In this document: one piece after another, positions 1 to 64,000 of the stretch
Numbering within the stretch: position 1 is the first letter of the stretch
How the letters are laid out: every line of letters begins with the position of its first letter
Source of the DNA: an uncultured Methanosarcinales archaeon
GTDB lineage: Archaea; Nanobdellota; Nanobdellia; Woesearchaeales; CAIVOO01
Reading direction: 5' to 3'
Assembly: GCA_964485195.1 (NCBI GenBank)
Contig: CAZAIK010000001.1
Span: 1 to 64,000 of the forward strand
Length of the DNA stretch: 64,000 nt
Program-made: the position numbers and the translations under genes
The notes under the pieces: generated by a model
What the model was told of the DNA's origin: nothing
The model's input: the letters and a program-made list of their open reading frames with translations, nothing else
Databases searched by the model: none

Positions 1-42
1 CACAGAAAACTTTATAAACCCTTTCCAAAGGTTTTTACTTAT

Positions 43-115
43 GCCCCAGTAGCTTAGCAGGTAGAGCGCATGGCTGTTAACCATGAGGTCGGCAGTTCGA
101 GTCTGCCCTGGGGCG
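43..115 (+). tRNA. tRNA-Asn(GTT), no intron
   Basis: Cloverleaf: GCCCCAG/CTGGGGC acceptor stem, CATGG-CT-GTT-AA-CCATG anticodon arm, GTTCGAG T-loop; BRE/TATA (GAAAACTTTATAAA) upstream. Confidence 0.97.
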
Positions 116-166
116 TTTTTTTAATAAAAGCAAAATTATTTAAAATCCAAACCCCTTTTCCTAAAT

Positions 167-811
167 ATGGCTGAGTTGCAAAAGCACGAACTTCTTACGC
201 GTTTTATCAGAAGGCTGAGAGACAAGATAGTTGAAATAAACAATCTCAAGAGAGACGCCAAAAGAATAAGGTTCAAAAAGGATAGGTTCATAATAGACCC
301 CTGGAGCAGAGCGAGAGGCTGGGAAATATATATAGACATTATAAAAGAGGAAGGAAGTAAATATGAGAAGGGGGAGGGAAATGTTGTCCTGCAGCCAACA
401 GAGCAAGAGAGAGAACTTGGAGAGGTTTTTGACGCAAGGCTCCTCCCCGTTATAATTTCAGATATTCTGGAAGAGGCAAGCCAGTTGCTTATGAAACTCC
501 CTTACATCGGCTTGAAAAAGGTCTCCCCTGAAGATGCACAGAAGGTTGAAGAACAGATACTTGATGAAAAGAATATGGAATTAATTGAACTGGCCATAAT
601 GAAGCTGGTGGACTTGCAGTATATAGCTACTATGCTTATGACCAGCTGTTCAGACCTTGAGGAATATAATGGGAAATGCCCTTCAAACCTCGTTAGATTT
701 GGCCCGGGAGACAGGCTTGCGCACCTTTTGCAGGATTTTGACAGCACATTTTCAATCATAGGGAAGAGGATAAACTGGAGTTATGGGCACAGGTTGGTAA
801 AAATCCAGTAG
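167..811 (+). CDS. hypothetical protein
   Basis: 214-aa ORF between two tRNA genes, TATA-like element upstream; no recognisable motif. Confidence 0.7.
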   Translation: MAELQKHELLTRFIRRLRDKIVEINNLKRDAKRIRFKKDRFIIDPWSRARGWEIYIDIIKEEGSKYEKGEGNVVLQPTEQERELGEVFDARLLPVIISDILEEASQLLMKLPYIGLKKVSPEDAQKVEEQILDEKNMELIELAIMKLVDLQYIATMLMTSCSDLEEYNGKCPSNLVRFGPGDRLAHLLQDFDSTFSIIGKRINWSYGHRLVKIQ

Positions 812-857
812 TCCTGAGAAACATTTATAAACCATTTCTAAGAGTTTTTTTCCCTAT

Positions 858-948
858 GGGCCCGTAGCTTAGCCTGGTTGGAGCGCACGACTGATATCCA
901 AAAAGGTAAGAAATCGTGAGGTCCCGAGTTCAAATCTCGGCGGGCCCA
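858..948 (+). tRNA. tRNA-Ile(GAT) with 16-nt canonical intron (897-912)
   Basis: GGGCCCG/CGGGCCC acceptor stem; CACGA-CT-GAT-A[intron]A-TCGTG; GTTCAAAT T-loop; GAGAAACATTTATAAA promoter. Confidence 0.95.
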
Positions 949-1283
949 CTTTTTGATATTCTTTTGGTATAGGGAAAAAACCTTTCCTGGTTCTTGCATT
1001 ACACTGCTATCATCTAACTTCCTATGCTTGATTGCCATGCAAGAAAGAAATATTTACTTATTGAAGCAGTGAGTTAGGTTAGAGTAGTTCTGGCAATTAA
1101 GCCACAATCGAGGGCAATTAATAAGAGATTAAGAACTGCCAGAAATAATTTCTTTTTATTATTAGAAACATTTAAAAATTAAGATGTTGTAGTTATTTTG
1201 GCCAAAAGCTGATGATTACCTTATCCCTATCTGACTGAAGTATGAGGATGGTTGAAATTTATGAATCTGGTCAAAATCATAAA

Positions 1284-1466
1284 ATGAAATGCAAGAACGG
1301 AAAGGAAGTTGAATGCAACTGCACCTATCCCTGCGAGAGGAAGGGGAACTGCTGTGAGTGCATAGCTTATCACAGGAGGATGGGGGAACTGCCTGCCTGT
1401 TACTTTGACAAGGAAGCAGAGGCAACCTATGACAGGAGTGTTGAGGCCTTTCTCAATCAGAAGTGA
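1284..1466 (+). CDS. small Cys-rich protein (DUF6485-like)
   Basis: [20 protein letters not shown]...ELPACYF pattern; ATG at 1284 chosen, start uncertain. Confidence 0.75.
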
Positions 1467-1941
1467 TTCTTGCCTTTTTCAGGTCGGCATACTGCCCCAG
1501 CACAGCCCATAAATGCTTTATTTTATAGTATTCCCTTTTTTGGACTTCCCCCCTGCTCTGGACTTTCCAGTCGTCGGGCTGGTGTTTGGCAGGATGGTTT
1601 GTCGTAGGGACTGAGGCAACAGGCTCTCCCTCTTTCATTATGTCTATTTTGAATTTGCTTTCCCCAAGCTGGTAAGCTCCCTGTCCTGTAGCATTAAGAT
1701 AGCTGTTGATGTCTCTTAAAACATCTTTCAGCTCTCCACTTTTCCGTAAAGATGACAATGGAGCTTTCAGGAAGGGCAGCTTTTTCACTACTTTTTTGCC
1801 TTCCTCTGTTTCCACCTCTTTTGTGACTCCATACCTGTCTGACAGGAAGTCCAGCAGGGTTTTCCCGGGGTCAAAGAAGGAGACTTTTCTTCCGGTTTCT
1901 TCATTATCCAGAATATCCTCAACATCCCAATCTGGCGTCAT
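1453..1941 (-). CDS. hypothetical protein
   Basis: 162-aa ORF with GGTGA SD and TATA upstream. Confidence 0.7.
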
Positions 1942-2040
1942 AAAAGACCAGATTCACCCTCATTTATAAACTTTTGGTATTGTTACCATTTATTAATAAG
2001 AAATAGAAACTTTATAAACTGCCATGCCAGACCATAATGT

Positions 2041-5000
2041 GTGAAAAAGGCAAAAATAAGGGAAGAATATGAAGAGAGCGTAATTAATCTTGCCATGGAC
2101 ACAATAATCAGGGGAAAGCAGGCGCTTGTATTTGTCTCCACCAAGGCAGGCTCTGAAGCCACAGCTGAAAAGATAGCGAGGAAAGCAAAAACAAGCCCTG
2201 AAATGACAGGGATTTCTGAGGAACTGCTTCACGCGCTCCCAAGGCCCACAAGGCAGTGCGAAAGGCTGGCAAGAGTGGCAAAAAAAGGAGTGGTGTTCCA
2301 CCATTCAGGGCTGCACCACAAGCAGAGGGAAATAATAGAGGAAGAGTTCAGGAAAGGCACAGTAAGGACAATATGCTGCACTCCTACTCTATGTTTGGCA
2401 GGAGATACCATGCTCTGGCACGGCATTCATGAAACTAAAGTTGCAAAGTTCCAAAGCTCTAATCCACTTTTTGTGCTTTCTGATAATAATTTAATAAAAA
2501 TGAAAGCTCAAGGTATTCAAAAAATAGGCAATGAATCCAAACTTATCCAAATTTCTTCAGCTTCAGGATATTCAATCAAGGTAACGCCAGAACATAAAAT
2601 GCTGGTCAAAAGGAAGAGCAAGAAATGCCTGATTCCTGCCAAGAAAATCAGAAAAAATGACAGGATTGCCACAATTGGCAAATTAAGCCTGGCAAAAAAT
2701 CGCACTCCCAAAATTAAAGATTTCATTATAGACAACGAGTTGACAGCGCCAAACAGTAAATTTAATCCTGATTTGTCCTATTTAATTGGCATAATGCTCG
2801 GGGATGGCTATTCCGGAGCTGAGACAGTTGAAGGAACAATCAAATATAAAGGGTCTCCTTCAATTGTTGGGATTGATAATGAAATTTTCTTATCAACCGC
2901 GGAAAGCTGCAATGCGCTAAAATTAAAGTACAGAAAAACAAGAACCTTTCACGGTGCTCCACAAGCTATCCTGGGAAAAAACAAGTGGTTTAGGGAATTC
3001 TTGGTCAGATGCGGTGTAGAAAAAAGGGACAGAAAGCACATATCTGAAAAATTAATGGCGATGGATCCTGAGAATGTTTCCTCAATGTTAAAAGGGTTAT
3101 TTGACACTGATGGGTTTGTAAACAAAAAGAGAAGTGTGGGTTTTAGCAGCGTTTCCGAAAGATTGGCCAGACAAACCCAAAAATTGCTTTTAAGATTTGG
3201 AATAGTTTCAACAGTCAGAAAAAGAAAGGGAAGTTCTATGAAAATCTATGAAAAAACATATAAAACCCTGCCTATTTACGAATTATTGGTATCCAACAAA
3301 AGAAGCATTCTTAATTTTTACAAATTCATAGGATTCAGGATAAAAAGAAAAGAAAATGAGCTTTTCGGGCTGATAGTTAAAATCTGCGCTAATTTTCACT
3401 ATGTCTCTTGCAGCAATTGTGATTACAAGGTGTATAAAGACCTCTTTACTGGAAGAACAAAAAGGCAAAAAGAAAAAGCCAACATCAGATTACAGGTCGT
3501 TAAACTGCTCGGCAAAGAGGGAGAGTCAGGTTCGCGGGAGATTAGGAGAATCATAGGAGAAAATCCTAGAAGCAAGGAGAGCAGGCTTAATCATCATTAC
3601 GAACTAATAAAAAAAAGCAAATCCGGAAGCACAGAATGGCTATGGAGCCTTAATCCCATAGGAAAATGGATTTATAAAAACATAATTCAAAATAACAAAG
3701 ACGTTAGCGAGTTTCTTAAAATACAAAAATGTCCCTTGTGCAAGAAAGAAATGGATTTCATAATTAAAAAGGGATGGAGAGGCTCGGATTTTGAAGGGGA
3801 TATTTTCTGGGATTTCGTCAAGGAAATAAAAACAGTGCCTTCTGAGCCATATGTTTACGACGTTGCATTGCCTGATAATCCTGAAAACAGCCATATGTTT
3901 GTAGCAAATGGTTTTGTCGTGCATAATTCCGCAGGAGTAGACCTCCCCGCATTCAGGACTATCCTCAAGGACCTGAAAAGATATGACGGAAGATGGGGCT
4001 ATTCCTGGATTCCCGTGCTTGAATACCAGCAGATGTCCGGAAGGGCCGGCAGGCCGGGAATGGAAGATTTTGGGGAAGCAATAGCAATCGCGTCAAATGA
4101 AAACGAGAAAGAGGAGATTCATGAAAGATACATCAACGGGGAGGTGGAGCCCGTTTATTCAAAGCTTGCAGTTGAGCCTGTCCTGAGAACATACATTCTT
4201 TCACTGATTGCAACTGAAGTCGTGAGGACAGAGAAACAGCTCATTGAATTCTTCAGCAGGACATTCTGGGCAATGCAGTACAAGGACACAAAAAAGCTGA
4301 ACAAGAAGATAGTTCAGATGGCCGAGCTCCTAAAGGATTTTGAATTCATTTCCTCATCAGAACCAGAATTTGTTTCAGCAGATGAAATAGGGAACAACAA
4401 GCTGAATGCCACAAAACTGGGAAGCCGGGTTGCGCAGCTATACATAGACCCCCTCACCGCGCACAGCCTAATAACAGGAATGAAAAAGGCAGGCAACAAG
4501 CCCTCTGTTTTCTCAATGCTTCAGCTGGTGAGCTACCAACTTGAGCTTAGGCCAAGATTAAGGCTGAGAAAGAGCGATTATGAAAGGGTGAATGACAAGA
4601 TATTGTCAGAGGACCTGCTGGTGAACGAGCCGGTCATTTACGACCCTGAATACTCGGATTTCCTGGACTCTGTGAAGACTGCAATGTTCTTTGAGGACTG
4701 GATTGGCGAAAAAACTGAGGAAGAGCTTTTGGAAAAATACAATGTCAGGCCCGGCGAGATAAAGGTAAAGACAGAGAATGCTGAATGGCTTCTTTACTCT
4801 GCGGAAGAGCTGGCAAAGATGATTGAAAGACAGGACTTGGTCAAGGAAATAATAAGGTTAAGGTTCAGAGTCATTAACGGAGTGAAGGAAGATGTGCTGC
4901 CATTACTGCAGCTGAAAGGGGTAGGAAGGGTCAAGTCAAGAAGATTGCTTAACAACAAGATTAAAACACTAAAGGACATAAAGGAGGCAAGCCTAACCAC

Positions 5001-5130
5001 CTTGTCGCAGGTAATAGGGGCGAAAACAGCGGCAAGTGTCAAGGAACAGCTTGGCGAAAAACCAATTAAGATACCTGAAAGAAAAAGAAAAGGCCAGCTG
5101 AGCTTGCTGGGTTATAAGGAAAAAGAATGA
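2041..5130 (+). CDS. hel308: Hel308/Ski2-like helicase, N-terminally truncated (RecA2, winged helix, ratchet, HhH), intein-containing
   Basis: ALVFVSTK, GVVFHHSGL, TPTL/SAGVDLPA, QMSGRAGRPG, LLQLKGVGR; C-terminal PIP-like QLSLLGY; no Walker A or DExH. Confidence 0.88.
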   Translation: MKKAKIREEYEESVINLAMDTIIRGKQALVFVSTKAGSEATAEKIARKAKTSPEMTGISEELLHALPRPTRQCERLARVAKKGVVFHHSGLHHKQREIIEEEFRKGTVRTICCTPTLCLAGDTMLWHGIHETKVAKFQSSNPLFVLSDNNLIKMKAQGIQKIGNESKLIQISSASGYSIKVTPEHKMLVKRKSKKCLIPAKKIRKNDRIATIGKLSLAKNRTPKIKDFIIDNELTAPNSKFNPDLSYLIGIMLGDGYSGAETVEGTIKYKGSPSIVGIDNEIFLSTAESCNALKLKYRKTRTFHGAPQAILGKNKWFREFLVRCGVEKRDRKHISEKLMAMDPENVSSMLKGLFDTDGFVNKKRSVGFSSVSERLARQTQKLLLRFGIVSTVRKRKGSSMKIYEKTYKTLPIYELLVSNKRSILNFYKFIGFRIKRKENELFGLIVKICANFHYVSCSNCDYKVYKDLFTGRTKRQKEKANIRLQVVKLLGKEGESGSREIRRIIGENPRSKESRLNHHYELIKKSKSGSTEWLWSLNPIGKWIYKNIIQNNKDVSEFLKIQKCPLCKKEMDFIIKKGWRGSDFEGDIFWDFVKEIKTVPSEPYVYDVALPDNPENSHMFVANGFVVHNSAGVDLPAFRTILKDLKRYDGRWGYSWIPVLEYQQMSGRAGRPGMEDFGEAIAIASNENEKEEIHERYINGEVEPVYSKLAVEPVLRTYILSLIATEVVRTEKQLIEFFSRTFWAMQYKDTKKLNKKIVQMAELLKDFEFISSSEPEFVSADEIGNNKLNATKLGSRVAQLYIDPLTAHSLITGMKKAGNKPSVFSMLQLVSYQLELRPRLRLRKSDYERVNDKILSEDLLVNEPVIYDPEYSDFLDSVKTAMFFEDWIGEKTEEELLEKYNVRPGEIKVKTENAEWLLYSAEELAKMIERQDLVKEIIRLRFRVINGVKEDVLPLLQLKGVGRVKSRRLLNNKIKTLKDIKEASLTTLSQVIGAKTAASVKEQLGEKPIKIPERKRKGQLSLLGYKEKE
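2392..3927 (+). mobile_element. intein (512 aa) with LAGLIDADG homing endonuclease in hel308
   Basis: Starts CLAGDT, ends VVHN followed by Ser; LIGIMLGDG and LKGLFDTDG blocks; removal restores TPTL-SAGVDLPA. Confidence 0.95.
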
Positions 5131-5936
5131 AAAGCATAAATTTCCAAAAGCCAAAAATTGATGAGCTGAAAAAGCAGTTTACCTGCGTTGACGCCCACTG
5201 CCACACCAGTTTTTCAGACGGGGCAAGCCTCAGGAAGATTCTGGAAAAATGCAGCAGGAGAGGTATTGGTGTTTGCATCACAGACCACAACCAGGTAAAG
5301 GGCGCTGTGGAAGCCCTGAAGCAGAAAAAGGTTATGGTTGTTCCGGGAATAGAAGTCAACACCTCTGAAGGCCCTCACTTCCTGGCCTACTTCTACAGCG
5401 TCAATGAACTTAAGGATTTTTATTACAAGAACATACATTCAAAAAGATTTTTCAATATGAAAAAGTTCACCAGCATGGCAGACATTAAAATGATAGAGCT
5501 TGTGGAAAAGCTCGAAAAATATAATTGCGTGAAATGCCTGCCGCATCCTCACGCCCCTGCCTGGGGAAACATCAGCAGGCTGAAAGAAAAAAAAGAAATC
5601 CTGCGAAAAGTGGATGCAGTAGAGGTAATCTCAGGCCTGCAGACAAGAAATTCAAACAAAAAGGCCTGCGAAACCCAGATGAGACATCACAAGGCAGTTA
5701 CTGCCGGAAGCGACGCCCACGGCGTTATGGACGTGGGGAACTGCCTGACCTTGACAAAAGCATCCAATGCCGATGAATTCCTTGACGCCATAAGGAAGAA
5801 GAGAACAATCGCAGTGGGAAAGGAAAAGCTAATGCAGAAGGCAATGCAGACAACAAGATGGGTGAGGAAGGACATAAGAAGGATTAAAACTATTGTAGCC
5901 AACAAGCTCTTTTCAAGAAACGACGAGATGCCATAA
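5127..5936 (+). CDS. PHP-domain metallophosphoesterase
   Basis: DAHCHTSFSDG, ITDHN, PGIEV, PHP, GSDAH. Confidence 0.92.
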   Translation: MKSINFQKPKIDELKKQFTCVDAHCHTSFSDGASLRKILEKCSRRGIGVCITDHNQVKGAVEALKQKKVMVVPGIEVNTSEGPHFLAYFYSVNELKDFYYKNIHSKRFFNMKKFTSMADIKMIELVEKLEKYNCVKCLPHPHAPAWGNISRLKEKKEILRKVDAVEVISGLQTRNSNKKACETQMRHHKAVTAGSDAHGVMDVGNCLTLTKASNADEFLDAIRKKRTIAVGKEKLMQKAMQTTRWVRKDIRRIKTIVANKLFSRNDEMP

Positions 5937-6024
5937 GCCCCTGTAGTCCAGTCTGGACAGGATACAAGCTTGCGGAAGAACCTGCAAACAGCTTGCGGCC
6001 CGGGTTCAAATCCCGGCAGGGGCA
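5937..6024 (+). tRNA. tRNA-Arg(GCG) with 14-nt canonical intron (5976-5989)
   Basis: GCCCCTG/CAGGGGC acceptor stem; CAAGC-TT-GCG-G[intron]A-GCTTG; begins immediately after the PHP stop codon. Confidence 0.93.
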
Positions 6025-6032
6025 TTTGTGAT

Positions 6033-6533
6033 TTACTTTGTAATCCCCCACATATGCAAGTCAACGAATTTGTTCTTCTTTTTCTTATATTTCTTTCTCA
6101 CTCCCTCAAATCTGAACCCTGCTTTTTCCATCGCCCTTCCCGACGCGGGGTTGTCTGAATCATTGTCCGCCTGAATCCTGTACAATTTCAAGTTCTGGAA
6201 GCCGAGCTTAACTGCCTGTTTTATTGCCTCTGTTGCTATGCCCTTCCCCCAAAACTTCCTTCCGACAAAGAAGCCCAGATCATACCTTCCCTTGTCCTTG
6301 CTTGGGTTTTCCAGGATTATGCTTCCTGCTATTTTATCATCCGCAACTATCGTGAATGAAAAAGCTTTTTTTGTTTTCCAATCTTTAATCCCTTTTTCAA
6401 TGTCTTTTCTTATCCTGCTTAGAGGGCAGGGGCAAGGATAACCGCTAAGCTGCTTCAATACCTCTTTGTCATTAATCAGTTCTCTTAAAGCTTCTGCATC
6501 AGAAAGTTTTGTTTTTCTAATCTCTATCTTCAT
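6033..6533 (-). CDS. GNAT acetyltransferase, RimJ/RimL family
   Basis: FWGKGIATEA, NPASGRAMEKAGFRFEG. Confidence 0.92.
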   Translation of the reverse strand: MKIEIRKTKLSDAEALRELINDKEVLKQLSGYPCPCPLSRIRKDIEKGIKDWKTKKAFSFTIVADDKIAGSIILENPSKDKGRYDLGFFVGRKFWGKGIATEAIKQAVKLGFQNLKLYRIQADNDSDNPASGRAMEKAGFRFEGVRKKYKKKKNKFVDLHMWGITK

Positions 6534-6637
6534 TTTTAATGCAAAGGGAAAGAAAAATTATAAAGCTTTCCCTTGTTTCTTCAAGGCCTTCAGGCTCCAA
6601 TCAGAACATTAATAAAGAATTTTGTTATTTTTCTATT

Positions 6638-6973
6638 ATGAACTTTGAATTCAAAAGAGACAAATACAAAAGGGCCAGGGGAACTTATTCCAGGTTGGTA
6701 AATTTATACTGCAGGGCTTGCGGGAATTTTCTTGCGGTTTATCAAAAGGATGGCCCGGGCAATTTAAGGAGGCTCTATATGGACAGGATATTTTATCCAG
6801 CAAAATTGGCAAATCTGCAGTATAAATCTTTAAATGACATTCCGATGTTGAAATGTTCCAAGTGCAAGGAAGATATTGCCACACCTTACATTTATGAAAA
6901 AGAAAATCGTAAGGCATTCAAAGTTTATCAGGATATGGTTGTAAAGAGAACAAGAAGGTTAAAAGAAGCTTAA
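6638..6973 (+). CDS. hypothetical zinc-ribbon protein
   Basis: CRACG...YQKDGPGNLRRLYMDRI...CSKC; ATG at 6638 chosen. Confidence 0.75.
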   Translation: MNFEFKRDKYKRARGTYSRLVNLYCRACGNFLAVYQKDGPGNLRRLYMDRIFYPAKLANLQYKSLNDIPMLKCSKCKEDIATPYIYEKENRKAFKVYQDMVVKRTRRLKEA

Positions 6974-6978
6974 GATTC

Positions 6979-9768
6979 TTACTGCCCCGCCTTCCTCTGT
7001 TCCTTGTAGAAGGCTTTTACCATTGCTGATGTGCTGGCGTCTTCTGATGAGCGGTCTTCCCTCAGCCTCAGCAGCCTGGGGAATCTCAAGGCGTATCCTG
7101 AGCTATAGGTTGGCGATTTCTGTATTTCCTCGTATGTCACCTCAACAACAACTTCCGGCCTTATCCTGACTTCGTTTCCCTTTTCAGATGTTATGAGGGG
7201 CTTGAGCAGGTCAGTCAATTGCTGGAATGAAACGCCCTGCTCTTCCTTTTCCTTTATTCCTGTGCCAACCTTTCCCACTTCAAGGAACTCTCCTGTCTCC
7301 TCGTCCCTGCAGGCAAGCACGTAGCTTGACAGCCAGCCTGCCCTCTTGCCTGTTCCCCATTCAGCTCCCACTATCACCAAATCAAGCTCCTTCATTGTGG
7401 GCTTCAGCTTCACCATGAAACCCACTCTTGAGCCGGGCTTGTAAGGGGCTTCAAGCTTTTTCATCATCACTCCTTCCTGACCTATTTCAAGGGATTCCTT
7501 GTAGAACTTCTCTGCCTCTGCTTTCTTGCCAGTAACCAATTGCTTTGCCAGCACCATATCCCATTTTTTTGGATTTATTAATTTTTCAATCAATCCCCTT
7601 CTTTCCTTGAAAGGTATCTTTAGCGTGTTCTTGTCATTGTAGTAAAGTATGTCAAAGACATTCACCTCAACAGGAAATTCCTTTGCCATTCTTTCAATTT
7701 CATATTTTCTTTTTATCCTCTGGGATATGTTCTGGAAGGGCAGGTAGTTCTTAGTTTCAGGGTTGTAGCCCACAACTTCCGAGTCAAGGATGAAAACTTC
7801 ATTGGGAGTCTGCTCCCTGACAGCCTTTGCTATGTCGGGGAATTGCTTAGTAACATTCTCCAGTCTTCTTGTAAATATGCTAATCTCATTTTTATTCCTA
7901 TGTATCTGGCAGTTGTGAAGAGAGAATAATGTTGTGCAATAACTCTCATCATCTTTGATCTGGAGATTGTATAGCAGGGTTCTGGGATCTCTCCTTTTAA
8001 TCTCTTGCAGTTTTAAAAGCTTAACCAGGATATAATTTCCTTTAATTTTATAATGTTTTTTTGATTTTAACAGCATTAATTTATAATAAGTCTTCCCGCC
8101 AATCCTGAATTTTTTTAGGGCAATAACGACGCGATGTTTAAGGGCTACAAGTTGGGCAAACATTGCAAGATCTCTCTCCTTTGTTGTTATTGATGATCTT
8201 CCAAGTGAATCAGTATGACCGTCAGAATCTATCCATCCTTCCAGAAAGGCTAGAAACTGCTGCTTGGAGAGGTTATAAAACCATTCAGGGAGCATTTTGC
8301 CTTTCCATTCCCTTCTAAAAAGGGCGGAAAGCCAGATTCTCAGCGGTTTATCCCGCCAGTAGAGTGATACCTTCATTCTCTGCCTGCTCTCTGATATCTT
8401 TGTGATTTTCAGAGTTTTAGTAATGATTTTCCGGTATTTTTTAATTTTTTTTGTATGGTCTTTATTGAATACCAATCCAACCCTTTCAGTATTATGGTAC
8501 TCATTTGTGAACCCATCCCCTATCCAATAACCTAAAAATCTAAAAAAGTCCAAAGAGGGGCATATTAACTTTGAATAGTTTGAAGAATCTTTTAAATATA
8601 ATTTTTTCCCGGGTGGCTCGTCTTTAACAGTAAATGAAGGGATTGGAAAAGCTACCAAGTCTTTTTTAACAAGACTTTCAGAATTAATCCATTTTAGCTT
8701 TCCTTCCCTTTCAGTTAGGACAGCGTGGCCTTCTGAAATTCTAAACTCATTCCCTAAAAATGACTGAATATTGAATAATCTTTCCTTCTTGCCTATCTTC
8801 CTTTTATTAGTTGCAGTTACTTTTCTAAACCGACCTTTATGTGATAGAACGAGATCATTTTTTTTAATGTCTTTTATAGACAATAAACCCTTTTTATAAA
8901 CATAGATGGGGGTGTGGCCCGTAACACAACGAAACCCGTCGTATTTGTATTCTATTGCCGCCGGCTCCCCGACCCTTTCAAACCCTTCCTTCACGTCCTC
9001 AACCTTCTGGGCGAGCATTACCTTCACTGGCTTGCCCAGCACAAGCTCTATTGCCTTCACTCCTTTTTCCCCTTCTTTCTTTGCGGCCCTGGCCACCACT
9101 GAGAAATCATTTGCAGCGTCATAAGCATTCTGCACTATGTCTATGAAATAATTGTACTTGTCCCTGTTCTGCTCTGGAAATCTTATGTTGTTCTTCTTCT
9201 CTTCATATTCCAGGCCTATTTCCTCCCTGAAGAATGCCCAAACTATGGCATCCCTTATTGTCCCTTCCCCCAGCCCTACTCTCAGCTCTTCCAGCACTGT
9301 TCTTGCTATGTATCTTGCTTCCTTTGGCTTTGCGCTGGACAATAATTCAGCAACAAGCTTTATCTTCCTGTCAACACTCCCCTCCCCTTCAAGGGTTGTC
9401 AGTTTCTGTATGTTATCAAAGACCTTGGAAACTGTCAGTTCAGAGGAAAAGAGCGTTCTTTGTCTTTTCTTTGCAGCAAGCTCCTCTGCTGTGATTCCCA
9501 AATCCCCTTTTTTCCTGTAGCTTTCCTCAATGCTTTCTTTGGGGAGGCCTGTTGCTATTTCCAGTGCCTTTATCATCATCCTGGAGGCAAAGCCTATCTT
9601 CCTCTCATCCCACCTGGGGAAGGCCCTTCCCTGTATAAGCAGGATTACCTTGTCAACATCCTCTGCAGGTGTTTCCCTCAGGAATTCAGAAAGTATGTGT
9701 GTTTTCTCAAGCCTTTTGGCGGTATTCTCAAGCTTTTCATAAACTTCTGCCAGCTGTGAATATTTCAT
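6979..9768 (-). CDS. lig: ATP-dependent DNA ligase, intein-containing
   Basis: EYKYDGFR motif I, ILDSEVV, VFDIL, EGVMMK, ALRFPR. Confidence 0.97.
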   Translation of the reverse strand: MKYSQLAEVYEKLENTAKRLEKTHILSEFLRETPAEDVDKVILLIQGRAFPRWDERKIGFASRMMIKALEIATGLPKESIEESYRKKGDLGITAEELAAKKRQRTLFSSELTVSKVFDNIQKLTTLEGEGSVDRKIKLVAELLSSAKPKEARYIARTVLEELRVGLGEGTIRDAIVWAFFREEIGLEYEEKKNNIRFPEQNRDKYNYFIDIVQNAYDAANDFSVVARAAKKEGEKGVKAIELVLGKPVKVMLAQKVEDVKEGFERVGEPAAIEYKYDGFRCVTGHTPIYVYKKGLLSIKDIKKNDLVLSHKGRFRKVTATNKRKIGKKERLFNIQSFLGNEFRISEGHAVLTEREGKLKWINSESLVKKDLVAFPIPSFTVKDEPPGKKLYLKDSSNYSKLICPSLDFFRFLGYWIGDGFTNEYHNTERVGLVFNKDHTKKIKKYRKIITKTLKITKISESRQRMKVSLYWRDKPLRIWLSALFRREWKGKMLPEWFYNLSKQQFLAFLEGWIDSDGHTDSLGRSSITTKERDLAMFAQLVALKHRVVIALKKFRIGGKTYYKLMLLKSKKHYKIKGNYILVKLLKLQEIKRRDPRTLLYNLQIKDDESYCTTLFSLHNCQIHRNKNEISIFTRRLENVTKQFPDIAKAVREQTPNEVFILDSEVVGYNPETKNYLPFQNISQRIKRKYEIERMAKEFPVEVNVFDILYYNDKNTLKIPFKERRGLIEKLINPKKWDMVLAKQLVTGKKAEAEKFYKESLEIGQEGVMMKKLEAPYKPGSRVGFMVKLKPTMKELDLVIVGAEWGTGKRAGWLSSYVLACRDEETGEFLEVGKVGTGIKEKEEQGVSFQQLTDLLKPLITSEKGNEVRIRPEVVVEVTYEEIQKSPTYSSGYALRFPRLLRLREDRSSEDASTSAMVKAFYKEQRKAGQ
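7912..8928 (-). mobile_element. intein (339 aa) with LAGLIDADG endonuclease in DNA ligase
   Basis: CVTGHT...SLHN followed by Cys; FLGYWIGDG and LEGWIDSDG; removal restores KYDGFR-CQIH. Confidence 0.95.
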
Positions 9769-9802
9769 ATTGCCAGAAGAAGGTCTGCTGTTTAAAAAGT
9801 TT

Positions 9803-11893
9803 TTATTTTTTGGCCCGTCTTTTCGCCTTGTTTTTTCGCTTTACGGGCCTGGCGTCTGAAAGCATTTTTGCTATGGTGCACAAGTAAGTCATGGTGTTGA
9901 CATCCCTGCTGATAACATTTCGCACTATCTCCTCCTGCCCTGACCACAGGCTTATTGTCTGGGACAATCCAAGGAGTGTCAGCCCAAATTCCTCTGCCTG
10001 TTTTCTGTAAACCGCCTGCCGGTCAATGGGAATGTCAAACAATCTCTGCTGTTTCTTGCCCATTTCAATGCTGTCAATAAAACCTGTGATGGACTCTCTT
10101 ATTTCTTTCTTGCTTGTTTTTCCTGTCAGGACAGCTGTATATGCAATGTCCAGCTGCTGTTCAGGATTGAGAGGCATATCTTCTACCCTCAGGTTCTTGT
10201 TGGTGAACAGCAGAGCAGAAGAAAATGGCATCAAGCCTTCCTCCACAAGAATTTTTACTTCCCTGCAAACTTCCTTCTCATACTTCAGCTCGTTAAGCCC
10301 TGTCTGCCTGCTGATGCTCATTATTTCAATAAGGTCATCAACCCCTCCTGAATCAGCGAGGTCGTAAACCTGACTGAGAGCTCTTGCCCTTTCAGACGCA
10401 GTGAAAGGGACCTGCATATTTTCCTGCCTTTGCAGCCACAATCTCAGCTTGGGGTCAAGGTGCTGAAGCTCAATAGCTGGAATTTTCTTAAGCCCGGCGC
10501 GCCTGCAGGCTTCCAGCCTCCTGTGCCCACAGACCAGCACATAATCATTGTCTGTTTTTTCAACAAGCACAGGGTTGAGCAATCTTCCGTCCCTCTTGAT
10601 TGCTGTGGCAAGGTCCTCAATCTCTTCCTCAGTGACAGGGCCTCTCGGGTTTTTGGGGTCAGGATAAATTGTGCCTATGTTCACTTTTTTTGTCCTGTTT
10701 TTCCTGTTGATTACTGATACAGGAGCCCTTTCATCCTCCTCTATTGCCCTCAAGGAGTCTCCTATGGTGTCATAACGCACTCCCTTCCCGTTCACAACAC
10801 CTCTGTTATTAAAATCATCCATATAAGTTGTGTGCTTTCTTACTTCCTCGCCAAGAGCTGACATCTCGGCAAGGAACCTTTCCACCTTCTCTTCCAGCAC
10901 TGACTGTATGTGGCCTGCGTACTCCTCGTCCAGGCTGCACAGTTTCAGATATCTGTAAACCTCGTTTTTTGCAGTCCTTGCAAAACCCCTTTTCTCCAGG
11001 ATGTGGGGCCTGTAATTTTTTTCAATCGCGCCTGTTGAGAAAAAATCATAATCATCTTTTTCATTTGAATTGACTGCCCTTATCATATGTAAAAGCCCGT
11101 GTTTCTGGGCAATTTCAGGCTCAGCATCTGCAATTTGAAAAACCCTTGACCTGACTTTCTTTTTCAGGCTTTCAAATGATGCCTTTCCGTGCTTTAGTGC
11201 AAATTCATACTGCTCTTCCTTGCTGGGAATCCAGGACAGCAGCACTGCTTTCTCATAGCTCATGTCGCCTGACTCAACAAGCCTCTTGACCTGTCTTGAG
11301 CACCTCCCGACATATCTCATGGCATCCCTGACAGTGTTTTCAGAATGGCTTACATATGCGCTGAGCTCTTTTATTGTTATGCCTGGCCTGCCGTCTATCC
11401 CCCTCTCCCTGTTTTCAAAGTGATACGCATTAACAATTTCTTCTGCCTTTCTCCAGGGTGTCAATGCCAGCTGGCTGTCTTCATCAATCTGCACAAGACG
11501 CCTTTCCAGAAGGCTGAGGTTATTCTTAAGGACATCTACTTCCATTTCCCTGAAAGGCACGTTTTTAGCGGCAAGAAAGCGCCTGTGCCCCACAACAAGA
11601 AAGTAATAGTTTTCGTCGTCTCTCATACCTTCAAGAACCGCCTGCTTATCGCTCTCATCAACATCTTCAAGATTGCCAATGTAATTCCTTATCTCGCTGC
11701 CGGCTTTAATCTCCACAAGAGGGTAAGTGAACTGACCGTAGGCCTTGAGGGACTCTGTGAGGTCCTGAATTTTATTATGCTCAATTTTTCGTCTCGGCTG
11801 TCCTATGTCCGGAACAACCTTATTGATGTCAACAATGCTTCTTTCAGAAGAAAGATTTATCTTGTCTACAAGTCCGCTCATCAACCTCCCCAT
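9803..11893 (-). CDS. protein with two tandem ParB/Spo0J-like modules
   Basis: PDIGQPRR...LVVGHRRFLAA + HTH, then PDPKNPRG...LLNPVLV...LVCGHRRLEA...QEN + HTH. Confidence 0.85.
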   Translation of the reverse strand: MGRLMSGLVDKINLSSERSIVDINKVVPDIGQPRRKIEHNKIQDLTESLKAYGQFTYPLVEIKAGSEIRNYIGNLEDVDESDKQAVLEGMRDDENYYFLVVGHRRFLAAKNVPFREMEVDVLKNNLSLLERRLVQIDEDSQLALTPWRKAEEIVNAYHFENRERGIDGRPGITIKELSAYVSHSENTVRDAMRYVGRCSRQVKRLVESGDMSYEKAVLLSWIPSKEEQYEFALKHGKASFESLKKKVRSRVFQIADAEPEIAQKHGLLHMIRAVNSNEKDDYDFFSTGAIEKNYRPHILEKRGFARTAKNEVYRYLKLCSLDEEYAGHIQSVLEEKVERFLAEMSALGEEVRKHTTYMDDFNNRGVVNGKGVRYDTIGDSLRAIEEDERAPVSVINRKNRTKKVNIGTIYPDPKNPRGPVTEEEIEDLATAIKRDGRLLNPVLVEKTDNDYVLVCGHRRLEACRRAGLKKIPAIELQHLDPKLRLWLQRQENMQVPFTASERARALSQVYDLADSGGVDDLIEIMSISRQTGLNELKYEKEVCREVKILVEEGLMPFSSALLFTNKNLRVEDMPLNPEQQLDIAYTAVLTGKTSKKEIRESITGFIDSIEMGKKQQRLFDIPIDRQAVYRKQAEEFGLTLLGLSQTISLWSGQEEIVRNVISRDVNTMTYLCTIAKMLSDARPVKRKNKAKRRAKK

Positions 11894-11975
11894 AATGGGG
11901 AATTAGGCCGTCTTTTTAATCTTTGTTATAGCGCAAAATAGATAATTTTAAATACAGATTTTTATTAAGGAATAT

Positions 11976-12638
11976 ATGGAAGTTGAAGAATGCATTAAGA
12001 CAAGACGTTCCATAAGGAAGTTTCTTGGAACAAGGATTCCAAAGGAGAAAATAGTTAATATCCTTGAGGCTGGGAGGATGGCCCCCACTGCGGGAAACCT
12101 GCAGAATCACGAAGTCATTGTCGTGACAGAAGCTGATTTGAAAAACAAGGTGGCTGAGGCCTGCCTTCAGCAGTACTGGATTGCCAAAGCCCCTGTAGTC
12201 CTTGTTGTTGTTGCAGAGCACGATGTCCAGAAAAAGCATTACGGCAAGAGGGGAGAGCTTTACTCTGTGCAGAGCGCCGCAAATGTAGCTATGAATATGA
12301 TTTTAACGGCCCACTCCCTGGGAGTTGCCAGCTGCTGGGTGGGCGCTTTTGACAATGAGATTATTAGGCGCGCTTTGAACATTCCGGGCAAGATAACCCC
12401 TCTGACTGTGATTCCGCTGGGAACAGCTGACGAGGAAGTTCCAGCACCGTCAAGAAAGGCATTTTATTCCACAATATGGATCGAGACTTACGGAAACCAG
12501 GTGAAGGACATTGGTCTTGCACTGGGGCAGTACAGCGGTGTTATTGAGAAGAAGGCAAAAGAGGCCAGGAAGAATATTGAGAAGGGTGCCGGAAGTTTGT
12601 TTACAAAGGTCAAGGAAAAGATTAAAAAGAAAAAATAA
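11976..12638 (+). CDS. nitroreductase family protein
   Basis: RRSIRKF, APTAGNLQ, LGVASCWVGAF. Confidence 0.93.
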   Translation: MEVEECIKTRRSIRKFLGTRIPKEKIVNILEAGRMAPTAGNLQNHEVIVVTEADLKNKVAEACLQQYWIAKAPVVLVVVAEHDVQKKHYGKRGELYSVQSAANVAMNMILTAHSLGVASCWVGAFDNEIIRRALNIPGKITPLTVIPLGTADEEVPAPSRKAFYSTIWIETYGNQVKDIGLALGQYSGVIEKKAKEARKNIEKGAGSLFTKVKEKIKKKK

Positions 12639-12916
12639 AATGTTCGCAGCTCTGGCAATAGGTTAATTGCTTAAATTAACAATCTAAATTAGGAGATGCC
12701 ATGAAAATGTTTTTTATTTCTTAAATAAGCTGATCAAACACATATTTGAAACTGTTTTTTCATAAGAAAATAAAAAAAGAAAAGAACTTCATGCCCCTTG
12801 CGGGACATGAAGACCTAATTTTGCCTTCATGTTGGTTTGTTGGGGGTGGTTTCAAATGAAGGCAAGAAAACGCACCGTGAACGGTGAGCGTGATTCTTGC
12901 GCATAAGGTAAAAAGA

Positions 12917-13996
12917 TTACCTTATGATTTCTATGCCAAGGTCCTTGTTGACCTCGACCTGCTGGGGGCTTGGCTGGCCGCCTGTCTGCTTTCCCAAAAT
13001 CCACGGAGACTGCACTCCTGTGATTATGGTCATGACAGTTATCCTGCCTTTCATGTCATCCTGAACTCTTGCTCCCCAGATGACGTTGGAGTCTGCGTCC
13101 ATTGACTCTGTCACGAGCTCTCCAATCCTGTTGATGTCGTCCAGGGTCATGTCAGGGCCTCCTGCTACGTGGATGATCGCTCCGATTGCCCCTTCATAAT
13201 TTATGTCAAGCAGTGGATTTGCAAGAGCCCCTCTTACTGCCTCTTCTACCCGATTTGTGGTGTCCGAGCTTCCTACTCCTATTGCCGCAACCCCTCCGTT
13301 GCTCATTATCGCCTTGACATCTGCATAGTCAAGGTTTACCAGAGAGGGTATTGCTATTGTCTCTACTATTCCCTTAATCATTGTTGAAATCAGCTCGTTT
13401 GCAACTGCAAATGCCTGCGTTACTGGCAGGTTTCCTGCAATCTGAACAAGCCTGTTGTTGTCTATTACTATGACTGTGTCTGAAACCTTCCTTAATTGTT
13501 CAAGGCCGAATTCTGCCTTGTCTATTCTTGCCCTTTCAATCTTGAAAGGCATTGTCACTGTGCCTATTACTATGGAGCCGACGTCCTTGGCAAGCTGGGC
13601 AATTATCGGGGAGGCTCCTGTTCCTGTTCCTCCGCCCATCCCTGCGCACACAAACACCATGTCGGCCTCTTTTAGTGATTCCTTTAGCTGCTGAAGTGAT
13701 TCCTTTGCTGCTTCTAATCCTCTTTCAGGGTAGCCTCCGCAGCCAAGCCCTTTTGTGACATTTCTTCCCAAAAGAAATTTTCTGTCTGCTTCTGTTATCT
13801 GCAAGTGTTGCTGGTCTGTGTTTACTGCAACAATTTCAGCTCCCTTTATTCCTTTTTTGTAGAGCCAGTTGACCATATTGTTGCCTGCTCCGCCAACACC
13901 AATTACTTTTATGTTGGCCTGGCCTGTGCTCATTCCTTCAAGTTCTGTATCCTGTGTTTCCTGTTGTTTCAATGCGTTTTGTACTAAAAAATCCAT
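12917..13996 (-). CDS. ftsZ: cell division protein FtsZ
   Basis: GVGGAGNN, GMGGGTGTG, VNLDYADV; ATG at 13996 preceded by GGAGG. Confidence 0.98.
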   Translation of the reverse strand: MDFLVQNALKQQETQDTELEGMSTGQANIKVIGVGGAGNNMVNWLYKKGIKGAEIVAVNTDQQHLQITEADRKFLLGRNVTKGLGCGGYPERGLEAAKESLQQLKESLKEADMVFVCAGMGGGTGTGASPIIAQLAKDVGSIVIGTVTMPFKIERARIDKAEFGLEQLRKVSDTVIVIDNNRLVQIAGNLPVTQAFAVANELISTMIKGIVETIAIPSLVNLDYADVKAIMSNGGVAAIGVGSSDTTNRVEEAVRGALANPLLDINYEGAIGAIIHVAGGPDMTLDDINRIGELVTESMDADSNVIWGARVQDDMKGRITVMTIITGVQSPWILGKQTGGQPSPQQVEVNKDLGIEIIR

Positions 13997-14114
13997 TTTT
14001 CTGCCTCCCCCAATTTTTTTCTTTTGGGATTTTTTTAATAGTTTGAATGGAAGTATAGCTGAACTTAGCGAAACATTTATATAGTAGTTCACACTATATC
14101 CTACTTAGAAACAG

Positions 14115-14179
14115 ATATTCGCGCCAACGAATGTTTGTTTGTGTTCGCCAAAACACACTTTGAGTTCGCCAAAACTCAA
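14115..14179. repeat. three tandem stem-loops with identical CGCCAA loops
   Basis: ATTCG-CGCCAA-CGAAT; TGTGTT-CGCCAA-AACACA; TTGAGTT-CGCCAA-AACTCAA. Confidence 0.85.
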
Positions 14180-14328
14180 TTATTTTTCTATATATATAAC
14201 ATATCTACTATTTAAACACTTCTGTAAAACAACCTATATTTTTTAGTATACACTTATGTATACTGGGATATTAAAATGATTATTTACTGTGGAGTAGTTT
14301 TATAAGCTATTTCTAATGCCTTTTTGAT

Positions 14329-15363
14329 ATGAAAAACAGCAGCCAAGCATTCAGGAACAGGCAGAGGGCACAGGACCTGGCCCAGTTTGAGATTCCCAAA
14401 AAAATGAAGAGAAATGAACCGGTTCCTGATTATTTTGCCCATTTTAAGAGCATAAAGAGAATTTCGCCTGTGAACCTTAAAAGGCACCATGAGCTTTTGA
14501 AACTCTGCTCAAGAGACAGGAGCAAGCTTGAAGGGATGTATCTTGCATTAATCGCCGCGCAGAATGAGGAAGTCAAGGAAAGAGCTCATTATAACAGGCC
14601 CCAAAGGGAAGCATTAATCGAGCAATGCTCAGGATTCATTTCTGACAGAAGAATTCTTCTTTTTGGTATGAATGAAAACCTTGGGGGCAAGGTTACAGCT
14701 TACGATGAGTATGAAGATGTTTTGAAAGATAAGAATGAATATGATCTTGTCCTGGTTGGAAACCTTGTTGATGTCTATAAAAGCCTGCCCTGCATTGTTT
14801 TTGAAAGAATGCTCAGGGAAGACTTTCAGAAAGGGCAGGAAAACTATGAATTTCGGGAAGGCGCAATACAGAAAGCAAGGGATTTGCTTCAAAAGGAGAG
14901 AGGTGCGATGGAGGAGGCGATAATCGGGAAGCTTGAGGATTTATTCATAGAGTCAGCAGTGCAAAAATTTGATTATTTTTATCCTGACCTCGCAGGAGAA
15001 GCGCACCAGGAAAAGGTTGACAGGGTAAAGGGCTTGATTCCGTGGAGGATTGCATTCGCTGAAAATGCAAGAGAATATGTTAAAGCGAATTTTGAAATAA
15101 TGTGCCGTAATAAGTTTCCGGAACTGTTCGGGCACATACTGCCTGACGTGATAGCGCAGATAGAAGCTGAAAATCCTGTGGATGTTTTTTATGAAAGACT
15201 AAACAAGAAAGGAATGATTATTTTTGCCGCGAGTTCTGCCGGATATGAAAAGCCCGAAGAGGATGAGCAGTTGATTGACACAGGGGAACTCCTTGATTTT
15301 GTCGGGGAAAAAAGGATAGGCAGGGCACATTACGCCGCACTAACACCAAGGTTTAAAAAATAA
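14329..15363 (+). CDS. hypothetical protein
   Basis: 344-aa ORF, no motif recognised. Confidence 0.75.
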   Translation: MKNSSQAFRNRQRAQDLAQFEIPKKMKRNEPVPDYFAHFKSIKRISPVNLKRHHELLKLCSRDRSKLEGMYLALIAAQNEEVKERAHYNRPQREALIEQCSGFISDRRILLFGMNENLGGKVTAYDEYEDVLKDKNEYDLVLVGNLVDVYKSLPCIVFERMLREDFQKGQENYEFREGAIQKARDLLQKERGAMEEAIIGKLEDLFIESAVQKFDYFYPDLAGEAHQEKVDRVKGLIPWRIAFAENAREYVKANFEIMCRNKFPELFGHILPDVIAQIEAENPVDVFYERLNKKGMIIFAASSAGYEKPEEDEQLIDTGELLDFVGEKRIGRAHYAALTPRFKK

Positions 15364-15381
15364 AAAGATAAGAGTAACATA

Positions 15382-16179
15382 ATGACACTAAGCATAATCG
15401 GAATCGGGCTGAATGATGAAAAAGACATCACAATAAAAGGCCTTGAATTTGTTAAACAGTCTGATGTTGTTTATCTGGAAAATTACACTTCTGTTTTGAA
15501 TTGCGATGTTTCTGCATTGGAGGTGTTTTATGGCAAAAAGATAATTTTAGCCGACAGAAATTTAGTTGAGAAAAAAGCAGAGGAAACAATATTAAAGGAT
15601 GCAAAAGAGAAAAATGTTTCTTTACTGGTGGTGGGTGATGCTCTCTCTGCAACAACCCATATCGACCTGGTAAAGAGAGCCAGGGGACTGGGAATAAAAG
15701 TTAACATCGTTCACAACGCTTCAATATTGACAGCTGTATCTGAAACAGGACTGCAGCTGTATAAGTTCGGAAAGACTACAAGCATACCCTTCCCGGAGAA
15801 AAATTACAAACCAGAAACAGCATACTATGTCATTAAAGATAACCTCTCCCTGGGATTGCATACTCTGGTTTTATTGGACTTAAGACCGCAAGAAAACAAG
15901 TTTATGTCCATTAGTGACGCTATTAATGTTTTATTGGATATAGAGAAAAAAAGAAAAGGAAAAGTAATCACAGAAGAAACCTTGGCAATTGGCTGCGCAA
16001 GACTGGGAAGCGAAAATTCAGTTATCAAAAAAGGAAAAATAAAAGAATTAAAAGGATTTGATTTCGGAAAGCCTGTCCACTGCTTGATAATTCCGGGCAA
16101 GATGCATTTTGCCGAGGAGGAATTCCTGCAGGAAGATCACCCTTCTGTGACGCAGGCGTCGTTCTCGCAATCGCAGTAG
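15382..16179 (+). CDS. dph5: diphthine synthase
   Basis: YLENYTS, GDALSATTH, GLQLYKFG, GLHTLVLLD. Confidence 0.96.
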   Translation: MTLSIIGIGLNDEKDITIKGLEFVKQSDVVYLENYTSVLNCDVSALEVFYGKKIILADRNLVEKKAEETILKDAKEKNVSLLVVGDALSATTHIDLVKRARGLGIKVNIVHNASILTAVSETGLQLYKFGKTTSIPFPEKNYKPETAYYVIKDNLSLGLHTLVLLDLRPQENKFMSISDAINVLLDIEKKRKGKVITEETLAIGCARLGSENSVIKKGKIKELKGFDFGKPVHCLIIPGKMHFAEEEFLQEDHPSVTQASFSQSQ

Positions 16180-16697
16180 TGCTTCTCTGAAAAGGCCCTG
16201 TCATCTGAAGAGCAGTAAAATTCCAGAAGGGTGTCGCTGTCCCTGCATTGGTCCTCGTGAACCGCAAGGTCATTTGTTATGACCCTTCCAGCCACTTCAT
16301 AATTAAGGCCGCCATCTGTGTCGTTGCAATCAGCGTATTTTACGCATCTGCCGTCCCTGCAAAACTCTGTGTCCGAGCACTCATCTATGATTCCCTGTTT
16401 GGCGTCCTCTTCGCACCTTGCCTCCGGAGTTCCGGGATTGATGCATTCCCAGTCGTAAATGTCACCGACGGGATTTGTCTGGAAGCAATAGGCATTCTCC
16501 ACCCTTCTCTCCCCGCAGTCAGAATCAGAAAAACACGCAATGTCAGCTTCAGGCTCCTGCTGCTCCTGCATTTCAGGTTCTGAAACAGCCGTGTCAGCCC
16601 CTTCCATTGTTTCCTGTTCATCAGAAACTATTTCTTCAGGAGCACAGGCTATCAACAAGAAAATAGCTAAAACTGAAAACAGCATTATTCTATGCAT
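16137..16697 (-). CDS. secreted/lipoprotein-like Cys-rich protein
   Basis: Signal with LIAC lipobox-like end; CNDTDGG...G...DQC...LLEFYC module. Confidence 0.8.
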   Translation of the reverse strand: MHRIMLFSVLAIFLLIACAPEEIVSDEQETMEGADTAVSEPEMQEQQEPEADIACFSDSDCGERRVENAYCFQTNPVGDIYDWECINPGTPEARCEEDAKQGIIDECSDTEFCRDGRCVKYADCNDTDGGLNYEVAGRVITNDLAVHEDQCRDSDTLLEFYCSSDDRAFSEKHYCDCENDACVTEG

Positions 16698-17527
16698 TTT
16701 CCTTCCTGGCAATAACAGGTGTGCGTCTCGTGCTGGCATCTGTTATCAGCGCAATACCACTCCCAAATCTCATTGGATTCAAGGCATATATCATCCACGT
16801 TGTTGCCCAGATCGTCAGTGCAGGTCCCTTTTACAGCGTACTCAACTCCGCCGTCTGTGTCCTGGCAGGTGCTGTCAGAGCCGGAATCCTGATTGTCAGA
16901 ACCGGAATCATCATCATTTGAAGAGCTTCCAGGGTTTGTATAGACAGTGGAGCCAGATGAAGCCTGTGTGCCCTGCACACTCAAGGACTGCTCCTCAACA
17001 TTGTTATCTTCATTCTCCTCCTCGTAAGCGTTCAGCGGGTCCAGGGTTAAAACCGCTTCATACTGGCCTTCATCCAGGGAGAAAGCCTTTGTTATCCTGC
17101 CTGTTGAAGAGCCGCTGGCAAGGTTTTCCCTGTAACCGTAATACTCTATTTCGGCAACATCATTGCCTTCCATGAATTTTATGCTGTATTCAAAATCCTC
17201 AATGTCCTCTGATCCCGAATTCTTAATCTTGAAAGAGATTTCAAATTCCTCATAGGGCTCTGGATAAATCGTGCTCAAGAAGAAATTTGTGATAGTCAAG
17301 TCAGCGCCTGTTTCCACGCTTTCGTCAGGTTCTTCCTGTTCCTCTTCAGGAGCTGTTTCATTTTGCTCTGCTTCAGCAGGGCTTTCTGCCTGACCTGATG
17401 TTTCAACATCCGGACCAGAAATCTCAGGTTCCGTGTCTGCTTCAACCTGAACTACTCTTACGCCCTCATCAACACAGCCGATGAGGAATGCCAACGCAAC
17501 AAGTATGATTATTATTTTCAAACGCAT
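16685..17527 (-). CDS. secreted/lipoprotein-like protein with CARDB-like domain and Cys-rich module
   Basis: LIGC; ADLTIT...IKNSG...LDPLNAYEEENEDNN; CQDTDGG...G...DIC...WEWYC. Confidence 0.82.
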   Translation of the reverse strand: MRLKIIIILVALAFLIGCVDEGVRVVQVEADTEPEISGPDVETSGQAESPAEAEQNETAPEEEQEEPDESVETGADLTITNFFLSTIYPEPYEEFEISFKIKNSGSEDIEDFEYSIKFMEGNDVAEIEYYGYRENLASGSSTGRITKAFSLDEGQYEAVLTLDPLNAYEEENEDNNVEEQSLSVQGTQASSGSTVYTNPGSSSNDDDSGSDNQDSGSDSTCQDTDGGVEYAVKGTCTDDLGNNVDDICLESNEIWEWYCADNRCQHETHTCYCQEGKCIE

Positions 17528-17880
17528 TTTCCTTCTGAACATTCGCACCTGAAATTCTGGTTTGCAATCTCTCCCTCTTCACAATAATACTCCACAAGAA
17601 AAGGCCCGAAGCATTTGTCCATCCTTCTCATCCCCTCTACCCTCACTGTTCCTTTCACTTCCTTGTTCAGCCCGTTGTCAGAATCCTCACAATTTGCCAC
17701 CACTGCAGTTTCTTCCGCACTCCCTGTTCCCTCATTTAACACTCCCGATGCCTTGCCCTCAACAGGAAGCTCTGGAGTTTTCACAGAACAGCCGGTGAAT
17801 GTTAATGAAAGTACAAGGGCTATTCCCAGCAGGACCAATACCCAGACAAAGAGGAAATTCCTTTGGATGTGGTTAAACAT
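17518..17880 (-). CDS. secreted/lipoprotein-like Cys-rich protein
   Basis: FTGC; CEDSDNG...G...DKC...VEYYC. Confidence 0.8.
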   Translation of the reverse strand: MFNHIQRNFLFVWVLVLLGIALVLSLTFTGCSVKTPELPVEGKASGVLNEGTGSAEETAVVANCEDSDNGLNKEVKGTVRVEGMRRMDKCFGPFLVEYYCEEGEIANQNFRCECSEGKCV

Positions 17881-17964
17881 ACCTATTCCAATCTTCAGAG
17901 ATATTTAAATATTTCTTTTTAAATAAGAAAGCTTTAAAAACCGCTGTAAACCATGGAAATTCAC

Positions 17965-18052
17965 AGCCCCGTGGTGTAGTGGCCAAGCATTCAGGCCTTT
18001 GGAAGCAAACTAAGGACAGCCTGAGACCGCGGTTCAAATCCGCGCGGGGCTA
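17965..18052 (+). tRNA. tRNA-Gln(TTG) with 15-nt canonical intron (18003-18017)
   Basis: AGCCCCG/CGGGGCT acceptor stem; CAGGC-CT-TTG-G[intron]A-GCCTG. Confidence 0.94.
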
Positions 18053-18058
18053 TAGAAA

Positions 18059-18352
18059 ATGAAGGTTTTGATAACAGGAGGGGCCGGGTTCATAGGGAGC
18101 CATATTGCTGATTTTCTTGTTGGAAGGGGATATAATGTTGTTATGGCTGACAATCTTATCACCGGCAAAAAAGGGTATGTTAACAAGCAGGCTATATCCT
18201 ATGACGCAGACATAACAGGAGCCATAAAAGGGGAGGTGAGGGACATAGCCTTGGACACTTCCCTGACTAAGAAGGAGTTAGGCTGGAAGCCCAAAACAGG
18301 ATTAAGGGAGGGAATAAAGGAAACATTTGAGTGGTTCAGGGAAAATATTTAG
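18059..18352 (+). pseudogene. NAD-dependent epimerase/dehydratase with large in-frame internal deletion
   Basis: N-terminal [11 protein letters not shown] fused to C-terminal GEV...[15 protein letters not shown]; only 97 aa, YxxxK missing. Confidence 0.8.
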
Positions 18353-19203
18353 GAATTCTTCCCTTTTAACGGAACAAATGCCACTCCGTCATATTTTGTT
18401 TCCCTTAATAATTCTCCGCCACAAAATTCCTGAACAGTCAAAGGGCCCCTCTGCTCAGGAAACATCAATTTTCCGTCAGGTTTTAATTGCTTGGAAAGTA
18501 TTTCAGGGTTGAATGTTTCAGGGTTTATTCCTGCTGTCAGGTATATCCTGTCAAAAGGCGCCTCTTCAGGCCATCCTAAAGAACCGTCCCTTAAGCCAAA
18601 CTTGAATAATCTTTCGCACGCCTCTTTTCCAAAATGGGCTTCCAGGTTATTTTTTCCCAATCTGCCTAGAGCATCAAGATATTCAACTGTCCAAACTTTC
18701 CCGCATCCAAGCACATATGAAACAATTGCTGCATGATAACCGCATCCTGTTCCTACTTCAAGAACTTTCATTCCCGGTTCAAGCTCAAGGAGGTCTGTAA
18801 TGACTCCTACCAGCGAGGGCTGCGAGCATGTCTGCTCTTCACCTATGCTAAGCGGCTTATCAGCATATGCCATTTGCTTAAGGTTTCCGGGAACAATAGC
18901 TGTTGAATTAAGAATACGTCCAAGGCCGCTCAGAAGCTTTGATATAAGGTGAGAATATTCTTCCTCACCAATTTGCTGAATTTTTTCAGGATGTTCATTA
19001 AGTTCAACAAATGAGTTAAATGTGGGTTCTATCATTGCAAGAAGCCCCACTTCAACCACTCCCATTTGTAAATCAACATCAGGAAGGAATTCTTTCCTAT
19101 CAACATTGCTCATTGCAGCAAGAACTTTTGGGTCTCTTGGGGATTTCCATTGCAGGTAATGAATTTCATTAGCGACAGCTTCAACCAGATCAGCATTATT
19201 CAT
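18349..19203 (-). CDS. pcm: protein-L-isoaspartate O-methyltransferase
   Basis: [46 protein letters not shown]. Confidence 0.92.
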
Positions 19204-19251
19204 TTTCAAATGGATGAAGAACTGCAATATAAATGTTACTATTTTGCAATA

Positions 19252-19446
19252 CTAATCAAGAATGCTTTTTTTCACGTATCTCTCTTCATCAAACTGATGG
19301 TTCATAAACTTGGAGCATTCTGACTTGTTCTCCCAGAAGTACATGCATTTTTCCTTGAAAGCAGAGTATCTCCAGCAATTGGAACAGACAGAATCTTTCA
19401 TAGCATTTTTTTCCTTAGCCTTTTTTGTTTTTTTGGCCATGTCCAT
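19252..19446 (-). CDS. small Cys-rich hypothetical protein
   Basis: CSNC...CMYFWENKSECS; TATA upstream. Confidence 0.65.
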   Translation of the reverse strand: MDMAKKTKKAKEKNAMKDSVCSNCWRYSAFKEKCMYFWENKSECSKFMNHQFDEERYVKKSILD

Positions 19447-19532
19447 CTAATCATATTCTCATTTAAAAATTTTATGCAATCCACTGGACACCCCTGCATA
19501 GCGCTTTTAAATCTTGCCCTCTGTGTTATCTT

Positions 19533-20387
19533 ATGATTATAAAAGAAACCAGGTGCAAGTCCATCCTGAACAAGTCAAAGCTTTCTGCAGATTACTGTCT
19601 CAATCCCTACACCGGCTGTTCCCATAAATGCGCCTACTGCTATGCGAGGTTCATGAAAAAATACACAAATCACGATGAAGAGTGGGGAGACTTTGTTGAC
19701 ATAAAGATTAACGCGCCGGAAATAATCAGGAAAGACCTGAAGAATAGCCGGGGAAGGTCTGTCTTTATCAGCTCTGTAACCGATGCATACCAGCCTATTG
19801 AGGGAAAATACAGAATCACAAGAAAATTGCTGGAGAATTTGCCAAAGGATTTTTCTGTTTACATCCAGACAAAATCCTCCCTTGTCACGAGGGATATTGA
19901 CATTTTAAAGCGGTTCAAAAACGCGAGCGTTGGCTTCACAATAACATTTTCTGACGACAGAGACAGGAAGAACTTGGAGCCGTTTGCAGACAAAATCCAG
20001 AACAGGCTTGATGCGCTCAAAAAAATCAAAGATTCAGGGATAGGGACAACGGTTTTCATAGGGCCTGTGCTTCCTTTCATCTCTGACAAAAAACTGGAGC
20101 AGTTATTTGAAAAAATAAGTTTTGCTGATGAAATAATGGTTGACAGGCTGAACATAAAGAGCGGAAACTGGTTCTACGTTAACAAAGTGATAAAACAGGA
20201 ATATCCTGAATTGATTGAAAAGTACAACAGCATATTCTTCGGAAAAGATGATTATTATCAAAAATTAAAACAAAGAGTAAAACAAATAAACAAAAAGGCG
20301 AGGTTTTGCTACCGATGCAAAGGACAGGGATGGCAAATCTTCCCCTGCACGGGGGGAGGGCGCCAAGATGGCTTTTCAGCAGGATGA
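19533..20387 (+). CDS. radical SAM protein, SplB-like DNA repair family
   Basis: LNPYTGCSHKCAYCYA, SSVTDAYQP, IQTKS. Confidence 0.92.
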   Translation: MIIKETRCKSILNKSKLSADYCLNPYTGCSHKCAYCYARFMKKYTNHDEEWGDFVDIKINAPEIIRKDLKNSRGRSVFISSVTDAYQPIEGKYRITRKLLENLPKDFSVYIQTKSSLVTRDIDILKRFKNASVGFTITFSDDRDRKNLEPFADKIQNRLDALKKIKDSGIGTTVFIGPVLPFISDKKLEQLFEKISFADEIMVDRLNIKSGNWFYVNKVIKQEYPELIEKYNSIFFGKDDYYQKLKQRVKQINKKARFCYRCKGQGWQIFPCTGGGRQDGFSAG

Positions 20388-21391
20388 CAAAGCTTTCAAG
20401 GCAAATTTCCATCGCCCTTGTTGACGAGTTCGGACAGGAAGAATTCCTGAGTAGGATTTCAGACCCTTACTGGTTCCAGGCGCTGGGGAATGTTATTGGC
20501 TTTGACTGGCACTCAAGCGGGGTTACCACCACTGTGTGCGGGGCGTTAAAGGCAGCGGATATTTCTGAAACAGGAATCAAGGTTTGCGGGGGCAAGGGGA
20601 AAGTTTCAAGGAAAACAATCTCTGAGATTGAAAATTCAGGCATTTCCCAGAACAGGATTGAAAAACTGGCTTATGCCAGCAGGATATCAGCCAAGGTTGA
20701 CTCTTCATTAATACAGGATGATTATGAGCTATACCACCATTGCTTTTTCTTTTCAGAAAAGGGCAAATGGTCAGTTGTCCAGCAGGGAATGAATGACAAA
20801 AACAGCTTTGCAAGAAGATATCACTGGCTTGGCAAGGATGTTGTAAATTTTGTCAACGAGCCGCACAATGCAATATGTTGCGACAATAAATCAGGAGAGG
20901 TTCTTGACCTAACTTCCAAGGAAAGTGAAGAAGCGCAGAAAGTTTCTGTTGACTTAATAAAAGACAATCCTGTTCATTTAAGGAAATATTTTTCAAAGCA
21001 GATGACGCTTCCTGAATTTTCCACATTGACAATGCCAAGGCATCATCCAATTTACAACTCTGACCTGACTGACAAGACACTTATTTCGCTCAGAAAGGCA
21101 TATGAACTGCAGCCAAAAAATTACGAGGAGCTTGTTTCGCTTAAAGGCGTGGGAGCAAAATCAATAAGGGCCCTGGCCCTTGTCTCAGAAGTGATATATG
21201 GAAAGGCACCTTCCTGGAATGACCCTGCAAAATACTCATTTGCCCACGGGGGAAAGGACGGCTTCCCCTATCCTGTTGACAAGGAGAATTTTGACAGGAC
21301 AATACTCACATTAAAGACTGCTGTAAGGAACGCAAAAATGGGGGAAAAGGACAAGATAAATGCAATAAAGAAACTTAAGAGTTTTATATGA
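20315..21391 (+). CDS. DUF763 family protein
   Basis: LPLHGGRAP, DWHSSGVTT, YSFAHGGKDG. Confidence 0.92.
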   Translation: MQRTGMANLPLHGGRAPRWLFSRMTKLSRQISIALVDEFGQEEFLSRISDPYWFQALGNVIGFDWHSSGVTTTVCGALKAADISETGIKVCGGKGKVSRKTISEIENSGISQNRIEKLAYASRISAKVDSSLIQDDYELYHHCFFFSEKGKWSVVQQGMNDKNSFARRYHWLGKDVVNFVNEPHNAICCDNKSGEVLDLTSKESEEAQKVSVDLIKDNPVHLRKYFSKQMTLPEFSTLTMPRHHPIYNSDLTDKTLISLRKAYELQPKNYEELVSLKGVGAKSIRALALVSEVIYGKAPSWNDPAKYSFAHGGKDGFPYPVDKENFDRTILTLKTAVRNAKMGEKDKINAIKKLKSFI

Positions 21392-21515
21392 AAAATGCTT
21401 GAAAGATATATTTCAGCAATTCTGGCAGTCAGGCAGAGGGAGAGGGAACAAATAGTTGGTTAAGGATTGCCAAATCAAGGTTTTTTATAATTTTTTTAAA
21501 ATTCTCACATTTGAT

Positions 21516-22610
21516 TTATTTGCCGAACGTCTTCTTCAGCCTGCTGAAAAAATCCTTTTGCAGAGAAACATCGCTGTGCTTTGCATATTGCTCAAGAATC
21601 TCCTTTTGTTTCTTGTTAAGCTTCCTGGGAACTTCCACCCTCACTTTCACAAACTCGTCTCCGTAAGTGTTTGTCCTGAGCTCGGGCATTCCCTTCCCTT
21701 TCAGCCTGAACAAAGTCTCTGACTGGGTTCCTGGGGGTATTTTAAGCCTGGCCTTTCCGTTAATGGTTGGCACTTCTATCTCGTCGCCGAAAACCGCCTG
21801 CACAAATGTCAGCGGAACCTTGGCCAGAATATCATTTCCCCTTCTCTCAAAGACAGGATGCTTTTTTATGTGAACCGTGACGTACAAGTCGCCGGGAACT
21901 GTGTTTCTTTCGCCAGCCTCTCCCTCGCCGTCAATCCTTATGCTCATCCCGTTGCCAATGCCTTGGGGAATCCTTACTTTTATTTTTCTTTCCTTTATTG
22001 TCCTGCCTTCGCCTCCGCAGGCCCTGCAGGCGTTTTTGGGAATCTCGCCCTCACCCCTGCATTTGTGACAGGTTGTGGTGGTGGAAAAAACACCGAACAA
22101 TGTTCTTTTGGTGGTCTGCATAACTCCCCTTCCGTCGCATACAGGGCATTTTTCAAGGTCTTCCCCTCCCATCCCGTTGCAGGTTTCGCAAACCACATAT
22201 TTCTCAAAAGAAATTGTTTTTTCATCGCCGTGAAATGCACTTTCCAAATCTATTGTGAGCTCATAGTGGAGGTCTGCTCCCTTGTGCCTTCGTCTGCCGG
22301 CACCTCCGAATCCTCCGAAGATGGTGTCAAATATGTCCCCAAAGTCAAATCCGAAATTACCTGCCTGGAAACCTCCTGAGCCGAATCCCTGGAACCCTTC
22401 AGCACTGCCAAAAGTGTCGTACTGCTGCCTGCTCTTTTCATTCCCCAGCACATTATATGCTTCGTTTATCTCCTTGAACCTCTTTTCCGAATCCTTTGAC
22501 TTGTTCAGGTCAGGGTGGTGCTGCTTTGCCAGTTTTTTGTATGCCTTTTTTATCTCTTCCTGGCTTGCATTGCGTGAAACTCCGAGGATTTCATAGTAGT
22601 CCTTTGCCAT
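21516..22610 (-). CDS. dnaJ: chaperone DnaJ
   Basis: HPD J-domain, G/F-rich region, four CxxCxGxG repeats. Confidence 0.98.
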
Positions 22611-22611
22611 A

Positions 22612-24468
22612 TTAACCCTTCTTTTCCTTCTTCTCGTCCTTCTCTTCCTTGAACTCGCCTTCCACTACATCCTCCTTGTCCTCTTTTTTCTGCTCCTGTT
22701 TTTCAGTCTGCGCCTGTTGCTGCTGCGCTTTCTGGTATAATTCTGCAGACATTTCCTGGACAAGCTTGTTGAGCGATTCCATCTTCTGCTTTATGTCAGC
22801 AATGTTCTTCTCGCCCATTGATTTTTTCAGCTCATCAAGCTTTTTCTGCACTTCATCCAGTTTTTTTGCATCTACTTTTCCCTTCAGGTCCTCAAGGACT
22901 TTCTCAGTTGTATACACCAGGGCGTCTGCGTTGTTCAATGTCTCTATCTCATCCATCTTTTTCTTGTCCTCTTCAGCGTGCTGTTCAGCTTCCTCCTTCA
23001 TCTTCTTGACGTCTTCCTCTGAAAGGTTTGTTGAGGCTGTTATGGTTATTGCCTGTTGTTTTCCTGTTCCCAAGTCTTTTGCGCTCACATTAACTATTCC
23101 GTTGGCATCTATGTCAAAGGTAACTTCAATTTGCGGGATGCCTCTCGGGGCTGGGGGTATTCCCACCAGGTCAAACTGGCCTAGCGGATGGTTGTCTGCC
23201 GCCATTGGCCTCTCGCCCTGGAAAACCTTAATCTGCACAGAGGGCTGGTTATCGCTTGCCGTGCTGAAAACCTGGGATTTTTTCGTGGGTATTGTGGTGT
23301 TCTTCTCTATAAGCTTGGTGAAAACTCCCCCCAGAGTTTCTATTCCCAACGACAGGGGCGTAACATCAAGAAGCAGGACATCCTTCACGTCCCCTGCAAG
23401 AACCCCTGCCTGGATTGCCGCTCCCATTGAAACGCATTCCATAGGATCCACTCCCCTTTCTATTGCTTTTCCAACATAGCCCTCAACAAATTTCTGGACT
23501 ATGGGCATCCGGGTAGGGCCTCCCACCATTATGATCTTGTCGACTTCTTCCTTTTTCAGCTTGGCATCTGAGATTGCCCTTTCCATTGATTCTTTTGTCT
23601 TTTCAACTATCGGCTTTACCAGCTCTTCAAGCTTTGCCCTGTTAACCTTCATAACCAGGTGTTTCGGGCCGTTCTGGTCTGCGGTTATGTACGGAAGGTT
23701 AACCTCGGTTTCCAGCGATGTGGAAAGCTCTATCTTGGCTTTCTCCGCAGCTTCGTAAAGCCTCGTCATAGCTGTCTTGTCCTTGGAAATGTCTATGCCT
23801 TCCTGCTTTTTGAATTCCTCAATTATGTGGTTAAGCAGCTTTTCATCCATATCCCTCCCGCCAAGGTTTGTGTCTCCTGATGTTGATTTTACTTCAAAAA
23901 CACCGTCGCCGAATTCCATTATGGTAACATCGAGTGTTCCTCCTCCGAAGTCAAAGACCATTATCTTATGGTCCTTGTCTGACTTGTCCAGCCCGTATGC
24001 AAGGGAGGCTGCTGTTGGCTCATTGATAATCCTCATAACCTCGAGGCCTGCTATCGCTCCTGCGTCCTTTGTCGCCTGTCTTTGCGAGTCATTGAAGTAA
24101 GCTGGCACAGTTATTACAGCTTTTTCCACTTTCTCACCCAGGAATGCTTCAGCATCCTTCTTGATTTTCTGGAGTATGAATGCGGATATTTGCTGGGGAG
24201 TGTATTCCTTTCCGTGAACCTTATATCTGTGTTCTGTGCCCATCTTTCTCTTGGCTCCTGAGATGGTCCCTTCAGGATTGCTCACTGACTGCCTTCTTGC
24301 AGGCTCTCCCACCAGCCTGCTGCCGTCGTTGGTGAAAGCAACCACGCTGGGCACCGTCTTTCCTGCAACAGTGGCTCCTTCAGCGCTTGGGATTATGACA
24401 GGCCTCCCTGCCTCTAGCACTGCTGCAGCTGAGTTTGATGTTCCCAAATCTATTCCTATTATCTTCAT
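22612..24468 (-). CDS. dnaK: chaperone DnaK
   Basis: [33 protein letters not shown]. Confidence 0.99.
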
Positions 24469-24489
24469 TTTTATCACCTTTTAACTTGT

Positions 24490-24852
24490 TCAGCCAAAGT
24501 ATTCCGGCGCGCTCTTTTTGGCGCCGGCTGTTTTCTTCTCGGCTTTCTTCTTCTTTTTCTCTGCTGTTTTTGCAGGTTTTGGCTTCTCTATCCTGCCAAA
24601 ATCCTTTTCATACCTTGTAATGATGTCCTGCATCATCTTTGCCATTTCCTTAATAGCATAAGGCTCGATTATTACAACATTATGCTTCAATGAGAATGTT
24701 GCCCCGTTTTGGTTTCGCGGGTCCACTCTCGGGGAGATGCATTTGAAGTCCACAAAAAAGTGGCTGGGGTTGAAGTTGATTGAAACCTCATTTGCAAAAA
24801 ATGTGTCTCCGTCGCTTATGTTAAGATTAACATTTGATTTTTCTTCAGCCAT
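24490..24852 (-). CDS. conserved hypothetical protein (DUF3467-like)
   Basis: FFANEVSINFNPSHFFVDF...YEKDFGRI; GGAG SD. Confidence 0.7.
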   Translation of the reverse strand: MAEEKSNVNLNISDGDTFFANEVSINFNPSHFFVDFKCISPRVDPRNQNGATFSLKHNVVIIEPYAIKEMAKMMQDIITRYEKDFGRIEKPKPAKTAEKKKKKAEKKTAGAKKSAPEYFG

Positions 24853-24870
24853 TTTACTCCTCCTTGGTTT

Positions 24871-25470
24871 TTATAAGTCTAATTTACCGCCAGCTTCATA
24901 AGTTTCTTTTTGATTTTCTTTTGAATCATCTTTCTCAAAACTTGGTGGTTGTGCCCCTGCAACAGAAGATTTTGCTTGTTTTTCATTAATATTTTTATTC
25001 ATTTTATCTTCCCCCCTTTTTCCAATTTTCACCTTTGCAGTCCTGATTACGTTTCCGTTAAGGGTGTAGCCTTTCTGCATTTCCTCCAGGACTATATTGT
25101 CTTTTTCCGACTCCTCCTGAAGGAGTATCTCCTGGGTGTAAGGGTCAAATTCCTTTCCTTCGCAGTTTATTTTCCGAAGGCCCTCCTCCTCAAGCGCTGA
25201 TATGAGCTGGGCGTAAATCAACTCTGCGCCCTTTTCATCTGTTTTTTCCGCTTTCAAAAGCTGTTCAAAGCTGTCCAGCACTGGAAGCAGTTTTTTTATT
25301 ATCCTTTCTGAAGAGCACTTGACCAGTTCTGAATTTTCCCTTGCAACTCTTTTCTTATAGTTCTCGAATTCTGCCTGCAGCCTTTGCAGGGTGTCTGTCA
25401 ATTCTCCTATTTTCTTCTGCTCTCCTGTCTTTTCTTGCTTGTTATCCTCTTCTTCTTTTTTTGTCATCAT
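24871..25470 (-). CDS. grpE: nucleotide exchange factor GrpE
   Basis: LQAEFENYKKR, LLPVLDSFE, FDPY, QKGY...VIRTAKV. Confidence 0.97.
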   Translation of the reverse strand: MMTKKEEEDNKQEKTGEQKKIGELTDTLQRLQAEFENYKKRVARENSELVKCSSERIIKKLLPVLDSFEQLLKAEKTDEKGAELIYAQLISALEEEGLRKINCEGKEFDPYTQEILLQEESEKDNIVLEEMQKGYTLNGNVIRTAKVKIGKRGEDKMNKNINEKQAKSSVAGAQPPSFEKDDSKENQKETYEAGGKLDL

Positions 25471-25498
25471 ACATCACCTTGAACAAAAAATAAAAAAA

Positions 25499-25927
25499 TT
25501 ATTTGATTTGCACTTTCCTTGAGCCTTTCAGCTTCTCCTGTTTTTTTGGAATCTCAATACGCAGAATCCCATTCTTGTAAGTCGCTTCTGCCTTCTCTGA
25601 AATCACTGGCGTTGGCAGGGGCATTCTCCTGTAAAAATTGTAAGCGCTTGCTTTGTAGCTGTAGCCCTCTTTTGTTTTTTTCTCAGCCTCCTGTTTTCCT
25701 TTAACTTTAACTTCTACAGAGTCTTCAGTCACGTTAAGGTCTATGTCTTTCTTGTCAACGCCCGGAAGCTCAAAAGTTACCAGAATGTTTTGCTCTGTTT
25801 CCTTTACATCAGCAATGGGTGTTCTTGCACCTGTTTTTGCCGGAAGGTTGAGATTCCCTGTTCTCTTGAAAAGGCTGTTGAGCTCTTCCTGAATCCTCTC
25901 AAATTCCTCAAAAGGGTCCCAGTACAA
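25499..25927 (-). CDS. small heat shock protein (Hsp20)
   Basis: ELPGVDKKDI, ATYKNGILRI; TTG start with GGAGGTG SD. Confidence 0.95.
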   Translation of the reverse strand: MYWDPFEEFERIQEELNSLFKRTGNLNLPAKTGARTPIADVKETEQNILVTFELPGVDKKDIDLNVTEDSVEVKVKGKQEAEKKTKEGYSYKASAYNFYRRMPLPTPVISEKAEATYKNGILRIEIPKKQEKLKGSRKVQIK

Positions 25928-25939
25928 CTTGCCACCTCC

Positions 25940-25978
25940 GTTGATTTTAAATCAACATAGTTTGTTTAAGTTAAACTA
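25940..25978. promoter_or_regulatory. two inverted repeats in the hsp20/regulator divergent promoter (candidate operators)
   Basis: GTTGATTT-T-AAATCAAC (25940-25956) and TAGTTT-N9-AAACTA (25958-25978). Confidence 0.5.
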
Positions 25979-26046
25979 AGTTATATTTAAATGTTTTGCT
26001 TTAAAACAAAGATTTATAAACCCAAATTGGTTAATCTAGGATAAAA

Positions 26047-26451
26047 ATGCTTATCAGGCAGAGAAAAATAACAATTGTAAAGCTTTCAAAACCCCAGCAC
26101 AGCATAAATGAGGAACTGCAGTGGTTCGGCAATTCACTTGACCTCTTTAATATAAGAGACAAGGACAGGTCCTGCTTCAGGATTTTCATTGAACTGCTGA
26201 AGACAACAAAGAAAGGGGAGCCCATAAGCTCTGACGAGCTGGCAAGAAAGCTGAACCTTTCAAGAGGCACTGTGGTGCATCATCTCAATAAATTAATAGA
26301 GTCAGGCATAGTTATGATAGTAAAGAACAAGTACATTCTCAGGGGAAACAATCTTCTGGAACTTGTTGAAGAAATAGAGGCAGATACAAAAAGGACCCTG
26401 CACGAACTCAAGAGGGTTGCCAGGGATATCGACGAGGGGATGGGCCAATAA
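26047..26451 (+). CDS. winged-HTH (ArsR-like) transcriptional regulator
   Basis: SSDELARKLNLSRGTVVHHLNKLIESG. Confidence 0.88.
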   Translation: MLIRQRKITIVKLSKPQHSINEELQWFGNSLDLFNIRDKDRSCFRIFIELLKTTKKGEPISSDELARKLNLSRGTVVHHLNKLIESGIVMIVKNKYILRGNNLLELVEEIEADTKRTLHELKRVARDIDEGMGQ

Positions 26452-26823
26452 CTAATTTTGGTAATTTATTTCAGTATTACACGATTTTTTACAAGCTTCT
26501 GTATAATTCTCTTTTTTGACTGGAGTTTTGACATCCTGAGCTACATCCTTCATATAGCTTGCCAGTAAAGAAGCAGTGATAAATGTTGCTCCTCCAGACA
26601 GAAATGGTTCAGACTGGCATAATTCTGAAGCAGCATATAAAGACAAAAGAGCTGTTCCTAACTTGAGATGTTTTGGGTTGTTAATCAAGAGATTGAGGAA
26701 AGTCCTCAAGCCAGATTCAGCTTCAATTGGTTTCGCTTTGGTATATTCATCAGCGATGATTGCCATTTTTTCCAGGTCCAGCCGGGTTGTTTCATTCATA
26801 AGAAAAAAAGGATAAAAAACCAT
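26452..26823 (-). CDS. hypothetical protein, possibly membrane
   Basis: ORF with two moderately hydrophobic stretches; start uncertain. Confidence 0.5.
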   Translation of the reverse strand: MVFYPFFLMNETTRLDLEKMAIIADEYTKAKPIEAESGLRTFLNLLINNPKHLKLGTALLSLYAASELCQSEPFLSGGATFITASLLASYMKDVAQDVKTPVKKENYTEACKKSCNTEINYQN

Positions 26824-26919
26824 ATTCTTAAGCCTTCAGATAACTTTATAAACCACCTCTTTACCCTTTTTTACAGGATGGGACGGTGTAAAGCTTTCCT
26901 ATGCCAGGAGGAAGTGTAA

Positions 26920-27375
26920 ATGGCACGTATGCATTCTGGAGCAAAGGGAAAATCAGGCAGTTTGAAGCCTGAAGACAAGACCAAGCCTACCTGGATAAGG
27001 TACAGCGAGAAGGAGATTGAAATGCTCATCTTAAAGCTCGCAAAGGAAGGTTTGAGAGGCTCCCGGATAGGAGCTTATCTGAGGGACAGCTACGGAATAC
27101 CTGATGTAAAGGCAATAATAGGAAAGTCTGTCAGCGCAGTTCTCAAGGAAAAAGGCCTTGAAGGTAAGGTACCTGAAGACTTGAGAAACCTCTTGGAAAG
27201 GATAGTCGCACTTCAAAAGCATCTTGCGGTCAACAAGCAGGACAAGACTGCAAAGCGGGGATTGCAGCTGACTGAATCCAAGGTAAGAAGGCTGATGAAA
27301 TATTACAAGAAAAACAGGGTTTTGCCTGCTGACTGGAAATATGACCCTGCCAACATAAGGCTGTACCTTGAATGA
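26920..27375 (+). CDS. rps15: 30S ribosomal protein uS15 (archaeal S15/S13e)
   Basis: MARMHS..KGKSGS, LRDSYGIP, GLQLTESKVRRL. Confidence 0.98.
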   Translation: MARMHSGAKGKSGSLKPEDKTKPTWIRYSEKEIEMLILKLAKEGLRGSRIGAYLRDSYGIPDVKAIIGKSVSAVLKEKGLEGKVPEDLRNLLERIVALQKHLAVNKQDKTAKRGLQLTESKVRRLMKYYKKNRVLPADWKYDPANIRLYLE

Positions 27376-27377
27376 AC

Positions 27378-27842
27378 TTATTTTTTATTTTCCAGTATTC
27401 TTGTTATGAATCCTGATTTCCTTTTTTTATACTCCTCTCTTTCCATCCCATTGCATTCTTCCTTCAGTTTTTCAAATGCTTCCTTAAGCTGGGGGTTGTT
27501 CCTAAGAATGCTTACCAATCTCCTTGCAATTTCAATTTTCTTTGAGCCTGCCTGGACTATGTGAAACTCCGCTTCAACCCCAACCCTGTAATCCCTCAAG
27601 TAGGCAGTTTTGCCCTCGACAGGCCCTTTGTCAAAGCCGTGTTGCGATAGTTTTTCCTGAACCTCCTTGAAATTATCAGCAACAATCATTATGTCAATCT
27701 CCTCCTTTCCCTTCATAGGAACAGCTGCGCTTCCTATCAGTTCTGGTTTTAATTCAGGAATTATTTTCCTTATTGCTTTTTTGTATTTATCAAAGATATT
27801 GAGAAAATCAGGATCAAAATCCACTATCTTTATTTTTTCCAT
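27378..27842 (-). CDS. GrpB-family nucleotidyltransferase-fold protein
   Basis: IGSAAVP..GKEEIDI, EYKKRKSGFI. Confidence 0.8.
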   Translation of the reverse strand: MEKIKIVDFDPDFLNIFDKYKKAIRKIIPELKPELIGSAAVPMKGKEEIDIMIVADNFKEVQEKLSQHGFDKGPVEGKTAYLRDYRVGVEAEFHIVQAGSKKIEIARRLVSILRNNPQLKEAFEKLKEECNGMEREEYKKRKSGFITRILENKK

Positions 27843-28109
27843 TTAAGAAATATTCTTTATTGCCTCTATGTGCTCAGCCAGTTCATTTCCTGTTTTGGTC
27901 AAGGTCAATAATTTCAGCCTTCCCTGTTTTTCAAATGATATCAGCTTGGCTTTTTCCATCTGCTGAAGGATTTTTACAACGTGAGAATATGTGCAGTCAA
28001 CTGCCTTGGCAAGGGAAGAAGCATATATGCCTTCCTTGGCATTCTTGAGTTTTATCATCATCATTGCGGGCTTTTCCCTGAAAAATACGCCGAATGTTTT
28101 TTTGTCCAT
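27843..28109 (-). CDS. small winged-HTH (MarR-like) protein
   Basis: ASSLAKAVDCTYSHVVKIL...KQGR...LTKTG. Confidence 0.85.
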   Translation of the reverse strand: MDKKTFGVFFREKPAMMMIKLKNAKEGIYASSLAKAVDCTYSHVVKILQQMEKAKLISFEKQGRLKLLTLTKTGNELAEHIEAIKNIS

Positions 28110-28250
28110 TAAACAACCACCCTTGAAAATATATTTTGTAAAACAATTACAATATACGTTATTTTTAAATATTTATATACTGGAGTATATATTTCTTTCG
28201 ACGGGCTTTTGACAGAAAAGTTTTTAATAGGGCCGGCAAAATCAAGGTAG

Positions 28251-30074
28251 ATGGAACTATTCCCCCACGAGAGCATAAGGCCTGAACAGGAGAAGCTTCT
28301 GGAAGCGGTAAAAGCAGCAATCAGGGAGAAAAAGAACCTCATTGTGCACGCCCCCACAGGAATGGGGAAGACTGCAGCCACTCTGACCCCTGCAGTCCAG
28401 CACGCCATTGAAAATGATCTCACCGTGATTTACCTCACTTCAAGGCACACCCAGCACAGGATTGTCATCGACACTCTCAAGGAGATGAAGATAAAGCACA
28501 AAGCGAGCGTAACAGTTGCGGACATTATCGGGAAAAAATTCATGTGCTCTGTTCCGGGAATCCAGCTTCTTCACAGCAATGAGTTTTCAGAGTATTGCAG
28601 GACAGCAAGGGAAAAAGGGACCTGCGAGTTTTATGAAAGGACAAGAAAGGAAACAGGGCTTAGTGTGGATGCCAAGGCCGTGCTTACAGATATAATAATG
28701 AAAAATCCCCTGCAGGTTGAAGAGATAATCCAGCAGTGCGCTGGCAGGGAATTATGCCCTTACTATCTTTCCCTGGCTCTTGCTTACAGGTCAAATATAA
28801 TTATAGCTGACTATAATTTCATATTCAATCCCAGCATAAGGGCCAAGATACTGAGCCAGATACAAAAAAAGATTGAGGACTGCATAATAATTGTGGACGA
28901 GGCTCACAACCTGCCCGACAGGATAAGGAACAACCTTTCCAATGTCTTGACCGACAAGGTGTTGGGGCTTGCAGTGCAGGAGGCAAAAAAATATGGTTTT
29001 GAGGAACTGGTCCCGTCGTTAACATCTGTCAAGGAAGTGCTTGACAACCTTGCAAGGGAAGCAGAAGCGCCAGAGGAATTGGTAAGAAAAGAGGAGTTTG
29101 GAAACAAAATTGAATTGATAGATGAATATGGCAAGCTTGTGGAAAGATTTGAAAATGCAGCGGCTGAAATAAGAAATGACAAGAAACGCTCATTCATAGG
29201 AAGCGTTGCTTCGTTCCTGAACATATGGAGAGGGGAAGACGAAGGGTTTGCAAGGATTTTGACCGTGAATGATAAGAACAACAAATTGAGCTACAAATGC
29301 CTCGACCCGTCCATTGTTTCCCTGCCTGTTGTTAAGGATTCCTATTCAATGATATTTATGAGCGGGACTATGAGACCCACTGAAATGTACAAGGAGGTTC
29401 TGGGGATTGACAACTGCGATGAAGCAGAATACAAAAACCCGTTTCCCCGGCAGAACAAGCTGAGCATGATAGTTCCCTTAACCACCACAAAATTCACAGC
29501 TAGGAACGATATGCAGTTCAGAAACATTTCATCCCTGTGCTCAAGAATAATTGAGAACATTCCGGGCAACTGCGCAATATTCTTTCCCAGCTATGACATC
29601 AAGGAAAAGGTTTCCAATTACCTTTCCACTGCCACAGGCAAGACTGTTTTTCCCGAAGTGCAGAGAATGAGCAAGCAGGAAAAAGCAGAATTCCTGGAGA
29701 AATTCAAAAGGTATGACAACGCTGTCCTGCTTGCTGTTGCCTCAGGCTCTTTCGGGGAGGGCATTGACCTTCCGGGAGTTTTGAAATGCGTGATAATAGT
29801 TGGGCTTCCGCTAAAACAGCCTGACCTTGAGACCAAGAAAACAATGGAATACTACCAGGAGATGTTCGGCAAGGGATGGGATTACGGCTATATTTTCCCT
29901 GCAATCAACAGGGCATTGCAGGCAGCAGGGAGGTGCATAAGAAGCGAGAAGGACAAGGGCATAATTGTCTTCCTTGACGAAAGATACAACTGGCCAAATT
30001 ACAGGAGATGCTTCCCTGACCATTATGTTGTTACAAGGAACTTTGAGGATAAGGTAAAAGGCTTCTGGAAATAG
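28251..30074 (+). CDS. xpd: XPD/Rad3-like FeS DNA helicase
   Basis: APTGMGKT, four FeS Cys, DEAHN, SGT, EGIDLP, QAAGRCIR. Confidence 0.95.
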   Translation: MELFPHESIRPEQEKLLEAVKAAIREKKNLIVHAPTGMGKTAATLTPAVQHAIENDLTVIYLTSRHTQHRIVIDTLKEMKIKHKASVTVADIIGKKFMCSVPGIQLLHSNEFSEYCRTAREKGTCEFYERTRKETGLSVDAKAVLTDIIMKNPLQVEEIIQQCAGRELCPYYLSLALAYRSNIIIADYNFIFNPSIRAKILSQIQKKIEDCIIIVDEAHNLPDRIRNNLSNVLTDKVLGLAVQEAKKYGFEELVPSLTSVKEVLDNLAREAEAPEELVRKEEFGNKIELIDEYGKLVERFENAAAEIRNDKKRSFIGSVASFLNIWRGEDEGFARILTVNDKNNKLSYKCLDPSIVSLPVVKDSYSMIFMSGTMRPTEMYKEVLGIDNCDEAEYKNPFPRQNKLSMIVPLTTTKFTARNDMQFRNISSLCSRIIENIPGNCAIFFPSYDIKEKVSNYLSTATGKTVFPEVQRMSKQEKAEFLEKFKRYDNAVLLAVASGSFGEGIDLPGVLKCVIIVGLPLKQPDLETKKTMEYYQEMFGKGWDYGYIFPAINRALQAAGRCIRSEKDKGIIVFLDERYNWPNYRRCFPDHYVVTRNFEDKVKGFWK

Positions 30075-30142
30075 CTGTTAAATAAAGTATCCCAGTATAC
30101 AAAATAGTAACATTTATATACTGAATTCCCTATTTTACATTT

Positions 30143-30535
30143 ATGGTAATACTTTTTGACCAGTTTCACCTGCCTGAGAACGTCTTTGACATAATCTTCG
30201 CCACAGAACAGCAGGCAGTAGTTGCCAAGCTCCTTGTAGATGAAATGAAGCAAAACGGAGGGGTTATGGGCAAGACTGAGATGAGTGTTTTTGCAAACAC
30301 CCTTCACGAAGGAACAGAGGTTGATGTTGAAAAGGGCGAAGGCATAACCAAGAGAAGGGTAAAGGAAAAGATTTCCTACAACAAAAGGCAGTTTTATGAC
30401 AGGATTTTAACGCCTATGAAAGGAATGGGAATGATAGACTATGACTTGTACAAAAAGCAATATTTCCTTTCAGACAGGTTCCAAAAAGTTCTTGTCAAGA
30501 TAGGCCTGAGGTGGAACAAGGAACTGCAAAAATAA
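30143..30535 (+). CDS. hypothetical protein (possible winged helix)
   Basis: 130-aa ORF with TATA ~27 nt upstream. Confidence 0.75.
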   Translation: MVILFDQFHLPENVFDIIFATEQQAVVAKLLVDEMKQNGGVMGKTEMSVFANTLHEGTEVDVEKGEGITKRRVKEKISYNKRQFYDRILTPMKGMGMIDYDLYKKQYFLSDRFQKVLVKIGLRWNKELQK

Positions 30536-30538
30536 AAA

Positions 30539-30697
30539 TTACTCGCAGGTTGCTGCCTTTTGAGCCAGCTCTTCAAGCTTTTTTCTCAGGACTTCAACAG
30601 CTTCATCTGCAATCCCATATTCTTCCTTGAACACCGCCAGCCAGTTTATTGTGTTCCTTATCTCGTTTTCAAGCTCAACTGATTTCTCTGACATCAT
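30539..30697 (-). CDS. small hypothetical protein (52 aa)
   Basis: Strong GGAGGTG SD before ATG 30697. Confidence 0.65.
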   Translation of the reverse strand: MMSEKSVELENEIRNTINWLAVFKEEYGIADEAVEVLRKKLEELAQKAATCE

Positions 30698-30805
30698 AAC
30701 ACCTCCTGAAATAATAGATTTGTCTTTGTTTTTAAAATTAATGTTAACCACTGTTGAGTGTTAAAGATAAGAAAAATTTAAATACTGCAACATAACAGAA
30801 GTTAT

Positions 30806-31477
30806 ATGAACAGGAGAGAAGCCCTAAAATCTTTAGGAGCCTGTGTTACAGGAACGGCAACCGGCTTGCCAAGGGTAGTCCTGGGTGAAGAATGCCCAAC
30901 ACTTGAAGGTATGCAGCTTCTTATATCAGATGTTATTAAAAGCCTTACAAGAGAAGACGAAGGGAACAAAGGATATGATTTACATGAAAGATGTCCGTTT
31001 GAGGTAAAAGAAGTATATTCTCCAACTGAAGTAGAGATCCGATATGAAACCTTTGATAAGTATTTTAGGGAGTTTGATTTTGGAGAAAAAGGCTGGATTA
31101 AAATAAAATATTTTTTTTGGACAAATGAAGAATGCAAAAAACTTTACCCCACCCTTAAAATTGAAAGAGCTGATAAAAATTTGTCAGGAGAAAAACCGAA
31201 ATATTTTGGATGGTGCATATTTGATCACAATAGTAATGGACTTAAAAAAGGTGAAGTTGATAGCATGGAAAATCTTGAATGCGAAGACGTACAGAAATGT
31301 ATTGATACAAAATTGCCACTTGAAAAAAGCTTACATGGTTACACACAAGCAAAAATCGAAGGGTTAAATAAGGATTATATGAAAACACTTGAAGAAGTTT
31401 TTATGCTTATGCAAACAAGCGGCAGGGGGAAAGAGAAGATTAAAGCTGGAAAAATTAATTGTAAAGAAACAAGCTGA
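30806..31477 (+). CDS. hypothetical protein with twin-arginine-like signal
   Basis: MNRREALKSLGACVTG; AT-rich gene. Confidence 0.65.
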   Translation: MNRREALKSLGACVTGTATGLPRVVLGEECPTLEGMQLLISDVIKSLTREDEGNKGYDLHERCPFEVKEVYSPTEVEIRYETFDKYFREFDFGEKGWIKIKYFFWTNEECKKLYPTLKIERADKNLSGEKPKYFGWCIFDHNSNGLKKGEVDSMENLECEDVQKCIDTKLPLEKSLHGYTQAKIEGLNKDYMKTLEEVFMLMQTSGRGKEKIKAGKINCKETS

Positions 31478-31480
31478 TAA

Positions 31481-33244
31481 TCACTCCAAAACAGCCTTGA
31501 TCCTCCTCACGCCTGCAGCAATGCTTTCCTCCTTCTTTATCCTGAAGTGTCCCAGCTCAGCAGTGTTCTTGACGTGGGGCCCTCCGCAGATTTCAAAGGA
31601 AAAGTCCCCTATTTTGTAGGTGGAAACCTTTTCCCCGTATTTCTCGCCGAACATTGCCTGCGCCCCTTTTGCCTTTGCCTCCTCCACAGTCATTTCCTCC
31701 CGGACAACAGGCAGGCCCTCCTCTATCTTCTCATTGACAAGCTCCTCAACCTTTTTCAGCTCTTCCGGAGTCAGTTTCCTGTCAAAATTAAAGTCAAACC
31801 TCAGTCTTTCAGTGGTTATGTTGGAGCCCTTCTGCACAATGTCTCCGGAAACCACCTTTCTTAATGCCTCATTAAGAAGATGTGTTGCTGTGTGCAGTTT
31901 TACAGTCATTTCAGAGGCGTCGCTCAGTCCTCCCTTGAACCTTTTTTCAGCTCCCTCCCTGGAAAGCTGCCTGTGCCTTTCATATTCTTTCTCAAAACTT
32001 TCCCTGTCAACCTTTATGCCTTTTTCCTCGCACAGTTCCTTTGTCATTTCAAACGGAAAGCCGTAACTCTGGAACAATAAAAAAGCGTCCTCTCCTGACA
32101 GCTCCTTTTTTCCCTTGCTTATCTTCTCAAATTCCTTTAGCCCTTTGGTCAGCGCATTCCTGAACTTCATGTCCTCCTTTTCTATCTCGCTAAGGATGAA
32201 ATGCTTGTTCCTTCCAAGCTCATCATACTGCTTCCTGTAGATGTCTATGACTATTTCGGCGAGCTGTGTCAAAAACTCACAATCAATCCCCAGGGAAAGC
32301 CCGTGCCTTATTGATCTTCTTATGAACCTTCTGAGGATGTACCCCTGGTCAACATTTGAGGGGATTATTGCCTTGTCATCCCCGAGGATGAACGTTATGG
32401 ACCTTGCGTGGTCTGTTATTATCCTTATAGACTTCTCCTGTTTCTCATCAGGATTAATTATTTTGGCAAGTTCTTTAATCTTATTTACAATGGGAACAAA
32501 GCTTTCAATTTCATAAACTGTTTTCTTGCCATTCATCATGGCAACTGTCCTCTCAACACCCATTCCCGTATCAACATTCTGCTGCTTCAGCTTTTCAAAA
32601 GTGCCGTCCTTTTTCTTGTTGTATTCCATAAAGACATCATTCCAGATCTCAAAATATTTTCCGCAATCGCACCCGGGCATGCATTCAGGAGAGCATTTTT
32701 CCCTTCCCGTGTCTATGAACATCTCTGTGTCCGGACCGCAGGGGCCTGTCTCGCCTGCAGGGCCCCACCAGTTATCCTCCTTGGGCAGGAAAAAAATCCT
32801 TTCCTTTGGAAGTCCGAGGGACATCCATACTTCAGCAGATGTTTCATCCTTGGGAGCGTCATTGTCGCCTGCAAAGCAGGTAATGTACAAATTGTCAGGA
32901 TTAAAACCCAAAACTTTTGTCAGGAATTCATAACTCCATTCTATAGCATCCTTTTTGAAATAATCACCCAGGGACCAGTTTCCAAGCATTTCAAAAAAAG
33001 TGAGGTGGGTGTCATCACCTACATTGTCAATGTCCACTGTTCTTATGCATTTCTGCACATTGGCCAGCCTTTTTCCAAGAGGATGAGGCTCCCCAAGCAG
33101 GTAAGGCACCAGGGGGTGCATGCCTGCTGTGGTGAAAAGAACTGTGGGATCGTGTTCGGGAATAAGTGAAGCAGATTCTATGATTGAGTGCTCTTTTTCC
33201 CTGAAAAACTCAAGATAGGCCTTTCTCAGTTCTTCTGAATTCAT
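31481..33244 (-). CDS. alaS: alanine--tRNA ligase (short form, no C-Ala domain)
   Basis: LFTTAGM, HLTFFEMLGNWS, DTGMGVER, HTATH, CGGPH. Confidence 0.97.
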   Translation of the reverse strand: MNSEELRKAYLEFFREKEHSIIESASLIPEHDPTVLFTTAGMHPLVPYLLGEPHPLGKRLANVQKCIRTVDIDNVGDDTHLTFFEMLGNWSLGDYFKKDAIEWSYEFLTKVLGFNPDNLYITCFAGDNDAPKDETSAEVWMSLGLPKERIFFLPKEDNWWGPAGETGPCGPDTEMFIDTGREKCSPECMPGCDCGKYFEIWNDVFMEYNKKKDGTFEKLKQQNVDTGMGVERTVAMMNGKKTVYEIESFVPIVNKIKELAKIINPDEKQEKSIRIITDHARSITFILGDDKAIIPSNVDQGYILRRFIRRSIRHGLSLGIDCEFLTQLAEIVIDIYRKQYDELGRNKHFILSEIEKEDMKFRNALTKGLKEFEKISKGKKELSGEDAFLLFQSYGFPFEMTKELCEEKGIKVDRESFEKEYERHRQLSREGAEKRFKGGLSDASEMTVKLHTATHLLNEALRKVVSGDIVQKGSNITTERLRFDFNFDRKLTPEELKKVEELVNEKIEEGLPVVREEMTVEEAKAKGAQAMFGEKYGEKVSTYKIGDFSFEICGGPHVKNTAELGHFRIKKEESIAAGVRRIKAVLE

Positions 33245-33319
33245 GCCAAAACCTTTTACATTAATGTTTTTAAATCTTTCTCAATAAAGTTATAAATGAG
33301 CTGCATAAGAAATTCTGAG

Positions 33320-33985
33320 ATGAGAAAGGAAATTGTCATAGCAGACCTTGACGGATGCCTCTGGGATTCAAAGCCGAGAAGGGATGAATTTTTCTTTCAT
33401 ATCTGCGGAAAATACGGCAAGCCCTGTCCTGGTAAAAAAGCTTCTGAGATGAGCGACGGGATTCCAAGAAAGATGGAAGAGGAATACAACAATCTTGGTT
33501 TCAATTGGGAAGCTGACAGCAAAATGATTTGGGGAGATTTCATCGAGTTCTTTAACAGGTTCCCTCCTGACTTATTTGGGGATGTTTTCAATGCCCTTTA
33601 CAGCCTGAAAAGGGATGGTGTTAAAAGCGCGCTGGTCACGAAAAACAGCTCAGAAGTTGTTTATCCCCTTATAGAGAGAGCTGGCATTGAGGATTTATTT
33701 CTTGCTGTCAAGACAAGGGAGGACGGGCCTAGGGGTTGCAGCAAGTCCCTGCTTTTCAGCCAGTGCCTTGAAAAGCTGAAGATCCATCCTTCAAGAGCAA
33801 TAAGTATGGGGGACCACATTTATGACATCTCTGCTGCTGAAGAAGCGGGAATCCTTCCTGTTGCAGTTGGCTACGGAGGTTTTGTAAGGCCCGAGCTTTT
33901 GCTTGAAAAAATCCCTGAGAGACAGTTTGCAGCAAATCCGGAAGAGGTTTACAGGGTAATAAGGCAGAATCTCAACAATAGCTGA
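33320..33985 (+). CDS. HAD-superfamily hydrolase
   Basis: DLDGCLWDS, GDHIYDI. Confidence 0.9.
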   Translation: MRKEIVIADLDGCLWDSKPRRDEFFFHICGKYGKPCPGKKASEMSDGIPRKMEEEYNNLGFNWEADSKMIWGDFIEFFNRFPPDLFGDVFNALYSLKRDGVKSALVTKNSSEVVYPLIERAGIEDLFLAVKTREDGPRGCSKSLLFSQCLEKLKIHPSRAISMGDHIYDISAAEEAGILPVAVGYGGFVRPELLLEKIPERQFAANPEEVYRVIRQNLNNS

Positions 33986-35201
33986 GCAGTTTTTTCTGGG
34001 ATCTCATCTCCTTCAGCAAAAAGCTTTCCCTGAACAGTTTGTCGGCATCGTAGCCCCATTTTTTCTTTGCCAAAGCTTTTGCATATTTAATCATTGTCTC
34101 CTTGTCATTGAATCTTATTGGCTTGTTGTTGAGGGCTTTTCTTGCCGCCTCCCTGGTAACCCACACTCCCAAAGGAACAGCGTAATCATCTGTTATGAAT
34201 CTCAGGACAAGCACTGCTGCCTGCCTTTTTTTCTCCCTCAGTTTTTCAGCCACTGCCAGCCTCACTGTGTAATATCCGCCGGCGCAGTTTTCGGCGTAAT
34301 GCTTCCTGCCGTCATATCTTTCATAATCAGTTGTGTAATTCACTTTGTTGTCAATGTTCCAGGCTGTTTTTGGCATATATGCCTCAAAAAGCTCATAGCT
34401 CCATACATCAGGAAAGAACATAATAATGTAATAATTTCCGAGATAATTTCCAAAATAAAATTCATAGTCAGATTCCCTGCAGTCCTTTATTTCCTTAATT
34501 AATTGTTTTCCCAGGGTATCATCTGTTGCTGTTATCGCCCATCTGGTGGGAACCAGCTTTCTTTGGGGCTTCACCCCGATAGTTCCAACACTAAGTATTC
34601 GTGAAAGAAAGTTCTCGTCAAATCCTTTCCTGAAAAGGTATTTCATCGCCTCTCCTGCTTTCAGGTCTTTTTCACTGTAAACCCTGTTCACTTTTGTATG
34701 GATTCTTGGGTTTTCCTTTAACTGCGCCTTGACCAGGCTGGCATTGGGGCCCATGGGAGGAGTATTGGAATGGAAGGACAGTCTTAGCTTGGGCCGCTCT
34801 TTCAGCTGTATGTCTGTCTCCACAGGTTTTGAGGAAAGAGCTATTTCCCTGCTTGTTTCCAGATGCCGGCTGCTTTGCTTCACATCGCTCTTGAACCTTG
34901 AATTCAGAAGAGTGGACCTCAAGTCAATTATTCTTGGTATTTCAAAATTGTTTAATGCCCATCCCCTGGGGTCATCATAAATTCCGGCATTATCAGATTC
35001 TGTGGAAAGAATCCCCACATTAATATCAGGGTATCCTATCCTGCCAACAAAAACGCTCGGCGAGGAGCCCGACATTGAATTTTTTGACTCAAAGCCTTTC
35101 ACTGTCCTGGCAAGGTTCTGGTGCTTTCTCAGGATCGGGCAGAATCCGGAGCCGCACCATAGCCTGCCCTTGCACTTGATACAGTTTCGCCTTATATTCA
35201 T
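33972..35201 (-). CDS. nreA: Nre-family DNA repair protein
   Basis: CIKCKGRLWCG...CP, RKLVPTRWAITATD, GGYY, PLGVW; C-terminal PIP box QKKLLSY. Confidence 0.92.
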   Translation of the reverse strand: MNIRRNCIKCKGRLWCGSGFCPILRKHQNLARTVKGFESKNSMSGSSPSVFVGRIGYPDINVGILSTESDNAGIYDDPRGWALNNFEIPRIIDLRSTLLNSRFKSDVKQSSRHLETSREIALSSKPVETDIQLKERPKLRLSFHSNTPPMGPNASLVKAQLKENPRIHTKVNRVYSEKDLKAGEAMKYLFRKGFDENFLSRILSVGTIGVKPQRKLVPTRWAITATDDTLGKQLIKEIKDCRESDYEFYFGNYLGNYYIIMFFPDVWSYELFEAYMPKTAWNIDNKVNYTTDYERYDGRKHYAENCAGGYYTVRLAVAEKLREKKRQAAVLVLRFITDDYAVPLGVWVTREAARKALNNKPIRFNDKETMIKYAKALAKKKWGYDADKLFRESFLLKEMRSQKKLLSYC

Positions 35202-35257
35202 CAAAATTATCAGGACAACAAGAATTATAAAGATTAGCATATACTGGCTAGTGCAAA

Positions 35258-35509
35258 GTGGCAAAATACTGGTTCAGGAAAAGGAGAGGATTGCTGACAA
35301 AAGACCTTGGATGGTGCTGGATTCCGATAAGCTGGGAAGGCTGGTTTGTGATGCTTTTCTTCCTTGCCATAATAATACTTTCTGCCCTTGTACTGGTGGT
35401 TTTCAATGGAACACCCAGTTACACAGCGGTAGCTGCTTTCGTAATAATCCTTGCTGCTTCGCTGGGATGCGGAGCCTTGATTTCCTGGAAAAAATCAAAA
35501 CCGGCGTAA
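35258..35509 (+). CDS. small membrane protein
   Basis: WFRK...GWCWIPISWEGW plus two hydrophobic helices. Confidence 0.75.
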   Translation: MAKYWFRKRRGLLTKDLGWCWIPISWEGWFVMLFFLAIIILSALVLVVFNGTPSYTAVAAFVIILAASLGCGALISWKKSKPA

Positions 35510-35540
35510 AGTTATTAAACTTATCAGGGAATGTTTCTTT

Positions 35541-35798
35541 ATGGAACTGGAAATTAAGCCCTGCAGGACAAAGGAGACATATTCAGTAAAGCTGAAAAAG
35601 AAATGCGATATTGACATGTCCAAATTAAAGGAAAATTTCAAGATAAAAGTTGAAACCCCTGTTGCCAGCGTGATTGAAATTGAAGGGGAAGAGATAATTG
35701 TCCACAAATACGGGGAAATAAGGTTTAAAACCCTGAAAGACAAAGAAAAAATAAAAAAAATCTCTGAAAAAATATTCACCCTTTGTAGCACTTCTTGA
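35541..35798 (+). CDS. hypothetical protein
   Basis: 85-aa ORF. Confidence 0.65.
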   Translation: MELEIKPCRTKETYSVKLKKKCDIDMSKLKENFKIKVETPVASVIEIEGEEIIVHKYGEIRFKTLKDKEKIKKISEKIFTLCSTS

Positions 35799-35973
35799 CC
35801 ACAGGGCAGAAGAGCATTGACGCGTTTATCAAAATCCACAATACCAACGCTCCGGCCCACAGGTTAACTATGTCTACTTCCAGAAGCCAAAGGGCGTACC
35901 AGAAAAAGAAGTAGAACGCCACTTCTGAAATTATCCAGAGCCAGACATTCTTGCTTTTTTGTTTCTTGGCCAT
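35776..35973 (-). CDS. small membrane protein
   Basis: Two hydrophobic helices; GAGGTG SD. Confidence 0.7.
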   Translation of the reverse strand: MAKKQKSKNVWLWIISEVAFYFFFWYALWLLEVDIVNLWAGALVLWILINASMLFCPVVKKCYKG

Positions 35974-36064
35974 TAGATCACCTCTTTTTTCGCAGGAACG
36001 ATTTCTGCTGATTTATTCGTATTGGGGTTTAAGTTTTAAAAAGGTTGCCCAATTTTAATGGCTA

Positions 36065-36679
36065 ATGAAAGGAATTTTGCTTTTATCAGGAGGGATTGAC
36101 AGCCCGGTTGCAGGAAAGCTGGCGACAGATAAGGGTGTAGAGATTGTCGCAGTCCATTTCTCTCTTGAACCTTTTACAGGCAGGTCTGCTGAGGAAAAAG
36201 CAATCAAAATTGCCAAAGCCATTGGAATAAGGAACGTCTACGTTGTACAGCACGGCCAGATCCACGCAGACGTCGTAAAAAAAACAAATCACAAATATTA
36301 TTATATAATCACCAGGAGGCTTATGTGGAGGGTTGCTGAAAAAATAGCTGAAAAAGAAAACTGCGATTTTCTCATAACAGGAGAAAACTTAGGCCAGGTC
36401 GGAAGCCAGACACTAGACAACCTCACTGTTATTGACAATGCTGTTAAGATAAAAATACTGAGGCCTCTTTTATGCAACGACAAGAATGAAATTATAAAAC
36501 TTGCCAAAGAGTTCGGCACCTATGACTTGTCAACCGGCCCTGAGATGTGCACAGTTCTCGGACCAAAGCACCCGGCAACCAAATCAACAGAGGAACTGAT
36601 AAAAAAGGAGGAAGAAAAACTGGATTTGCAAAAGCTTTTAAAGCAAAGCCTGGAAAGCATAGAAGTGAGAGAGTTATGA
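36065..36679 (+). CDS. ThiI-like tRNA sulfurtransferase, PP-loop domain only
   Basis: LLSGGIDSPVA, TGENLGQVGSQTL, LRPL; no THUMP domain. Confidence 0.85.
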   Translation: MKGILLLSGGIDSPVAGKLATDKGVEIVAVHFSLEPFTGRSAEEKAIKIAKAIGIRNVYVVQHGQIHADVVKKTNHKYYYIITRRLMWRVAEKIAEKENCDFLITGENLGQVGSQTLDNLTVIDNAVKIKILRPLLCNDKNEIIKLAKEFGTYDLSTGPEMCTVLGPKHPATKSTEELIKKEEEKLDLQKLLKQSLESIEVREL

Positions 36680-37698
36680 TTCCTGAAAAACAGCTCAAGG
36701 AGATAAGAAAAGAATTGGAGGAATGCCAAAACCCCTTCTTTTTCTTTCACGACGATGCTGATGGTTTGTGCTCTTTCCTCCTGCTTTACAAGTTCAAGGG
36801 AGAGGGCAGGGGCAAGATTGTCAAAAACCGGCCCTGCATAGATGAAGATTTCATAGGATTCATACCTGACGATGCTGACAAGATTTTCATCCTGGACATT
36901 GCAATAGTAACGCAGGAATTCATTGACAAGGTAAAGAAGCCCGTGGTATGGATAGACCATCATACTCCCCTGCCAATTTCCGGATGCAAATACTTCAATC
37001 CAAGGAAAAAGAATCCTGAGGAGTACACCCCTGTATCCTCCATCTGCTATGAAGCAGTAGACCAGGACCTTCTGCTGGGAGGGCTGGGCACCATAGGGGA
37101 TCTTGCGACAGGAATAGCCCTTCTTGAAAAATTTTTCAGGGAATATTCCCCGCTTGCAGGAAAATACAGGGATCTTTTCGATGTCAGCTTCAAAACAAGA
37201 ATCGGCGAGCTTCTCAGAATTCTTGAATTTAATCTTAAAGGCAAGAAAGATGAGATAAGAAAATCAATTTCCATCTTCATGAAAACAAAGGATTTCATGA
37301 GATTTTTAAATCCTGAAACTGCAGGGGAGAAATATGTTTACAGGAAGTATGAGAAGGTCAATGAAGAGTATGAAGCCCTGCTGAAAGAAGCTCTGAAGCA
37401 CAAGAAGGAGGATCCTTTTGTGTTTGTGTTTGAAGAATGCAATTTTGTCCTTGGCGCGGACCTGGCAAGGGAAATACCCTACAGGATTCCGGGCAAGCGG
37501 ATGTATGTCATATGCAGGGAGAAGTCAGGCAATATGCTCTGCTCCCTCAGGACAGGCCAGGACATTAATTTGGTTGATTTTCTAAACAATGCCCTTGAAC
37601 AGGTTGAAGGACACGGGGGAGGCCATCCCTTCGCTGTAGGCTGCAGCGTCAAGAAAAGGGATTTTGACAGGTTTCTGGAGCTGGTAAGAGAAGCCTGA
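36676..37698 (+). CDS. DHH-family phosphoesterase
   Basis: DDADG, ILD, IDHH, GGGHPFAVG. Confidence 0.9.
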   Translation: MIPEKQLKEIRKELEECQNPFFFFHDDADGLCSFLLLYKFKGEGRGKIVKNRPCIDEDFIGFIPDDADKIFILDIAIVTQEFIDKVKKPVVWIDHHTPLPISGCKYFNPRKKNPEEYTPVSSICYEAVDQDLLLGGLGTIGDLATGIALLEKFFREYSPLAGKYRDLFDVSFKTRIGELLRILEFNLKGKKDEIRKSISIFMKTKDFMRFLNPETAGEKYVYRKYEKVNEEYEALLKEALKHKKEDPFVFVFEECNFVLGADLAREIPYRIPGKRMYVICREKSGNMLCSLRTGQDINLVDFLNNALEQVEGHGGGHPFAVGCSVKKRDFDRFLELVREA

Positions 37699-37818
37699 AT
37701 TTAAAATCCCATAAGAGAAAAGGCCAAATAGAAGAAATATTTACCATATCACTATCCCTAAGAATAATCGAAAGCAGTTTTTTTGCTTTAATTAGCCCAA
37801 GGAATAATAAGGGCTGAA

Positions 37819-37944
37819 TGCGCCGGCCGGGATTCGAATTTCCGAACGTCCAGCCCTTTTAGACGTTTCCCGGACAGGCGGCTGCCTTCTGAGACATTTC
37901 TGCCTTAATGGAAGGCCGCAGTCATGCCATTAGACCACCGGCGC
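37819..37944 (-). tRNA. tRNA-Gly(TCC) with two introns (canonical 37884-37908; T-arm 53/54 at 37839-37868)
   Basis: GCGCCGG/CCGGCGC acceptor stem; GCGGC-CT-TCC-A[25 nt]A-GCCGC; CCGGG[30 nt]TTCGAAT-CCCGG. Confidence 0.9.
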
Positions 37945-38018
37945 ATGAAATAATGCTTACATAATGTTTTTATAAACTTAACTGAAAGCTTTAAATAATA
38001 TTCAGGTCTGCCAGTTCC

Positions 38019-38501
38019 ATGGACCCCAAAGTTGTAAAAACAGAACTTAAGAAGCTTGTAGAAAAATACCAGCTTCCGGAATTAGAGCTACTGGACAGGG
38101 AACTGGAGCTTGTTGACCTCCTTTCCGAAAGAAGGGAGCTTCCCCAGGATTTGCTGGCAATAGTCAGGAGAAGGTTCACTGAAGTATTGTACAGCTGGAT
38201 CAACCTTTTGCATTCCCTCGTAGTTCCCAATCCGCAGTCCATAATTGTCAACAAGGACTCGGAAGCTTTTTCAGAGAAAGACATTATTTACAGCATTATG
38301 GCAGAGCTGGCCAAAATGACAAGGGAGTCCACCAGATTTGAGGCAAGCCGCGATATCCAGAAAGAGGAAGCCAAGTTCATATCAGAGAATTTCAACAGGT
38401 ACATGGACCTTAAAAAAGAACTTGCCGAGATAAATTCAAAAATTGTGGAGCATTGGCAAAAAGAAGTTAATGCTTCAAGAAAACCTAAGCCTTTTTCTTA
38501 A
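38019..38501 (+). CDS. hypothetical protein
   Basis: 160-aa helical ORF with TATA upstream. Confidence 0.75.
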   Translation: MDPKVVKTELKKLVEKYQLPELELLDRELELVDLLSERRELPQDLLAIVRRRFTEVLYSWINLLHSLVVPNPQSIIVNKDSEAFSEKDIIYSIMAELAKMTRESTRFEASRDIQKEEAKFISENFNRYMDLKKELAEINSKIVEHWQKEVNASRKPKPFS

Positions 38502-39567
38502 TAAATTTGAAGACCGCTTTCAGGTTTTGCTGCTCCAATTGCATCCCTAAAAATTCATTCAACTTTCCCACAGTTCTTGCGCCGAGTTTTTTGAAAACAA
38601 AATCATAAAAAGCATTCCTGCCTGAAAAGATTTTCTGGCCGTCTATGGAAACCTTGTGATAATTTAAAAATTTGTCCATAACCTCTGATTCCATTATTTT
38701 TGTGCTCCCGTGCTTGCCGAAAACATAAGATTCCTTGTTTTTTACCTGTTGCAGGAAGCCCTCCTTGGAGCTTGCATAAGCTGCTGTGTATGTCCTGCCC
38801 GCCCTAAGGCAGTGGGTATCTGTGCCTGCAATCATTCCTTTATTGTACAGAGTGGCAATAATTTCCAAAACCTTGTTGTGGGAAGCGCCCATTATCCCGT
38901 TCCTCACTTCAAAGATATCAAACATTTTGATGCACTCTTTAATCTGCTTCTTGCTAATGGGAAATATCTGGCTCCAGTTATATGCTGATATGTGGTTCAG
39001 GGCAAAAACAATATCATTTTTTTTAAGATACCTCACTAGCCTGCTGGCCTTTTCCCGCCTGGCCTGAATTTCCTCGTGATGCTTCTCGTTTATGCCAAAA
39101 ACCCCTACGTGAATTTCATAATCCCTCTTTCCCAAAAATGCAGAGACTTCCTCCCCTATTATTACTCTTTTGCCCAGTCGCGGATACTTTTTCATAAGCC
39201 AGAGAGCCCCGTCTATGGTATTGTGGTCTGTTATGGGAACAAAGTCCATCCCGGCATTCACAGCGTTATCAAAGAGATGCTTGGGAGAGTAGGGAAGGTG
39301 GGAATACAATTCATAATTTTTGAGATCGGGCATTTTGAAGCTCTTGTAATTAAAAAGTTTTTTACGAATTGAAAATATGAAAACCAAGAAATTAACCAAG
39401 TGCTCCCACCCGTAATATCTGGTGCGCCCTCCGGGAATGTGCTCCTTGGAAAAGGAAGTGTGAAGATGCATATCTGCCTTTTTCAAGGGCTTCCCTGCCT
39501 TCAGCTTTGGCAGTTCCTTTTGCGGAGGGCACACCCTCCTGTACAGCTTTTCTACTTCCTCTTCCAT
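38485..39567 (-). CDS. PHP-domain protein
   Basis: ADMHLHT, ITDHNT, GEEV, GTDTH. Confidence 0.9.
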   Translation of the reverse strand: MEEEVEKLYRRVCPPQKELPKLKAGKPLKKADMHLHTSFSKEHIPGGRTRYYGWEHLVNFLVFIFSIRKKLFNYKSFKMPDLKNYELYSHLPYSPKHLFDNAVNAGMDFVPITDHNTIDGALWLMKKYPRLGKRVIIGEEVSAFLGKRDYEIHVGVFGINEKHHEEIQARREKASRLVRYLKKNDIVFALNHISAYNWSQIFPISKKQIKECIKMFDIFEVRNGIMGASHNKVLEIIATLYNKGMIAGTDTHCLRAGRTYTAAYASSKEGFLQQVKNKESYVFGKHGSTKIMESEVMDKFLNYHKVSIDGQKIFSGRNAFYDFVFKKLGARTVGKLNEFLGMQLEQQNLKAVFKFIKKKA

Positions 39568-39610
39568 GCAACAAGGAGATGGGAGAGGTTTAAAAACTTA
39601 AGTGTTAAAC

Positions 39611-39759
39611 TGTAAAGTCAAGTTAATTGTGCAAAAGCTGGTGCTGCGCTCCGTCCGCTTCCAGAAACCGCTTCTGAACCCGACTTATTTGTAGTTTAAG
39701 TCTTAGTTGGCAACTGCTCCAGGCAGCACCAGCGCCAACACAGCATACCCGACTTTACC
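39611..39759 (-). other. structured intergenic element: MITE-like and/or ncRNA
   Basis: Terminal IR GTAAAGTC/GACTTTAC; inner 11-bp IR GCTGGTGCTGC; 9-bp direct flanks GTGTTAAAC. Confidence 0.7.
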
Positions 39760-39803
39760 GTGTTAAACCAACATTTAAAAACAAAAAAGGTTTCTGTGGT
39801 TTA

Positions 39804-40940
39804 ATGGCAAGGATACTCTATGCTGTTCACGGGGAAGGGATGGGACACGCTATCCGAAGCAAAGTTGTCATCAAGCATCTGTTGAGGAAAAAACACGAAG
39901 TGGTAATTGTCGCAGGCGGAAAGGCCTTCCCTTTTTTGTCGAAAATTTTTAATAATGTTTACAACATAGACTGCTTTAACATAGTGTACAAGAAAAACAG
40001 GGCTACGAACATTGACACTAGCGTTAATTATCTCAGGAAACTGCCTGTCACAGTCACCAGAAATTTCAGGAGCCTGCTGAAGATAATAGTCAATTTTGAG
40101 CCCCATCTGCTCATCACTGATTTTGAGCCTTTCTCCAATTTCATATCCAGGCTTTTGAGGATTCCTGTAATAGCCCTGGACAACATAACGATGATAAGGA
40201 AGGGAAAGTTCAAGATTCCCCGAAGCGAAATACTGTCTTATCTTACTGCCAGGCTCATAACAAACTTATTCAACCAAATAAATGCAAACAGGTACATCAT
40301 AACCACATTTTTTTACCCCAAGATAAAAAGGATGAGAAACACTGTTTTTGTGCCTCCCGTACTGAGGCAGCGAATCATTAGAACAAAGCCGGCCAAGGGA
40401 AGGCATATCCTGGTTTACCAGACTTCAATCACCAACAAGGCATTGCTTGATGAGCTGAAAGGAGTGGATGAGAAATTCCTGATTTATGGTTTTGATGAAG
40501 AGAAAAAGGACCAAAACCTTATCTTCAGAAAATTCAGCGAGAAGGACTTTGTAAAAGACCTGGCCTCCTGCAAGGCTCTTATTGTAAATGGAGGGTTCAC
40601 TGTTATAAGCGAGGCTATCTACCTCCACAAGCCTACCTTTTCAGTGCCGGTCAGGAACCAGTTTGAGCAAATCCTGAACGCTATTTATGTGGAAAAACTC
40701 GGCTACGGAGAGTATCATAAAAAGGCCACGGCAGACGTGATAAGAAAATTCCTGAAAAACACAGGCAAATACAGAAAAAACCTGGCAGGATATCATCAGG
40801 AAGGGAATAAATTATTGTTTGAAGAGGTTGACAAAACCATAAAGGAATTAATGAATAAAAAAAGTTATTTGCACAACATAAAATTTATAAATAAACGCCT
40901 TTTCGAGTTTTTGAACAGGCTGGAGGTGTTCAATAGATGA
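39804..40940 (+). CDS. glycosyltransferase, MJ1255/VC2487-like (GT-B)
   Basis: [32 protein letters not shown]. Confidence 0.9.
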
Positions 40941-42892
40941 TATGGATTGTTTTGCTCATCGCCATAATTTCAATTTGCTTTGCTTTATTCACAGCTTACA
41001 GCATTTCCAGGAAGGACAGTGGAAATGCAAAGATGAAGGAAATCGCATCTTCCATACACGAAGGCGCAATGGCTTTTCTTTCCCAGGAGTACAAGGCATT
41101 AGCAATATTTGTTATCGCTGTTTTTGTTGTTCTTTTCACCTTGATTAACTGGCAGACAGCAATTGCCTTCATTTTCGGAGCAGTTGCCTCTGCTGTCGCG
41201 GGGTTTGTGGGAATGAAGGTTGCCACTATGGCAAATGTGCGCACCACCGCAGCTGCCATGACAAGATTGAGCAAGGCGTTGAGGATAGCGTTTTCTTCAG
41301 GCTCTGTTACAGGGTTTATGGTTGTGGGCATAGGCCTCCTGGGAATTACCATTTTTTATATGATCTATGGAGACCCTGCGCTTGTCTTTGGTTTTGGATT
41401 CGGAGCCTCTTCCATAGCCCTCTTTGCAAGGGTAGGGGGAGGAATCTATACCAAGGCAGCTGATGTCGGAGCAGATTTGGTTGGAAAGGTGGAAGCGGGA
41501 ATTCCTGAGGATGACCCGCGAAACCCCGCGGTTATCGCAGATAATGTGGGAGATAATGTGGGGGATGTCGCAGGAATGGGGGCTGACCTTTTTGAAAGCT
41601 ATGTTGGCTCCATAATAGCTGCAATGAGCCTGGGAGTCCTTGTTTTTGGCATCAGCGGAGCGTTATTCCCACTTATGGTCGCAGGTGCGGGAATCATCGC
41701 CTCAATAATAGGAAGCTTTTTTGTAAAGACCAAAAAGGAGCACAAGATTCATCCTGCATTGAGGAACGGTCTTATGATAAGCTCTGCACTCGTGATAATT
41801 GCTGCATTTTTTCTGAGCAGGGAACTGCTGGGCAGTTTGGGGGCGTTTTACGCCACAGCGGCAGGGCTTGCTGTCGGAATCATAATAGGTCTGCTTACTG
41901 AGTATTACACCTCGGATTCTTACAAGCCTGTTCAGGGAATCGCAGATTCCTCAAAAACAGGGGCAGCAACCAACATAATAAGAGGCCTTGCTGTCGGAAT
42001 GGAAAGCACTGTGCTTCCTATCATATTCATAGCAATAGCAATATTCACAGGATATTATTTTGAAGGGCTTTTCGGGACTGCCATGGCAGCTGTGGGTATG
42101 CTCAGCACTTTGGGAATATCCCTTGCCATTGACGCCTACGGGCCAGTTGCAGACAATGCAGGGGGAATTGCAGAGATGGCGGGACTGCCCGAGAATGTCA
42201 GGAAAAGAACAGACTCCCTTGACTCTGTTGGGAACACAACTGCTGCCATGGGGAAAGGATTTGCCATAGGCTCTGCAGCTTTGACCGCGCTCGCCCTGTT
42301 TGCAGTCTATTCGCAGACAGCAAATTTAGAAGTTATTTCATTGACAAACCCCGCAGTGATAATAGGCTTGCTGATAGGAGGGGTTATGCCATTCATCTTT
42401 TCAGCGATGACTATGACTGCTGTGGGAAAGGCAGCTTTCAAGATGATTGAAGAGGTAAGAAGGCAGTTCAAAAGCATAAAAGGCCTGATGAAAGGCAAGG
42501 CAAAGCCGGATTATGCAAAATGCGTTAAGATTTCAGCCAACGCAGCAATAAAGGGGATGATAGCCCCCGGAATACTCGCAGTGCTTGCTCCCATAATCAT
42601 CGGCCTTTTGCTTGGAACAGAGGCTTTGGGAGGCTTCCTGGCAGGAGCCCTGGTGACAGGGATAATCCTTGCCATAATGATGGCAAACGCAGGAGGGGCC
42701 TGGGACAATGCCAAGAAATACATAGAAGGCGGAAGGATGGGAGGAAAAGGCTCTGATGCCCACAAGGCTGCAGTGGTGGGAGACACGGTGGGCGATCCCT
42801 TCAAGGACTGCAGCGGGCCCAGCATTAACATCCTGATAAAGCTGATGACCATAATTGCGTTGCTGTTCGTCCCTGTTTTTCTTGGCCTTTGA
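40937..42892 (+). CDS. hppA: membrane ion-translocating pyrophosphatase, K+-dependent type
   Basis: [35 protein letters not shown] (Ala marks K+-dependent class), [10 protein letters not shown]. Confidence 0.97.
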
Positions 42893-42970
42893 TCACAAAT
42901 TAACGGAAATATTCCGGGATTTCAAGTTAGTTTAGTTAATTTTTTATATTCTGATGCAATCCTCTTTTCA

Positions 42971-43411
42971 ATGGGAGCGGTAAAAGAATTCATATCAACA
43001 GTCTTTATCGTGGATAATGGCAAAGTTCTTTTAACGTGGAATAAAAAATGCAATATCTGGGTGCCTGTCGGAGGTCATATTGAGGCAAATGAACTGCCTT
43101 GTAATTCTGTCATAAGGGAAGCAAAAGAAGAATCAGGGCTTGACATTGAGCTTGTTTCTGTGAACAAGGCAGACACAGCCAACATCGCGCAGCCTGCCCA
43201 GATGAACCTTGACCACGTAAGCGAAGACCACAAGCACATTAATCTTATGTATTTCGCTGTTGTCAAAGGCGGTGTGATGATGAAGGAAAGTGATGAGGGA
43301 ACTGCTTTGAAATGGTTCTCCAAACAGGAGCTTGAAGAGGAGGGCCTGCTTCCAAACATAAAAGAATGGGCAATCAAAGCAATTGAACACTTCAGCAACC
43401 ACAATTCTTAA
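42971..43411 (+). CDS. NUDIX hydrolase
   Basis: GGHIEANE...REAKEESGL. Confidence 0.93.
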   Translation: MGAVKEFISTVFIVDNGKVLLTWNKKCNIWVPVGGHIEANELPCNSVIREAKEESGLDIELVSVNKADTANIAQPAQMNLDHVSEDHKHINLMYFAVVKGGVMMKESDEGTALKWFSKQELEEEGLLPNIKEWAIKAIEHFSNHNS

Positions 43412-43436
43412 AAAACCAACCCTTATTACTTCTTTT

Positions 43437-44078
43437 ATGAAAAACATCCTGGTAGTGTGCGCCCATCCTGATGATGAGGTTTTCGGGCCGGGCGGGACAA
43501 TGGCAAAATACTCCAATGAAGGTTTCAAAGTAGATGCCATTATCTTTTCCTATGGGGAGCAGAGCCATCCCTGGCTGAAAAAAAAATTCGTTGTTGACAC
43601 CAGGATTAAGGAGCAGAAAAAGGCCAGCGAATTACTTGGGATCAAAAACACAGTGTTTTTTGGGTTAAGAGAGGGCTATTTCAAGGAGGGCATAGAAAAG
43701 GAAAGCATCCTCAAAAAACTGGTTTCCCTGATTAAAAGGAAAAAGCCAGTGAAGATATTCACCCACTCCATAGATGATCCGCATCCTGATCATAACATAG
43801 TGCACAAGACTGTGCTTGAAGCTTTAGAGAAATCCAAGCACAAGTGCGATGTTTACACATTTGACGTTTGGAACCCGGTTAACATTATGAAAAGGAAAAA
43901 GCCAAAGCTTTACGTGGACATATCAGACACTTTCGGGAAGAAGATAGGGGCTCTCAAGTGCTTCAAGAGCCAGAAGGTTTCCCTCATCTCCCTGCTGTGG
44001 AGCGTTTACCTCAAGGCTGTAATCAGCGGAATAGAAAACAAAACAAGATTTGCAGAGGTCTTTTACAAGGTAAAATGA
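43437..44078 (+). CDS. PIG-L family deacetylase
   Basis: AHPDDE, HPDH, FKSQ. Confidence 0.93.
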   Translation: MKNILVVCAHPDDEVFGPGGTMAKYSNEGFKVDAIIFSYGEQSHPWLKKKFVVDTRIKEQKKASELLGIKNTVFFGLREGYFKEGIEKESILKKLVSLIKRKKPVKIFTHSIDDPHPDHNIVHKTVLEALEKSKHKCDVYTFDVWNPVNIMKRKKPKLYVDISDTFGKKIGALKCFKSQKVSLISLLWSVYLKAVISGIENKTRFAEVFYKVK

Positions 44079-45226
44079 GAAAAATAGTGATAGCGGCGGA
44101 TACATACTTCCCAAAGAAAGACGGGGTGACAAGTTTTCTCAGGAATGTTGTCCCCAGGCTGGCAAAGCATTATTTCGTGACACTGCTGGTTCCTGATTTT
44201 GACGGCAAGGGAAAGTTCTTTGACATAAAAAACATTAACGAGATAAGGTTTCCCATAGACAAAAAAAGAAGCTTCGGCGGTTATAATTTTATCAAGAAGA
44301 CTAAGAAACTGCACAGGATAATGAAAAGGGAAATACGAAACTGCGACCTGGTATTTTCCCAGGATATTGCCTACATAGGCAGAAAAGCAGTAAAATACGC
44401 CAGGGATTGCAAAAAGCCTTCAGTCTCTTACGTCCACCAAATTACCTGGGACCAGCTGGCGAGTATGATGGGCGACCGCTTTAGTGAATGGTTCTGGAAG
44501 GCTGTCGCTAAAATTTTCGCGAAGGGCGTGTACAGAAAATCCTCAATGCTTTGCGTTCCTTCCAGGAAAACAGCCTGGGAACTTAAAAGGGTGGGTGTTG
44601 ACAAGGAAAAGGCAATTATCCACCTGGGGGTTGACCTGGAAAAATTTAAGCCCCCAAAAAACAAGTCTTCTGCAAAGGTCAATATCAAGATCAGCCCTGA
44701 AAAGAATGTTATTGGCTACGCAGGCAGGGTGAGCAGGGAAAAGAACCTTTCCACATTAAGGCAGGCATTTTTGGCAGTCAAGGAAAAATATCCTGATGCT
44801 GTTCTCCTGATAGCAGGGGGAGGGAGCGAAGAAGAGATTAAAGAGCTTAAAAACACCGAAGACACAATAATCACTGGTTTTGTAAAGGACGTGTCACCTT
44901 ACCTGAGGGCTATGGACATTTTTGTCCTTCCAAGCCTGACTGAGACAACCTCGCTGGTCACTATGGAGGCTATGGCCTGCTCTGTGCCGGTAATTACCAC
45001 AAATGTGGGAAGGCTGCCTGAATACGTGAGGCACAACATAAATGGCTATCTGTTCAGGCCCAGGGATGCAGAGGCGCTAAAGAAATACCTGGAAAAGCTT
45101 TTGTCAGATCCCAGGAGGAGAATGAATATGGCTTATAACGCGAGAAAGGACATTTCCAATTTCAGCTGGGATTCTACTGTGCAGGGGCTGACGAAGGTGT
45201 TTGAAGGGCTGTTTCATCAAACCTGA
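44075..45226 (+). CDS. glycosyltransferase family 4
   Basis: DTYFP..DGV, GRVSREKN, PSLTET...MEAMA. Confidence 0.93.
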   Translation: MRKIVIAADTYFPKKDGVTSFLRNVVPRLAKHYFVTLLVPDFDGKGKFFDIKNINEIRFPIDKKRSFGGYNFIKKTKKLHRIMKREIRNCDLVFSQDIAYIGRKAVKYARDCKKPSVSYVHQITWDQLASMMGDRFSEWFWKAVAKIFAKGVYRKSSMLCVPSRKTAWELKRVGVDKEKAIIHLGVDLEKFKPPKNKSSAKVNIKISPEKNVIGYAGRVSREKNLSTLRQAFLAVKEKYPDAVLLIAGGGSEEEIKELKNTEDTIITGFVKDVSPYLRAMDIFVLPSLTETTSLVTMEAMACSVPVITTNVGRLPEYVRHNINGYLFRPRDAEALKKYLEKLLSDPRRRMNMAYNARKDISNFSWDSTVQGLTKVFEGLFHQT

Positions 45227-48200
45227 GGCTGACCACTTTTGACTTGCCGTCCTCAACCATAGAGACACCATAAAGATAGTCTGCCTCCGCGATGACCGCA
45301 TCGTTATGGGAAATTATCACATATTGCGCGTTTTCAGAGTATTTCCTCACGAGTTTCGCAAATTTCTCTGAATTTCTCTTGTCCAGCGCCGCGTCCACCT
45401 CATCAAGCACATAGAAATATGCAGGCTCGTGCTCTTGTATGGAAAATATGAATGCCAGGGCTGTTAAGGTCTTCTCACCCCCTGACAAGCTTCTGATGTC
45501 CAGGAATTTGTTGCCTGAAATCCTGACCTTGATCAGAAGGCCTCCCTCAAAAGGGGAATCCTTGTTTTCAAGCACCAGGTTTGATTCTCCCTTGGTGGAG
45601 AGGGCTGAAAATATGTTTTTGAAATTGTTGTTGACTTTTTCAAATGTTTCCATAAACAAGTCCTTTTTCTTTGTCTCTATCTCATTCATCATTACAAGCA
45701 CGTCATCCTTTTCATTTTTCAGGTTTTCTTTCTTTTCCACCAGCTTCTTGTAGTCCTCTGCCACGTTATCATAAACTTCCAGTGCTCTCATGTTTATGTT
45801 TCCGGCGCCGGCCAGGAATGATTCAGCACTTTTTACTTCCTTTCTGAGGTCCTCCTCTGACTTGTGGGTAAAAAGCTCTGTTCCTTCATACTGCTTGAAT
45901 TCCCTCTGCAGCGCTTCCATATCAGCCAATATTCTTGCTCTCTCCAGGTTTTGCTCATTATGCCTCAATTCAATTTTCCTGGAATTTTCAGAAAGGTCTT
46001 CAAGCTTCTTGTCCATTTTCTTGAGCTCTTCGTCCATCTTCTGCCTTTTTGAGAAGAGCCCCTTGAATTTGCCGTAGAATTCTGACTGGGCTTTTTCTTT
46101 GTCCTTCAGTGTTTTTTCATCGGATTTTATCTTGTCAGCTATTTCCCTAATCTTGTTCTTGAATTCCTCCTTTTCTTTCGCGTGCTGCTTGATTATCTTG
46201 GATATCTTCTCTTTTTCAGGCCGGATTATGCTCTCCTTTTGCGATTCAATGTTCTTAATCTCTGAAGTCTTCTCCATTAGTTTGTCATTGGTTTCCTGCT
46301 TCTTTTCCTCAAACGCCTTCAGTTCTGCTATGACAGAAGGATTCCGCAACTCGCTTATCTTGTCTCGTAGTTCCTGCTTTTTTACTTTTATCTCGGTTAA
46401 TTTTTCATTCTCAGAATCTATTCGGGACTGTAACGCCTTTGTCTCCTTTTCAACCTTTTCAATGTCCTTGTTAAGCTGTGATTTTAATTTTTTATTCACC
46501 TCCATATCCCCTGACTCCAGATGAAGGGCTTTTTCCATCTTGATGATTTCACCCTCAAGGGATGCCTTTTCTTTTCTCAGCTTTTCTATTTGCTTTTCAT
46601 TTTCCCTTTTTTTCTTTTCAAGGGATTTTATGACAGATTCGTTTTCTTCCAGTATCTTCTTGTGTTTTTCAACTCCTTCCTTAATGTCCTTTTCCCTGAA
46701 GCCTATTCCCTTGCTTCCTTTTCCTCTGTATCCTCCCTGCATAGCTCCGCTGATTTCTGCCAGGTCCCCGTCAAGGGTTACCATCTTAACCTTTCCTATC
46801 CCAACCTTCCTTGAAACGTCCAGGTCGTCCACAATCAGGGAGTCCTTGAACACATAAGAGAAAACGTCCTTGAACTTCGGGCTGAACTTGACAAGGTCTA
46901 TGGCAAACCCGTGAATCCCCTTCTCCTTCTTGAGGGCTGCGGTCTCCTGGCTGATTGTCTTTGACCTTATCTTGTTAAGCGGGAAAAATGTGGCAACCCC
47001 GAACCTGTTCTGCTTCAGGTATTTTATGCACTGCGCTGCCACTTTATCATCTTCAACAACTATGCCTTTTATCTTGTTACCTGCTGCGATCTCCAGGGCG
47101 AGGGAGTATTTTGAACTGACCTCTCCCAGCTCGGACAAGGGCCCGTGCACCCCTTTTATCCCGCTTTCAGATATTTTCTTGACAGCAACGTCCCCTGCCA
47201 CTGTCTCCTGGATTCTTATGTTCCGGGCGTTTAGCTTTACCAGTTCCTCCTGGGCATTGTTCACTTTTCTTTTCGCCTCGCCTAATTGCGATGAAAGCGA
47301 AGAGTCTTCCTCAAGCTTCCCGCCCAGCTGCACAGTGATTTTCTTGAAATCCTGCTGTTTTTTCTTCAGCTCATCTATCTGATCTTTCTGCTCTTTTTCA
47401 ATAGCAAGGACTTTCTGTATTTTTTCGTCAGCGGATTGTATCTGGAATTCCAGCCTGTCCTTTTTCCTCAGAAGTTCCTGCTGTTCCTGCCTTAAAGAAA
47501 TGATTTCTTTTTGTTTGTCCTCTAACTTTTTGTCAATCTCCTCTATGCTGTTCTCAACGTCCCCAAGATTGTCAATCTCGTGCTTCTTCTTGAATTCATC
47601 TATCTTCCTGTCAAGATCTTCAAGGGTTTTCTTGTCTGATTCTGCTGATTTCTGAACCTCTTTTTTCCTTTCCTCCAGCTTACGCTCTTTCTCGTCCAGC
47701 TCTGTTATGTTTGAATTAAGGTTTTGTATCCTTTCCCTTATCTTCTGGATTTCTGTTTCATACGCCTCCTTCCTGCTTATGGAAGTGGCAAGTTCAACTT
47801 TAAGCGATTCCACCTCTTTCTGGACCGAAACCTGCTCTTTTTCGCCTTTTGCCTCTATCTCCTTGTTTATTTTTTGTATCTCTTCCTTTTTGCCTGCAAT
47901 AGCCTGCTTTATGTCACCAATCTGACTGTTCAGGCTGTCCATTTTCTCCTGAAACTTGCCTACTTTCTTATCGTATTCCTCTTTTTTGGTGTTTTTCCTC
48001 TTAATCTGAAGATTGAGAAGTGAAGCCTTGTTCTTGTTGAGCTTGTCCGTGATATCCTTGTATTTCAATGCCTGGTCCCTGTCCTTTTTCAGGTCCTTTA
48101 ATGTTGACTCCCTCTCCTTCAGGATTATATCCGCCTCCCTTAATTTTTCCTCAACGTGGTTAAGCTCATTAACTGCCTTATTCTTCTTTTCGTCATAAAT

Positions 48201-48707
48201 GGAAATTCCAGAGATTTCATCCAGCAGCCCTCTCCTGTCCAAAGGGGACATTTCGCAGAACCTTACAATATCCCCCTGCAGTATTATGTTGTACCCCTGG
48301 GGGTCTATTTTTCCCAGCCCCAGCATTTCAAGGACCTGCTGCCTTGTCATTGTCTTGTCATTAATCTTGTAAATGCTCTGGCCGGTCTTCTTCACAATCC
48401 TTGAAACCTTGATTTCAGGCACTTCAAAGGGAAAAATGCCCCTTTCATTGTCAAAGAAGATGGAAACCTCAGCCTCTTTTGCCGGCTTTTTGGTCTTGCC
48501 CCCATTATAAATCAGATTTGTTGATTTCTCAGCCCTCATGGACTTTGCTGATGTCCTTCCCAGCACAAAGCACAGGGCGTCAAGTACATTGCTCTTCCCG
48601 GAGCCGTTGGGGCCCAGAATGCAGTTGAAATTGTCCCCGAATACGAGCTCAGTCCTCCTGGCAAAGGACTTGAAACCGTGCATTACAAGACGCGTGATTT
48701 TTGTCAT
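45174..48707 (-). CDS. smc: chromosome segregation protein SMC
   Basis: GPNGSGKSN, coiled coils, hinge, LSGGEK, LDEVDAALD. Confidence 0.98.
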   Translation of the reverse strand: MTKITRLVMHGFKSFARRTELVFGDNFNCILGPNGSGKSNVLDALCFVLGRTSAKSMRAEKSTNLIYNGGKTKKPAKEAEVSIFFDNERGIFPFEVPEIKVSRIVKKTGQSIYKINDKTMTRQQVLEMLGLGKIDPQGYNIILQGDIVRFCEMSPLDRRGLLDEISGISIYDEKKNKAVNELNHVEEKLREADIILKERESTLKDLKKDRDQALKYKDITDKLNKNKASLLNLQIKRKNTKKEEYDKKVGKFQEKMDSLNSQIGDIKQAIAGKKEEIQKINKEIEAKGEKEQVSVQKEVESLKVELATSISRKEAYETEIQKIRERIQNLNSNITELDEKERKLEERKKEVQKSAESDKKTLEDLDRKIDEFKKKHEIDNLGDVENSIEEIDKKLEDKQKEIISLRQEQQELLRKKDRLEFQIQSADEKIQKVLAIEKEQKDQIDELKKKQQDFKKITVQLGGKLEEDSSLSSQLGEAKRKVNNAQEELVKLNARNIRIQETVAGDVAVKKISESGIKGVHGPLSELGEVSSKYSLALEIAAGNKIKGIVVEDDKVAAQCIKYLKQNRFGVATFFPLNKIRSKTISQETAALKKEKGIHGFAIDLVKFSPKFKDVFSYVFKDSLIVDDLDVSRKVGIGKVKMVTLDGDLAEISGAMQGGYRGKGSKGIGFREKDIKEGVEKHKKILEENESVIKSLEKKKRENEKQIEKLRKEKASLEGEIIKMEKALHLESGDMEVNKKLKSQLNKDIEKVEKETKALQSRIDSENEKLTEIKVKKQELRDKISELRNPSVIAELKAFEEKKQETNDKLMEKTSEIKNIESQKESIIRPEKEKISKIIKQHAKEKEEFKNKIREIADKIKSDEKTLKDKEKAQSEFYGKFKGLFSKRQKMDEELKKMDKKLEDLSENSRKIELRHNEQNLERARILADMEALQREFKQYEGTELFTHKSEEDLRKEVKSAESFLAGAGNINMRALEVYDNVAEDYKKLVEKKENLKNEKDDVLVMMNEIETKKKDLFMETFEKVNNNFKNIFSALSTKGESNLVLENKDSPFEGGLLIKVRISGNKFLDIRSLSGGEKTLTALAFIFSIQEHEPAYFYVLDEVDAALDKRNSEKFAKLVRKYSENAQYVIISHNDAVIAEADYLYGVSMVEDGKSKVVSLRFDETALQTPSSAPAQ

Positions 48708-48787
48708 ATAATTGAAAATTTGGGTTCTTATTCCTTTTTAAAGGTTTTGAATCTTTTAATAGCTTAATTTATAAAGATTTTAAAGAA

Positions 48788-49438
48788 TTAAAACCCTTCC
48801 AGCCTGCTCTGCCCTGCATCCTTCTTTGCTTTTTTAAAGGTGGTCCAGCTGTGCCTGAAGATTTCAGGGTGCTTGCTGAAGTTCTTTTTCAGGAATTCCT
48901 TTGTGACAGGATCTGCAGGATACCCGCTTCCTATTTTGCCGTATTTTTTTTCAAGTTTTTTGATATGGTCATCCCTTTCGCATTTGGCGAGTATAGAGGC
49001 AGCAGCTACAGTTGGATATTTTGCATCTGCCTTGTGCTCTGCAACGAGCTCCACTTTTGTTTTCAATGATTCCCTGACCCTCTCCCTGTATGCCTTAAGG
49101 TTTGGGCTGGGGCTGTCCAATATTGCCTTGTCCGGCCTGAGCTTTTTGACGATTTCAACGGATTTCTTGGCCTCAAGCCAATTAAGATTGTCCCCGTCCT
49201 TTCCCCTGACAGCCAGGTCAATTTCCTGGGGCTCTACTATGATTATCTCATAGCCTTTAACCAGCTTTTTTATCTTTTCACAGAGAACTTCTCTTCGTCT
49301 GGGAGTAAGCAGTTTTGAATCCCTTACTCTTATGGCTTTCAGGGACTCCTCTCCTTCCTCATCAACAAGAACGCCAGCTATCACCAAGGGACCTATCACA
49401 GGCCCTCTTCCTGCCTCGTCAATCCCGCATATTAACAT
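48788..49438 (-). CDS. rnhB: ribonuclease HII
   Basis: GIDEAGRG, DSK, AASILAK, GSGYP; PIP box QSRLEGF. Confidence 0.97.
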   Translation of the reverse strand: MLICGIDEAGRGPVIGPLVIAGVLVDEEGEESLKAIRVRDSKLLTPRRREVLCEKIKKLVKGYEIIIVEPQEIDLAVRGKDGDNLNWLEAKKSVEIVKKLRPDKAILDSPSPNLKAYRERVRESLKTKVELVAEHKADAKYPTVAAASILAKCERDDHIKKLEKKYGKIGSGYPADPVTKEFLKKNFSKHPEIFRHSWTTFKKAKKDAGQSRLEGF

Positions 49439-49523
49439 TACCGGAATGAATATTTTTGTTTATTTAAATTCTCTTAATTTTGATTAATAAAATTTATAAA
49501 CAACAGGGCAAAAGCAATTAGGT

Positions 49524-49889
49524 ATGCCGCGAATAGCAACAGACATTGTTCAGTTCAAGGGGCTGAGGAACCTGGATGAGGAAGAGAAGGCTTTTCTTGA
49601 CAAGATAGTGCCTGAGTATTATGAAAAAATAAAAAGATACATCCATAATCTTGCAAAGGTTGAGGTGCATTTCAAGAAGATGAGAAGCACCGGCGAAAGG
49701 GCTTTGTTTGACATTAATGTCAAGGTGGCAAGCCCTGAAAGAAAGACATTTGTGGGGACTAACTCCAAGCAGAACAGGTTTGAAGGCTGGCGTTTCTCCA
49801 AGGCGCTGCACGGCGCTTTCAAGGATGTTGAGAACCAGATAAAAAAGGAATTGAAGAAAGACCAGAGCCATCCCAGGCCCAGGGATTAG
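49524..49889 (+). CDS. putative HPF/RaiA-like ribosome-associated protein
   Basis: Pattern EKIKRY...VEVHF...INVKV...ALHGAFKDVENQIKK resembles the HPF fold; judged by eye. Confidence 0.55.
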   Translation: MPRIATDIVQFKGLRNLDEEEKAFLDKIVPEYYEKIKRYIHNLAKVEVHFKKMRSTGERALFDINVKVASPERKTFVGTNSKQNRFEGWRFSKALHGAFKDVENQIKKELKKDQSHPRPRD

Positions 49890-50914
49890 GAATAATTCTT
49901 TTTCATGTCTTCAATTTTCCTGGCAATCAATGGCCTGGCTTCGCTGAAGACAGGTTCTGCAAATTCCATCGTGTACGTTCTGTCTTCAAAAGACCTCTTT
50001 CTTATCTGCTTAATCAGAACATCCTCAAATCCTGCCAATCCCTCGTGAGTGCTCAAGTCCTCGCCGTAAATGTGAAATGAATCAGACCTGTCCTGAAAGG
50101 CTGCAATTTTTATAGGCTCCTCCCTTATTGCTGAAATTCCGTCAGCGATATATTTAATCAGGTGGATGAAAGCGAAGTCATTCATAAACGCTGCTTTATA
50201 CGCATCCCTGCTTCTGAAATCCATATTTGTGTTAAGGTTCCATATTCCTTCAGCGTCCTGCAGCATCCTGAACCAGAACCTTTGGAGACAGGCAGGATCC
50301 CCTATCCCCAAATCAACCCACGGCTGCCAGGTGATTGCCTCCACTCTCCTGGTTATTGGAGAGTTTGCAAGAAGCTCTATTACCTTGTCAACCTGGTTTA
50401 TCGGCTCTGTAATCCCCGGGACCTTATAGCTGAACAATCTTTCGTGATAGGTGTATTCCCATTTCGTGCTATCAGAATCTGTCGCATCCCTGATCAAAAA
50501 GTCTTTTATGCCGTCAATAACTTCCTGCCTGTATTCTTCCAGGGAATCAAGGCCCCCCGGAAAGCACCTGTGAATTATGGGCTCGGAGAGAGGGTTTAAT
50601 ATGGTCATGTTCATTGAACAGTCTATGCTTGGAGGGTCGCAAAAACTGCCGTTCTTGTCCTTCCTGTCATATTCTGTCCTTATCTCGCATCCGGCCCAGT
50701 AAAGAGCAAGCATCGCGTTTTCCCACGCTTCTGGAAGGTTATCGCCCACAACAGAAATCCTTGGTATGCTCCCGGCAATACCCTGACAATTCTCAGGCAG
50801 GGTCAGTCTGCCTGCGGGGGTTATAACTGTTCCCGGCAGGAATATCTTTCCTCCCTTCACCCTGGGAGTTATCAAATCAGAAATATCCTCCCTTTTGTAT
50901 GTTATCTCCCCCAT
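49886..50914 (-). CDS. thyA: thymidylate synthase-like protein (archaeal type)
   Basis: YTYHERL, TRR, PACL, FRSRD...N, SFHIY. Confidence 0.8.
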   Translation of the reverse strand: MGEITYKREDISDLITPRVKGGKIFLPGTVITPAGRLTLPENCQGIAGSIPRISVVGDNLPEAWENAMLALYWAGCEIRTEYDRKDKNGSFCDPPSIDCSMNMTILNPLSEPIIHRCFPGGLDSLEEYRQEVIDGIKDFLIRDATDSDSTKWEYTYHERLFSYKVPGITEPINQVDKVIELLANSPITRRVEAITWQPWVDLGIGDPACLQRFWFRMLQDAEGIWNLNTNMDFRSRDAYKAAFMNDFAFIHLIKYIADGISAIREEPIKIAAFQDRSDSFHIYGEDLSTHEGLAGFEDVLIKQIRKRSFEDRTYTMEFAEPVFSEARPLIARKIEDMKKNYS

Positions 50915-50983
50915 GAGAAAATGAAAAGCTGAATTTTATTTAAGCATTTATTTACTAAATTAATTATTTTAGAATAGTGATAA

Positions 50984-51102
50984 TAGCGGGGAGTGGATTT
51001 GAACCACCGACCTGCGGGTTACCTACAAAACGAAGTTTTGGATTTCCAAAACAGGGGTTTTGATATGAGCCCGCCGGGCACTCCTGACTGCCCCACCCCG
51101 CT
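50984..51102 (-). tRNA. initiator tRNA-Met(CAT) with 44-nt canonical intron (51020-51063)
   Basis: A1-U72 pair; GGG/CCC anticodon stem; CT-CAT-A[intron]A. Confidence 0.93.
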
Positions 51103-51179
51103 ATGAGAAATCAAAAACTGCGGTTTATTTATAAATCTTAGCAAATATTTAAAAACCAGAAGCATTGTTGCCAAATCAT

Positions 51180-51409
51180 GTCGGGGTGGCACAATCTGGT
51201 TCACTTTGTTTGCGCAAAGCGAACATCCTCCCCACTGCGAAAGGGCTGACGCCTTGCGCGTCCCGCCCCGAGCAACAGAGGGTAAGCCTGAGAAGGCTTG
51301 AAGTGCAGAAAACTGCGCTGGCCTGCTACCTGTTGCCAGCATTCCTTGCTGGCTCTCTTGGACAGCCAGTTTCCTTCGGGATTTCCGGGTTCAAATCCCG
51401 GCCCCGACG
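51180..51409 (+). tRNA. tRNA-Ser(GCT) with 111-nt D-loop intron (51201-51311) and 35-nt canonical intron (51329-51363)
   Basis: GTCGGGG/CCCCGAC acceptor stem; spliced D-arm GCACAATCTGGT-ACTGC; CTGGC-CT-GCT-A[..]A-GCCAG; long variable arm. Confidence 0.88.
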
Positions 51410-51459
51410 TTTTTAATAGGATAATTTTATAAATACGAAAAAACGAGTAATATCCTAAA

Positions 51460-52113
51460 ATGGCGAAAAAGAAGGCGAAGAAGGCTAAAAAAAGCGCTAA
51501 AAATTCTAAGCAGACACTTTCAAGAATCAGCAAAAAACTTGACAAGTTACTGGAAGGGCAGCAGGAGATTAAAGAGGAAGAAGAAGAAATCAAAGAATTG
51601 GAGAAAGAGGAACTTTCAGAAGAAAAAAAACTTGGCGGGGAGGAAAAGGAAGAGCTGGCAGAGCTCAAGGAGCTGGAGAAGATTGAAAAAGAGGTACAAA
51701 AACAGGTAATCCCCCATCCCCTGAAAAGAATCACGACCAAGGACCTGGCCAGGGGTTCCATAGGAGCGCTTTTCGGAGCTGTGGCCCATTACACTTTTAT
51801 CTACGGGCTTAAGGTTGCGGAGCACATAACATTCACAAGGGCAGCTATTCTTTTCATTCTTTCTTTTGGAATAGGAGGGGTTTTCCTTTACGCCACCGGC
51901 TTCAGGAAAATAAGGGATCCAAAAGTTTTGGCATTTTTGCCGGTAAGGCTTATAGTTTTATATATCACTGCGGTTATAATGTCAGTAATAGTGCTGTGGT
52001 TTTTCGAGCCCGGCTTCGGAGAATCTTTTGAGGAGGCCTTCAGGCAAACAGCAACCATAACATTGATAGCAGTCATAGGCGCGTGCACCGCGGACATAAT
52101 AGGAAAGGAATAA
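51460..52113 (+). CDS. membrane protein (DUF2391-like) with charged N-terminal coiled coil
   Basis: KD...GALFG followed by four hydrophobic helices. Confidence 0.75.
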   Translation: MAKKKAKKAKKSAKNSKQTLSRISKKLDKLLEGQQEIKEEEEEIKELEKEELSEEKKLGGEEKEELAELKELEKIEKEVQKQVIPHPLKRITTKDLARGSIGALFGAVAHYTFIYGLKVAEHITFTRAAILFILSFGIGGVFLYATGFRKIRDPKVLAFLPVRLIVLYITAVIMSVIVLWFFEPGFGESFEEAFRQTATITLIAVIGACTADIIGKE

Positions 52114-52518
52114 ATGAAGATAGACAACCTGACTCAGGAAATAGGAGAGCTTCAGAAGTACGAGACGCCGAAGAAGAATATTCTTCAGAGAATCCTGGAT
52201 ATTCTCGGAAGGCTGCAGGCTGCAGAGGATTATGAGCGAATAAAGGAAGAACTCAGCCACCTTCTGAACGCCTTGAACAGGATAGACGCTGTGATTAATG
52301 GCCAGGTCAAGAGGTTCAAAAAGAACAAGAGAGTTGCGGAAAAGCTGACCAGGCAGCAGCAGGTAATTGCAGACCTGAGGAGGCTGATAAGGTTTTACCA
52401 AAGCAATACCGAGGCCAGAATACTTAATGAAACTTACGGAAAGATTTTTGAGGCAATCCAAAGTTTTATAACACTTTCTAACCAGGTGGTTGAAAAGGCT
52501 GCAAAAAAGGCGGCGTGA
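52114..52518 (+). CDS. hypothetical helical protein
   Basis: 134-aa ORF coupled to both neighbours. Confidence 0.7.
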   Translation: MKIDNLTQEIGELQKYETPKKNILQRILDILGRLQAAEDYERIKEELSHLLNALNRIDAVINGQVKRFKKNKRVAEKLTRQQQVIADLRRLIRFYQSNTEARILNETYGKIFEAIQSFITLSNQVVEKAAKKAA

Positions 52519-52520
52519 AA

Positions 52521-54332
52521 ATGAAGATCGAAAGGCTTGTACCGGACACATCTGTAATAATCGAGGGAATAGTCTCAAAAAGACTGGAAAAAAAGGAAAT
52601 AATCGCTGAGACAGTAATAATCCACGAGGCCATTCTCGCTGAACTAGAGCATCAGGCCAACCTGAACAAGTCAGTCGGCTCTTTTGGCCTGGAAGAAATT
52701 AAAAAGATAAAGACCATTTCCAAAAAGCTGGGTTTTGAAGTGGAGTTCATGGGGCAAAGGCCCAAATCTTCTGAGATAAGATATGCAAAGCTTGGCGAGA
52801 TAGACGCAAGGATAAGGGATCTTGCCTATGAAAATGGGGCCACGCTCATTACTGCCGACAGGGTGCAGGCAAAGGTTGCAGAAGCCAAAGGCATTTCCCT
52901 CATTTTCGTTGAGCTTAAGACCAGGCCCAGGAAAATCCGGTTAGAGCAGTTTTTTGACAAGAACACCATGAGCATACACTTGAGAGAGAATATTGAGGCG
53001 TATGCGAAAAAGGGAAGCCCTGGAAAATGGGATTTCACCAGGACTTCTTCAAAAAAGCTGAAGCAGGAAGAGATAAAAGAAATTTCCAGGGAAATCATTG
53101 AGGAAGCAAGTTCAAGAAGGGACAGCTTTATTGAAATTGAAAGGACAGGCTCCACCATTGTCCAGATGGGTAATTACAGGATAGTTATCATAAGGCCGCC
53201 ATTCTCGGACGGGTGGGAGATAACAGCAGTAAGGCCTGTAAAAAAACTCAGCTTGGAAGATTACAATCTTTCTGAAAAGATGAAAAAAAGGCTGGAGGAG
53301 CAGGCTGAGGGCATCCTTATCGCAGGAGCTCCGGGAATGGGAAAAACCACGTTTGCACAGGCGCTGGCTGAGGAGTTTTCCTCAAAGAACAAGATAGTCA
53401 AGACAGTGGAGGCCCCCAGGGATTTAGTTCTTCCGGACAACATAACCCAGCTTGCGATTTCTCACGGAGATCCCCAGGAGATACACGATATCTTATTGCT
53501 TTCAAGGCCTGACTACACGCTCTTTGATGAGATGAGGAACACAAAGGATTTCGCTCTTTTCTCTGACCTCAGGCTCGCAGGTGTGGGTATGGTGGGAGTC
53601 ATTCACGCAACAACCCCCATAGATGCAGTGCAAAGATTCATTGGAAGAATAGAGCTTGGGGTGATACCACACATAGTGGACACTGTTCTTTTTATCAAGA
53701 ACGGGGCAGTAGCCAAGGTATTTAATGTTGTTATGGAAGTCAAGGTTCCTTCAGGAATGACAGAAAGCGACTTGGCAAGGCCTGTGGTTGTAGTCTCGGA
53801 TTACGAAACTGAGATTCCAGAATTCGAGATTTACAGTTATGGGGAGCAGACAGTGGTGATACCCATTCAGGAAGGAGGAGCAGCATCCCCCCTTCAAAAA
53901 CTGGCCAAGAGGCAGATATTGAGGGAACTGCAAAAGTACTCTGAAGAACTTAAAGTAGAGTTCATATCTGACAGCAGAATTGCTTTGTATGTTCCTGAAA
54001 AAAATGTATCCTCAATCATAGGCAGGGAAGGCCGAAACATCGACAAGCTGGAGGAAAGATTGGGGGTAGGCATTGATGTGCGAACCCTTGAAAGGGAGGA
54101 AAAGCCAAAAAAGAAAGTGCCCTACCAGATGGAGCAGAGGGGCAACAGCATAGTGATGTTCGTGGACAAAAAGTTTGCCAACCAAAACATGGACATTATG
54201 GTAAATGAGGAATATCTCCTCACTGTGAACGTGGGCAGGAAAGGGGACATCAGGATTAAGAAGAACAACAAAATAGGGAAGACAATTCTGAATGCTTTGA
54301 AATACGGAGAGGATGTTAAGATTGTTCAGTAA
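52521..54332 (+). CDS. PIN-domain ATPase with KH domain (PINA)
   Basis: VPDTSVII, GAPGMGKT, FDEMR, IIGREG. Confidence 0.93.
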   Translation: MKIERLVPDTSVIIEGIVSKRLEKKEIIAETVIIHEAILAELEHQANLNKSVGSFGLEEIKKIKTISKKLGFEVEFMGQRPKSSEIRYAKLGEIDARIRDLAYENGATLITADRVQAKVAEAKGISLIFVELKTRPRKIRLEQFFDKNTMSIHLRENIEAYAKKGSPGKWDFTRTSSKKLKQEEIKEISREIIEEASSRRDSFIEIERTGSTIVQMGNYRIVIIRPPFSDGWEITAVRPVKKLSLEDYNLSEKMKKRLEEQAEGILIAGAPGMGKTTFAQALAEEFSSKNKIVKTVEAPRDLVLPDNITQLAISHGDPQEIHDILLLSRPDYTLFDEMRNTKDFALFSDLRLAGVGMVGVIHATTPIDAVQRFIGRIELGVIPHIVDTVLFIKNGAVAKVFNVVMEVKVPSGMTESDLARPVVVVSDYETEIPEFEIYSYGEQTVVIPIQEGGAASPLQKLAKRQILRELQKYSEELKVEFISDSRIALYVPEKNVSSIIGREGRNIDKLEERLGVGIDVRTLEREEKPKKKVPYQMEQRGNSIVMFVDKKFANQNMDIMVNEEYLLTVNVGRKGDIRIKKNNKIGKTILNALKYGEDVKIVQ

Positions 54333-54385
54333 GCGCATTTTGCAGGCAAAAAGCTTTATATATCGAGCACAATACCATTATCAAA

Positions 54386-55666
54386 ATGCTGGAAATAAGA
54401 TTCGTGAGGGAAAACCCCAATATTGTCAAGAAGGACCTTGAAAAAAGAAAGGAAAAAGACAAGGCCAAGTGGGTGGATGAAGTTCTTAAGCTTGACGAGG
54501 AGTGGAGAAAACTTAAGGGCCAGGCAGATGAATTAAGAAGCAGGCGGAACAAGCTTTCCCAGGAAATCAACAAGCTGAAAAAAGAGGGAAAAGAGGCAGC
54601 AAAACCAATTAAGGAAGCAAAGGAGCTGCCTGGCAAGATAGACAAGCTGGAAAAAACCTTGGAAGAAAAGGAGAAAAAGATAAAGCATTATCTTATGAGA
54701 ATTCCTAACATACTTCACGAATCAGTTCCGCAGGGGGACACAGAGAAGGACAACGAGGAAGTGGCTAAATTCGGTAAGCCCCAAAGGTTTAGCTTTGAGC
54801 CGAAATCCCACGTTGACATTCTTGAGCAAAACTACCTTGCCGACCTTGAGAGAGCTGCCAAGATTTCAGGAGCGAGATGGTATTTCCTAAGGGGGGATCT
54901 GGCGCTGCTTGAAATGGCCCTTGCAAGATATGCTGTTGATTTTATGACAAGCAAAGGGTACACTCTTATGATTCCTCCGCATATGATGCACAGGAAGGCA
55001 TACGAAGGGGTAACCTCCCTGGACGATTTTGAAGAGATGCTCTACAAAGTTGAAGGGGAAGATTTATACCTTATCGCAACCTCAGAGCATCCTCTTACAG
55101 CAATGTGGATGGAAGAGGTTCTGGACCCAAAATGCCTGCCTATCAAAATGGCCGGGTTCAGCACGAATTTCAGGAAAGAAGCAGGAAGCCACGGAAGGGA
55201 CACCAAAGGAATCTTCAGGACGCACCAGTTCAACAAGGTGGAGCAGATAGTGGTTTGCAGGCCGGAAGATTCGTGGAAGTTCCACGAAGAATTAAGGAAA
55301 AACCTGGAGGAATTTTTCAAAAGCCTCGGACTGCACATAAGGACTGTTAATATCTGCACAGGAGACATAGGAATTGTTGCCGCAAAGAAATATGATGTTG
55401 AGGTATGGATGCCTGCGCAGGAAAAATTCAGGGAAGCTGGCTCCTGTTCAAACTGCACATCATACCAGGCAGTAAGACTTAACATCAGGTATAACGCAAA
55501 GGAAGGCAATGAGTATGTCCATACGCTAAACAGCACCTGTGTTGCAACAGGAAGAGCCTTGGCGGCAATACTTGAAAATTTCCAGCAGAAGGACGGAACT
55601 GTGAAGATTCCTGACGTCCTGTTTCCTTATATGAATGGAAAGAAAACCATCGGGTTCAAAAAGTGA
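54386..55666 (+). CDS. serS: serine--tRNA ligase
   Basis: LIATSE, FRKEAG, HQFNKVE, HTLNST. Confidence 0.98.
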   Translation: MLEIRFVRENPNIVKKDLEKRKEKDKAKWVDEVLKLDEEWRKLKGQADELRSRRNKLSQEINKLKKEGKEAAKPIKEAKELPGKIDKLEKTLEEKEKKIKHYLMRIPNILHESVPQGDTEKDNEEVAKFGKPQRFSFEPKSHVDILEQNYLADLERAAKISGARWYFLRGDLALLEMALARYAVDFMTSKGYTLMIPPHMMHRKAYEGVTSLDDFEEMLYKVEGEDLYLIATSEHPLTAMWMEEVLDPKCLPIKMAGFSTNFRKEAGSHGRDTKGIFRTHQFNKVEQIVVCRPEDSWKFHEELRKNLEEFFKSLGLHIRTVNICTGDIGIVAAKKYDVEVWMPAQEKFREAGSCSNCTSYQAVRLNIRYNAKEGNEYVHTLNSTCVATGRALAAILENFQQKDGTVKIPDVLFPYMNGKKTIGFKK

Positions 55667-55674
55667 GGTGCTAA

Positions 55675-55965
55675 ATGGGAAAGAAAAAGAAGAAATCAAT
55701 ATGGGACGCGGAATATAAAGAGGATTCCACGGAATACGCAAGAGAGAGGGGAATGGAGGATGAAGAGGAAGAGCACGAAGGAACCCATATGGAAGCCAAA
55801 GATGATATAGAAAGAGGTTTGGAAGAAGAGAACATCTATTCCGAAGAGGGAAGGAATCTTGAAAGGGAAGAGGACGCTTTGGAAGACTGGGAGCAGGGCT
55901 TTGCTGAGGGGGCCGAGAGCAAAAGCCCTTTAAGGAAGATTAAGAAAAAGAAGAAAAGGTCATAG
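55675..55965 (+). CDS. small acidic hypothetical protein
   Basis: GAGGTG SD; IYSEEGR...WEQGFAEG. Confidence 0.75.
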   Translation: MGKKKKKSIWDAEYKEDSTEYARERGMEDEEEEHEGTHMEAKDDIERGLEEENIYSEEGRNLEREEDALEDWEQGFAEGAESKSPLRKIKKKKKRS

Positions 55966-57882
55966 TCCCACTGAGCCCATAAAAATCTTTTTAACCCCCT
56001 GCAGCCTTCTTATCCTTTCAATCATCTCCTTGATATGCTCAAGGTCCTCTAAATTAAGCTTAAAACTGCATTCAGCCATATTGTTGCCTATTACCTTGGC
56101 GTTTGCATTCTGAATGCTGGCCCCAGTGAATGTGATAGTGTTTAGTATATCTGCGAACAGGCCGGGCCTGTCAAGTGCTTCTATTTTAAGAGTTATTACG
56201 TCATCGAAATGCTGCCTCCATTCAACTTTAACTTTTTTCTTGGCTGCTTTTTCATAAGCTTTGCAGTCCTTCCTGTGAACAGTAACTGTGTCTGTTTTTG
56301 AGGTAAGCCCTATTATTTTGTCTCCTGGGTTTGGGGTGCAACAGCTGGCCAGCTTAAACTTGGGTTTGCTGACAGCTTCACACACCAGAATGCCTGTTGC
56401 CTTGTCACCCAAGTCCTCCTTTTCCTTTTTCTTCATGGCCTTGGCAGGCAGCTTCTCCTTTTCCTGCACAGCCTTCTTTATCTTGTGCAGGGCTTTTGTG
56501 GTCTTGGCTATGTTAAGCCAGCTCCTGCTGGGCCTTTGAGTTTTTGAGGTTATTACTTCAACAACATCCCCTGTTTTAAGGGGATACCTCAATGAAACAA
56601 ACATTCCATTAACCTTTGCGCCCATACAATGGTTACCTATTTCAGAGTGCACTGAATAAGCGAAATCAAGAGGGGTTGAGCCGTTGGGCAGCTCTATTAC
56701 ATCCCCCCTGGGAGTAAATGTGTAAATCTCATCCTTGAAAAAATCTATCTCCAAGGATTCTATGAATTCCTTTGCCGTGTCTGATTCCTGCTGCCAGTCT
56801 ATAATCTCCTTAAGCCAGGACAGCTTTTTGTCAAATTCCGTCCCCTTGCCCAGTCCCTTGTACTGCCAGTGGGCAGCTATGCCCTCCTCAGCCACCTCTT
56901 CCATCTCCCTGGTCCTTATCTGGACCTCTACCACCCTGCCTTCGGGAGTAAGCATAACATCGTGCAGCGACTGATACATATTTACCTTGGGCATTGCAAT
57001 GTAATCCTTGAACCTTCTCGGGATGGGCTTCCAGGTGTTGTGGAGAAGTCCCAAAATCTTGTAGCAGTTTGCAACGCTGTCAGTTATTATCCTTACTCCA
57101 ACCACATCAAAAATTTCCTCAAATGACCTGTTCTTTCTTTTCATTTTTCTGTAGATGGCATATGCTGTCTTCAGCCTTCCTATAATTTCCGAAGGGATTG
57201 AATTTTCCTTCAAAAGAGAATTAAGCTGTTTTTTCAGCTTGCTGATCTCCTTTTCCCTCTCCTTAATTCTTGACTTTACTTTTGAATTAATCTCACTGTA
57301 TCTCTCGGGCTGGGTATAACGGAATGCCAAATCCTCTAACTGGCTTTTTACCCTGTGAATACCCAGCCTGTAAGCCAAAGGGGTATATATGCCCATTACC
57401 TCTTTTGCTATCCTGAGCTGTTTTTCCCTGGGAAGGTAATTCAGGGTGCGCATATTATGCAGCTTGTCCAGGAGTTTAATGATTAAAATCCTGATGTCTT
57501 TGGCTGTGGCGAAAAGCATCTTTCGTATGGACTCAAACTGGTATTCTTCCCTGCCTTTTGACTTCAGCTGTGTGAGTTTTGTGAGGCCGTCCACTATCAT
57601 GGCAACGTCTTTGCCAAACTCTTTCTCTATGAACTTCAGCGGGTACTCGGCGTTTTCTATGACATCGTGAAGAAGGGCTGCGCATACAGATTCTGTGTCC
57701 ATCTTGAAATCAGCAGCCAGGTTTGCCACCTCCAGCGGATGCACAATGTAAGATTCGCCAGATGCCCTCTTCTCCCCCTTATGCGCCTTCACAGCCGTTT
57801 CATGTGCCTTTCTAATCAAAGCTGTGTCAGCATCCTTGTCATAGGACTTCACTTTTCTTATGATGGTATCTATCTTGATCAT
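55960..57882 (-). CDS. long RelA/SpoT homolog (HD-SYNTH-TGS-ZFD-ACT)
   Basis: RASGESYIVHP, LLHDVIEN, DKLHNMRTL, RFKDYIAMPK.NMYQSLH, EVQIRT, AAHWQYK, TPLDFAY, CCTP.PGD, DRPGL. Confidence 0.96.
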   Translation of the reverse strand: MIKIDTIIRKVKSYDKDADTALIRKAHETAVKAHKGEKRASGESYIVHPLEVANLAADFKMDTESVCAALLHDVIENAEYPLKFIEKEFGKDVAMIVDGLTKLTQLKSKGREEYQFESIRKMLFATAKDIRILIIKLLDKLHNMRTLNYLPREKQLRIAKEVMGIYTPLAYRLGIHRVKSQLEDLAFRYTQPERYSEINSKVKSRIKEREKEISKLKKQLNSLLKENSIPSEIIGRLKTAYAIYRKMKRKNRSFEEIFDVVGVRIITDSVANCYKILGLLHNTWKPIPRRFKDYIAMPKVNMYQSLHDVMLTPEGRVVEVQIRTREMEEVAEEGIAAHWQYKGLGKGTEFDKKLSWLKEIIDWQQESDTAKEFIESLEIDFFKDEIYTFTPRGDVIELPNGSTPLDFAYSVHSEIGNHCMGAKVNGMFVSLRYPLKTGDVVEVITSKTQRPSRSWLNIAKTTKALHKIKKAVQEKEKLPAKAMKKKEKEDLGDKATGILVCEAVSKPKFKLASCCTPNPGDKIIGLTSKTDTVTVHRKDCKAYEKAAKKKVKVEWRQHFDDVITLKIEALDRPGLFADILNTITFTGASIQNANAKVIGNNMAECSFKLNLEDLEHIKEMIERIRRLQGVKKIFMGSVGL

Positions 57883-57936
57883 AGTATTACATAATACAAA
57901 GAAATATTTAAATATATCATCACACAAAGCTGTATT

Positions 57937-59010
57937 ATGGGGTTTTTCAGCAATACACAGGGAGGGGAGTCCATATTCGTAAACGAGCTGGCTTTAGATT
58001 ACACATTCGTGCCGAAGCTGATCCCGTTCAGGGAAATGCAGCAGAAATACATAGCCAGCTGTATAAAGCCTTTATTTTCCAAGCGGAACGGCAAGAATAT
58101 CATACTTCACGGCCCTCCGGGAGTAGGAAAAACAGTTGCCACCAGGCACATCCTCAACGAGCTGGAAGAAGAAACTGATGAGATAATCCCCATTTACATT
58201 AACTGCTGGAACAAGAACACCAGCTACAAGATAGTTATTGAGCTGTGTGACATACTCGATTATAAATTCACGCAGAACAAGAAAACAGAGGAATTGTTTG
58301 CAATTATCAAAAACATACTGAACAAGAAATCCGCTGTTTTTGTCTTTGACGAGATAGACAAGGTAGAGGATTACAATTTTCTTTACACGCTTCTGGAGGA
58401 CATTTACAGGAAGACCATAATCTTAGTCACCAACTACAAGTCATGGGTTAATGAGCTGGACGACAGGATTAAATCAAGACTGGTGCCTGAGACAGTTGAA
58501 TTCAGGAAATACTCCCAGTCTGAAATCAAGGGGATTCTGAAGGAAAGGGCCAGCTACGCCTTCGCTTCCAACTGCATTCACGAGAATGTTTTTGACTTTC
58601 TCGCCAGGACCACTGTAGAGAAGGGGGATGGCGATGTGAGGATAGGCTTGTATCTTATGCGCGAAGCTGGATTGATAGCTGAAGCGCAGGATTCAGGATG
58701 CATTATGATTCAAAATGCCCAGGAAGCCGCCAGCAAGCTTATTGACTTTTCCATCAAAAAAAGCGAAGAGCTTGATGAGGATGCCAGGAAAGTCCTCAGC
58801 ATTATCAAGATGCAGAATGGGGGAAAGATAGGGGAATTGTTCAAGTCCTATCAGGACGAGGGAGGCAATCTCTCCTACAAGTCATTCCAGAGGAAAATCA
58901 GCAAGCTGAATGAGAACAAGTTCATTAACACTGAGAAGATTATGGGAGGTTCTGAAGGGACCACCACCATGATAAAGCTCCCTCAGGAAAGGAAGCTTAC
59001 GGAGTTTTAA
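57937..59010 (+). CDS. cdc6: Cdc6/Orc1 family AAA+ ATPase
   Basis: PFRE, GPPGVGKT, YINC, FDEID, GDVR. Confidence 0.9.
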   Translation: MGFFSNTQGGESIFVNELALDYTFVPKLIPFREMQQKYIASCIKPLFSKRNGKNIILHGPPGVGKTVATRHILNELEEETDEIIPIYINCWNKNTSYKIVIELCDILDYKFTQNKKTEELFAIIKNILNKKSAVFVFDEIDKVEDYNFLYTLLEDIYRKTIILVTNYKSWVNELDDRIKSRLVPETVEFRKYSQSEIKGILKERASYAFASNCIHENVFDFLARTTVEKGDGDVRIGLYLMREAGLIAEAQDSGCIMIQNAQEAASKLIDFSIKKSEELDEDARKVLSIIKMQNGGKIGELFKSYQDEGGNLSYKSFQRKISKLNENKFINTEKIMGGSEGTTTMIKLPQERKLTEF

Positions 59011-59011
59011 G

Positions 59012-59602
59012 GTGAAACTTCTGCTTACTTCAGATGGGATAACTTCTGAAGCTGTGAAAGAGCAATTTGTTAGATTGCTGGAAAGGCCCCTTGAATCTGT
59101 CAGGTTGCTGAGAATTTCTTACAACAGGGACGAAGACAGCCTGGCAAGGTCAAAAGCTCCCTTGATCAAAGCAGGGATAAAAGAAGAGAACATGGAACTG
59201 ATTGACATTGCCAAGGACGAGAAGGTTGATTCCCTGGAAAAGTTTGATGTTGTTTATGTTCTCGGAGGAAACACATTCACCATTCTTGACAAGATAAGGA
59301 AGCTCGGCCTGGAAAAGCCATTGAAAGATTTTATTAGGTCAGGAAAGCTGTACATTGGTCTTAGCGCAGGAAGTATGCTTGTGGGGCCAAACATTGAGGT
59401 TTCCGGTATAGAAGATGAGAATGAGACCGGGTTGGAGGATTTAAGAGGATTCAACGTTATTGACATTGAGATATCGCCGCATTTTAATGAAGCAGAAGAA
59501 AAAACTATGAATGAGTTCAAGAAAAAAGTAAATTACAAAATAATGGAGTTGAGGGACGGGCAGGCATTGGTTGTTACGGACAAGGAAAAAAGGATAATCT
59601 AG
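59012..59602 (+). CDS. peptidase E (S51) family
   Basis: GGNTF, GLSAGS, PHF. Confidence 0.92.
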   Translation: MKLLLTSDGITSEAVKEQFVRLLERPLESVRLLRISYNRDEDSLARSKAPLIKAGIKEENMELIDIAKDEKVDSLEKFDVVYVLGGNTFTILDKIRKLGLEKPLKDFIRSGKLYIGLSAGSMLVGPNIEVSGIEDENETGLEDLRGFNVIDIEISPHFNEAEEKTMNEFKKKVNYKIMELRDGQALVVTDKEKRII

Positions 59603-59754
59603 CAGTGCTTCAGCCACCCCCTCATGAAGGCCTCCTCATAAGCTGAGATGCTGTCGTCTTCTGCCCTTTGAGAAAGCTCGTGTTCGCTGTAAAAATCCTC
59701 TTCTTTTTTGTCCTCTTCCTTTTTTTTGAAAACCTTTCCCAGCTTAATCCTCAT
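59599..59754 (-). CDS. small acidic protein (51 aa, not in ORF track)
   Basis: MRIKLGK...FYSEHELSQRAEDDSISAYEEAFMRGWLKHC; GGTGG SD; resembles 55675-55965. Confidence 0.7.
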   Translation of the reverse strand: MRIKLGKVFKKKEEDKKEEDFYSEHELSQRAEDDSISAYEEAFMRGWLKHC

Positions 59755-59875
59755 TTGGACCACCTGAGCACAAAGCCTTCATCTGCTGAAAGGTTATCTC
59801 CTGGATTTTTCTCAAAAAGCGGGTGTTGATTTCAGGCACTCCGTACACGTTTTTCCTTGCTTCATAGACTGTCAT
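59744..59875 (-). CDS. small hypothetical protein (43 aa, not in ORF track)
   Basis: MTVYEARKNVYGVPEINTRFLRKIQEITFQQMKALCSGGPNED; GAGGTGA SD. Confidence 0.55.
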   Translation of the reverse strand: MTVYEARKNVYGVPEINTRFLRKIQEITFQQMKALCSGGPNED

Positions 59876-60258
59876 AATATCACCTCTTTAGTTTTTGTTT
59901 CTCAGAGCGCCCCGCCTGAGGGCGCTTGCGGGGGAGGAGGCGCTCTGGAAGCAAGAAGGCAGCTAAATCCTTCATATGCAACATATGAAGGGAGGTGTTT
60001 ATATTTGCCACTTTACCCCCTGTCCAGTGCCAGTGAGAAATTGCTATTCTGAAGGTTTTTGGGCAGGCAAAAAACCTGCCCTAGATATCTGACCAGAGTC
60101 TGTGTTTTCCTGTTTTACCACCTCCTTTTTCCTTTTAAAGACCCTCGCTATCTTCATAATAAACAACTAAATGTGATTTTATTAATCTGTTATGAAGAAT
60201 TGTTCTGCACTGCAGATACATTCATTGTTACCTTAAAGGGTGCTAAGAGCATAAAAAA

Positions 60259-60402
60259 TTAATTCTTCTTTTTCTTTGGTTTATCCCAATAAGCAGATTT
60301 GCATTTTGGGCATAAGATTGGATACTCTTTTTTTCTAGGAATCCATTCATGTTTGCAACGTTCACATTTGTATCCTTTTACTTGTATCTTTATTTCAGCC
60401 AT
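60259..60402 (-). CDS. small zinc-ribbon protein (47 aa, not in ORF track)
   Basis: YKCERCKHEWIPR...CPKCKSAYWD. Confidence 0.8.
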   Translation of the reverse strand: MAEIKIQVKGYKCERCKHEWIPRKKEYPILCPKCKSAYWDKPKKKKN

Positions 60403-60464
60403 ATAACTTTTTAGAACTTTATTCTTTAGTAAGATTTGAAAAGCTTTTGGATTATCCTTGGAAT

Positions 60465-61022
60465 TTATTTAGCATTTTTATCAACAATTAGTTTAATTTT
60501 TAGCATTTTACTAACTAAATTTTCAAATGATAATTTTACTAAAGAATCCTCGCTTATTTCACCTATATTATGAGCATTACCAATAACAATTGGTGGGATT
60601 ACAATGCATCCCATAGATAATAAAAAATCCAATAGTGTATTTAATGTTTGGATTTTACCATTCCCACCAAATCTTCCTATACAAACAACACCAACAATTT
60701 TATCTTCAAAATTTTTATTATTAATTAATAAAGATGATGTTCTTTCAATAAAACTTTTTACTTTTGATGGAACATCTAACCTATAGACAGGAGTTGCTAT
60801 TATTACCTTATTGAAATTATTTATTTTTTCTATAAGCTCTTCAAATTGATCTTTTATTTTACATTTCCCAATCTTATTACACTCCCCACATCCTTCACAG
60901 GGTTGAATATCATAATCAGATAAATTTATGATCTCACAATTGTTTTTTGGGATAGTACTTAGCAGAATGTAACAATTTCCTTTTCTCGGACTGCAGTTTA
61001 TAGCTAGAATCTTATTTTCCAT
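60465..61022 (-). CDS. iron-sulfur flavoprotein / flavodoxin-like
   Basis: SPRKGN, CEGCGECNKIGKC, ATPVY. Confidence 0.9.
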   Translation of the reverse strand: MENKILAINCSPRKGNCYILLSTIPKNNCEIINLSDYDIQPCEGCGECNKIGKCKIKDQFEELIEKINNFNKVIIATPVYRLDVPSKVKSFIERTSSLLINNKNFEDKIVGVVCIGRFGGNGKIQTLNTLLDFLLSMGCIVIPPIVIGNAHNIGEISEDSLVKLSFENLVSKMLKIKLIVDKNAK

Positions 61023-62022
61023 TTTCAATCACCAAATTACAAAAATTATTCTTAAAAATGCCTCCATTACAAGTATTAAATGCTTTACAGCCTCCTCGAC
61101 AGAGTTTATTAAACTTACAGGTTTTGCATTTCCTTTTTAATAAACTGATATCAAAACATCGATTGTATGAAAAAGATTTTTTAGAATTCCATACTTTTAA
61201 TAAATCATGACATTTGATATTTCCTTCAACATACCTATCAGGCAAAGCTAAACAACCTTTGATATCCCCATTATAACTAATTGAAAAATGAGTTAAACCA
61301 GCTGTACAACCAAACCATTTGTTGAGTCTTGTATTTTTATCAGCTTTTGAGAAATAACCCATTGAATCTCCAACAGAAATAATAAATTTATTTTCATTTT
61401 TTTTAGATATCCATTTACATAAATTATATACTTCTTTGGGTAAAAGAAGAAATTCTTTTTTCATTCTTCCTTCAAAATATCCTATTTGAATTCTCCAAGA
61501 AAAAATGTTTCTAGAACGGAGAATATCATAAAGATCATCCAAAGATTGGAAAGAATAGTTTTGCTTTATTATTGTAGAGATTATGCTTACATTAAATCCT
61601 TCTTTTAAAAGCCAATCAATATTTTTAAGCACTATTTTGAATTTTGCTCCTTTTCTTACTTTATTATGGTATTCCTCATTACCATCTAAACTCACTGAAA
61701 TATTTAAAGGATCTATAACTTTTAATTTAGCTATTATGTCTTTATTAAGGATTGTACCATTAGTAATCAAAAATATTTCTATCCCCTTTTCTTTAATTTC
61801 CTTAAGAATTGTAAACCAATCTTCTCGCAAAAAAACTTCTCCACCTAAAATATTAACCACTTTTATTTCAAGTTTTGATAGTTTTTTGCTTAAATTTAAA
61901 GAACTATCTAAGTCTAACTCATCATTTAGTTTACTATCTGCATTTGAGCCACAATAAATACATTGACCATTACACTTCCGAGTTAATTCCCAAGCTACTG
62001 AAAACGGTTTACCGTTTATCAT
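61012..62022 (-). CDS. radical SAM protein with SPASM domain
   Basis: CNGQCIYC, GGE, TNG, SLDG, CTAG...GDIKGC, CKTC...CRGGC...C; ATG 62022 preferred over TTG 62106. Confidence 0.92.
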   Translation of the reverse strand: MINGKPFSVAWELTRKCNGQCIYCGSNADSKLNDELDLDSSLNLSKKLSKLEIKVVNILGGEVFLREDWFTILKEIKEKGIEIFLITNGTILNKDIIAKLKVIDPLNISVSLDGNEEYHNKVRKGAKFKIVLKNIDWLLKEGFNVSIISTIIKQNYSFQSLDDLYDILRSRNIFSWRIQIGYFEGRMKKEFLLLPKEVYNLCKWISKKNENKFIISVGDSMGYFSKADKNTRLNKWFGCTAGLTHFSISYNGDIKGCLALPDRYVEGNIKCHDLLKVWNSKKSFSYNRCFDISLLKRKCKTCKFNKLCRGGCKAFNTCNGGIFKNNFCNLVIENGK

Positions 62023-62026
62023 TAAA

Positions 62027-62173
62027 TTAAACAAATGGATTATTGTTTTGGGAATACTCTTTAAGCATAGCAAGTAGTTTCTTTGCTCTATTGTCTTGTG
62101 GCTCAAAGAGTTTTTCAGACTCTATACTTGCACAGTATACTAATCCAAATCCGTAAGTTATGGCTTTGTTCAT
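62027..62173 (-). CDS. 48-aa ORF, candidate substrate peptide (not in ORF track)
   Basis: MNKAITYGFGLVYCASIESEKLFEPQDNRAKKLLAMLKEYSQNNNPFV; AAGGT SD; stops 4 nt before the rSAM ATG. Confidence 0.5.
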   Translation of the reverse strand: MNKAITYGFGLVYCASIESEKLFEPQDNRAKKLLAMLKEYSQNNNPFV

Positions 62174-62267
62174 ATTACCTTTTTAGCCATTAGATTATTT
62201 AAAATTTATTATCAATATTTTTACAAAAGGGCAAAATTTATATACTATTTATGACATATTGTATAAT

Positions 62268-63233
62268 ATGGTTAAAATAGATAAATTGGACAGAAAAATC
62301 ATGGCTGAACTTGATATGAATGCAAGAATTCCAATTACTCAATTAGCCAAAGCTGTAAGATCATCAAGAGAAGTTGTAAACTATAGAATAAAAACACTAA
62401 TAAAAAGAGGAATAATATCTGGAACTCAAACTTTTTTTAATCCAGCTAAAGTTGGATACAGTATTTATCGAGTTTTAGTAAGATTAGATTCATTAGACGA
62501 AGGAATTATTAATAGGTTTCAAAATTTTTTTATTAAGCACGATTCTGTGATGTGGTTTGCAAAGCTTGGAGGGAAATGGGATTATGTAATTGAATTTTTT
62601 GCAAAAAGTGGTGATGAATTTAATACCCTTTTGAAGAATTCATTTGAACAATTTGGAAGTTTGATTAAATTATATGAGATTATGACTATCCTAGAAATCT
62701 ATTCACACAATAGAAAATACATTTATGATAATAAAAAACATAAAATTTTTAAAATTGGTGGAAGAATTGAAAATATCAAATTAGACGAAGTTGATAAAAA
62801 TATAATCAAACAATTGAAAGATAATGCTCGTTTAACAAATCTAGAAATTGGCGAAAAACTAAAATTAGCAAGAAATACAATTAAATACCATATTAAAAAA
62901 TTAGAAGAGAATAGAGTAATTCAAGGATACAAGTTATTCTATCACCCTCAAAGAATAGGTTATCAATCATATAAATTATTAATTTCTATGGATAATCTGA
63001 ATCAAATAATGGAGAAAAAATTTTTTATATTTGCTCAACAAAACAAAAATATTATTTTTGCACATAAAAACTTGGGAAAATGGAATTATGAATTTGAAAT
63101 TGAAATCGAAGACATGATAAAATTACAAGAGATTATTATAGAACTTAGAGTGATATTTAAAGAAAATGTAATTGATTATGAATTATTCCCAATTTTACAT
63201 GATTATAGAATTAATTTATTCCCCTACCTTTGA
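62268..63233 (+). CDS. tandem Lrp/AsnC transcriptional regulator
   Basis: Two HTH+RAM units (LD..D..I...L..NAR...; GKWDY / GKWNY). Confidence 0.92.
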   Translation: MVKIDKLDRKIMAELDMNARIPITQLAKAVRSSREVVNYRIKTLIKRGIISGTQTFFNPAKVGYSIYRVLVRLDSLDEGIINRFQNFFIKHDSVMWFAKLGGKWDYVIEFFAKSGDEFNTLLKNSFEQFGSLIKLYEIMTILEIYSHNRKYIYDNKKHKIFKIGGRIENIKLDEVDKNIIKQLKDNARLTNLEIGEKLKLARNTIKYHIKKLEENRVIQGYKLFYHPQRIGYQSYKLLISMDNLNQIMEKKFFIFAQQNKNIIFAHKNLGKWNYEFEIEIEDMIKLQEIIIELRVIFKENVIDYELFPILHDYRINLFPYL

Positions 63234-63343
63234 ATTTCTATGGATTTTCTTTACCACTCTATTTTGAGAAGAAACTAGCACCCGCTAAAGTAACAATGAA
63301 GCAGATACATAACTTTTATAAAGGCAAATCCTGGATAGATGAT

Positions 63344-63973
63344 ATGGTATTTAACAGTCCACAATGGTTCAATATAGTTTCAACATTTTATCATCTTATT
63401 TCTTTCCTGGTTGCTGGTGCAATAACCTTGCTTGGCTATAAAGCTTATAAACTGATGAAGTCAAAGAAATACCTTAATTTCGCGCTGGCCTTCTTTTTCA
63501 TCACTCTCTCATTCATAGTGCTTGCAATTACAAACATTCTTGTTTACTTCAACCTGGGAACCGAAATCTTCAGGATTTTTTCCATAATCAATATTGGGTT
63601 CATAATATACGCGCTGCTGACAATAGCAGGTTTTTTCCTGCTTGTGATGCTGACATTTAAGGTAAAGGATGTGAAGATAATAGCAATACTGGCTGTTGGA
63701 ATGATCGCTGCGCTGGCTTTACTCCCATTCATAAAGACATTTCATACAATCCTGCTAGCGCTGACTTTGCTGCTTTCATACTGCTTTTACGAAAACTGCA
63801 AAAGAAAAAAAACTGTGAACTCAAAACTTGTGTTTTCTGCGTTTATCCTGATGATGACATCTCACATTTTCAGCCTGGCAAGCGGAGCTAATGAGCTGAT
63901 ATTTATCATAGGGAACACTGTTCTTGTTATAGGCTACACCTTGCTGTTAATAACTATCCTGAGGTTTAAATGA
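63344..63973 (+). CDS. polytopic membrane protein (~7 TM)
   Basis: Repeated hydrophobic helices; TATA at ~63314 supports ATG 63344. Confidence 0.8.
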   Translation: MVFNSPQWFNIVSTFYHLISFLVAGAITLLGYKAYKLMKSKKYLNFALAFFFITLSFIVLAITNILVYFNLGTEIFRIFSIINIGFIIYALLTIAGFFLLVMLTFKVKDVKIIAILAVGMIAALALLPFIKTFHTILLALTLLLSYCFYENCKRKKTVNSKLVFSAFILMMTSHIFSLASGANELIFIIGNTVLVIGYTLLLITILRFK

Positions 63974-64000
63974 GTGAAAGGAGGAGCAAGCTTGAGATTG

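Follow-up and report, generated by a model that had tools for sequence, protein, structure and literature searches.

The window (the whole stretch of archaeal DNA that was analysed, 64,000 nt) carries an ftsZ gene on the minus strand and, upstream of it, three hairpins with the loop CGCCAA, referred to here as the array (Table 1). The encoded FtsZ is 74-86% identical to those of 80 relatives, and GGGGG-type Shine-Dalgarno boxes are found in nearly all loci. The other flank of the hairpin region is formed by a 344-aa ORF, which is followed by a TP_methylase-family gene that we read as diphthine synthase (dph5). The 344-aa ORF was considered as a partner of the array and rejected, as it belongs to no Pfam family and no relative of it was found across the 80 relative loci. 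The usual upstream neighbor in the 80 relative loci varies: in some it is a diphthine synthase in divergent orientation, in others a nitroreductase reading the same way as ftsZ, and in either setting the array keeps its place beside ftsZ. With ftsZ, dph5, and nitroreductase, the genomic context is chromosomal. A separate conserved palindrome also lies nearby. A replication origin was rejected for this region: GC skew tracks gene orientation, there is no switch near 14 kb, and no other support was found.

Table 1. Features of the ftsZ upstream region, with positions in the window; promoters and RNAs are predictions.
Feature	Position	Strand	Description
ftsZ	12917..13996	-	359 aa, starts MDFLVQ; Pfam Tubulin/FtsZ GTPase domain (4e-48) and FtsZ_C (6.5e-30)
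Predicted ftsZ leader	13997..14187	-	~190 nt; first ~80 nt would form the UUGGCG-loop hairpins
Shine-Dalgarno-like sequence	14004..14011	-	GGGGGAGG, 7 nt before the ftsZ ATG
P2	14069..14083	+	BRE/TATA consensus CGAAACATTTATATA; points away from ftsZ, into the hairpins; predicted antisense RNA promoter
CTTAGAA box	14104..14110	+	TTCTAAG on the ftsZ strand; predicted antisense RNA start region, 22-25 nt past the P2 TATA
Predicted antisense RNA	14106..14188 (roughly 14107-14187)	+	~80 nt, three CGCCAA-loop hairpins; from folding and wobble asymmetry
Hairpin 1	14109..14140	+	perfect core 14117-14132, ATTCG-CGCCAA-CGAAT, 5 bp, loop 14122-14127
Hairpin 2	14140-14157	+	TGTGTT-CGCCAA-AACACA, 6 bp, loop 14146-14151
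Hairpin 3	14160-14179	+	TTGAGTT-CGCCAA-AACTCAA, 7 bp, loop 14167-14172
T5 tract	14183-14187	+	after hairpin 3; predicted antisense RNA 3' end, coincides with the predicted P1 start
P1	14209..14223	-	BRE/TATA consensus AGAAGTGTTTAAATA; points toward ftsZ
Separate conserved palindrome	14245-14264		
344-aa ORF	14329-15363	+	no Pfam family; other flank of the hairpin region

A sequence-only reading of this DNA had reported the three CGCCAA-loop hairpins at 14117-14179, and all stems and positions proved to be as it described. Hairpin 1 grows to 13 pairs (14109-14140) once two G.U pairs on the plus strand are allowed. The CGCCAA hexamer itself is not enriched in the 64-kb window (24 copies on both strands vs 21.5 expected), and only 3 of the 24 copies, those of these three hairpins, have a stem of at least 5 bp. 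CGCCAA/TTGGCG is also the only loop occurring three times among the 206 six-base-loop hairpins of the window. Folded as RNA, the plus strand of 14106-14188 forms the three hairpins with an energy of -23.0 kcal/mol (z = -4.7), with none of 200 shuffles as good, and the complementary strand of the same interval reaches -18.1 kcal/mol (z = -1.2). Chance was rejected as an explanation: the hexamer count and a 10-mer with one mismatch are both at expectation, and it is the stems, the clustering, and the conservation that stand out. Two hairpins with a GTGGAA loop, at 5502 and 35002, were dismissed as unrelated sequences. A comparison with Rfam, as the sequence-only reading had proposed, revealed no known family matching the hairpin region; the gathering-score scan of the whole window returned four tRNAs and no family matching the hairpins, and a permissive scan of 13950-14350 gave nothing at E <=2, with two chance lncRNA matches at E >=2.1.

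We surveyed the array in the 80 best relatives of at least 553 confirmed ftsZ loci in GTDB species genomes, taking about 5 kb on each side. These relatives are nearly all labelled Woesearchaeota or Nanoarchaeota, in keeping with a Woesearchaeota-type DPANN archaeon as the source of the window, and the window together with the 80 Woesearchaeota-type genomes makes up 81 sources, which were scanned without alignment. Perfect hairpins with the CGCCAA/TTGGCG loop number 100 in all and occur in 54 of the 81 sources, with one in 20 sources, two in 22, three in 12, and none in the other 27. Their loops all begin 86-274 nt upstream of the ftsZ ATG (median ~190), always with TTGGCG on the ftsZ-sense strand. 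Upstream regions of 330 nt before ftsZ, totalling 25,582 nt over the 81 sources, contain 149 copies of TTGGCG and a single CGCCAA on the ftsZ strand; 100 of these 149 have a perfect stem of at least 4 bp, 90 have one of at least 5 bp, and 34 are without a clear stem. TTGGCG loops are carried by 90 of the 207 perfect six-loop hairpins in these regions. The remaining 718,332 nt of loci and window hold 311 copies of either hexamer, two of them with 4-bp stems and none with a stem of 5 bp or more. Both loop and pairing are conserved in relatives (54/81 sources), and chance or plain repeats, the alternative that the sequence-only reading had named, are not favoured.

The loop is identical across the hairpins within a genome and invariant over the 54 sources. 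Genomes without TTGGCG hairpins often have, at the corresponding position, hairpins whose loops are related to it; on the ftsZ-sense strand these loops read TGGTA (L029), TTGGAAG (L057), CTGGACA (L073), TGGTTAG (L076), GGGC twice (L080), and TGGCTAG (L020). What these variant loops share is UGG in the sense RNA, or CCA in the antisense RNA. In L080, with its two GGGC loops, and in L073 and L076, the loop appears to have changed jointly across several hairpins, which hints at a trans-acting or common partner and keeps alive the protein and tRNA-end readings weighed below. The pattern is not uniform: as judged by eye, L025, L051, and L060 mix TTGGCG with TTGGCA, each having two TTGGCG hairpins, a degenerate TTGGCA one, and an unrelated hairpin with a GTACGA loop. 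L024 has tandem unstructured copies of the motif, and L007, L013, and L014 have a different conserved sequence where the array would be.

Covariation was assessed on an ungapped alignment of all 149 TTGGCG copies with 10 nt on each side, assembled with stems disregarded. The resulting 8-pair helix is 74.5% paired, as compared to 43.8% in column shuffles, and controls slid along the alignment are 38-50% paired. The covariation score is 0.685 (0.182 shuffled) and changes on both sides of a pair affect 401 cells (161.5 in shuffles), values that none of 500 shuffles reaches in either case. RNAalifold, applied to the 12 full arrays with no structure supplied, recovered the first and last hairpins, with compensatory changes in 12 of 13 pairs, and lost the middle hairpin to misaligned variable spacers. 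Selection on structure, which the sequence-only reading had suspected from the differing but paired stems, is thus borne out: the loop is fixed and the stems covary. Because variable but complementary flanks surround a fixed loop, neither a duplex-DNA operator nor chance repeats can explain the array.

Both strands were compared for signs of which RNA folds. Counting single mismatches at positions 2 and beyond in otherwise Watson-Crick helices, 34 would form G.U in the antisense RNA (and read A.C on the ftsZ strand) and 6 would form G.U in the sense RNA, an asymmetry with p = 8e-6 against a 1:1 expectation and p = 0.002 against the composition-based 43:25 ratio from non-helical cells. The closing position has five T.G pairs, favouring the sense strand. 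Raw energies favour neither strand, the mean MFE over 42 loci being -25.5 and -25.1 kcal/mol for the two. Antisense z-scores (-2.93 vs -1.47 for sense) are lower in 39 of the 42 loci, with composition partly responsible. From these patterns we conclude that both RNAs would be able to form the hairpins and that selection appears somewhat clearer on the plus strand (antisense).

Two putative promoters, P1 and P2, flank the hairpins and face each other. The plus-strand promoter claimed by the sequence-only reading, GAAACATTTATATA at 14070-14083, is present, and its resemblance to a tRNA-gene promoter also holds, the tRNA gene at 858 having GAAACATTTATAAA with 13 of 14 positions matching. The minus-strand BRE/TATA that was placed near 14207-14224 is found as AGAAGTGTTTAAATA at 14223-14209. 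Both proposed promoters fit the strict BRE/TATA consensus of the genome and are conserved in relatives, where their placement about the array is constant. The strict pattern, GAAANNTTTAWATA, occurs at nine sites in the 64 kb, including P1 and P2. Of the seven others, six are followed by an ORF whose ATG lies 22-26 nt downstream, a spacing suggestive of leaderless genes. As six of the seven precede an ATG, the consensus is predictive, with starts expected ~23 nt after the TATA. A scan for sigma-70 promoters and terminators was set aside, the host being an archaeon.

Promoters in relatives were counted over those array-bearing sources in which the available sequence reached 250 nt or more, 53 in all. 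Of these, 47 have a consensus promoter in sense orientation (<=2 mismatches) upstream of the array, and 46 have an antisense promoter on its ftsZ side. A second sense-oriented consensus promoter between array and ATG occurs in 8/53 only, and a nearer ftsZ promoter was rejected on this count. In most loci, 34-51 nt separate the P1 TATA from the start of the first loop, so that the first hairpin begins within a few nt of the predicted P1 start. Sources lacking perfect hairpins have a sense promoter 124-306 nt before the ATG all the same. A long leader thus seems to be usual for ftsZ, and the promoter of the gene is most likely P1. Array and P2 occur together in 46 sources, the array alone in 7, P2 alone in 14, and neither in 9, a moderate association (Fisher p = 0.016); several of the loci with P2 alone have variant loops or imperfect stems.

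The predicted starts tie both promoters closely to the array. P1 would initiate at about 14186-14188, leaving some 7 nt ahead of the first minus-strand hairpin, and P2 near 14106-14108, inside the CTTAGAA box. The spacing from this box (TTCTAAG) to the antisense TATA is 26-27 nt in 31 of 35 loci, and the aligned antisense 5' ends read YTAGAA. Oligo-T termination is established in archaea, and the T-tract that the sequence-only reading had noted after the hairpins was confirmed as T5; its proposed plus-strand RNA of ~80 nt, predicted to end at this tract, is compatible with the anatomy. From the promoter pair we infer that both strands are probably transcribed across the hairpins, from P1 and P2. 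Two further elements were rejected. No conserved terminator follows the array in the ftsZ direction: as judged by eye, the run of T in front of the TTCTAAG box varies in length from 2 to 6. An inverted repeat around the P2 core is weak, with a longest perfect match of 5.4 vs 4.6 in shuffles (duplex energy p = 0.003).

We propose, with a probability of about 0.5, that the array is a conserved sense/antisense module, in which an antisense RNA of ~80 nt would kiss the 5' end of a long ftsZ leader. The sequence-only reading had offered a small RNA or a structured ftsZ 5' UTR as alternatives. The evidence suggests both, as overlapping predicted transcripts, so that its choice between the two falls away and its option of an antisense regulator of ftsZ is the one indicated. 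P1 most likely drives an ftsZ mRNA with a leader of ~190 nt and the UUGGCG-loop hairpins at its 5' end, and P2 most likely drives a non-coding antisense RNA with CGCCAA loops, ending at the T5 tract on the P1 start. The antisense RNA may then kiss the ftsZ leader, whether nascent or free, through as many as three loops, and kissing may go on to an extended duplex. Such a duplex would lower or otherwise tune productive ftsZ mRNA, that is, how much of it survives or is completed. A possible route is decay or processing of the duplex, to which polymerase collision or transcriptional interference between the converging promoters could be added, with the polymerases ~80 bp apart. The RNA pairing and the resulting change in FtsZ output are inferred.

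Kissing between the antisense RNA and the leader is proposed because the loop pair is the same as that used in antisense recognition by plasmids and because UUGG of UUGGCG fits the YUNR (U-turn) motif; YUNR U-turns are described as general in recognition loops in the cited part of PMC4485353. As a cis-antisense pair is complementary whatever its sequence, a loop invariant over 54 sources needs a further cause. Candidates are the kinetics of the U-turn (its core being rich in G+C while the genome is rich in A+T), kissing across hairpins that are not cognate, and a trans-acting factor.

The array might instead serve a dedicated RNA-binding protein, with the plus-strand sRNA as a multi-site sponge or scaffold, or with the protein binding the ftsZ leader, and the antisense arrangement would then be secondary. 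We regard this as possible but doubtful. A protein site would suit a loop that is invariant over 54 sources and identical in the hairpins of a genome, the apparently joint loop changes in some genomes, the stem-less copies (34/149) and tandem unstructured copies in L024, and a hairpin number and spacing that vary as in sponges of the CsrB/RsmZ type. These sponges bind CsrA/RsmA through several hairpins with one short invariant GGA loop motif on variable stems. The array shares their layout of invariant loop and variable stems and not their loop, which is A(N)GGA instead of CGCCAA/UUGGCG, and we know of no CsrA/RsmA-type protein in archaea. However, no candidate protein was found, the adjoining 344-aa ORF being without a Pfam family and absent from the 80 loci; the exact loop pair is already accounted for by known RNA-RNA kissing systems; and fixed converging promoters are unnecessary for a protein site. 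For the protein sponge suggested by the sequence-only reading, no positive evidence was found. A function for one strand only is unlikely in our view, either as a structured ftsZ 5' UTR with P2 silent or as a plus-strand sRNA with targets elsewhere and the ftsZ promoter nearer to the gene. The wobble asymmetry does favour one strand, as does the z-score in the window (-4.7 for plus vs -1.2 for minus), and 8 of the 53 array-bearing sources have the second sense promoter between array and ATG; yet both promoters are conserved in fixed geometry, the strict consensus is highly predictive (6/7 other sites before an ATG), and in the 42 loci the two strands do not differ in raw folding energy.

We consider it very unlikely that the element acts as DNA, with TTGGCG copies as transcription-factor operators for P1 and/or P2, possibly as extruded cruciforms. 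While the motif sits between two promoters, some copies lack stems, and the separate conserved palindrome is near, operators would leave unexplained the complementary variable flanks (74.5% vs 43.8% paired, 0/500 shuffles), the strand-specific G.U pattern, and the single orientation of all 149 copies. The resemblance of the loop to the NCCA end of a tRNA is speculative. That tRNA 3' ends are what the array recognizes, by pairing of sense UGGN with NCCA as in T-box leaders or with the antisense NCCA loops as decoys, we hold to be the most improbable of these readings. In its favour, variant loops retain UGG/CCA and differ in the base that follows (TGGTA, TTGGAAG, CTGGACA, TGGTTAG, GGGC, TGGCTAG), but retention of UGG is also demanded by the YUNR U-turn. 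Moreover, CCA is here inside a loop and not at a 3' end, and specifier or antiterminator architecture is absent: the array shares only the UGG core with T-boxes, consists of simple stem-loops, and has no Rfam T-box match. There is perhaps a slim chance that the array serves as a sensor, all of its loops being read by one trans factor, in the boldest form by UGGN-NCCA pairing with uncharged tRNA or by decoys for a CCA factor. A hint in this direction is that the base beside the retained UGG/CCA changes in variant loops, at times jointly in several hairpins of a genome. If this were true, FtsZ synthesis would be coupled to the translational state of tiny, host-dependent archaea.

Literature searches found no prior description of the array. 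If our antisense reading holds, the array would be, as far as those searches extend, the first case found in archaea of a division gene under kissing-loop antisense control, and the UUGGCG/CGCCAA U-turn kissing loop would have evolved separately in plasmids of bacteria, RNA viruses of plants, and chromosomes of archaea. Such independent origins would argue that the loop pair is a physical optimum for fast RNA-RNA recognition. Almost nothing is known of regulation in uncultivated DPANN archaea, cell division included, and the array is a sharply defined cis element on a central division gene in at least 54 of the 81 sources. The antisense reading predicts two transcripts with defined ends and loop-dependent pairing, and the motif makes the module easy to look for in metagenomes and metatranscriptomes.

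In Escherichia coli, ftsZ mRNA is targeted by the cis-antisense RNA StfZ and by DicF, which acts in trans (PMC9628754, in the part cited). The array resembles StfZ in its predicted antisense RNA, opposite ftsZ and from the region just upstream, and in the predicted control of FtsZ level. StfZ differs in being bacterial and 366-552 nt long, in covering the ribosome-binding site and start codon of ftsZ, and, in that part of the account, in having no repeated hairpins with an invariant loop (PMC9628754). An overlap of the StfZ type is not found here, with the predicted antisense RNA at 14106-14188, the Shine-Dalgarno sequence at 14004-14011, and the ATG at 13996.

The loop pair itself has counterparts in RNAs of other kinds. 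RNA1 of pSA564, a copy-control RNA from Staphylococcus aureus, is likewise an antisense RNA with a CGCCAA-loop hairpin followed by a U-tract, and this loop has been proposed to kiss the mRNA 5' UTR (PMC8129170, cited part). It is encoded on a bacterial plasmid, has two stem-loops of which one bears the loop, and pairs close to the ribosome-binding site (PMC8129170). Identical CGCCAA and UUGGCG apical loops are also found in the kissing of tombusvirid 3' translation enhancers (CITEs) with 5' hairpins. In Pelargonium line pattern virus (PLPV), the CGCCAA loop of the 3' enhancer kisses UUGGCG loops near the 5' end, a pairing proven by disruptive and compensatory mutants that fits the wider YGCCA/UGGCR consensus (PMC4820102, cited part). 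Unlike the proposed antisense module, PLPV kissing is intramolecular in a plant-virus RNA and promotes translation, with no sense/antisense pair in the part of PMC4820102 that we cite.

The array further resembles the antisense systems of the plasmids R1 (CopA/CopT), ColIb-P9 (Inc RNA and the repZ leader), and pMU720 (IncB; RNAI). In each, the antisense promoter lies inside the leader of the controlled gene, as is predicted here, and the sense and antisense hairpins are complementary. The target hairpins of all three have the loop 5'-TTGGCG-3', with UUGGCG on the target, CGCCAA on the antisense RNA, and YUNR present, in the parts of PMC3753616 and PMC4485353 cited. Unlike these systems, the array has archaeal BRE/TATA promoters and a chromosomal seat, would control ftsZ instead of a replication initiator, and comprises one to three hairpins that all have the same loop. 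Its mostly perfect stems lack the bulges that CopA/CopT have in the upper stem, and the array has no sequence homology to the plasmid RNAs (no Rfam match). The predicted antisense RNA also falls short of the ribosome-binding site, ending ~170 nt before it. A pseudoknot of the ColIb-P9 type, in which GGCG of the loop would pair with a downstream CGCC, was rejected because such a partner occurs in only 1 of the 54 sources. Given this gap and the near-absence of CGCC, the outputs of the plasmid systems, occlusion of the ribosome-binding site or a leader peptide and blocking of an activating pseudoknot, do not apply. By analogy, we propose that the array works like the kissing-loop antisense control of these plasmids, as a system in its own right and not as a member of those families.

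The ftsZ loci L007, L013 and L014, drawn from the best 80 of at least 553 ftsZ relatives in Woesearchaeota-type genomes, have no TTGGCG hairpins; in their place, ~150-180 nt upstream of ftsZ, all three carry another conserved sequence, TGGTCTCCAA. At L013 this sequence lies within a hairpin loop (CTGGTCTC). The hairpin element may be present in these three loci in divergent form.

On both sides of the TATA/BRE core of P2, the predicted promoter that reads into the hairpins and away from ftsZ, we found a variable inverted repeat (14040-14103 in the window, for example GATATAGTGTGAACT ... AGTTCAGCTATAC; equivalent regions in 61 loci). Its longest perfect match averages 5.4 across the 61 loci versus 4.6 in shuffles, and its duplex energy beats that of shuffles (p = 0.003). 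Within the ftsZ leader the repeat arms could pair into a hairpin whose loop contains the P2 sequence.

A perfect palindrome separates P1, the predicted promoter toward ftsZ, from the divergent genes, and similar GTATAC..GTATAC palindromes were picked out by eye at the equivalent position in the ftsZ-upstream sequences of L001, L006, L007, L008, L014 and L067. The palindrome in the window possibly serves as an operator through which a DNA-binding protein regulates the divergent promoters. The 344-aa ORF, which has a TATA-like sequence (TTTTATAA) ~24 nt upstream of its ATG, matched no Pfam family and has relatives in 0/80 of the ftsZ loci (best 80 of at least 553); this looks like an insertion specific to the lineage, between ftsZ and diphthine synthase.

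Features of the ftsZ neighborhood and tRNAs of the window
Feature	Coordinates	Strand	Basis or position
tRNAs, 88-91 nt	858-948, 5937-6024, 17965-18052		Rfam/ARAGORN scans
929-aa ORF	6979-9768	-	Read from translation
696-aa protein	9803-11893	-	ParB N-terminal domain, 3.3e-20 (Pfam)
Perfect palindrome AGTATACA-CTTA-TGTATACT	14245-14264		Between P1 and divergent genes
344-aa ORF	14329-15363	+	Between ftsZ and diphthine synthase
Three adjacent ORFs, 200, 287 and 120 aa	16137-17880	-	Translations

Rfam identifies four tRNAs in the window, versus three by ARAGORN. The lengths of the three tabulated tRNAs suggest that they carry introns, and the tRNA promoters at 43 and 858 have in common a post-TATA motif, TTTC(T/C)AA(G/A)(A/G)GTTTTT. 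G+C is 0.29-0.30 at 60001-64000 versus ~0.42 elsewhere in the window, and this low-G+C stretch could be foreign or intergenic-rich DNA.

The translated products of the three adjacent ORFs are hydrophobic at the N-terminus and rich in cysteine in their C-terminal parts, and contain acidic stretches of low complexity; they may be secreted or surface proteins. Two genes away from ftsZ lies the 696-aa ParB-domain protein, in which the Pfam match to the ParB HTH is weak. Judged by its translation, the 929-aa ORF looks like an ATP-dependent DNA ligase at its ends and, in its middle, resembles an intein bearing a homing-endonuclease motif.

Follow-up and report, generated by a model that had tools for sequence, protein, structure and literature searches.

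Introns of archaeal tRNA genes are not restricted to the canonical position and, in the accessible text of PMC4090602, position 20/21 is a listed intron site and HBh' variants of the bulge-helix-bulge (BHB) splice motif are known. A group of particular relevance is formed by the transposed tRNA-intron families of the Thermoproteales (Fujishima et al. 2010, as cited in the accessible parts of PMC4090602 and bioRxiv 10.64898/2026.10.13.758758), in which related introns sit in several tRNA genes of one genome and their presence varies between close relatives. Another is the euryarchaeal pre-tRNA-Trp intron, which is long and structured and would be released as a circle (same part of PMC4090602). 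As to how such introns arrive, a mobile-element route has been proposed for one intron gain in Caldiarchaeum (accessible part of PMC3293823), the available portion of a 2026 Asgard preprint reports that no general arrival route was found, and a preprint on Nanobdellota genomes, as far as its accessible text goes, mentions introns once and describes no repeat of the kind reported below. Among elements outside tRNA genes, the closest are the bacterial REPs, which in the accessible account of PMC3733652 are short palindromes present in several copies behind coding regions, often overlapping the stop codon, with a patchy distribution and occasional arrays. The 111-nt intron of the tRNA-Ser(GCT) gene described here behaves like a non-canonical BHB intron in every feature of that class that could be tested. 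The intron type is already known, and the core of this Ser 20/21 intron is, as read from the genomes compared, also dispersed behind stop codons. Rfam and the literature yielded no match to this element, the coverage of subscription papers being poor.

The window, that is, the whole stretch of 64,000 nucleotides that was analysed, is the start of contig C1 of a genome of 1.13 Mb that is 99.5% complete and is referred to as G000 (G-numbers denote genomes, L-numbers loci and C-numbers contigs). Its genes are archaeal in affiliation, the closest structure to the G000 EndA is that of Nanoarchaeum equitans, and the closest atlas clusters are mostly from Woesearchaeota/Nanobdellota; the source organism is probably a DPANN archaeon of the Woesearchaeota. 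The stretch was matched in two microbial-mat DNA runs of a single study, one of which is possibly its source; RNA runs were absent from the matches, a result without bearing on expression. Other genes of the window include a Hel308-like helicase containing an intein (2041-5130, plus strand), an unusually long ATP-dependent DNA ligase (6979-9768, minus strand; 929 aa) with split matches, perhaps intein-bearing too, and a long RelA/SpoT-family protein (55960-57927, minus strand) that scores above the NCBIfam cut-off in an archaeon. Elsewhere in the genome, the 16S gene (C2:1-1100) is interrupted by an insertion behind the 790 loop region, and for 23S (C3:121179-125992, minus strand) the match exceeds the model by about 600 nt.

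The tRNA-Ser(GCT) gene, the only GCT-type Ser gene found in the genome, is interrupted by the 111-nt intron in the D-loop and by a canonical intron, with the coordinates and junctions of the original prediction (Table 1). The unspliced gene is missed by ARAGORN and Rfam, and the joined exons are recognized by ARAGORN as a normal 84-nt tRNA-Ser(GCT). The D-arm that removal of the intron had been said to restore is indeed a normal one, identical to the mature D-arm of the intronless Ser(GGA) gene of G000. A contig of a relative (depth 3.8, from another study) covers 50907-51482 and omits exactly 51201-51311, with a shorter side of 175 letters, and a second run contains the identical joint with a short side of merely 22 letters; the relative's contig is DNA without the intron, not a product of splicing. 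This relative retains the canonical intron with few substitutions. The TATA-like box stands at what we take to be the archaeal promoter position.

Table 1. Features of the tRNA-Ser(GCT) locus (positions in the window) and further introns of G000 (positions in the contigs named).
Feature	Position	Strand	Remark
TATA-like box	51148..51155	+	32-25 nt upstream of the tRNA; read from sequence
Exon 1, acceptor 5' strand to U20	51180..51200	+	
TCTG, exon half of the BHB central helix	51195-51198	+	
G18-G19	51198-51199	+	in exon 1
5' hairpin of the element	51199..51224	+	spans the 5' splice site; G19-U20 and intron start pair with 51215-51224
111-nt intron, site 20/21, relaxed HBh' motif	51201..51311	+	exact empty site in a relative
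Box A, CCTCCCCACT	51227..51236	+	first CC mirrors host GG
Box B, TCCC-N-CCCC plus tail	51261..51273	+	
Private hairpin AAGCCT-GAGA-AGGCTT	51284..51299	+	missing from the 4 other aligned introns
3' splice arm	51301..51311	+	intron helix AAGTG, central-helix half CAGA, two bulge bases
Exon 2, A21 to A37	51312..51328	+	anticodon GCT 51325-51327
Canonical 37/38 intron, 35 nt, relaxed motif	51329..51363	+	unrelated to the element
Exon 3, anticodon-stem 3' strand, long variable arm, T arm, acceptor 3' strand	51364..51409	+	
T run after exon 3	51410-51414	+	
Intron with CTGA-stem-RATGA	C6:85712-85842		G000
Intron with CTGA-stem-RATGA	C2:116194-116323	-	G000
Intron with CTGA-stem-RATGA	C1 near 152131	-	G000

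In their joint minimum-energy fold, D-arm and intron form a central helix from UCUG and CAGA, whose pairs have a probability of about 0.82, a 5' bulge of 3 nt and, within the intron, the helix CACUU/AAGUG, as expected from the bulge-helix-bulge geometry that had been claimed, but the 3' splice site lies inside an internal loop, and the motif is therefore a relaxed HBh' and not a full hBHBh'. Against shuffles, the splice motif has a p below 0.01, and the 5' hairpin of the element is an alternative to this splice-competent fold. The canonical 35-nt intron has a weak central helix, as read from the sequence, with three of four pairs formed and two of them G-U. EndA is encoded in G000 as one 183-aa subunit (L183:1234-1785, G000:C6), a second EndA paralogue looked for in this genome was not found, and RtcB is also encoded (PF01139, E 3e-175). 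The gene would give a working tRNA-Ser(GCT), with EndA cutting both introns and RtcB joining the exons, and the excised 111-nt intron is expected to circularise, since both enzymes are encoded. The G000 EndA is colinear with the M. jannaschii enzyme and has none of the extra loop residues of N. equitans and ARMAN-2, and relaxed and non-canonical introns are abundant in G000, a combination that fits badly with a specific-loop requirement for relaxed motifs (accessible part of PMC5829648). Head-to-head with the Ser gene, across a 77-nt spacer, lies an initiator-type tRNA-Met(CAT) gene (50983-51103, minus strand) with a 44-nt canonical intron that is shorter in a relative; ARAGORN, with introns allowed, miscalls this gene as Thr. 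A seryl-tRNA synthetase gene (54386-55666, plus strand) is found 3 kb downstream of the Ser gene. The other introns called in the window measure 14-44 nt, in agreement with the original prediction.

The core of the 111-nt intron is present in three of the four tRNA-Ser genes of G000 (GCT, TGA and CGA), the homologous introns occupying the same site and measuring 95 nt in Ser(TGA) and 82 nt in Ser(CGA). The GCT and TGA introns share 69% identity over about 100 nt, and no tRNA gene of another amino-acid type was found with this intron family in G000. Other genomes carry it in one Ser gene each, with a different isoacceptor each time, namely CGA in G376 (94 nt), TGA in G407 (94 nt) and GGA in G141, the last intron being more diverged than the other two. 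Common to five aligned introns are the splice helix, the 5' hairpin with G19-U20, box A (consensus CCTCCC[C/T]AC) and box B (consensus CCC[G/A]CCCCGA[G/A]C), the hairpin being part of the RNAalifold consensus of the five, with two pairs showing double-sided changes. The further helices named in the original prediction do exist in the fold of this intron on its own, which is stable for its composition (z = -3.31; 0 of 200 shuffles as stable). However, among the five homologues these inner helices are only 44-65% paired, their covariation score is reached by 229 of 500 shuffles, and the intron region has no match in Rfam. Lack of conservation of the intron, which the original prediction had named as a ground for its own refutation, is seen for the multi-branched fold, which is private to this copy, and not for the two boxes and the 5' hairpin, which are kept across families; because of this conservation, a function for the core that they form is conceivable.

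Several other Ser introns deserve mention beside this family. The Ser(TGA) and Ser(CGA) genes of G000 (L033 and L176) have closely similar 59/60 introns of about 36 nt, whereas their D-loop introns share little beyond the boxes. Two Ser D-loop introns of G076 (L175:1507-1587, minus strand, and L177:1512-1594) have an initial hairpin and a related C-rich box and possibly represent a sister family; the model missed them, and they were left out of the counts. In a metagenomic tRNA-Ser(GGA) gene (L157:407-640, minus strand), the 20/21 and 37/38 introns have an almost identical stretch of 55 nt at their start, which directly indicates that intron sequence moves between positions. A metagenome scan for long Ser D-loop introns returned two loci of unrelated sequence.

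Outside tRNA introns, the core belongs to a non-coding element of about 100 nt that is dispersed in this archaeal order and consists of a perfect hairpin of variable sequence, box A, a spacer of 19-22 nt, box B and, about 20 nt further on, an AACT box. Free copies number 27 in all, spread over 13 genomes from 10 other families, 25 of them from a pattern scan and two from other searches; they stand directly behind stop codons on the coding strand, except for one of the 27, which stands behind a tRNA. The first search to find them used a sequence model of five introns, which gave intergenic matches in six other genomes, in addition to the G141 intron, among 150 genomes of the order, matches in three of 80 further genomes of the order, and the own genome only among 150 genomes drawn from the class. 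With the two-box pattern, 25 of 401 genomes yielded 43 matches in total, compared with 31 for the reversed control, and this raw count is not significant on its own. The 43 matches comprise four tRNA introns, four matches in unpublished genomes (G212 and G137), which were set aside and enter only the order-wide raw tallies and denominators just given, 10 chance-like matches and 25 free copies. Matches with spacers outside 12-34 nt and one chance-like G000 match were excluded before the counts, and L222, L242 and L257 were dropped from 28 free matches for most counts and put back for the comparison of spacers and stems in 34 matches.

Real and chance matches can be told apart by features that lay outside the query, namely the spacer, the stem and the AACT box. 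A spacer of 19-22 nt occurs in 27 of the 34 non-tRNA matches that were read, and a perfect upstream stem of 7-13 bp accompanies 22 of these 27 versus none of the seven others; as a background, such a stem turns up in G000 at 21 of 1004 gene ends and, for random windows, in 42 of 3000. A hairpin equivalent to the 5' hairpin of the intron is present in 22 of 25 free copies, and in 15 of 26 copies box B is followed by AACT at a distance of 21-28 nt, as compared with 3.3% per window. Of 25 rows, 24 have the end of a same-strand open reading frame upstream, no more than 90 nt away in 21 cases, with two further close stops, and every copy is on the transcribed strand. The host genes include PAC2, DUF3467, EF-1 beta, S13 and Glu/Gln-tRNA synthetase, and a genome holds between one and five copies. 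When a profile of free copies only was run against G000, no free copy was found and the three Ser introns alone came below E 1 (E 5e-5, 0.004 and 0.007), a profile that is partly circular in that introns had seeded the original search. The boxes are nearly unchanged across 13 families while the spacers diverge, an invariance that is partly built into the search pattern. At one locus (L219:440-720, G156:C32), modules are arrayed in tandem behind a PAC2 gene, with C-box and AACT alternating; in three modules, box B and AACT are a constant 29 nt apart.

With regard to the hairpin, single mismatches are A-C in nine cases, G-T in five and others in six, and the sense-strand RNA stem shows no sign of selection and no G-U bias. 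The loop is TTC in 11 of 22 stems, and GAA, the complement of TTC, is a very stable DNA triloop. On the opposite strand, four G runs might form a G-quadruplex, its loop position being biased by the search pattern. Inner and downstream hairpins reach p<0.05 in only two of 26 and three of 19 copies, respectively, and are unsupported as conserved features. Free copies are ruled out as BHB introns of mRNA, since the splice geometry of the tRNA type is missing from them (p was 0.19 or higher in all 20 copies that could be assessed, versus 0.05 or less in five of six introns). The boxes are 31-34 nt apart in free copies and 34-38 nt apart in introns; given the tighter spacing and the lack of a splice motif in free copies, the intron form looks like the derived one. 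A role as terminator is in our reading unlikely, because one copy interrupts the only Ser(GCT) gene and another separates rps13 from the gene that follows. A loose pattern scan of the genome collection returned at least 117 stretches, none in a tRNA context among the matches listed.

Presence of the element varies between close relatives. All four Ser tRNAs of the same-genus genome G001 are without a 20/21 intron, G376 has the intron in CGA only, and G407 has it in TGA and not in CGA or GCT. Since the 111-nt intron is missing from all four same-genus Ser tRNAs and from the same locus of the close relative, it is, to judge from its distribution, dispensable. Among free copies, two in G149 at unrelated sites are 95% identical over 105 nt, one site filled in G156 is empty in the same-genus G033, and at another site filled in G033, G156 keeps the hairpin alone. 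An element stands behind the PAC2 gene at two of 30 loci read, and the ends of PAC2-family and DUF3467 genes recur as host sites in different families (hosts in G108, G029 and G033:C15 were assigned by eye or flank similarity). The empty sites and the near-identical G149 copies point to mobility of the element, although no free copy has a near-identical empty site by which its ends could be fixed. The reuse of gene ends and the constancy of the boxes are as compatible with selection as with spread. None of the copies adjoins a transposase or another mobile gene; Y1 transposase genes are present in three of five genomes tested, with no element in those loci, the genomes being incomplete, and none was found in G000. 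Viral scans gave one chance-like match and then none, and thus no viral copy.

A further regularity concerns the host sequence at the foot of the hairpin. The first CC of box A is mirrored by a GG, at an offset of 0-4, in 19 of 26 free copies (12 of them at offset 2) versus 22% expected, and at offset 2-3 in six of six introns, where it is G18-G19 of the tRNA. Of the 20 free copies having such a GG, 11 have it 1-2 nt before the stop codon. PAC2 genes free of the element mostly end in the same GG-N-stop, and the GG therefore belongs to the host. The element is thus associated, in the copies compared, with sites where a host GG lies at the hairpin foot opposite the box A CC, and this GG may act as a targeting signal. 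IS607-family elements have a GG core, GG at both ends and a linked serine transposase; in the tRNA copies, GG is found only at the 5' side.

When these features are set against the systems described at the outset, the likeness to archaeal BHB/HBh' non-canonical introns (accessible text of PMC4090602) extends to the 20/21 site, the HBh' motif, the accompanying canonical intron and the presence of EndA and RtcB. What sets the present intron apart from them is its length of 111 nt and its construction around a repeat that is also found outside tRNA genes, where it has no splice motif. The transposed families of the Thermoproteales, as far as the available accounts go, differ in that the introns reported here are confined to tRNA-Ser 20/21, are more diverged (69%) and have a visible non-tRNA donor; a Thermoproteales-type definition asks for at least 80% identity in two or more tRNA types, and the present family links three Ser isoacceptors at about 69% or less. 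With bacterial REPs (accessible part of PMC3733652) the element has in common a short palindrome in several copies per genome, a position directly behind coding regions that often overlaps the stop codon, a patchy distribution and occasional arrays. However, there is no tag as in GTAG/CGTC REPs, only GG being common at the hairpin foot; the stems differ between copies, and what is conserved is the flanking 60-nt tail. Unlike RAYT-linked REPs, the element has 1-5 copies per genome and no linked RAYT was found. For want of the tag, of stem conservation and of a linked RAYT, we do not class it as a REP. The pre-tRNA-Trp C/D intron, finally, differs in that no C or C' box is present here, the D-like motifs are unconserved, no conserved target was found in 16S, 23S, RNase P or SRP RNA, and the intron is not fixed in the lineage.

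We hold with moderate confidence that a REP-like mini-element was captured in the D-loop and made splicable, and that it was subsequently passed by copying from one Ser isoacceptor to others. A non-autonomous REP/MITE-like DNA element would land next to GG, at single-stranded or hairpin-forming sites, and would persist only where it is harmless, either behind stop codons or, in a splicable form, in the D-loop of a tRNA. One copy would have landed after U20, at a guess first in a dispensable isoacceptor such as Ser(CGA), and acquired a 3' arm with complementarity to the flank, which would have made it removable by EndA. The Ser D-arms being near-identical, the intron could then have been copied among isoacceptors, which would account for the three copies in G000, and its inner helices would have been reshaped along the way; the circle released on excision would be a by-product. 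The direction of transfer, the insertion chemistry and the copying are all presumed in this scheme. One family is nevertheless seen in three states, namely free without a splice motif, in the Ser D-loop with one, and absent at the identical site, and these states offer a donor, a GG target signature and matched filled and empty alleles, which make the route testable and the core of the intron a concrete lead on the origin of archaeal tRNA introns. A more specific proposal, which we regard as doubtful, is that of a target-guided mobile unit of DPANN archaea, in which the CC(U) of box A would pair with the target GG, the target flank would be copied into the hairpin, and insertions at G18-G19 would become splicable introns. 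If true, it would reveal a donor-and-targeting route for the gain of archaeal tRNA introns, with the excised circle possibly as an intermediate.

Capture of a mobile element has to be weighed against other explanations. The element may have a function as a small RNA or at mRNA ends and belong to a class so far undescribed, with protein-bound boxes and the circle as carrier, hosted behind stop codons and in tRNA introns much as archaeal C/D and H/ACA sRNAs are. The conservation of boxes A and B and their spacing across 13 families would fit such a role, as would the restriction to the transcribed strand, the reuse of the same gene ends, a DUF3467 site at which hairpin pairing is kept in two genera despite different stop codons, and the constant 29-nt distance from box to AACT in the L219 array. 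We nonetheless consider this less likely than capture, because the element is found in a small minority of about 410 order genomes and in one of 150 in the class sample (the own genome), is missing from same-genus tRNAs and from the close relative, and has the unsupported inner and downstream hairpins noted above; moreover, its variable parts match rRNA over lengths no different from those of shuffles, with the rRNAs of G000 and G378 as stand-ins, and Rfam has no match. The direction might also be the reverse, with the excised intron circle as the mobile form that seeded the copies behind stop codons by reverse splicing or reverse transcription. Although all copies are sense to transcription, EndA and RtcB are present and the unit length of about 100-110 nt resembles that of the introns (82-111 nt), this course of events appears improbable, since free copies have no BHB geometry, those Ser tRNAs of free-copy genomes that were read all lack this intron, and G000 has three intron copies and no free copy.

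Two further readings concern the intron and its gene rather than the dispersed element. It is very hard to credit that tRNA-Ser(GCT) is a pseudogene disabled by the insertion. In favour of this reading, the EndA is colinear with the M. jannaschii enzyme at the N. equitans loop, and enzymes without N. equitans-type loop residues are reported to prefer strict BHB motifs (accessible part of PMC5829648); against it, the spliced gene is a normal tRNA and the only one of its type found. The analogy with the C/D guide RNA of the tRNA-Trp intron had been suggested in the original prediction and is contradicted by the comparison, so that this identity is likewise hardly tenable. The observation on which it drew is correct, as the 111-nt intron contains two CTGA (intron positions 46 and 88) and, as had also been noted, no box C within one mismatch, and genes for fibrillarin and Cbf5 are present in five of five genomes tested. 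However, TGATGA within one mismatch is absent from all five aligned introns, even across the circle junction, CTGA is found in only one of the five homologues, and rRNA complementarity does not exceed that of shuffles. No target site in 16S, 23S, RNase P or SRP RNA is common to the three G000 introns. Complementarity to the 23S P-loop/A-loop, 16S, RNase P and SRP RNA was tried and rejected, as it amounts to at most 8-12 nt with G-U and is not common to the homologues; identity of the intron with RNase P or SRP RNA was also rejected, both being present elsewhere in the genome. In H/ACA RNAs, a hairpin that contains a pseudouridylation pocket is followed after 14-16 nt by an ACA box; here, no conserved stem surrounds the boxes and Rfam has no match, so that such an architecture is not supported. 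HDV-like, twister and hammerhead ribozyme folds gave no fit by eye against their consensus and no Rfam match, and Rfam searches of the window, the region and 20 free-copy loci returned nothing relevant. A tRNA intron can therefore be long and structured without being a guide RNA, and genes of this kind escape standard scans. The canonical introns of the Trp, elongator-Met and Cys tRNAs of G000 each contain CTGA, a short stem and RATGA, an arrangement like a kink-turn or C'/D' motif, and are in our view better C/D candidates than the Ser intron.

Follow-up and report, generated by a model that had tools for sequence, protein, structure and literature searches.

A bacterial-type long RelA/SpoT homologue with a shortened helical linker in an archaeal chromosome

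How does a gene for a multi-domain, bacterial-type RelA/SpoT homologue (long RSH) come to stand in a 64,000-nt stretch of archaeal DNA (the window), and is its product likely to work there? Current texts still call (p)ppGpp a signal of bacteria and plastids; an excerpt of a 2026 paper has it "found in Bacteria and plants" (PMC13725321), and archaea are said to lack long RSHs in passages of Atkinson 2011 (PMC3153485). An earlier reading of the window from its letters (the sequence-only reading) likewise took archaea to lack, in general, (p)ppGpp signalling. The premise that they lack long RSHs is out of date: according to a section of a 2021 comparative genomics study of DPANN, RelA/SpoT occurs in 41.7% of Woesearchaeota (PMC8407392), and the presence of an RSH in DPANN alone is therefore not new. 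Those proteins are almost certainly of the same family and host group as the window RSH; the portions of the study dealing with them report presence and a predicted bacterial origin only and do not go into domains, motifs, clades or gene neighbours. The clade architecture, erosion pattern and cdc6 linkage reported here appear to be undescribed in the literature searched.

We regard it as probable that the host, a Woesearchaeota-like member of the tiny-celled DPANN archaea, has in its chromosome a gene for a long RSH of the Rel type that is predicted to be functional and was inherited vertically. This reading is built on the observed gene, domains, residues, clade, synteny and composition, from which we infer enzyme activities, trigger, promoter and direction of transfer.

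Gene, domains and clade

The intact frame covers 55960..57927 on the minus strand, and translation from the assigned ATG gives the protein of Table 1. The closest relatives measure 640-643 aa, with alignments spanning 100% of the window protein. The curated family threshold of NCBIfam TIGR00691 (spoT_relA) was passed (693.4 bits vs a cutoff of 499.2), whereas the score for the RelA equivalog NF008124 stayed under its threshold (434.7 bits vs a cutoff of 728). Among solved structures, B. subtilis Rel 6yxa (E 3e-157) comes closest by sequence, together with further Rel/RelA chains. The AlphaFold model has a mean pLDDT of 79, and its catalytic half superimposes on S. aureus Rel 7oiw_A with a TM score of 0.95 and an rmsd of 1.8 Å. 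All motifs named in the sequence-only reading, i.e., RFKD, YQSLH, EVQIRT, HDVIEN and a cysteine-containing zinc finger, were recovered by motif search and translation. Its claim that all long-RSH domains are present in order holds for HD, synthetase, TGS, zinc finger and ACT but fails for the helical (AH) domain, which is largely gone according to the PF19296 profile, the solved Rel 8fr8_I and the model.

Table 1. Features of the RSH locus, with positions counted from the first letter of the window
Feature	Position	Strand	Basis and remarks
serS (seryl-tRNA synthetase)	54386..55666	+	TIGR00414, 516 bits vs cutoff 302; convergent with RSH
Small acidic, lysine-rich ORF, 96 aa	55675..55965	+	Between serS and RSH; end overlaps RSH 3' end by 6 bp
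Long RSH (Rel-type) gene	55960..57882	-	ORF and translation; 640 aa + stop; start = ATG at 57882
ACT (RRM-like) domain	55984..56196	-	Residues 563-633; Pfam ACT_4 PF13291, 4.2e-15; beta-alpha-beta-beta-alpha-beta fold in model
Zinc-finger/RIS (conserved-cysteine) domain	56248..56388	-	Residues ~499-545; C514, C515, H536, C540; beta strands in model
Helical linker (AH) remnant	56389..56547	-	Residues 446-498; 5-residue and 15-residue helix, then disorder
TGS domain	56548..56727	-	Residues 386-445; Pfam TGS PF02824, 4.2e-23; follows catalytic half
(p)ppGpp synthetase domain	56854..57180	-	Residues 235-343; Pfam RelA_SpoT PF04607, 4e-41; RFKD, YQSLH, EVQIRT
HD (hydrolase) domain	57358..57807	-	Residues 26-175; Pfam HD_4, E 1.1e-43
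Divergent spacer, 54 bp	57883..57936		Palindrome ATATTTAAATAT at 57904-57915, with 21 nt to either start codon
orc1/cdc6 replication initiator	57937..59010	+	TIGR02928, 182.8 bits vs cutoff 181.3 (marginal); Pfam Cdc6_lid PF22703, 3.6e-11, AAA_22; divergent from RSH

The same domain order (HD, SYNTH, TGS, zinc finger/RIS, ACT) is found in the bifunctional Rel proteins of the Bacillota (B. subtilis 6yxa/6htq, S. aureus 7oiw, RelSeq 1vj7), of which B. subtilis Rel 6yxa shows 48% identity over 474 aligned columns. Like these, the window RSH carries RFKD, a motif of the RXKD type, and retains the full set of synthetase residues as well as the metal ligands of the HD domain; unlike these, it lacks about 70-80 residues of the AH linker, reads HDVIEN instead of HDVVED or HDVIED, and is encoded by an archaeon, where its promoter appears to be of the archaeal type. 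E. coli RelA (5iqr, 5kpv, 5l3p), a monofunctional, ribosome-dependent stringent factor, matches the overall fold of the model (Foldseek E 6e-41) and shares the TGS histidine and the zinc-finger cysteines, but HDxxED is wholly absent from RelA, which carries EXDD, whereas three of the four conserved residues of this motif and RFKD are present in the window RSH. The small alarmone synthetases and hydrolases of Euryarchaeota belong to the RSH superfamily as well, but are described in parts of Atkinson 2011 (PMC3153485) as sporadic and single-domain, in contrast to the multi-domain window protein.

The short forms of about 640 aa group together in FastTree (53 of 213 rows with support 99; 57 rows with support 89) and in IQ-TREE, where a branch with SH-aLRT 91 sets 32 of 96 rows apart and a core of 28 rows reaches 99. 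Every member of this clade that can be placed is archaeal, an assignment given by 13 of the 57 rows (the window, L001-L004, P0036, which is named "Nanoarchaeota archaeon", and 7 others tentatively paired with a cdc6), and the clade is nested among longer Rel proteins that are bacterial wherever named. Outside the clade, the nearest proteins with a name are Rel of Clostridia/Bacillota, with an identity of about 50%. The trees are unrooted, and for the direction of transfer we rely on the nesting among longer proteins, few of which are named (all bacterial); nodes bearing on the sister group or donor have supports of 16-24. Most likely the clade stems from a bifunctional Rel that was acquired from bacteria once and long ago, and the loss of about 70-80 linker residues either came afterwards or was already present on arrival.

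Catalytic residues, hydrolase motif and sensor linker

In the synthetase domain, the equivalents of D264, D298, Y308, H312, E323 and Q325 are conserved in 47 of 47 sequences of the clade alignment. The same holds for TGS His412, which we take to be the counterpart of RelA His432, and the zinc-finger C/C/H/C residues are kept in 46-47 of 47; in a 55-member clade set, the synthetase, TGS His and zinc-finger residues are present in 55/55. According to excerpts of PMC5291266, RelA His432 lies near C74 of the tRNA. The RXKD-type motif is present and the EXDD of the monofunctional RelA class absent; RXKD is described in a passage of PMC2666561 as a mark of bifunctional, GTP-preferring Rel. By analogy to the family, the synthetase would make (p)ppGpp with ATP as the pyrophosphate donor and the 3'-OH of GTP or GDP as the acceptor, and RFKD suggests a preference for GTP. 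A coupling of the state of the hydrolase motif to RXKD/EXDD was considered and rejected, as 4 EFDD members keep HDxxED and members with a degenerate HD motif keep xxKD.

In case of the HD domain, HDVIEN occupies residues 72-77 (57652-57669), with N77 in place of the last D of HDxxED, and R39, H48, H72, D73, E76, D139 and N143 are kept. The four positions that we take to be the metal ligands, plus R44, E81 and N148, are all retained in the window protein. It is conceivable, if rather doubtful, that in this particular organism the RSH nevertheless acts as a synthetase alone, as RelA does in E. coli, with the HD domain kept only as a regulatory pseudo-hydrolase. Besides the HDVIEN replacement itself, this would agree with the distribution of the motif: HDxxED is intact in just 37 of 55 clade members vs 149 of 156 longer proteins, a comparison for which the Fisher tests treat rows without regard to relatedness, and the tree requires a minimum of 8 state changes. 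In passages of PMC2666561 and PMC8012599, the absence of HDxxED is the stated cause of the missing hydrolysis of RelA, and the latter text also demonstrates that regulation can be a reason to retain an HD domain that is dead. However, only one of the four conserved motif residues is altered in the window, and by a conservative change, the seven HD residues listed above are retained, the synthetase carries RFKD and not the EXDD of monofunctional RelA, and the RelA equivalog score lies below its cutoff. No paper was found on the effect of changing the last HDxxED residue alone; the search for replacements of this Asp (E81/D82) gave nothing relevant, and the terms are missing from PMC3153485 and PMC6606846.

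Judged by the alignments, HDxxED is thus repeatedly eroded in the clade, a pattern that the sequence-only reading had not noticed, with HDVIEN of the window as a mild case that is not clade-wide. Since the metal ligands stay while the last acid of HDxxED is lost (D to N), hydrolysis by the favoured Rel-type enzyme is probably reduced but not lost. The description of the protein as synthetase-biased in the sequence-only reading is therefore sustained in part: the last HDxxED residue is lost, its position is unusually variable in the clade and the synthetase is invariant, but a loss of hydrolysis is not established because the metal ligands, R44, E81 and N148 are kept and the HD domain of the closest relatives is as conserved as the synthetase domain. 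An organism with a synthetase only would need another route to remove the alarmone product. Among the window ORFs scanned (8, 26 and 22 ORFs, mostly of at least ~150 aa, within the 64 kb), none belonged to the small synthetase, small hydrolase, Nudix or Ppx/GppA families.

Throughout the clade of about 640-aa proteins, the helical linker that joins TGS to the zinc finger is shorter by some 70-80 residues, a feature overlooked in the sequence-only reading. PF19296 (RelA_AH_RIS) scores 19.1 bits vs a cutoff of 23.8 on the window RSH and matches profile positions 73-172 of 185, leaving 1-72 unmatched. Compared to the full-length solved Rel 8fr8_I, to whose residues 649-791 the zinc finger and ACT domain align, the linker comprises about 22 instead of about 100 residues (~78 fewer), and the distance from W455 to C514 is 58, whereas it is mostly 110-150 in longer proteins. 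A spacing of 48-66 residues between TGS and zinc finger is found in 57 of 57 rows of the short clade; it amounts to 97-150 in 144 of 156 other rows and to 43-89 in the remaining 12, two of which lack a zinc-finger cysteine. The remnant is the least conserved part of the protein (mean identity of 0.46 in the closest subclade), and in the model it consists of the two helices 453-457 and 462-476, with pLDDT below 50 at 480-495.

In bacteria, the TGS/zinc-finger/ACT module reads the 3' end of uncharged tRNA on the ribosome, and the C-terminal module of the window RSH would likewise gate its activity. Excerpts of PMC5291266 describe for RelA a full linker of five helices (vs two in the window model) that wraps the tRNA, with TGS and CC/ACT holding distant sites. 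The trigger may differ from the bacterial one, because the shortened linker may block this binding mode. A tentative alternative, which we hold to be possible but not the likelier course, is therefore an RSH that is active but ribosome-independent, with the TGS/zinc-finger/ACT module acting only as an internal switch or as a ligand sensor and with a trigger other than the bacterial "hungry ribosome"; the ligand might be uncharged tRNA in its free form, amino acids or some nucleotide. The shortening in every clade member and the weak conservation of what is left of the linker are in agreement with this alternative, yet the TGS histidine and the zinc-finger C/C/H/C, whose bacterial counterparts meet the tRNA end and the ribosome, are almost invariant, H38, S19 and L16 are universal parts of ribosomes, and one helix together with some 30 disordered residues might yet be enough to bridge the gap. 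With a linker that is mostly lost and a hydrolase motif that is repeatedly being lost, the clade represents a natural experiment on both elements.

Residence in the archaeal chromosome

The neighbours serS, a PINA-like ATPase and orc1/cdc6, as named in the sequence-only reading, were identified by Pfam and NCBIfam. Further archaeal markers in the window are NreA, Hel308 with intein matches, an ATP-dependent ligase and an S13/S15-type ribosomal protein, and the relatives of the window cdc6 are named Woesearchaeota or Nanoarchaeota. The synteny check proposed in that reading showed conserved RSH neighbours in L001 and L002, in both of which serS adjoins RSH: L001 keeps the order RSH, serS, PINA, orf134, DUF2391, RNase HII, and L002 the order cdc6, unknown ORF, RSH, acidic ORF, serS. 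The 96-aa acidic ORF has no Pfam family but a weak homologue at the same position in L002 (tblastn 4.9e-7). In case of L004, Elp3 and P-type ATPases adjoin RSH (NCBIfam), and the flanks of L003 gave little. The identities of RSH and cdc6 co-vary (Spearman 0.96, n = 8, p = 2e-4), and with a GC3 of 0.53 and a codon-frequency correlation of r 0.93 the RSH gene is on par with core genes.

These observations bear on two possibilities that the sequence-only reading had itself raised in outline. That the RSH is a recent, sporadic and decaying transfer, absent from relatives and without a role in the host, is very improbable: the hydrolase motif is indeed imperfect, and sections of PMC3153485 treat archaeal RSHs as sporadic transfers, but the 640-codon frame is unbroken, the clade reaches down to about 40% identity with synthetase and sensor residues still invariant, its divergence parallels that of cdc6, the composition of the gene has adapted fully, and the family is widespread in Woesearchaeota according to the DPANN study cited above. 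Slightly less credible still is an assembly or binning artefact that joined a bacterial gene to an archaeal contig, as might be suspected from the Clostridia/Bacillota Rel as nearest named proteins outside the clade and from a block of foreign composition (GC 0.25-0.27) that starts at ~60.4 kb, ~2.5 kb from RSH, since the gene order is shared with two other archaeal genomes (70% and 60% identity), GC, GC3 and codon use of RSH match the core genes, the start codon lies in an archaeal-style promoter geometry, and a gene on the far side of the low-GC block has its homologue beyond cdc6 in L002, which marks the block as inserted into a chromosome that is otherwise continuous.

The finding of a bacterial-type long RSH in an archaeal chromosome is accordingly genuine and conserved in domains, synteny, composition and clade. 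Some uncultured archaea have long retained a multi-domain Rel with strictly conserved synthetase and sensor residues, and therefore the question whether any archaea use this alarmone becomes directly testable by expressing one gene. For DPANN cells, which synthesise little themselves, an alarmone could be one means of pacing growth to the supply from a host.

Divergent spacer and cdc6 linkage

The 54-bp intergenic region of RSH and cdc6 described in the sequence-only reading is exact up to the ATG of cdc6. The pattern of its palindrome occurs in 2 copies in the window vs 0.01 expected, the second copy being situated upstream of a tRNA gene, and in L002 and L004 the RSH start is preceded by TATA-like runs at a distance of 20-30 nt. 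We propose that the palindrome represents shared or overlapping archaeal TATA boxes for leaderless transcripts; RSH would then probably be made as a leaderless transcript from a TATA element common to the divergent orc1/cdc6. A scan for bacterial sigma-70 promoters and terminators was uninformative, with 7 and 6 sites vs 7.4 and 5.7 expected, and archaeal promoters are of another type.

It is tempting to speculate, albeit as an unlikely extension of the favoured reading, that this DPANN lineage has a genuine (p)ppGpp alarmone system, that its sensor was rebuilt by the clade-wide linker shortening for archaeal ribosomes or free tRNA, and that in the sub-lineage of the window RSH and orc1/cdc6 on one palindromic TATA element form a bidirectional switch.

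The suggested coupling to replication control found nothing in its favour beyond gene order: the linkage to cdc6 occurs in the closest sub-lineage and not in L003 and L004, the direct 54-bp arrangement is lost in L002, and no origin element was found nearby. For the latter, origin-box-like repeats near cdc6 were sought by a repeat search of 55-61 kb and by reading the 860-bp gene-poor stretch at 59.6-60.46 kb, with a weakly negative outcome. This stretch contains small ORFs and one GC-rich hairpin only.

Domain make-up of the RSH and its helical linker

The open frame 55960..57927 (-) contains the RSH gene, a RelA/SpoT gene of the Rel type, and translation from the ATG at 57882 yields 640 residues. 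This start is supported by the closest relatives, whose 640-643 aa match it in length and whose alignments cover 100% of the query. The protein exceeds the cutoff of NCBIfam TIGR00691 (spoT_relA; 693 bits, cutoff 499), and four Pfam domains were matched with E-values of 1e-43 to 4e-15 (see table). RFKD, YQSLH, EVQIRT, HDVIEN, and a zinc-finger motif of two Cys followed by His and Cys are present in the translation, so that ORF and motifs are as described in the sequence-only reading. Its assignment of all long-RSH domains holds for HD, synthetase, TGS, zinc-finger motif, and ACT, but the helical domain between TGS and zinc finger is mostly missing. PF19296 (AH plus RIS) reaches only 19.1 bits (cutoff 23.8), and its profile, 185 positions long, aligns from 73 onwards. 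In the full-length chain 8fr8_I, the two matching blocks are ~100 residues apart, compared to ~22 in the query, and in the AlphaFold model (mean pLDDT 79) the linker comprises helices at 453-457 and 462-476 only, followed by a disordered stretch at 480-495. For RelA, a linker of five helices is described by Arenz et al. (PMC5291266).

The shortened linker is common to a clade of short RSHs. PF19296 is absent from the precomputed domains of the first ~40 listed matches (605-663 aa) and present in all of the next ones (~713-730 aa, ~50% identity over just 72-80% of the query), whose named members are Clostridia or other Bacillota. From W455 to C514, 57/57 short-clade rows have a distance of 48-66 residues and 144/156 other rows one of 97-150, the remainder being ten scattered rows with 67-89 and two C-terminally truncated rows with 43 and 64. 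A FastTree tree was built of 213 rows: 40 short proteins, 18 translated loci, 6 long proteins (5 with a name), and 149 cluster representatives added by an exhaustive search. In it, 53 rows, all short, form one group at support 99, and 57 rows at support 89. With a site-heterogeneous model in IQ-TREE (96 rows), a branch with SH-aLRT 91 sets 32/32 short rows apart from the others, with a core of 28 rows at 99. Support for a sister group is 16-24 at the relevant nodes of the unrooted tree.

Catalytic residues and possible mode of action

Query position + 5 corresponds to B. subtilis Rel numbering (ungapped 6yxa alignment), which we take as equal to RelSeq numbering. In the clade alignment A1 (47 sequences), synthetase residues D264, D298, Y308, H312, E323, and Q325, the TGS histidine (query 412), and C515, H536, and C540 of the zinc finger are each conserved in 47/47, and C514 in 46/47. 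The RSH is shown to be an intact Rel-type enzyme, with its synthetase and sensor residues under long-term purifying selection. Among the HD-domain residues, whose individual roles are assumed here, H53 and H77 (47/47), R44 (46), D144 (45), and N148 (44) are well kept, D78 (43) and E81 (42) less so, and the final Asp of HDxxED occurs in just 31/47. At this position the 17 closest sequences carry D (9), T (4), N (2; the window and the relative P0005), E (1), and a gap or S (1), and in seven deeper clade members the motif is almost wholly lost. HDxxED is intact in 37/55 short-clade rows versus 149/156 long rows (Fisher p = 3e-7, a statistic that ignores kinship), and at least 8 changes of state are required on the tree. 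Mean identity in the closest subclade is 0.70 for the HD and 0.72 for the synthetase domain; the two being equally conserved, the HD fold is kept even without the motif.

RelA is described as unable to hydrolyse for want of HDxxED (PMC2666561, PMC8012599), and a dead HD domain can persist as a regulator (PMC8012599). In the literature searched, nothing was found on the effect of altering solely the last Asp. Hydrolysis by the window RSH is probably reduced, not necessarily lost, and the earlier reading of a synthetase bias, though unproven, is plausible. The RFKD of the window RSH is of the RXKD type, by which bifunctional, GTP-preferring enzymes are marked (PMC2666561); which RXKD/EXDD-like variant a short-clade member has does not correlate with the state of its hydrolase motif.

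From family knowledge, the RSH would make (p)ppGpp from ATP and GTP or GDP, with its C-terminal module keeping it off until a signal comes. H38, S19, H43, and L16 are universal ribosome parts, and since these are the parts contacted in bacteria, an archaeal ribosome could conceivably be sensed in the bacterial way as well. There, the CC domain contacts H38 and S19, the ACT domain contacts H38, H43, and L16, and the signal is uncharged tRNA in the A site, the end of which is read by TGS (PMC5291266). As the helical linker is missing, the geometry on the ribosome must differ from the bacterial one. Sensing of free tRNA or a small ligand instead of the bacterial ribosome signal is a serious rival, though we consider it the less likely reading.

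Gene neighbourhood and descent

The flanking serS and PINA genes, the divergent cdc6, and the 54-bp spacer (exactly, from start codon to start codon) are as previously noted. The small acidic ORF next to serS matched no known family; its counterpart in L002, another RSH-carrying locus, is likewise located between serS and RSH (tblastn 4.9e-7).

Positions of features (window nucleotides unless marked otherwise)
Feature	Position	Strand	Remark
Hel308-like helicase	2041-5130		1029 aa; intein models match its middle
ATP-dependent DNA ligase	6979-9768		929 aa; ligase match confined to residues ~614-922, long extra N-terminal part
ParB/Spo0J-type domain protein	9803-11893	-	696 aa; domain confined to residues ~399-529; adjoins ligase
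Three of four tRNA matches	858-948, 5937-6024, 17965-18052		88-91 nt
DnaJ, DnaK, GrpE gene set	21516-25470	-	
Short AlaRS	31481-33244		bacterial-type; NF002436, 916 bits
PINA-like ATPase	52515-54332		RSH flank
serS	54386-55666		RSH flank
Acidic ORF	55675-55965		96 aa, Lys/Glu/Asp-rich; between serS and RSH, end overlaps RSH 3' end by 6 bp
RSH	55960-57882	-	
HD_4	RSH residues 26-175		Pfam
RelA_SpoT	RSH residues 235-343		Pfam
TGS	RSH residues 386-445		Pfam
ACT_4	RSH residues 563-633		Pfam
Palindrome	57904-57915		both ATGs exactly 21 nt away
orc1/cdc6	57937-59010		divergent from RSH, other side
47-aa ORF	60259-60402	-	two Cys-x-x-Cys pairs, lysine-rich tail; zinc ribbon-like; edge of low-GC block
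Low-GC block	60465-63230		FMN reductase-like protein, radical SAM/SPASM maturase-like protein, tandem Lrp/AsnC regulator
ORF after low-GC block	63230-63973		
Acidic ORF counterpart	L002 9926-10261		
AspRS	L002 12226-14010		bacterial-type; NF001750, 823 bits; serS lies two genes away

Of 286 relatives confirmed among species-representative genomes, the best 80 were kept, and four of these 80 are archaeal by record title (L001, L002, L003, and L004 with 70%, 60%, 50%, and 48% identity); most others are titled Rokubacteria/Methylomirabilota and were probably picked up via a shared motif. Gene order is retained in L001 and L002, but not in L003 and L004, whose neighbours have none in common with the window. 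L001 shows RSH, serS, PINA, orf134, DUF2391, and RNase HII in window order, its contig ending inside RSH so that the upstream side is absent. L002 retains cdc6, RSH, acidic ORF, and serS; between cdc6 and RSH stands an ORF of 265 aa that belongs to no known family, and the orf265-cdc6 pair diverges from RSH across 43 bp.

For 7/16 closest RSH relatives, the longest contig equals in size that of a cdc6 relative (18168, 10217, 52605, 30964, 28893, 157282, and 9368 bp), a proxy for linkage and not a direct view. In these seven and L002, relatives whose RSH is more identical to that of the window also have a more identical cdc6 (Spearman 0.96, n = 8, p = 2e-4), as vertical co-inheritance predicts. 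Host information exists for 13/57 short-clade rows (the window, L001-L004, P0036, a protein named 'Nanoarchaeota archaeon', and the seven rows sharing a contig size); it is archaeal throughout, with bacterial-host evidence in none. A recent import is contradicted by this tracking of cdc6 and by the supported clade of relatives.

The records L023 (Nitrosotalea sp. by title) and L070 (Candidatus Nitrosocosmicus sp.), both named as ammonia-oxidising archaea, carry RSH genes of 713-717 aa. In the tree these genes join a tight group (branches 0.02-0.04) whose other rows have titles of Rokubacteria/Methylomirabilota and of several further bacterial phyla, and the records look like mis-binned bacterial contigs, not like archaeal long RSHs.

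The spacer contains a perfect palindrome, ATATTTAAATAT, with 2 copies in 64 kb against 0.01 expected, the other copy being upstream of the tRNA gene at 17965. On either strand the palindrome holds TTTAAATA, which fits the archaeal TATA-box consensus and is centred ~26 nt from each ATG; from this we infer either a single box used by both genes or two TATA boxes that overlap, which would give leaderless transcripts in both directions. TATA-like AT runs occur 20-30 nt upstream of the RSH starts of L002 and L004. The proposed coupling to replication is suggested by nothing more than gene order and this shared putative promoter geometry.

Host, contig integrity and previous descriptions

The window encodes Orc1/Cdc6, NreA, Hel308 with intein matches, ATP-dependent DNA ligase, SMC, FtsZ, RNase HII, and an S13/S15-type ribosomal protein. 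Relatives of the cdc6 protein that carry a name (57-59% identity) are 'Candidatus Woesearchaeota archaeon' and 'Nanoarchaeota archaeon', which makes the host a Woesearchaeota-like DPANN archaeon. In composition, the RSH gene (GC 0.446, GC3 0.534; codon-frequency r = 0.93 versus pooled core genes) equals serS, PINA, and SMC. From ~60.4 kb onwards a compositionally foreign block (GC 0.25-0.27, GC3 0.16-0.20 versus 0.44 and ~0.5 elsewhere) looks like an inserted island; the ORF past it has its L002 homologue directly on the far side of cdc6, which argues for an insertion in a continuous chromosome and not a chimeric end. A chimeric assembly is contradicted by both observations, and the RSH is resident in an archaeal chromosome.

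Atkinson et al. 2011 report archaea with small RSHs only and state long RSHs to be absent (PMC3153485). Among the rows listed from RefSeq genomes in supplement file 1 of a 2020 census (428 archaeal mentions), Woesearchaeota, Pacearchaeota, Nanoarchaeota, and Diapherotrites do not occur, and the single DPANN genome listed has 0 RSHs (PMC7229694). RelA/SpoT is, however, reported in 41.7% of Woesearchaeota (PMC8407392), and NCBI protein names already include such archaeal RSHs. As literature and NCBI naming record such proteins, the mere presence of a long RSH in these archaea is already known. The finding is real, neither chimera nor recent import, and more solid than could be known from sequence reading, albeit less new than claimed and with one domain missing. 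What did not appear in our literature searches is the clade-wide linker loss, the invariant synthetase and sensor residues versus repeated HDxxED erosion, and the cdc6 linkage and co-divergence in one sub-lineage.

Several translation-linked genes of this lineage look bacterial in type; a short AlaRS lies in the window and an AspRS in L002. The window also carries genes for DnaK-DnaJ-GrpE, a bacterial-type chaperone system present in some archaea. The 47-aa ORF had no match in a Pfam search. For a ParB-like protein, 696 aa is an unusual size. ARAGORN in bacterial mode missed one tRNA and placed the anticodon oddly in two, and the three long tRNA matches are consistent with intron-bearing archaeal tRNAs.
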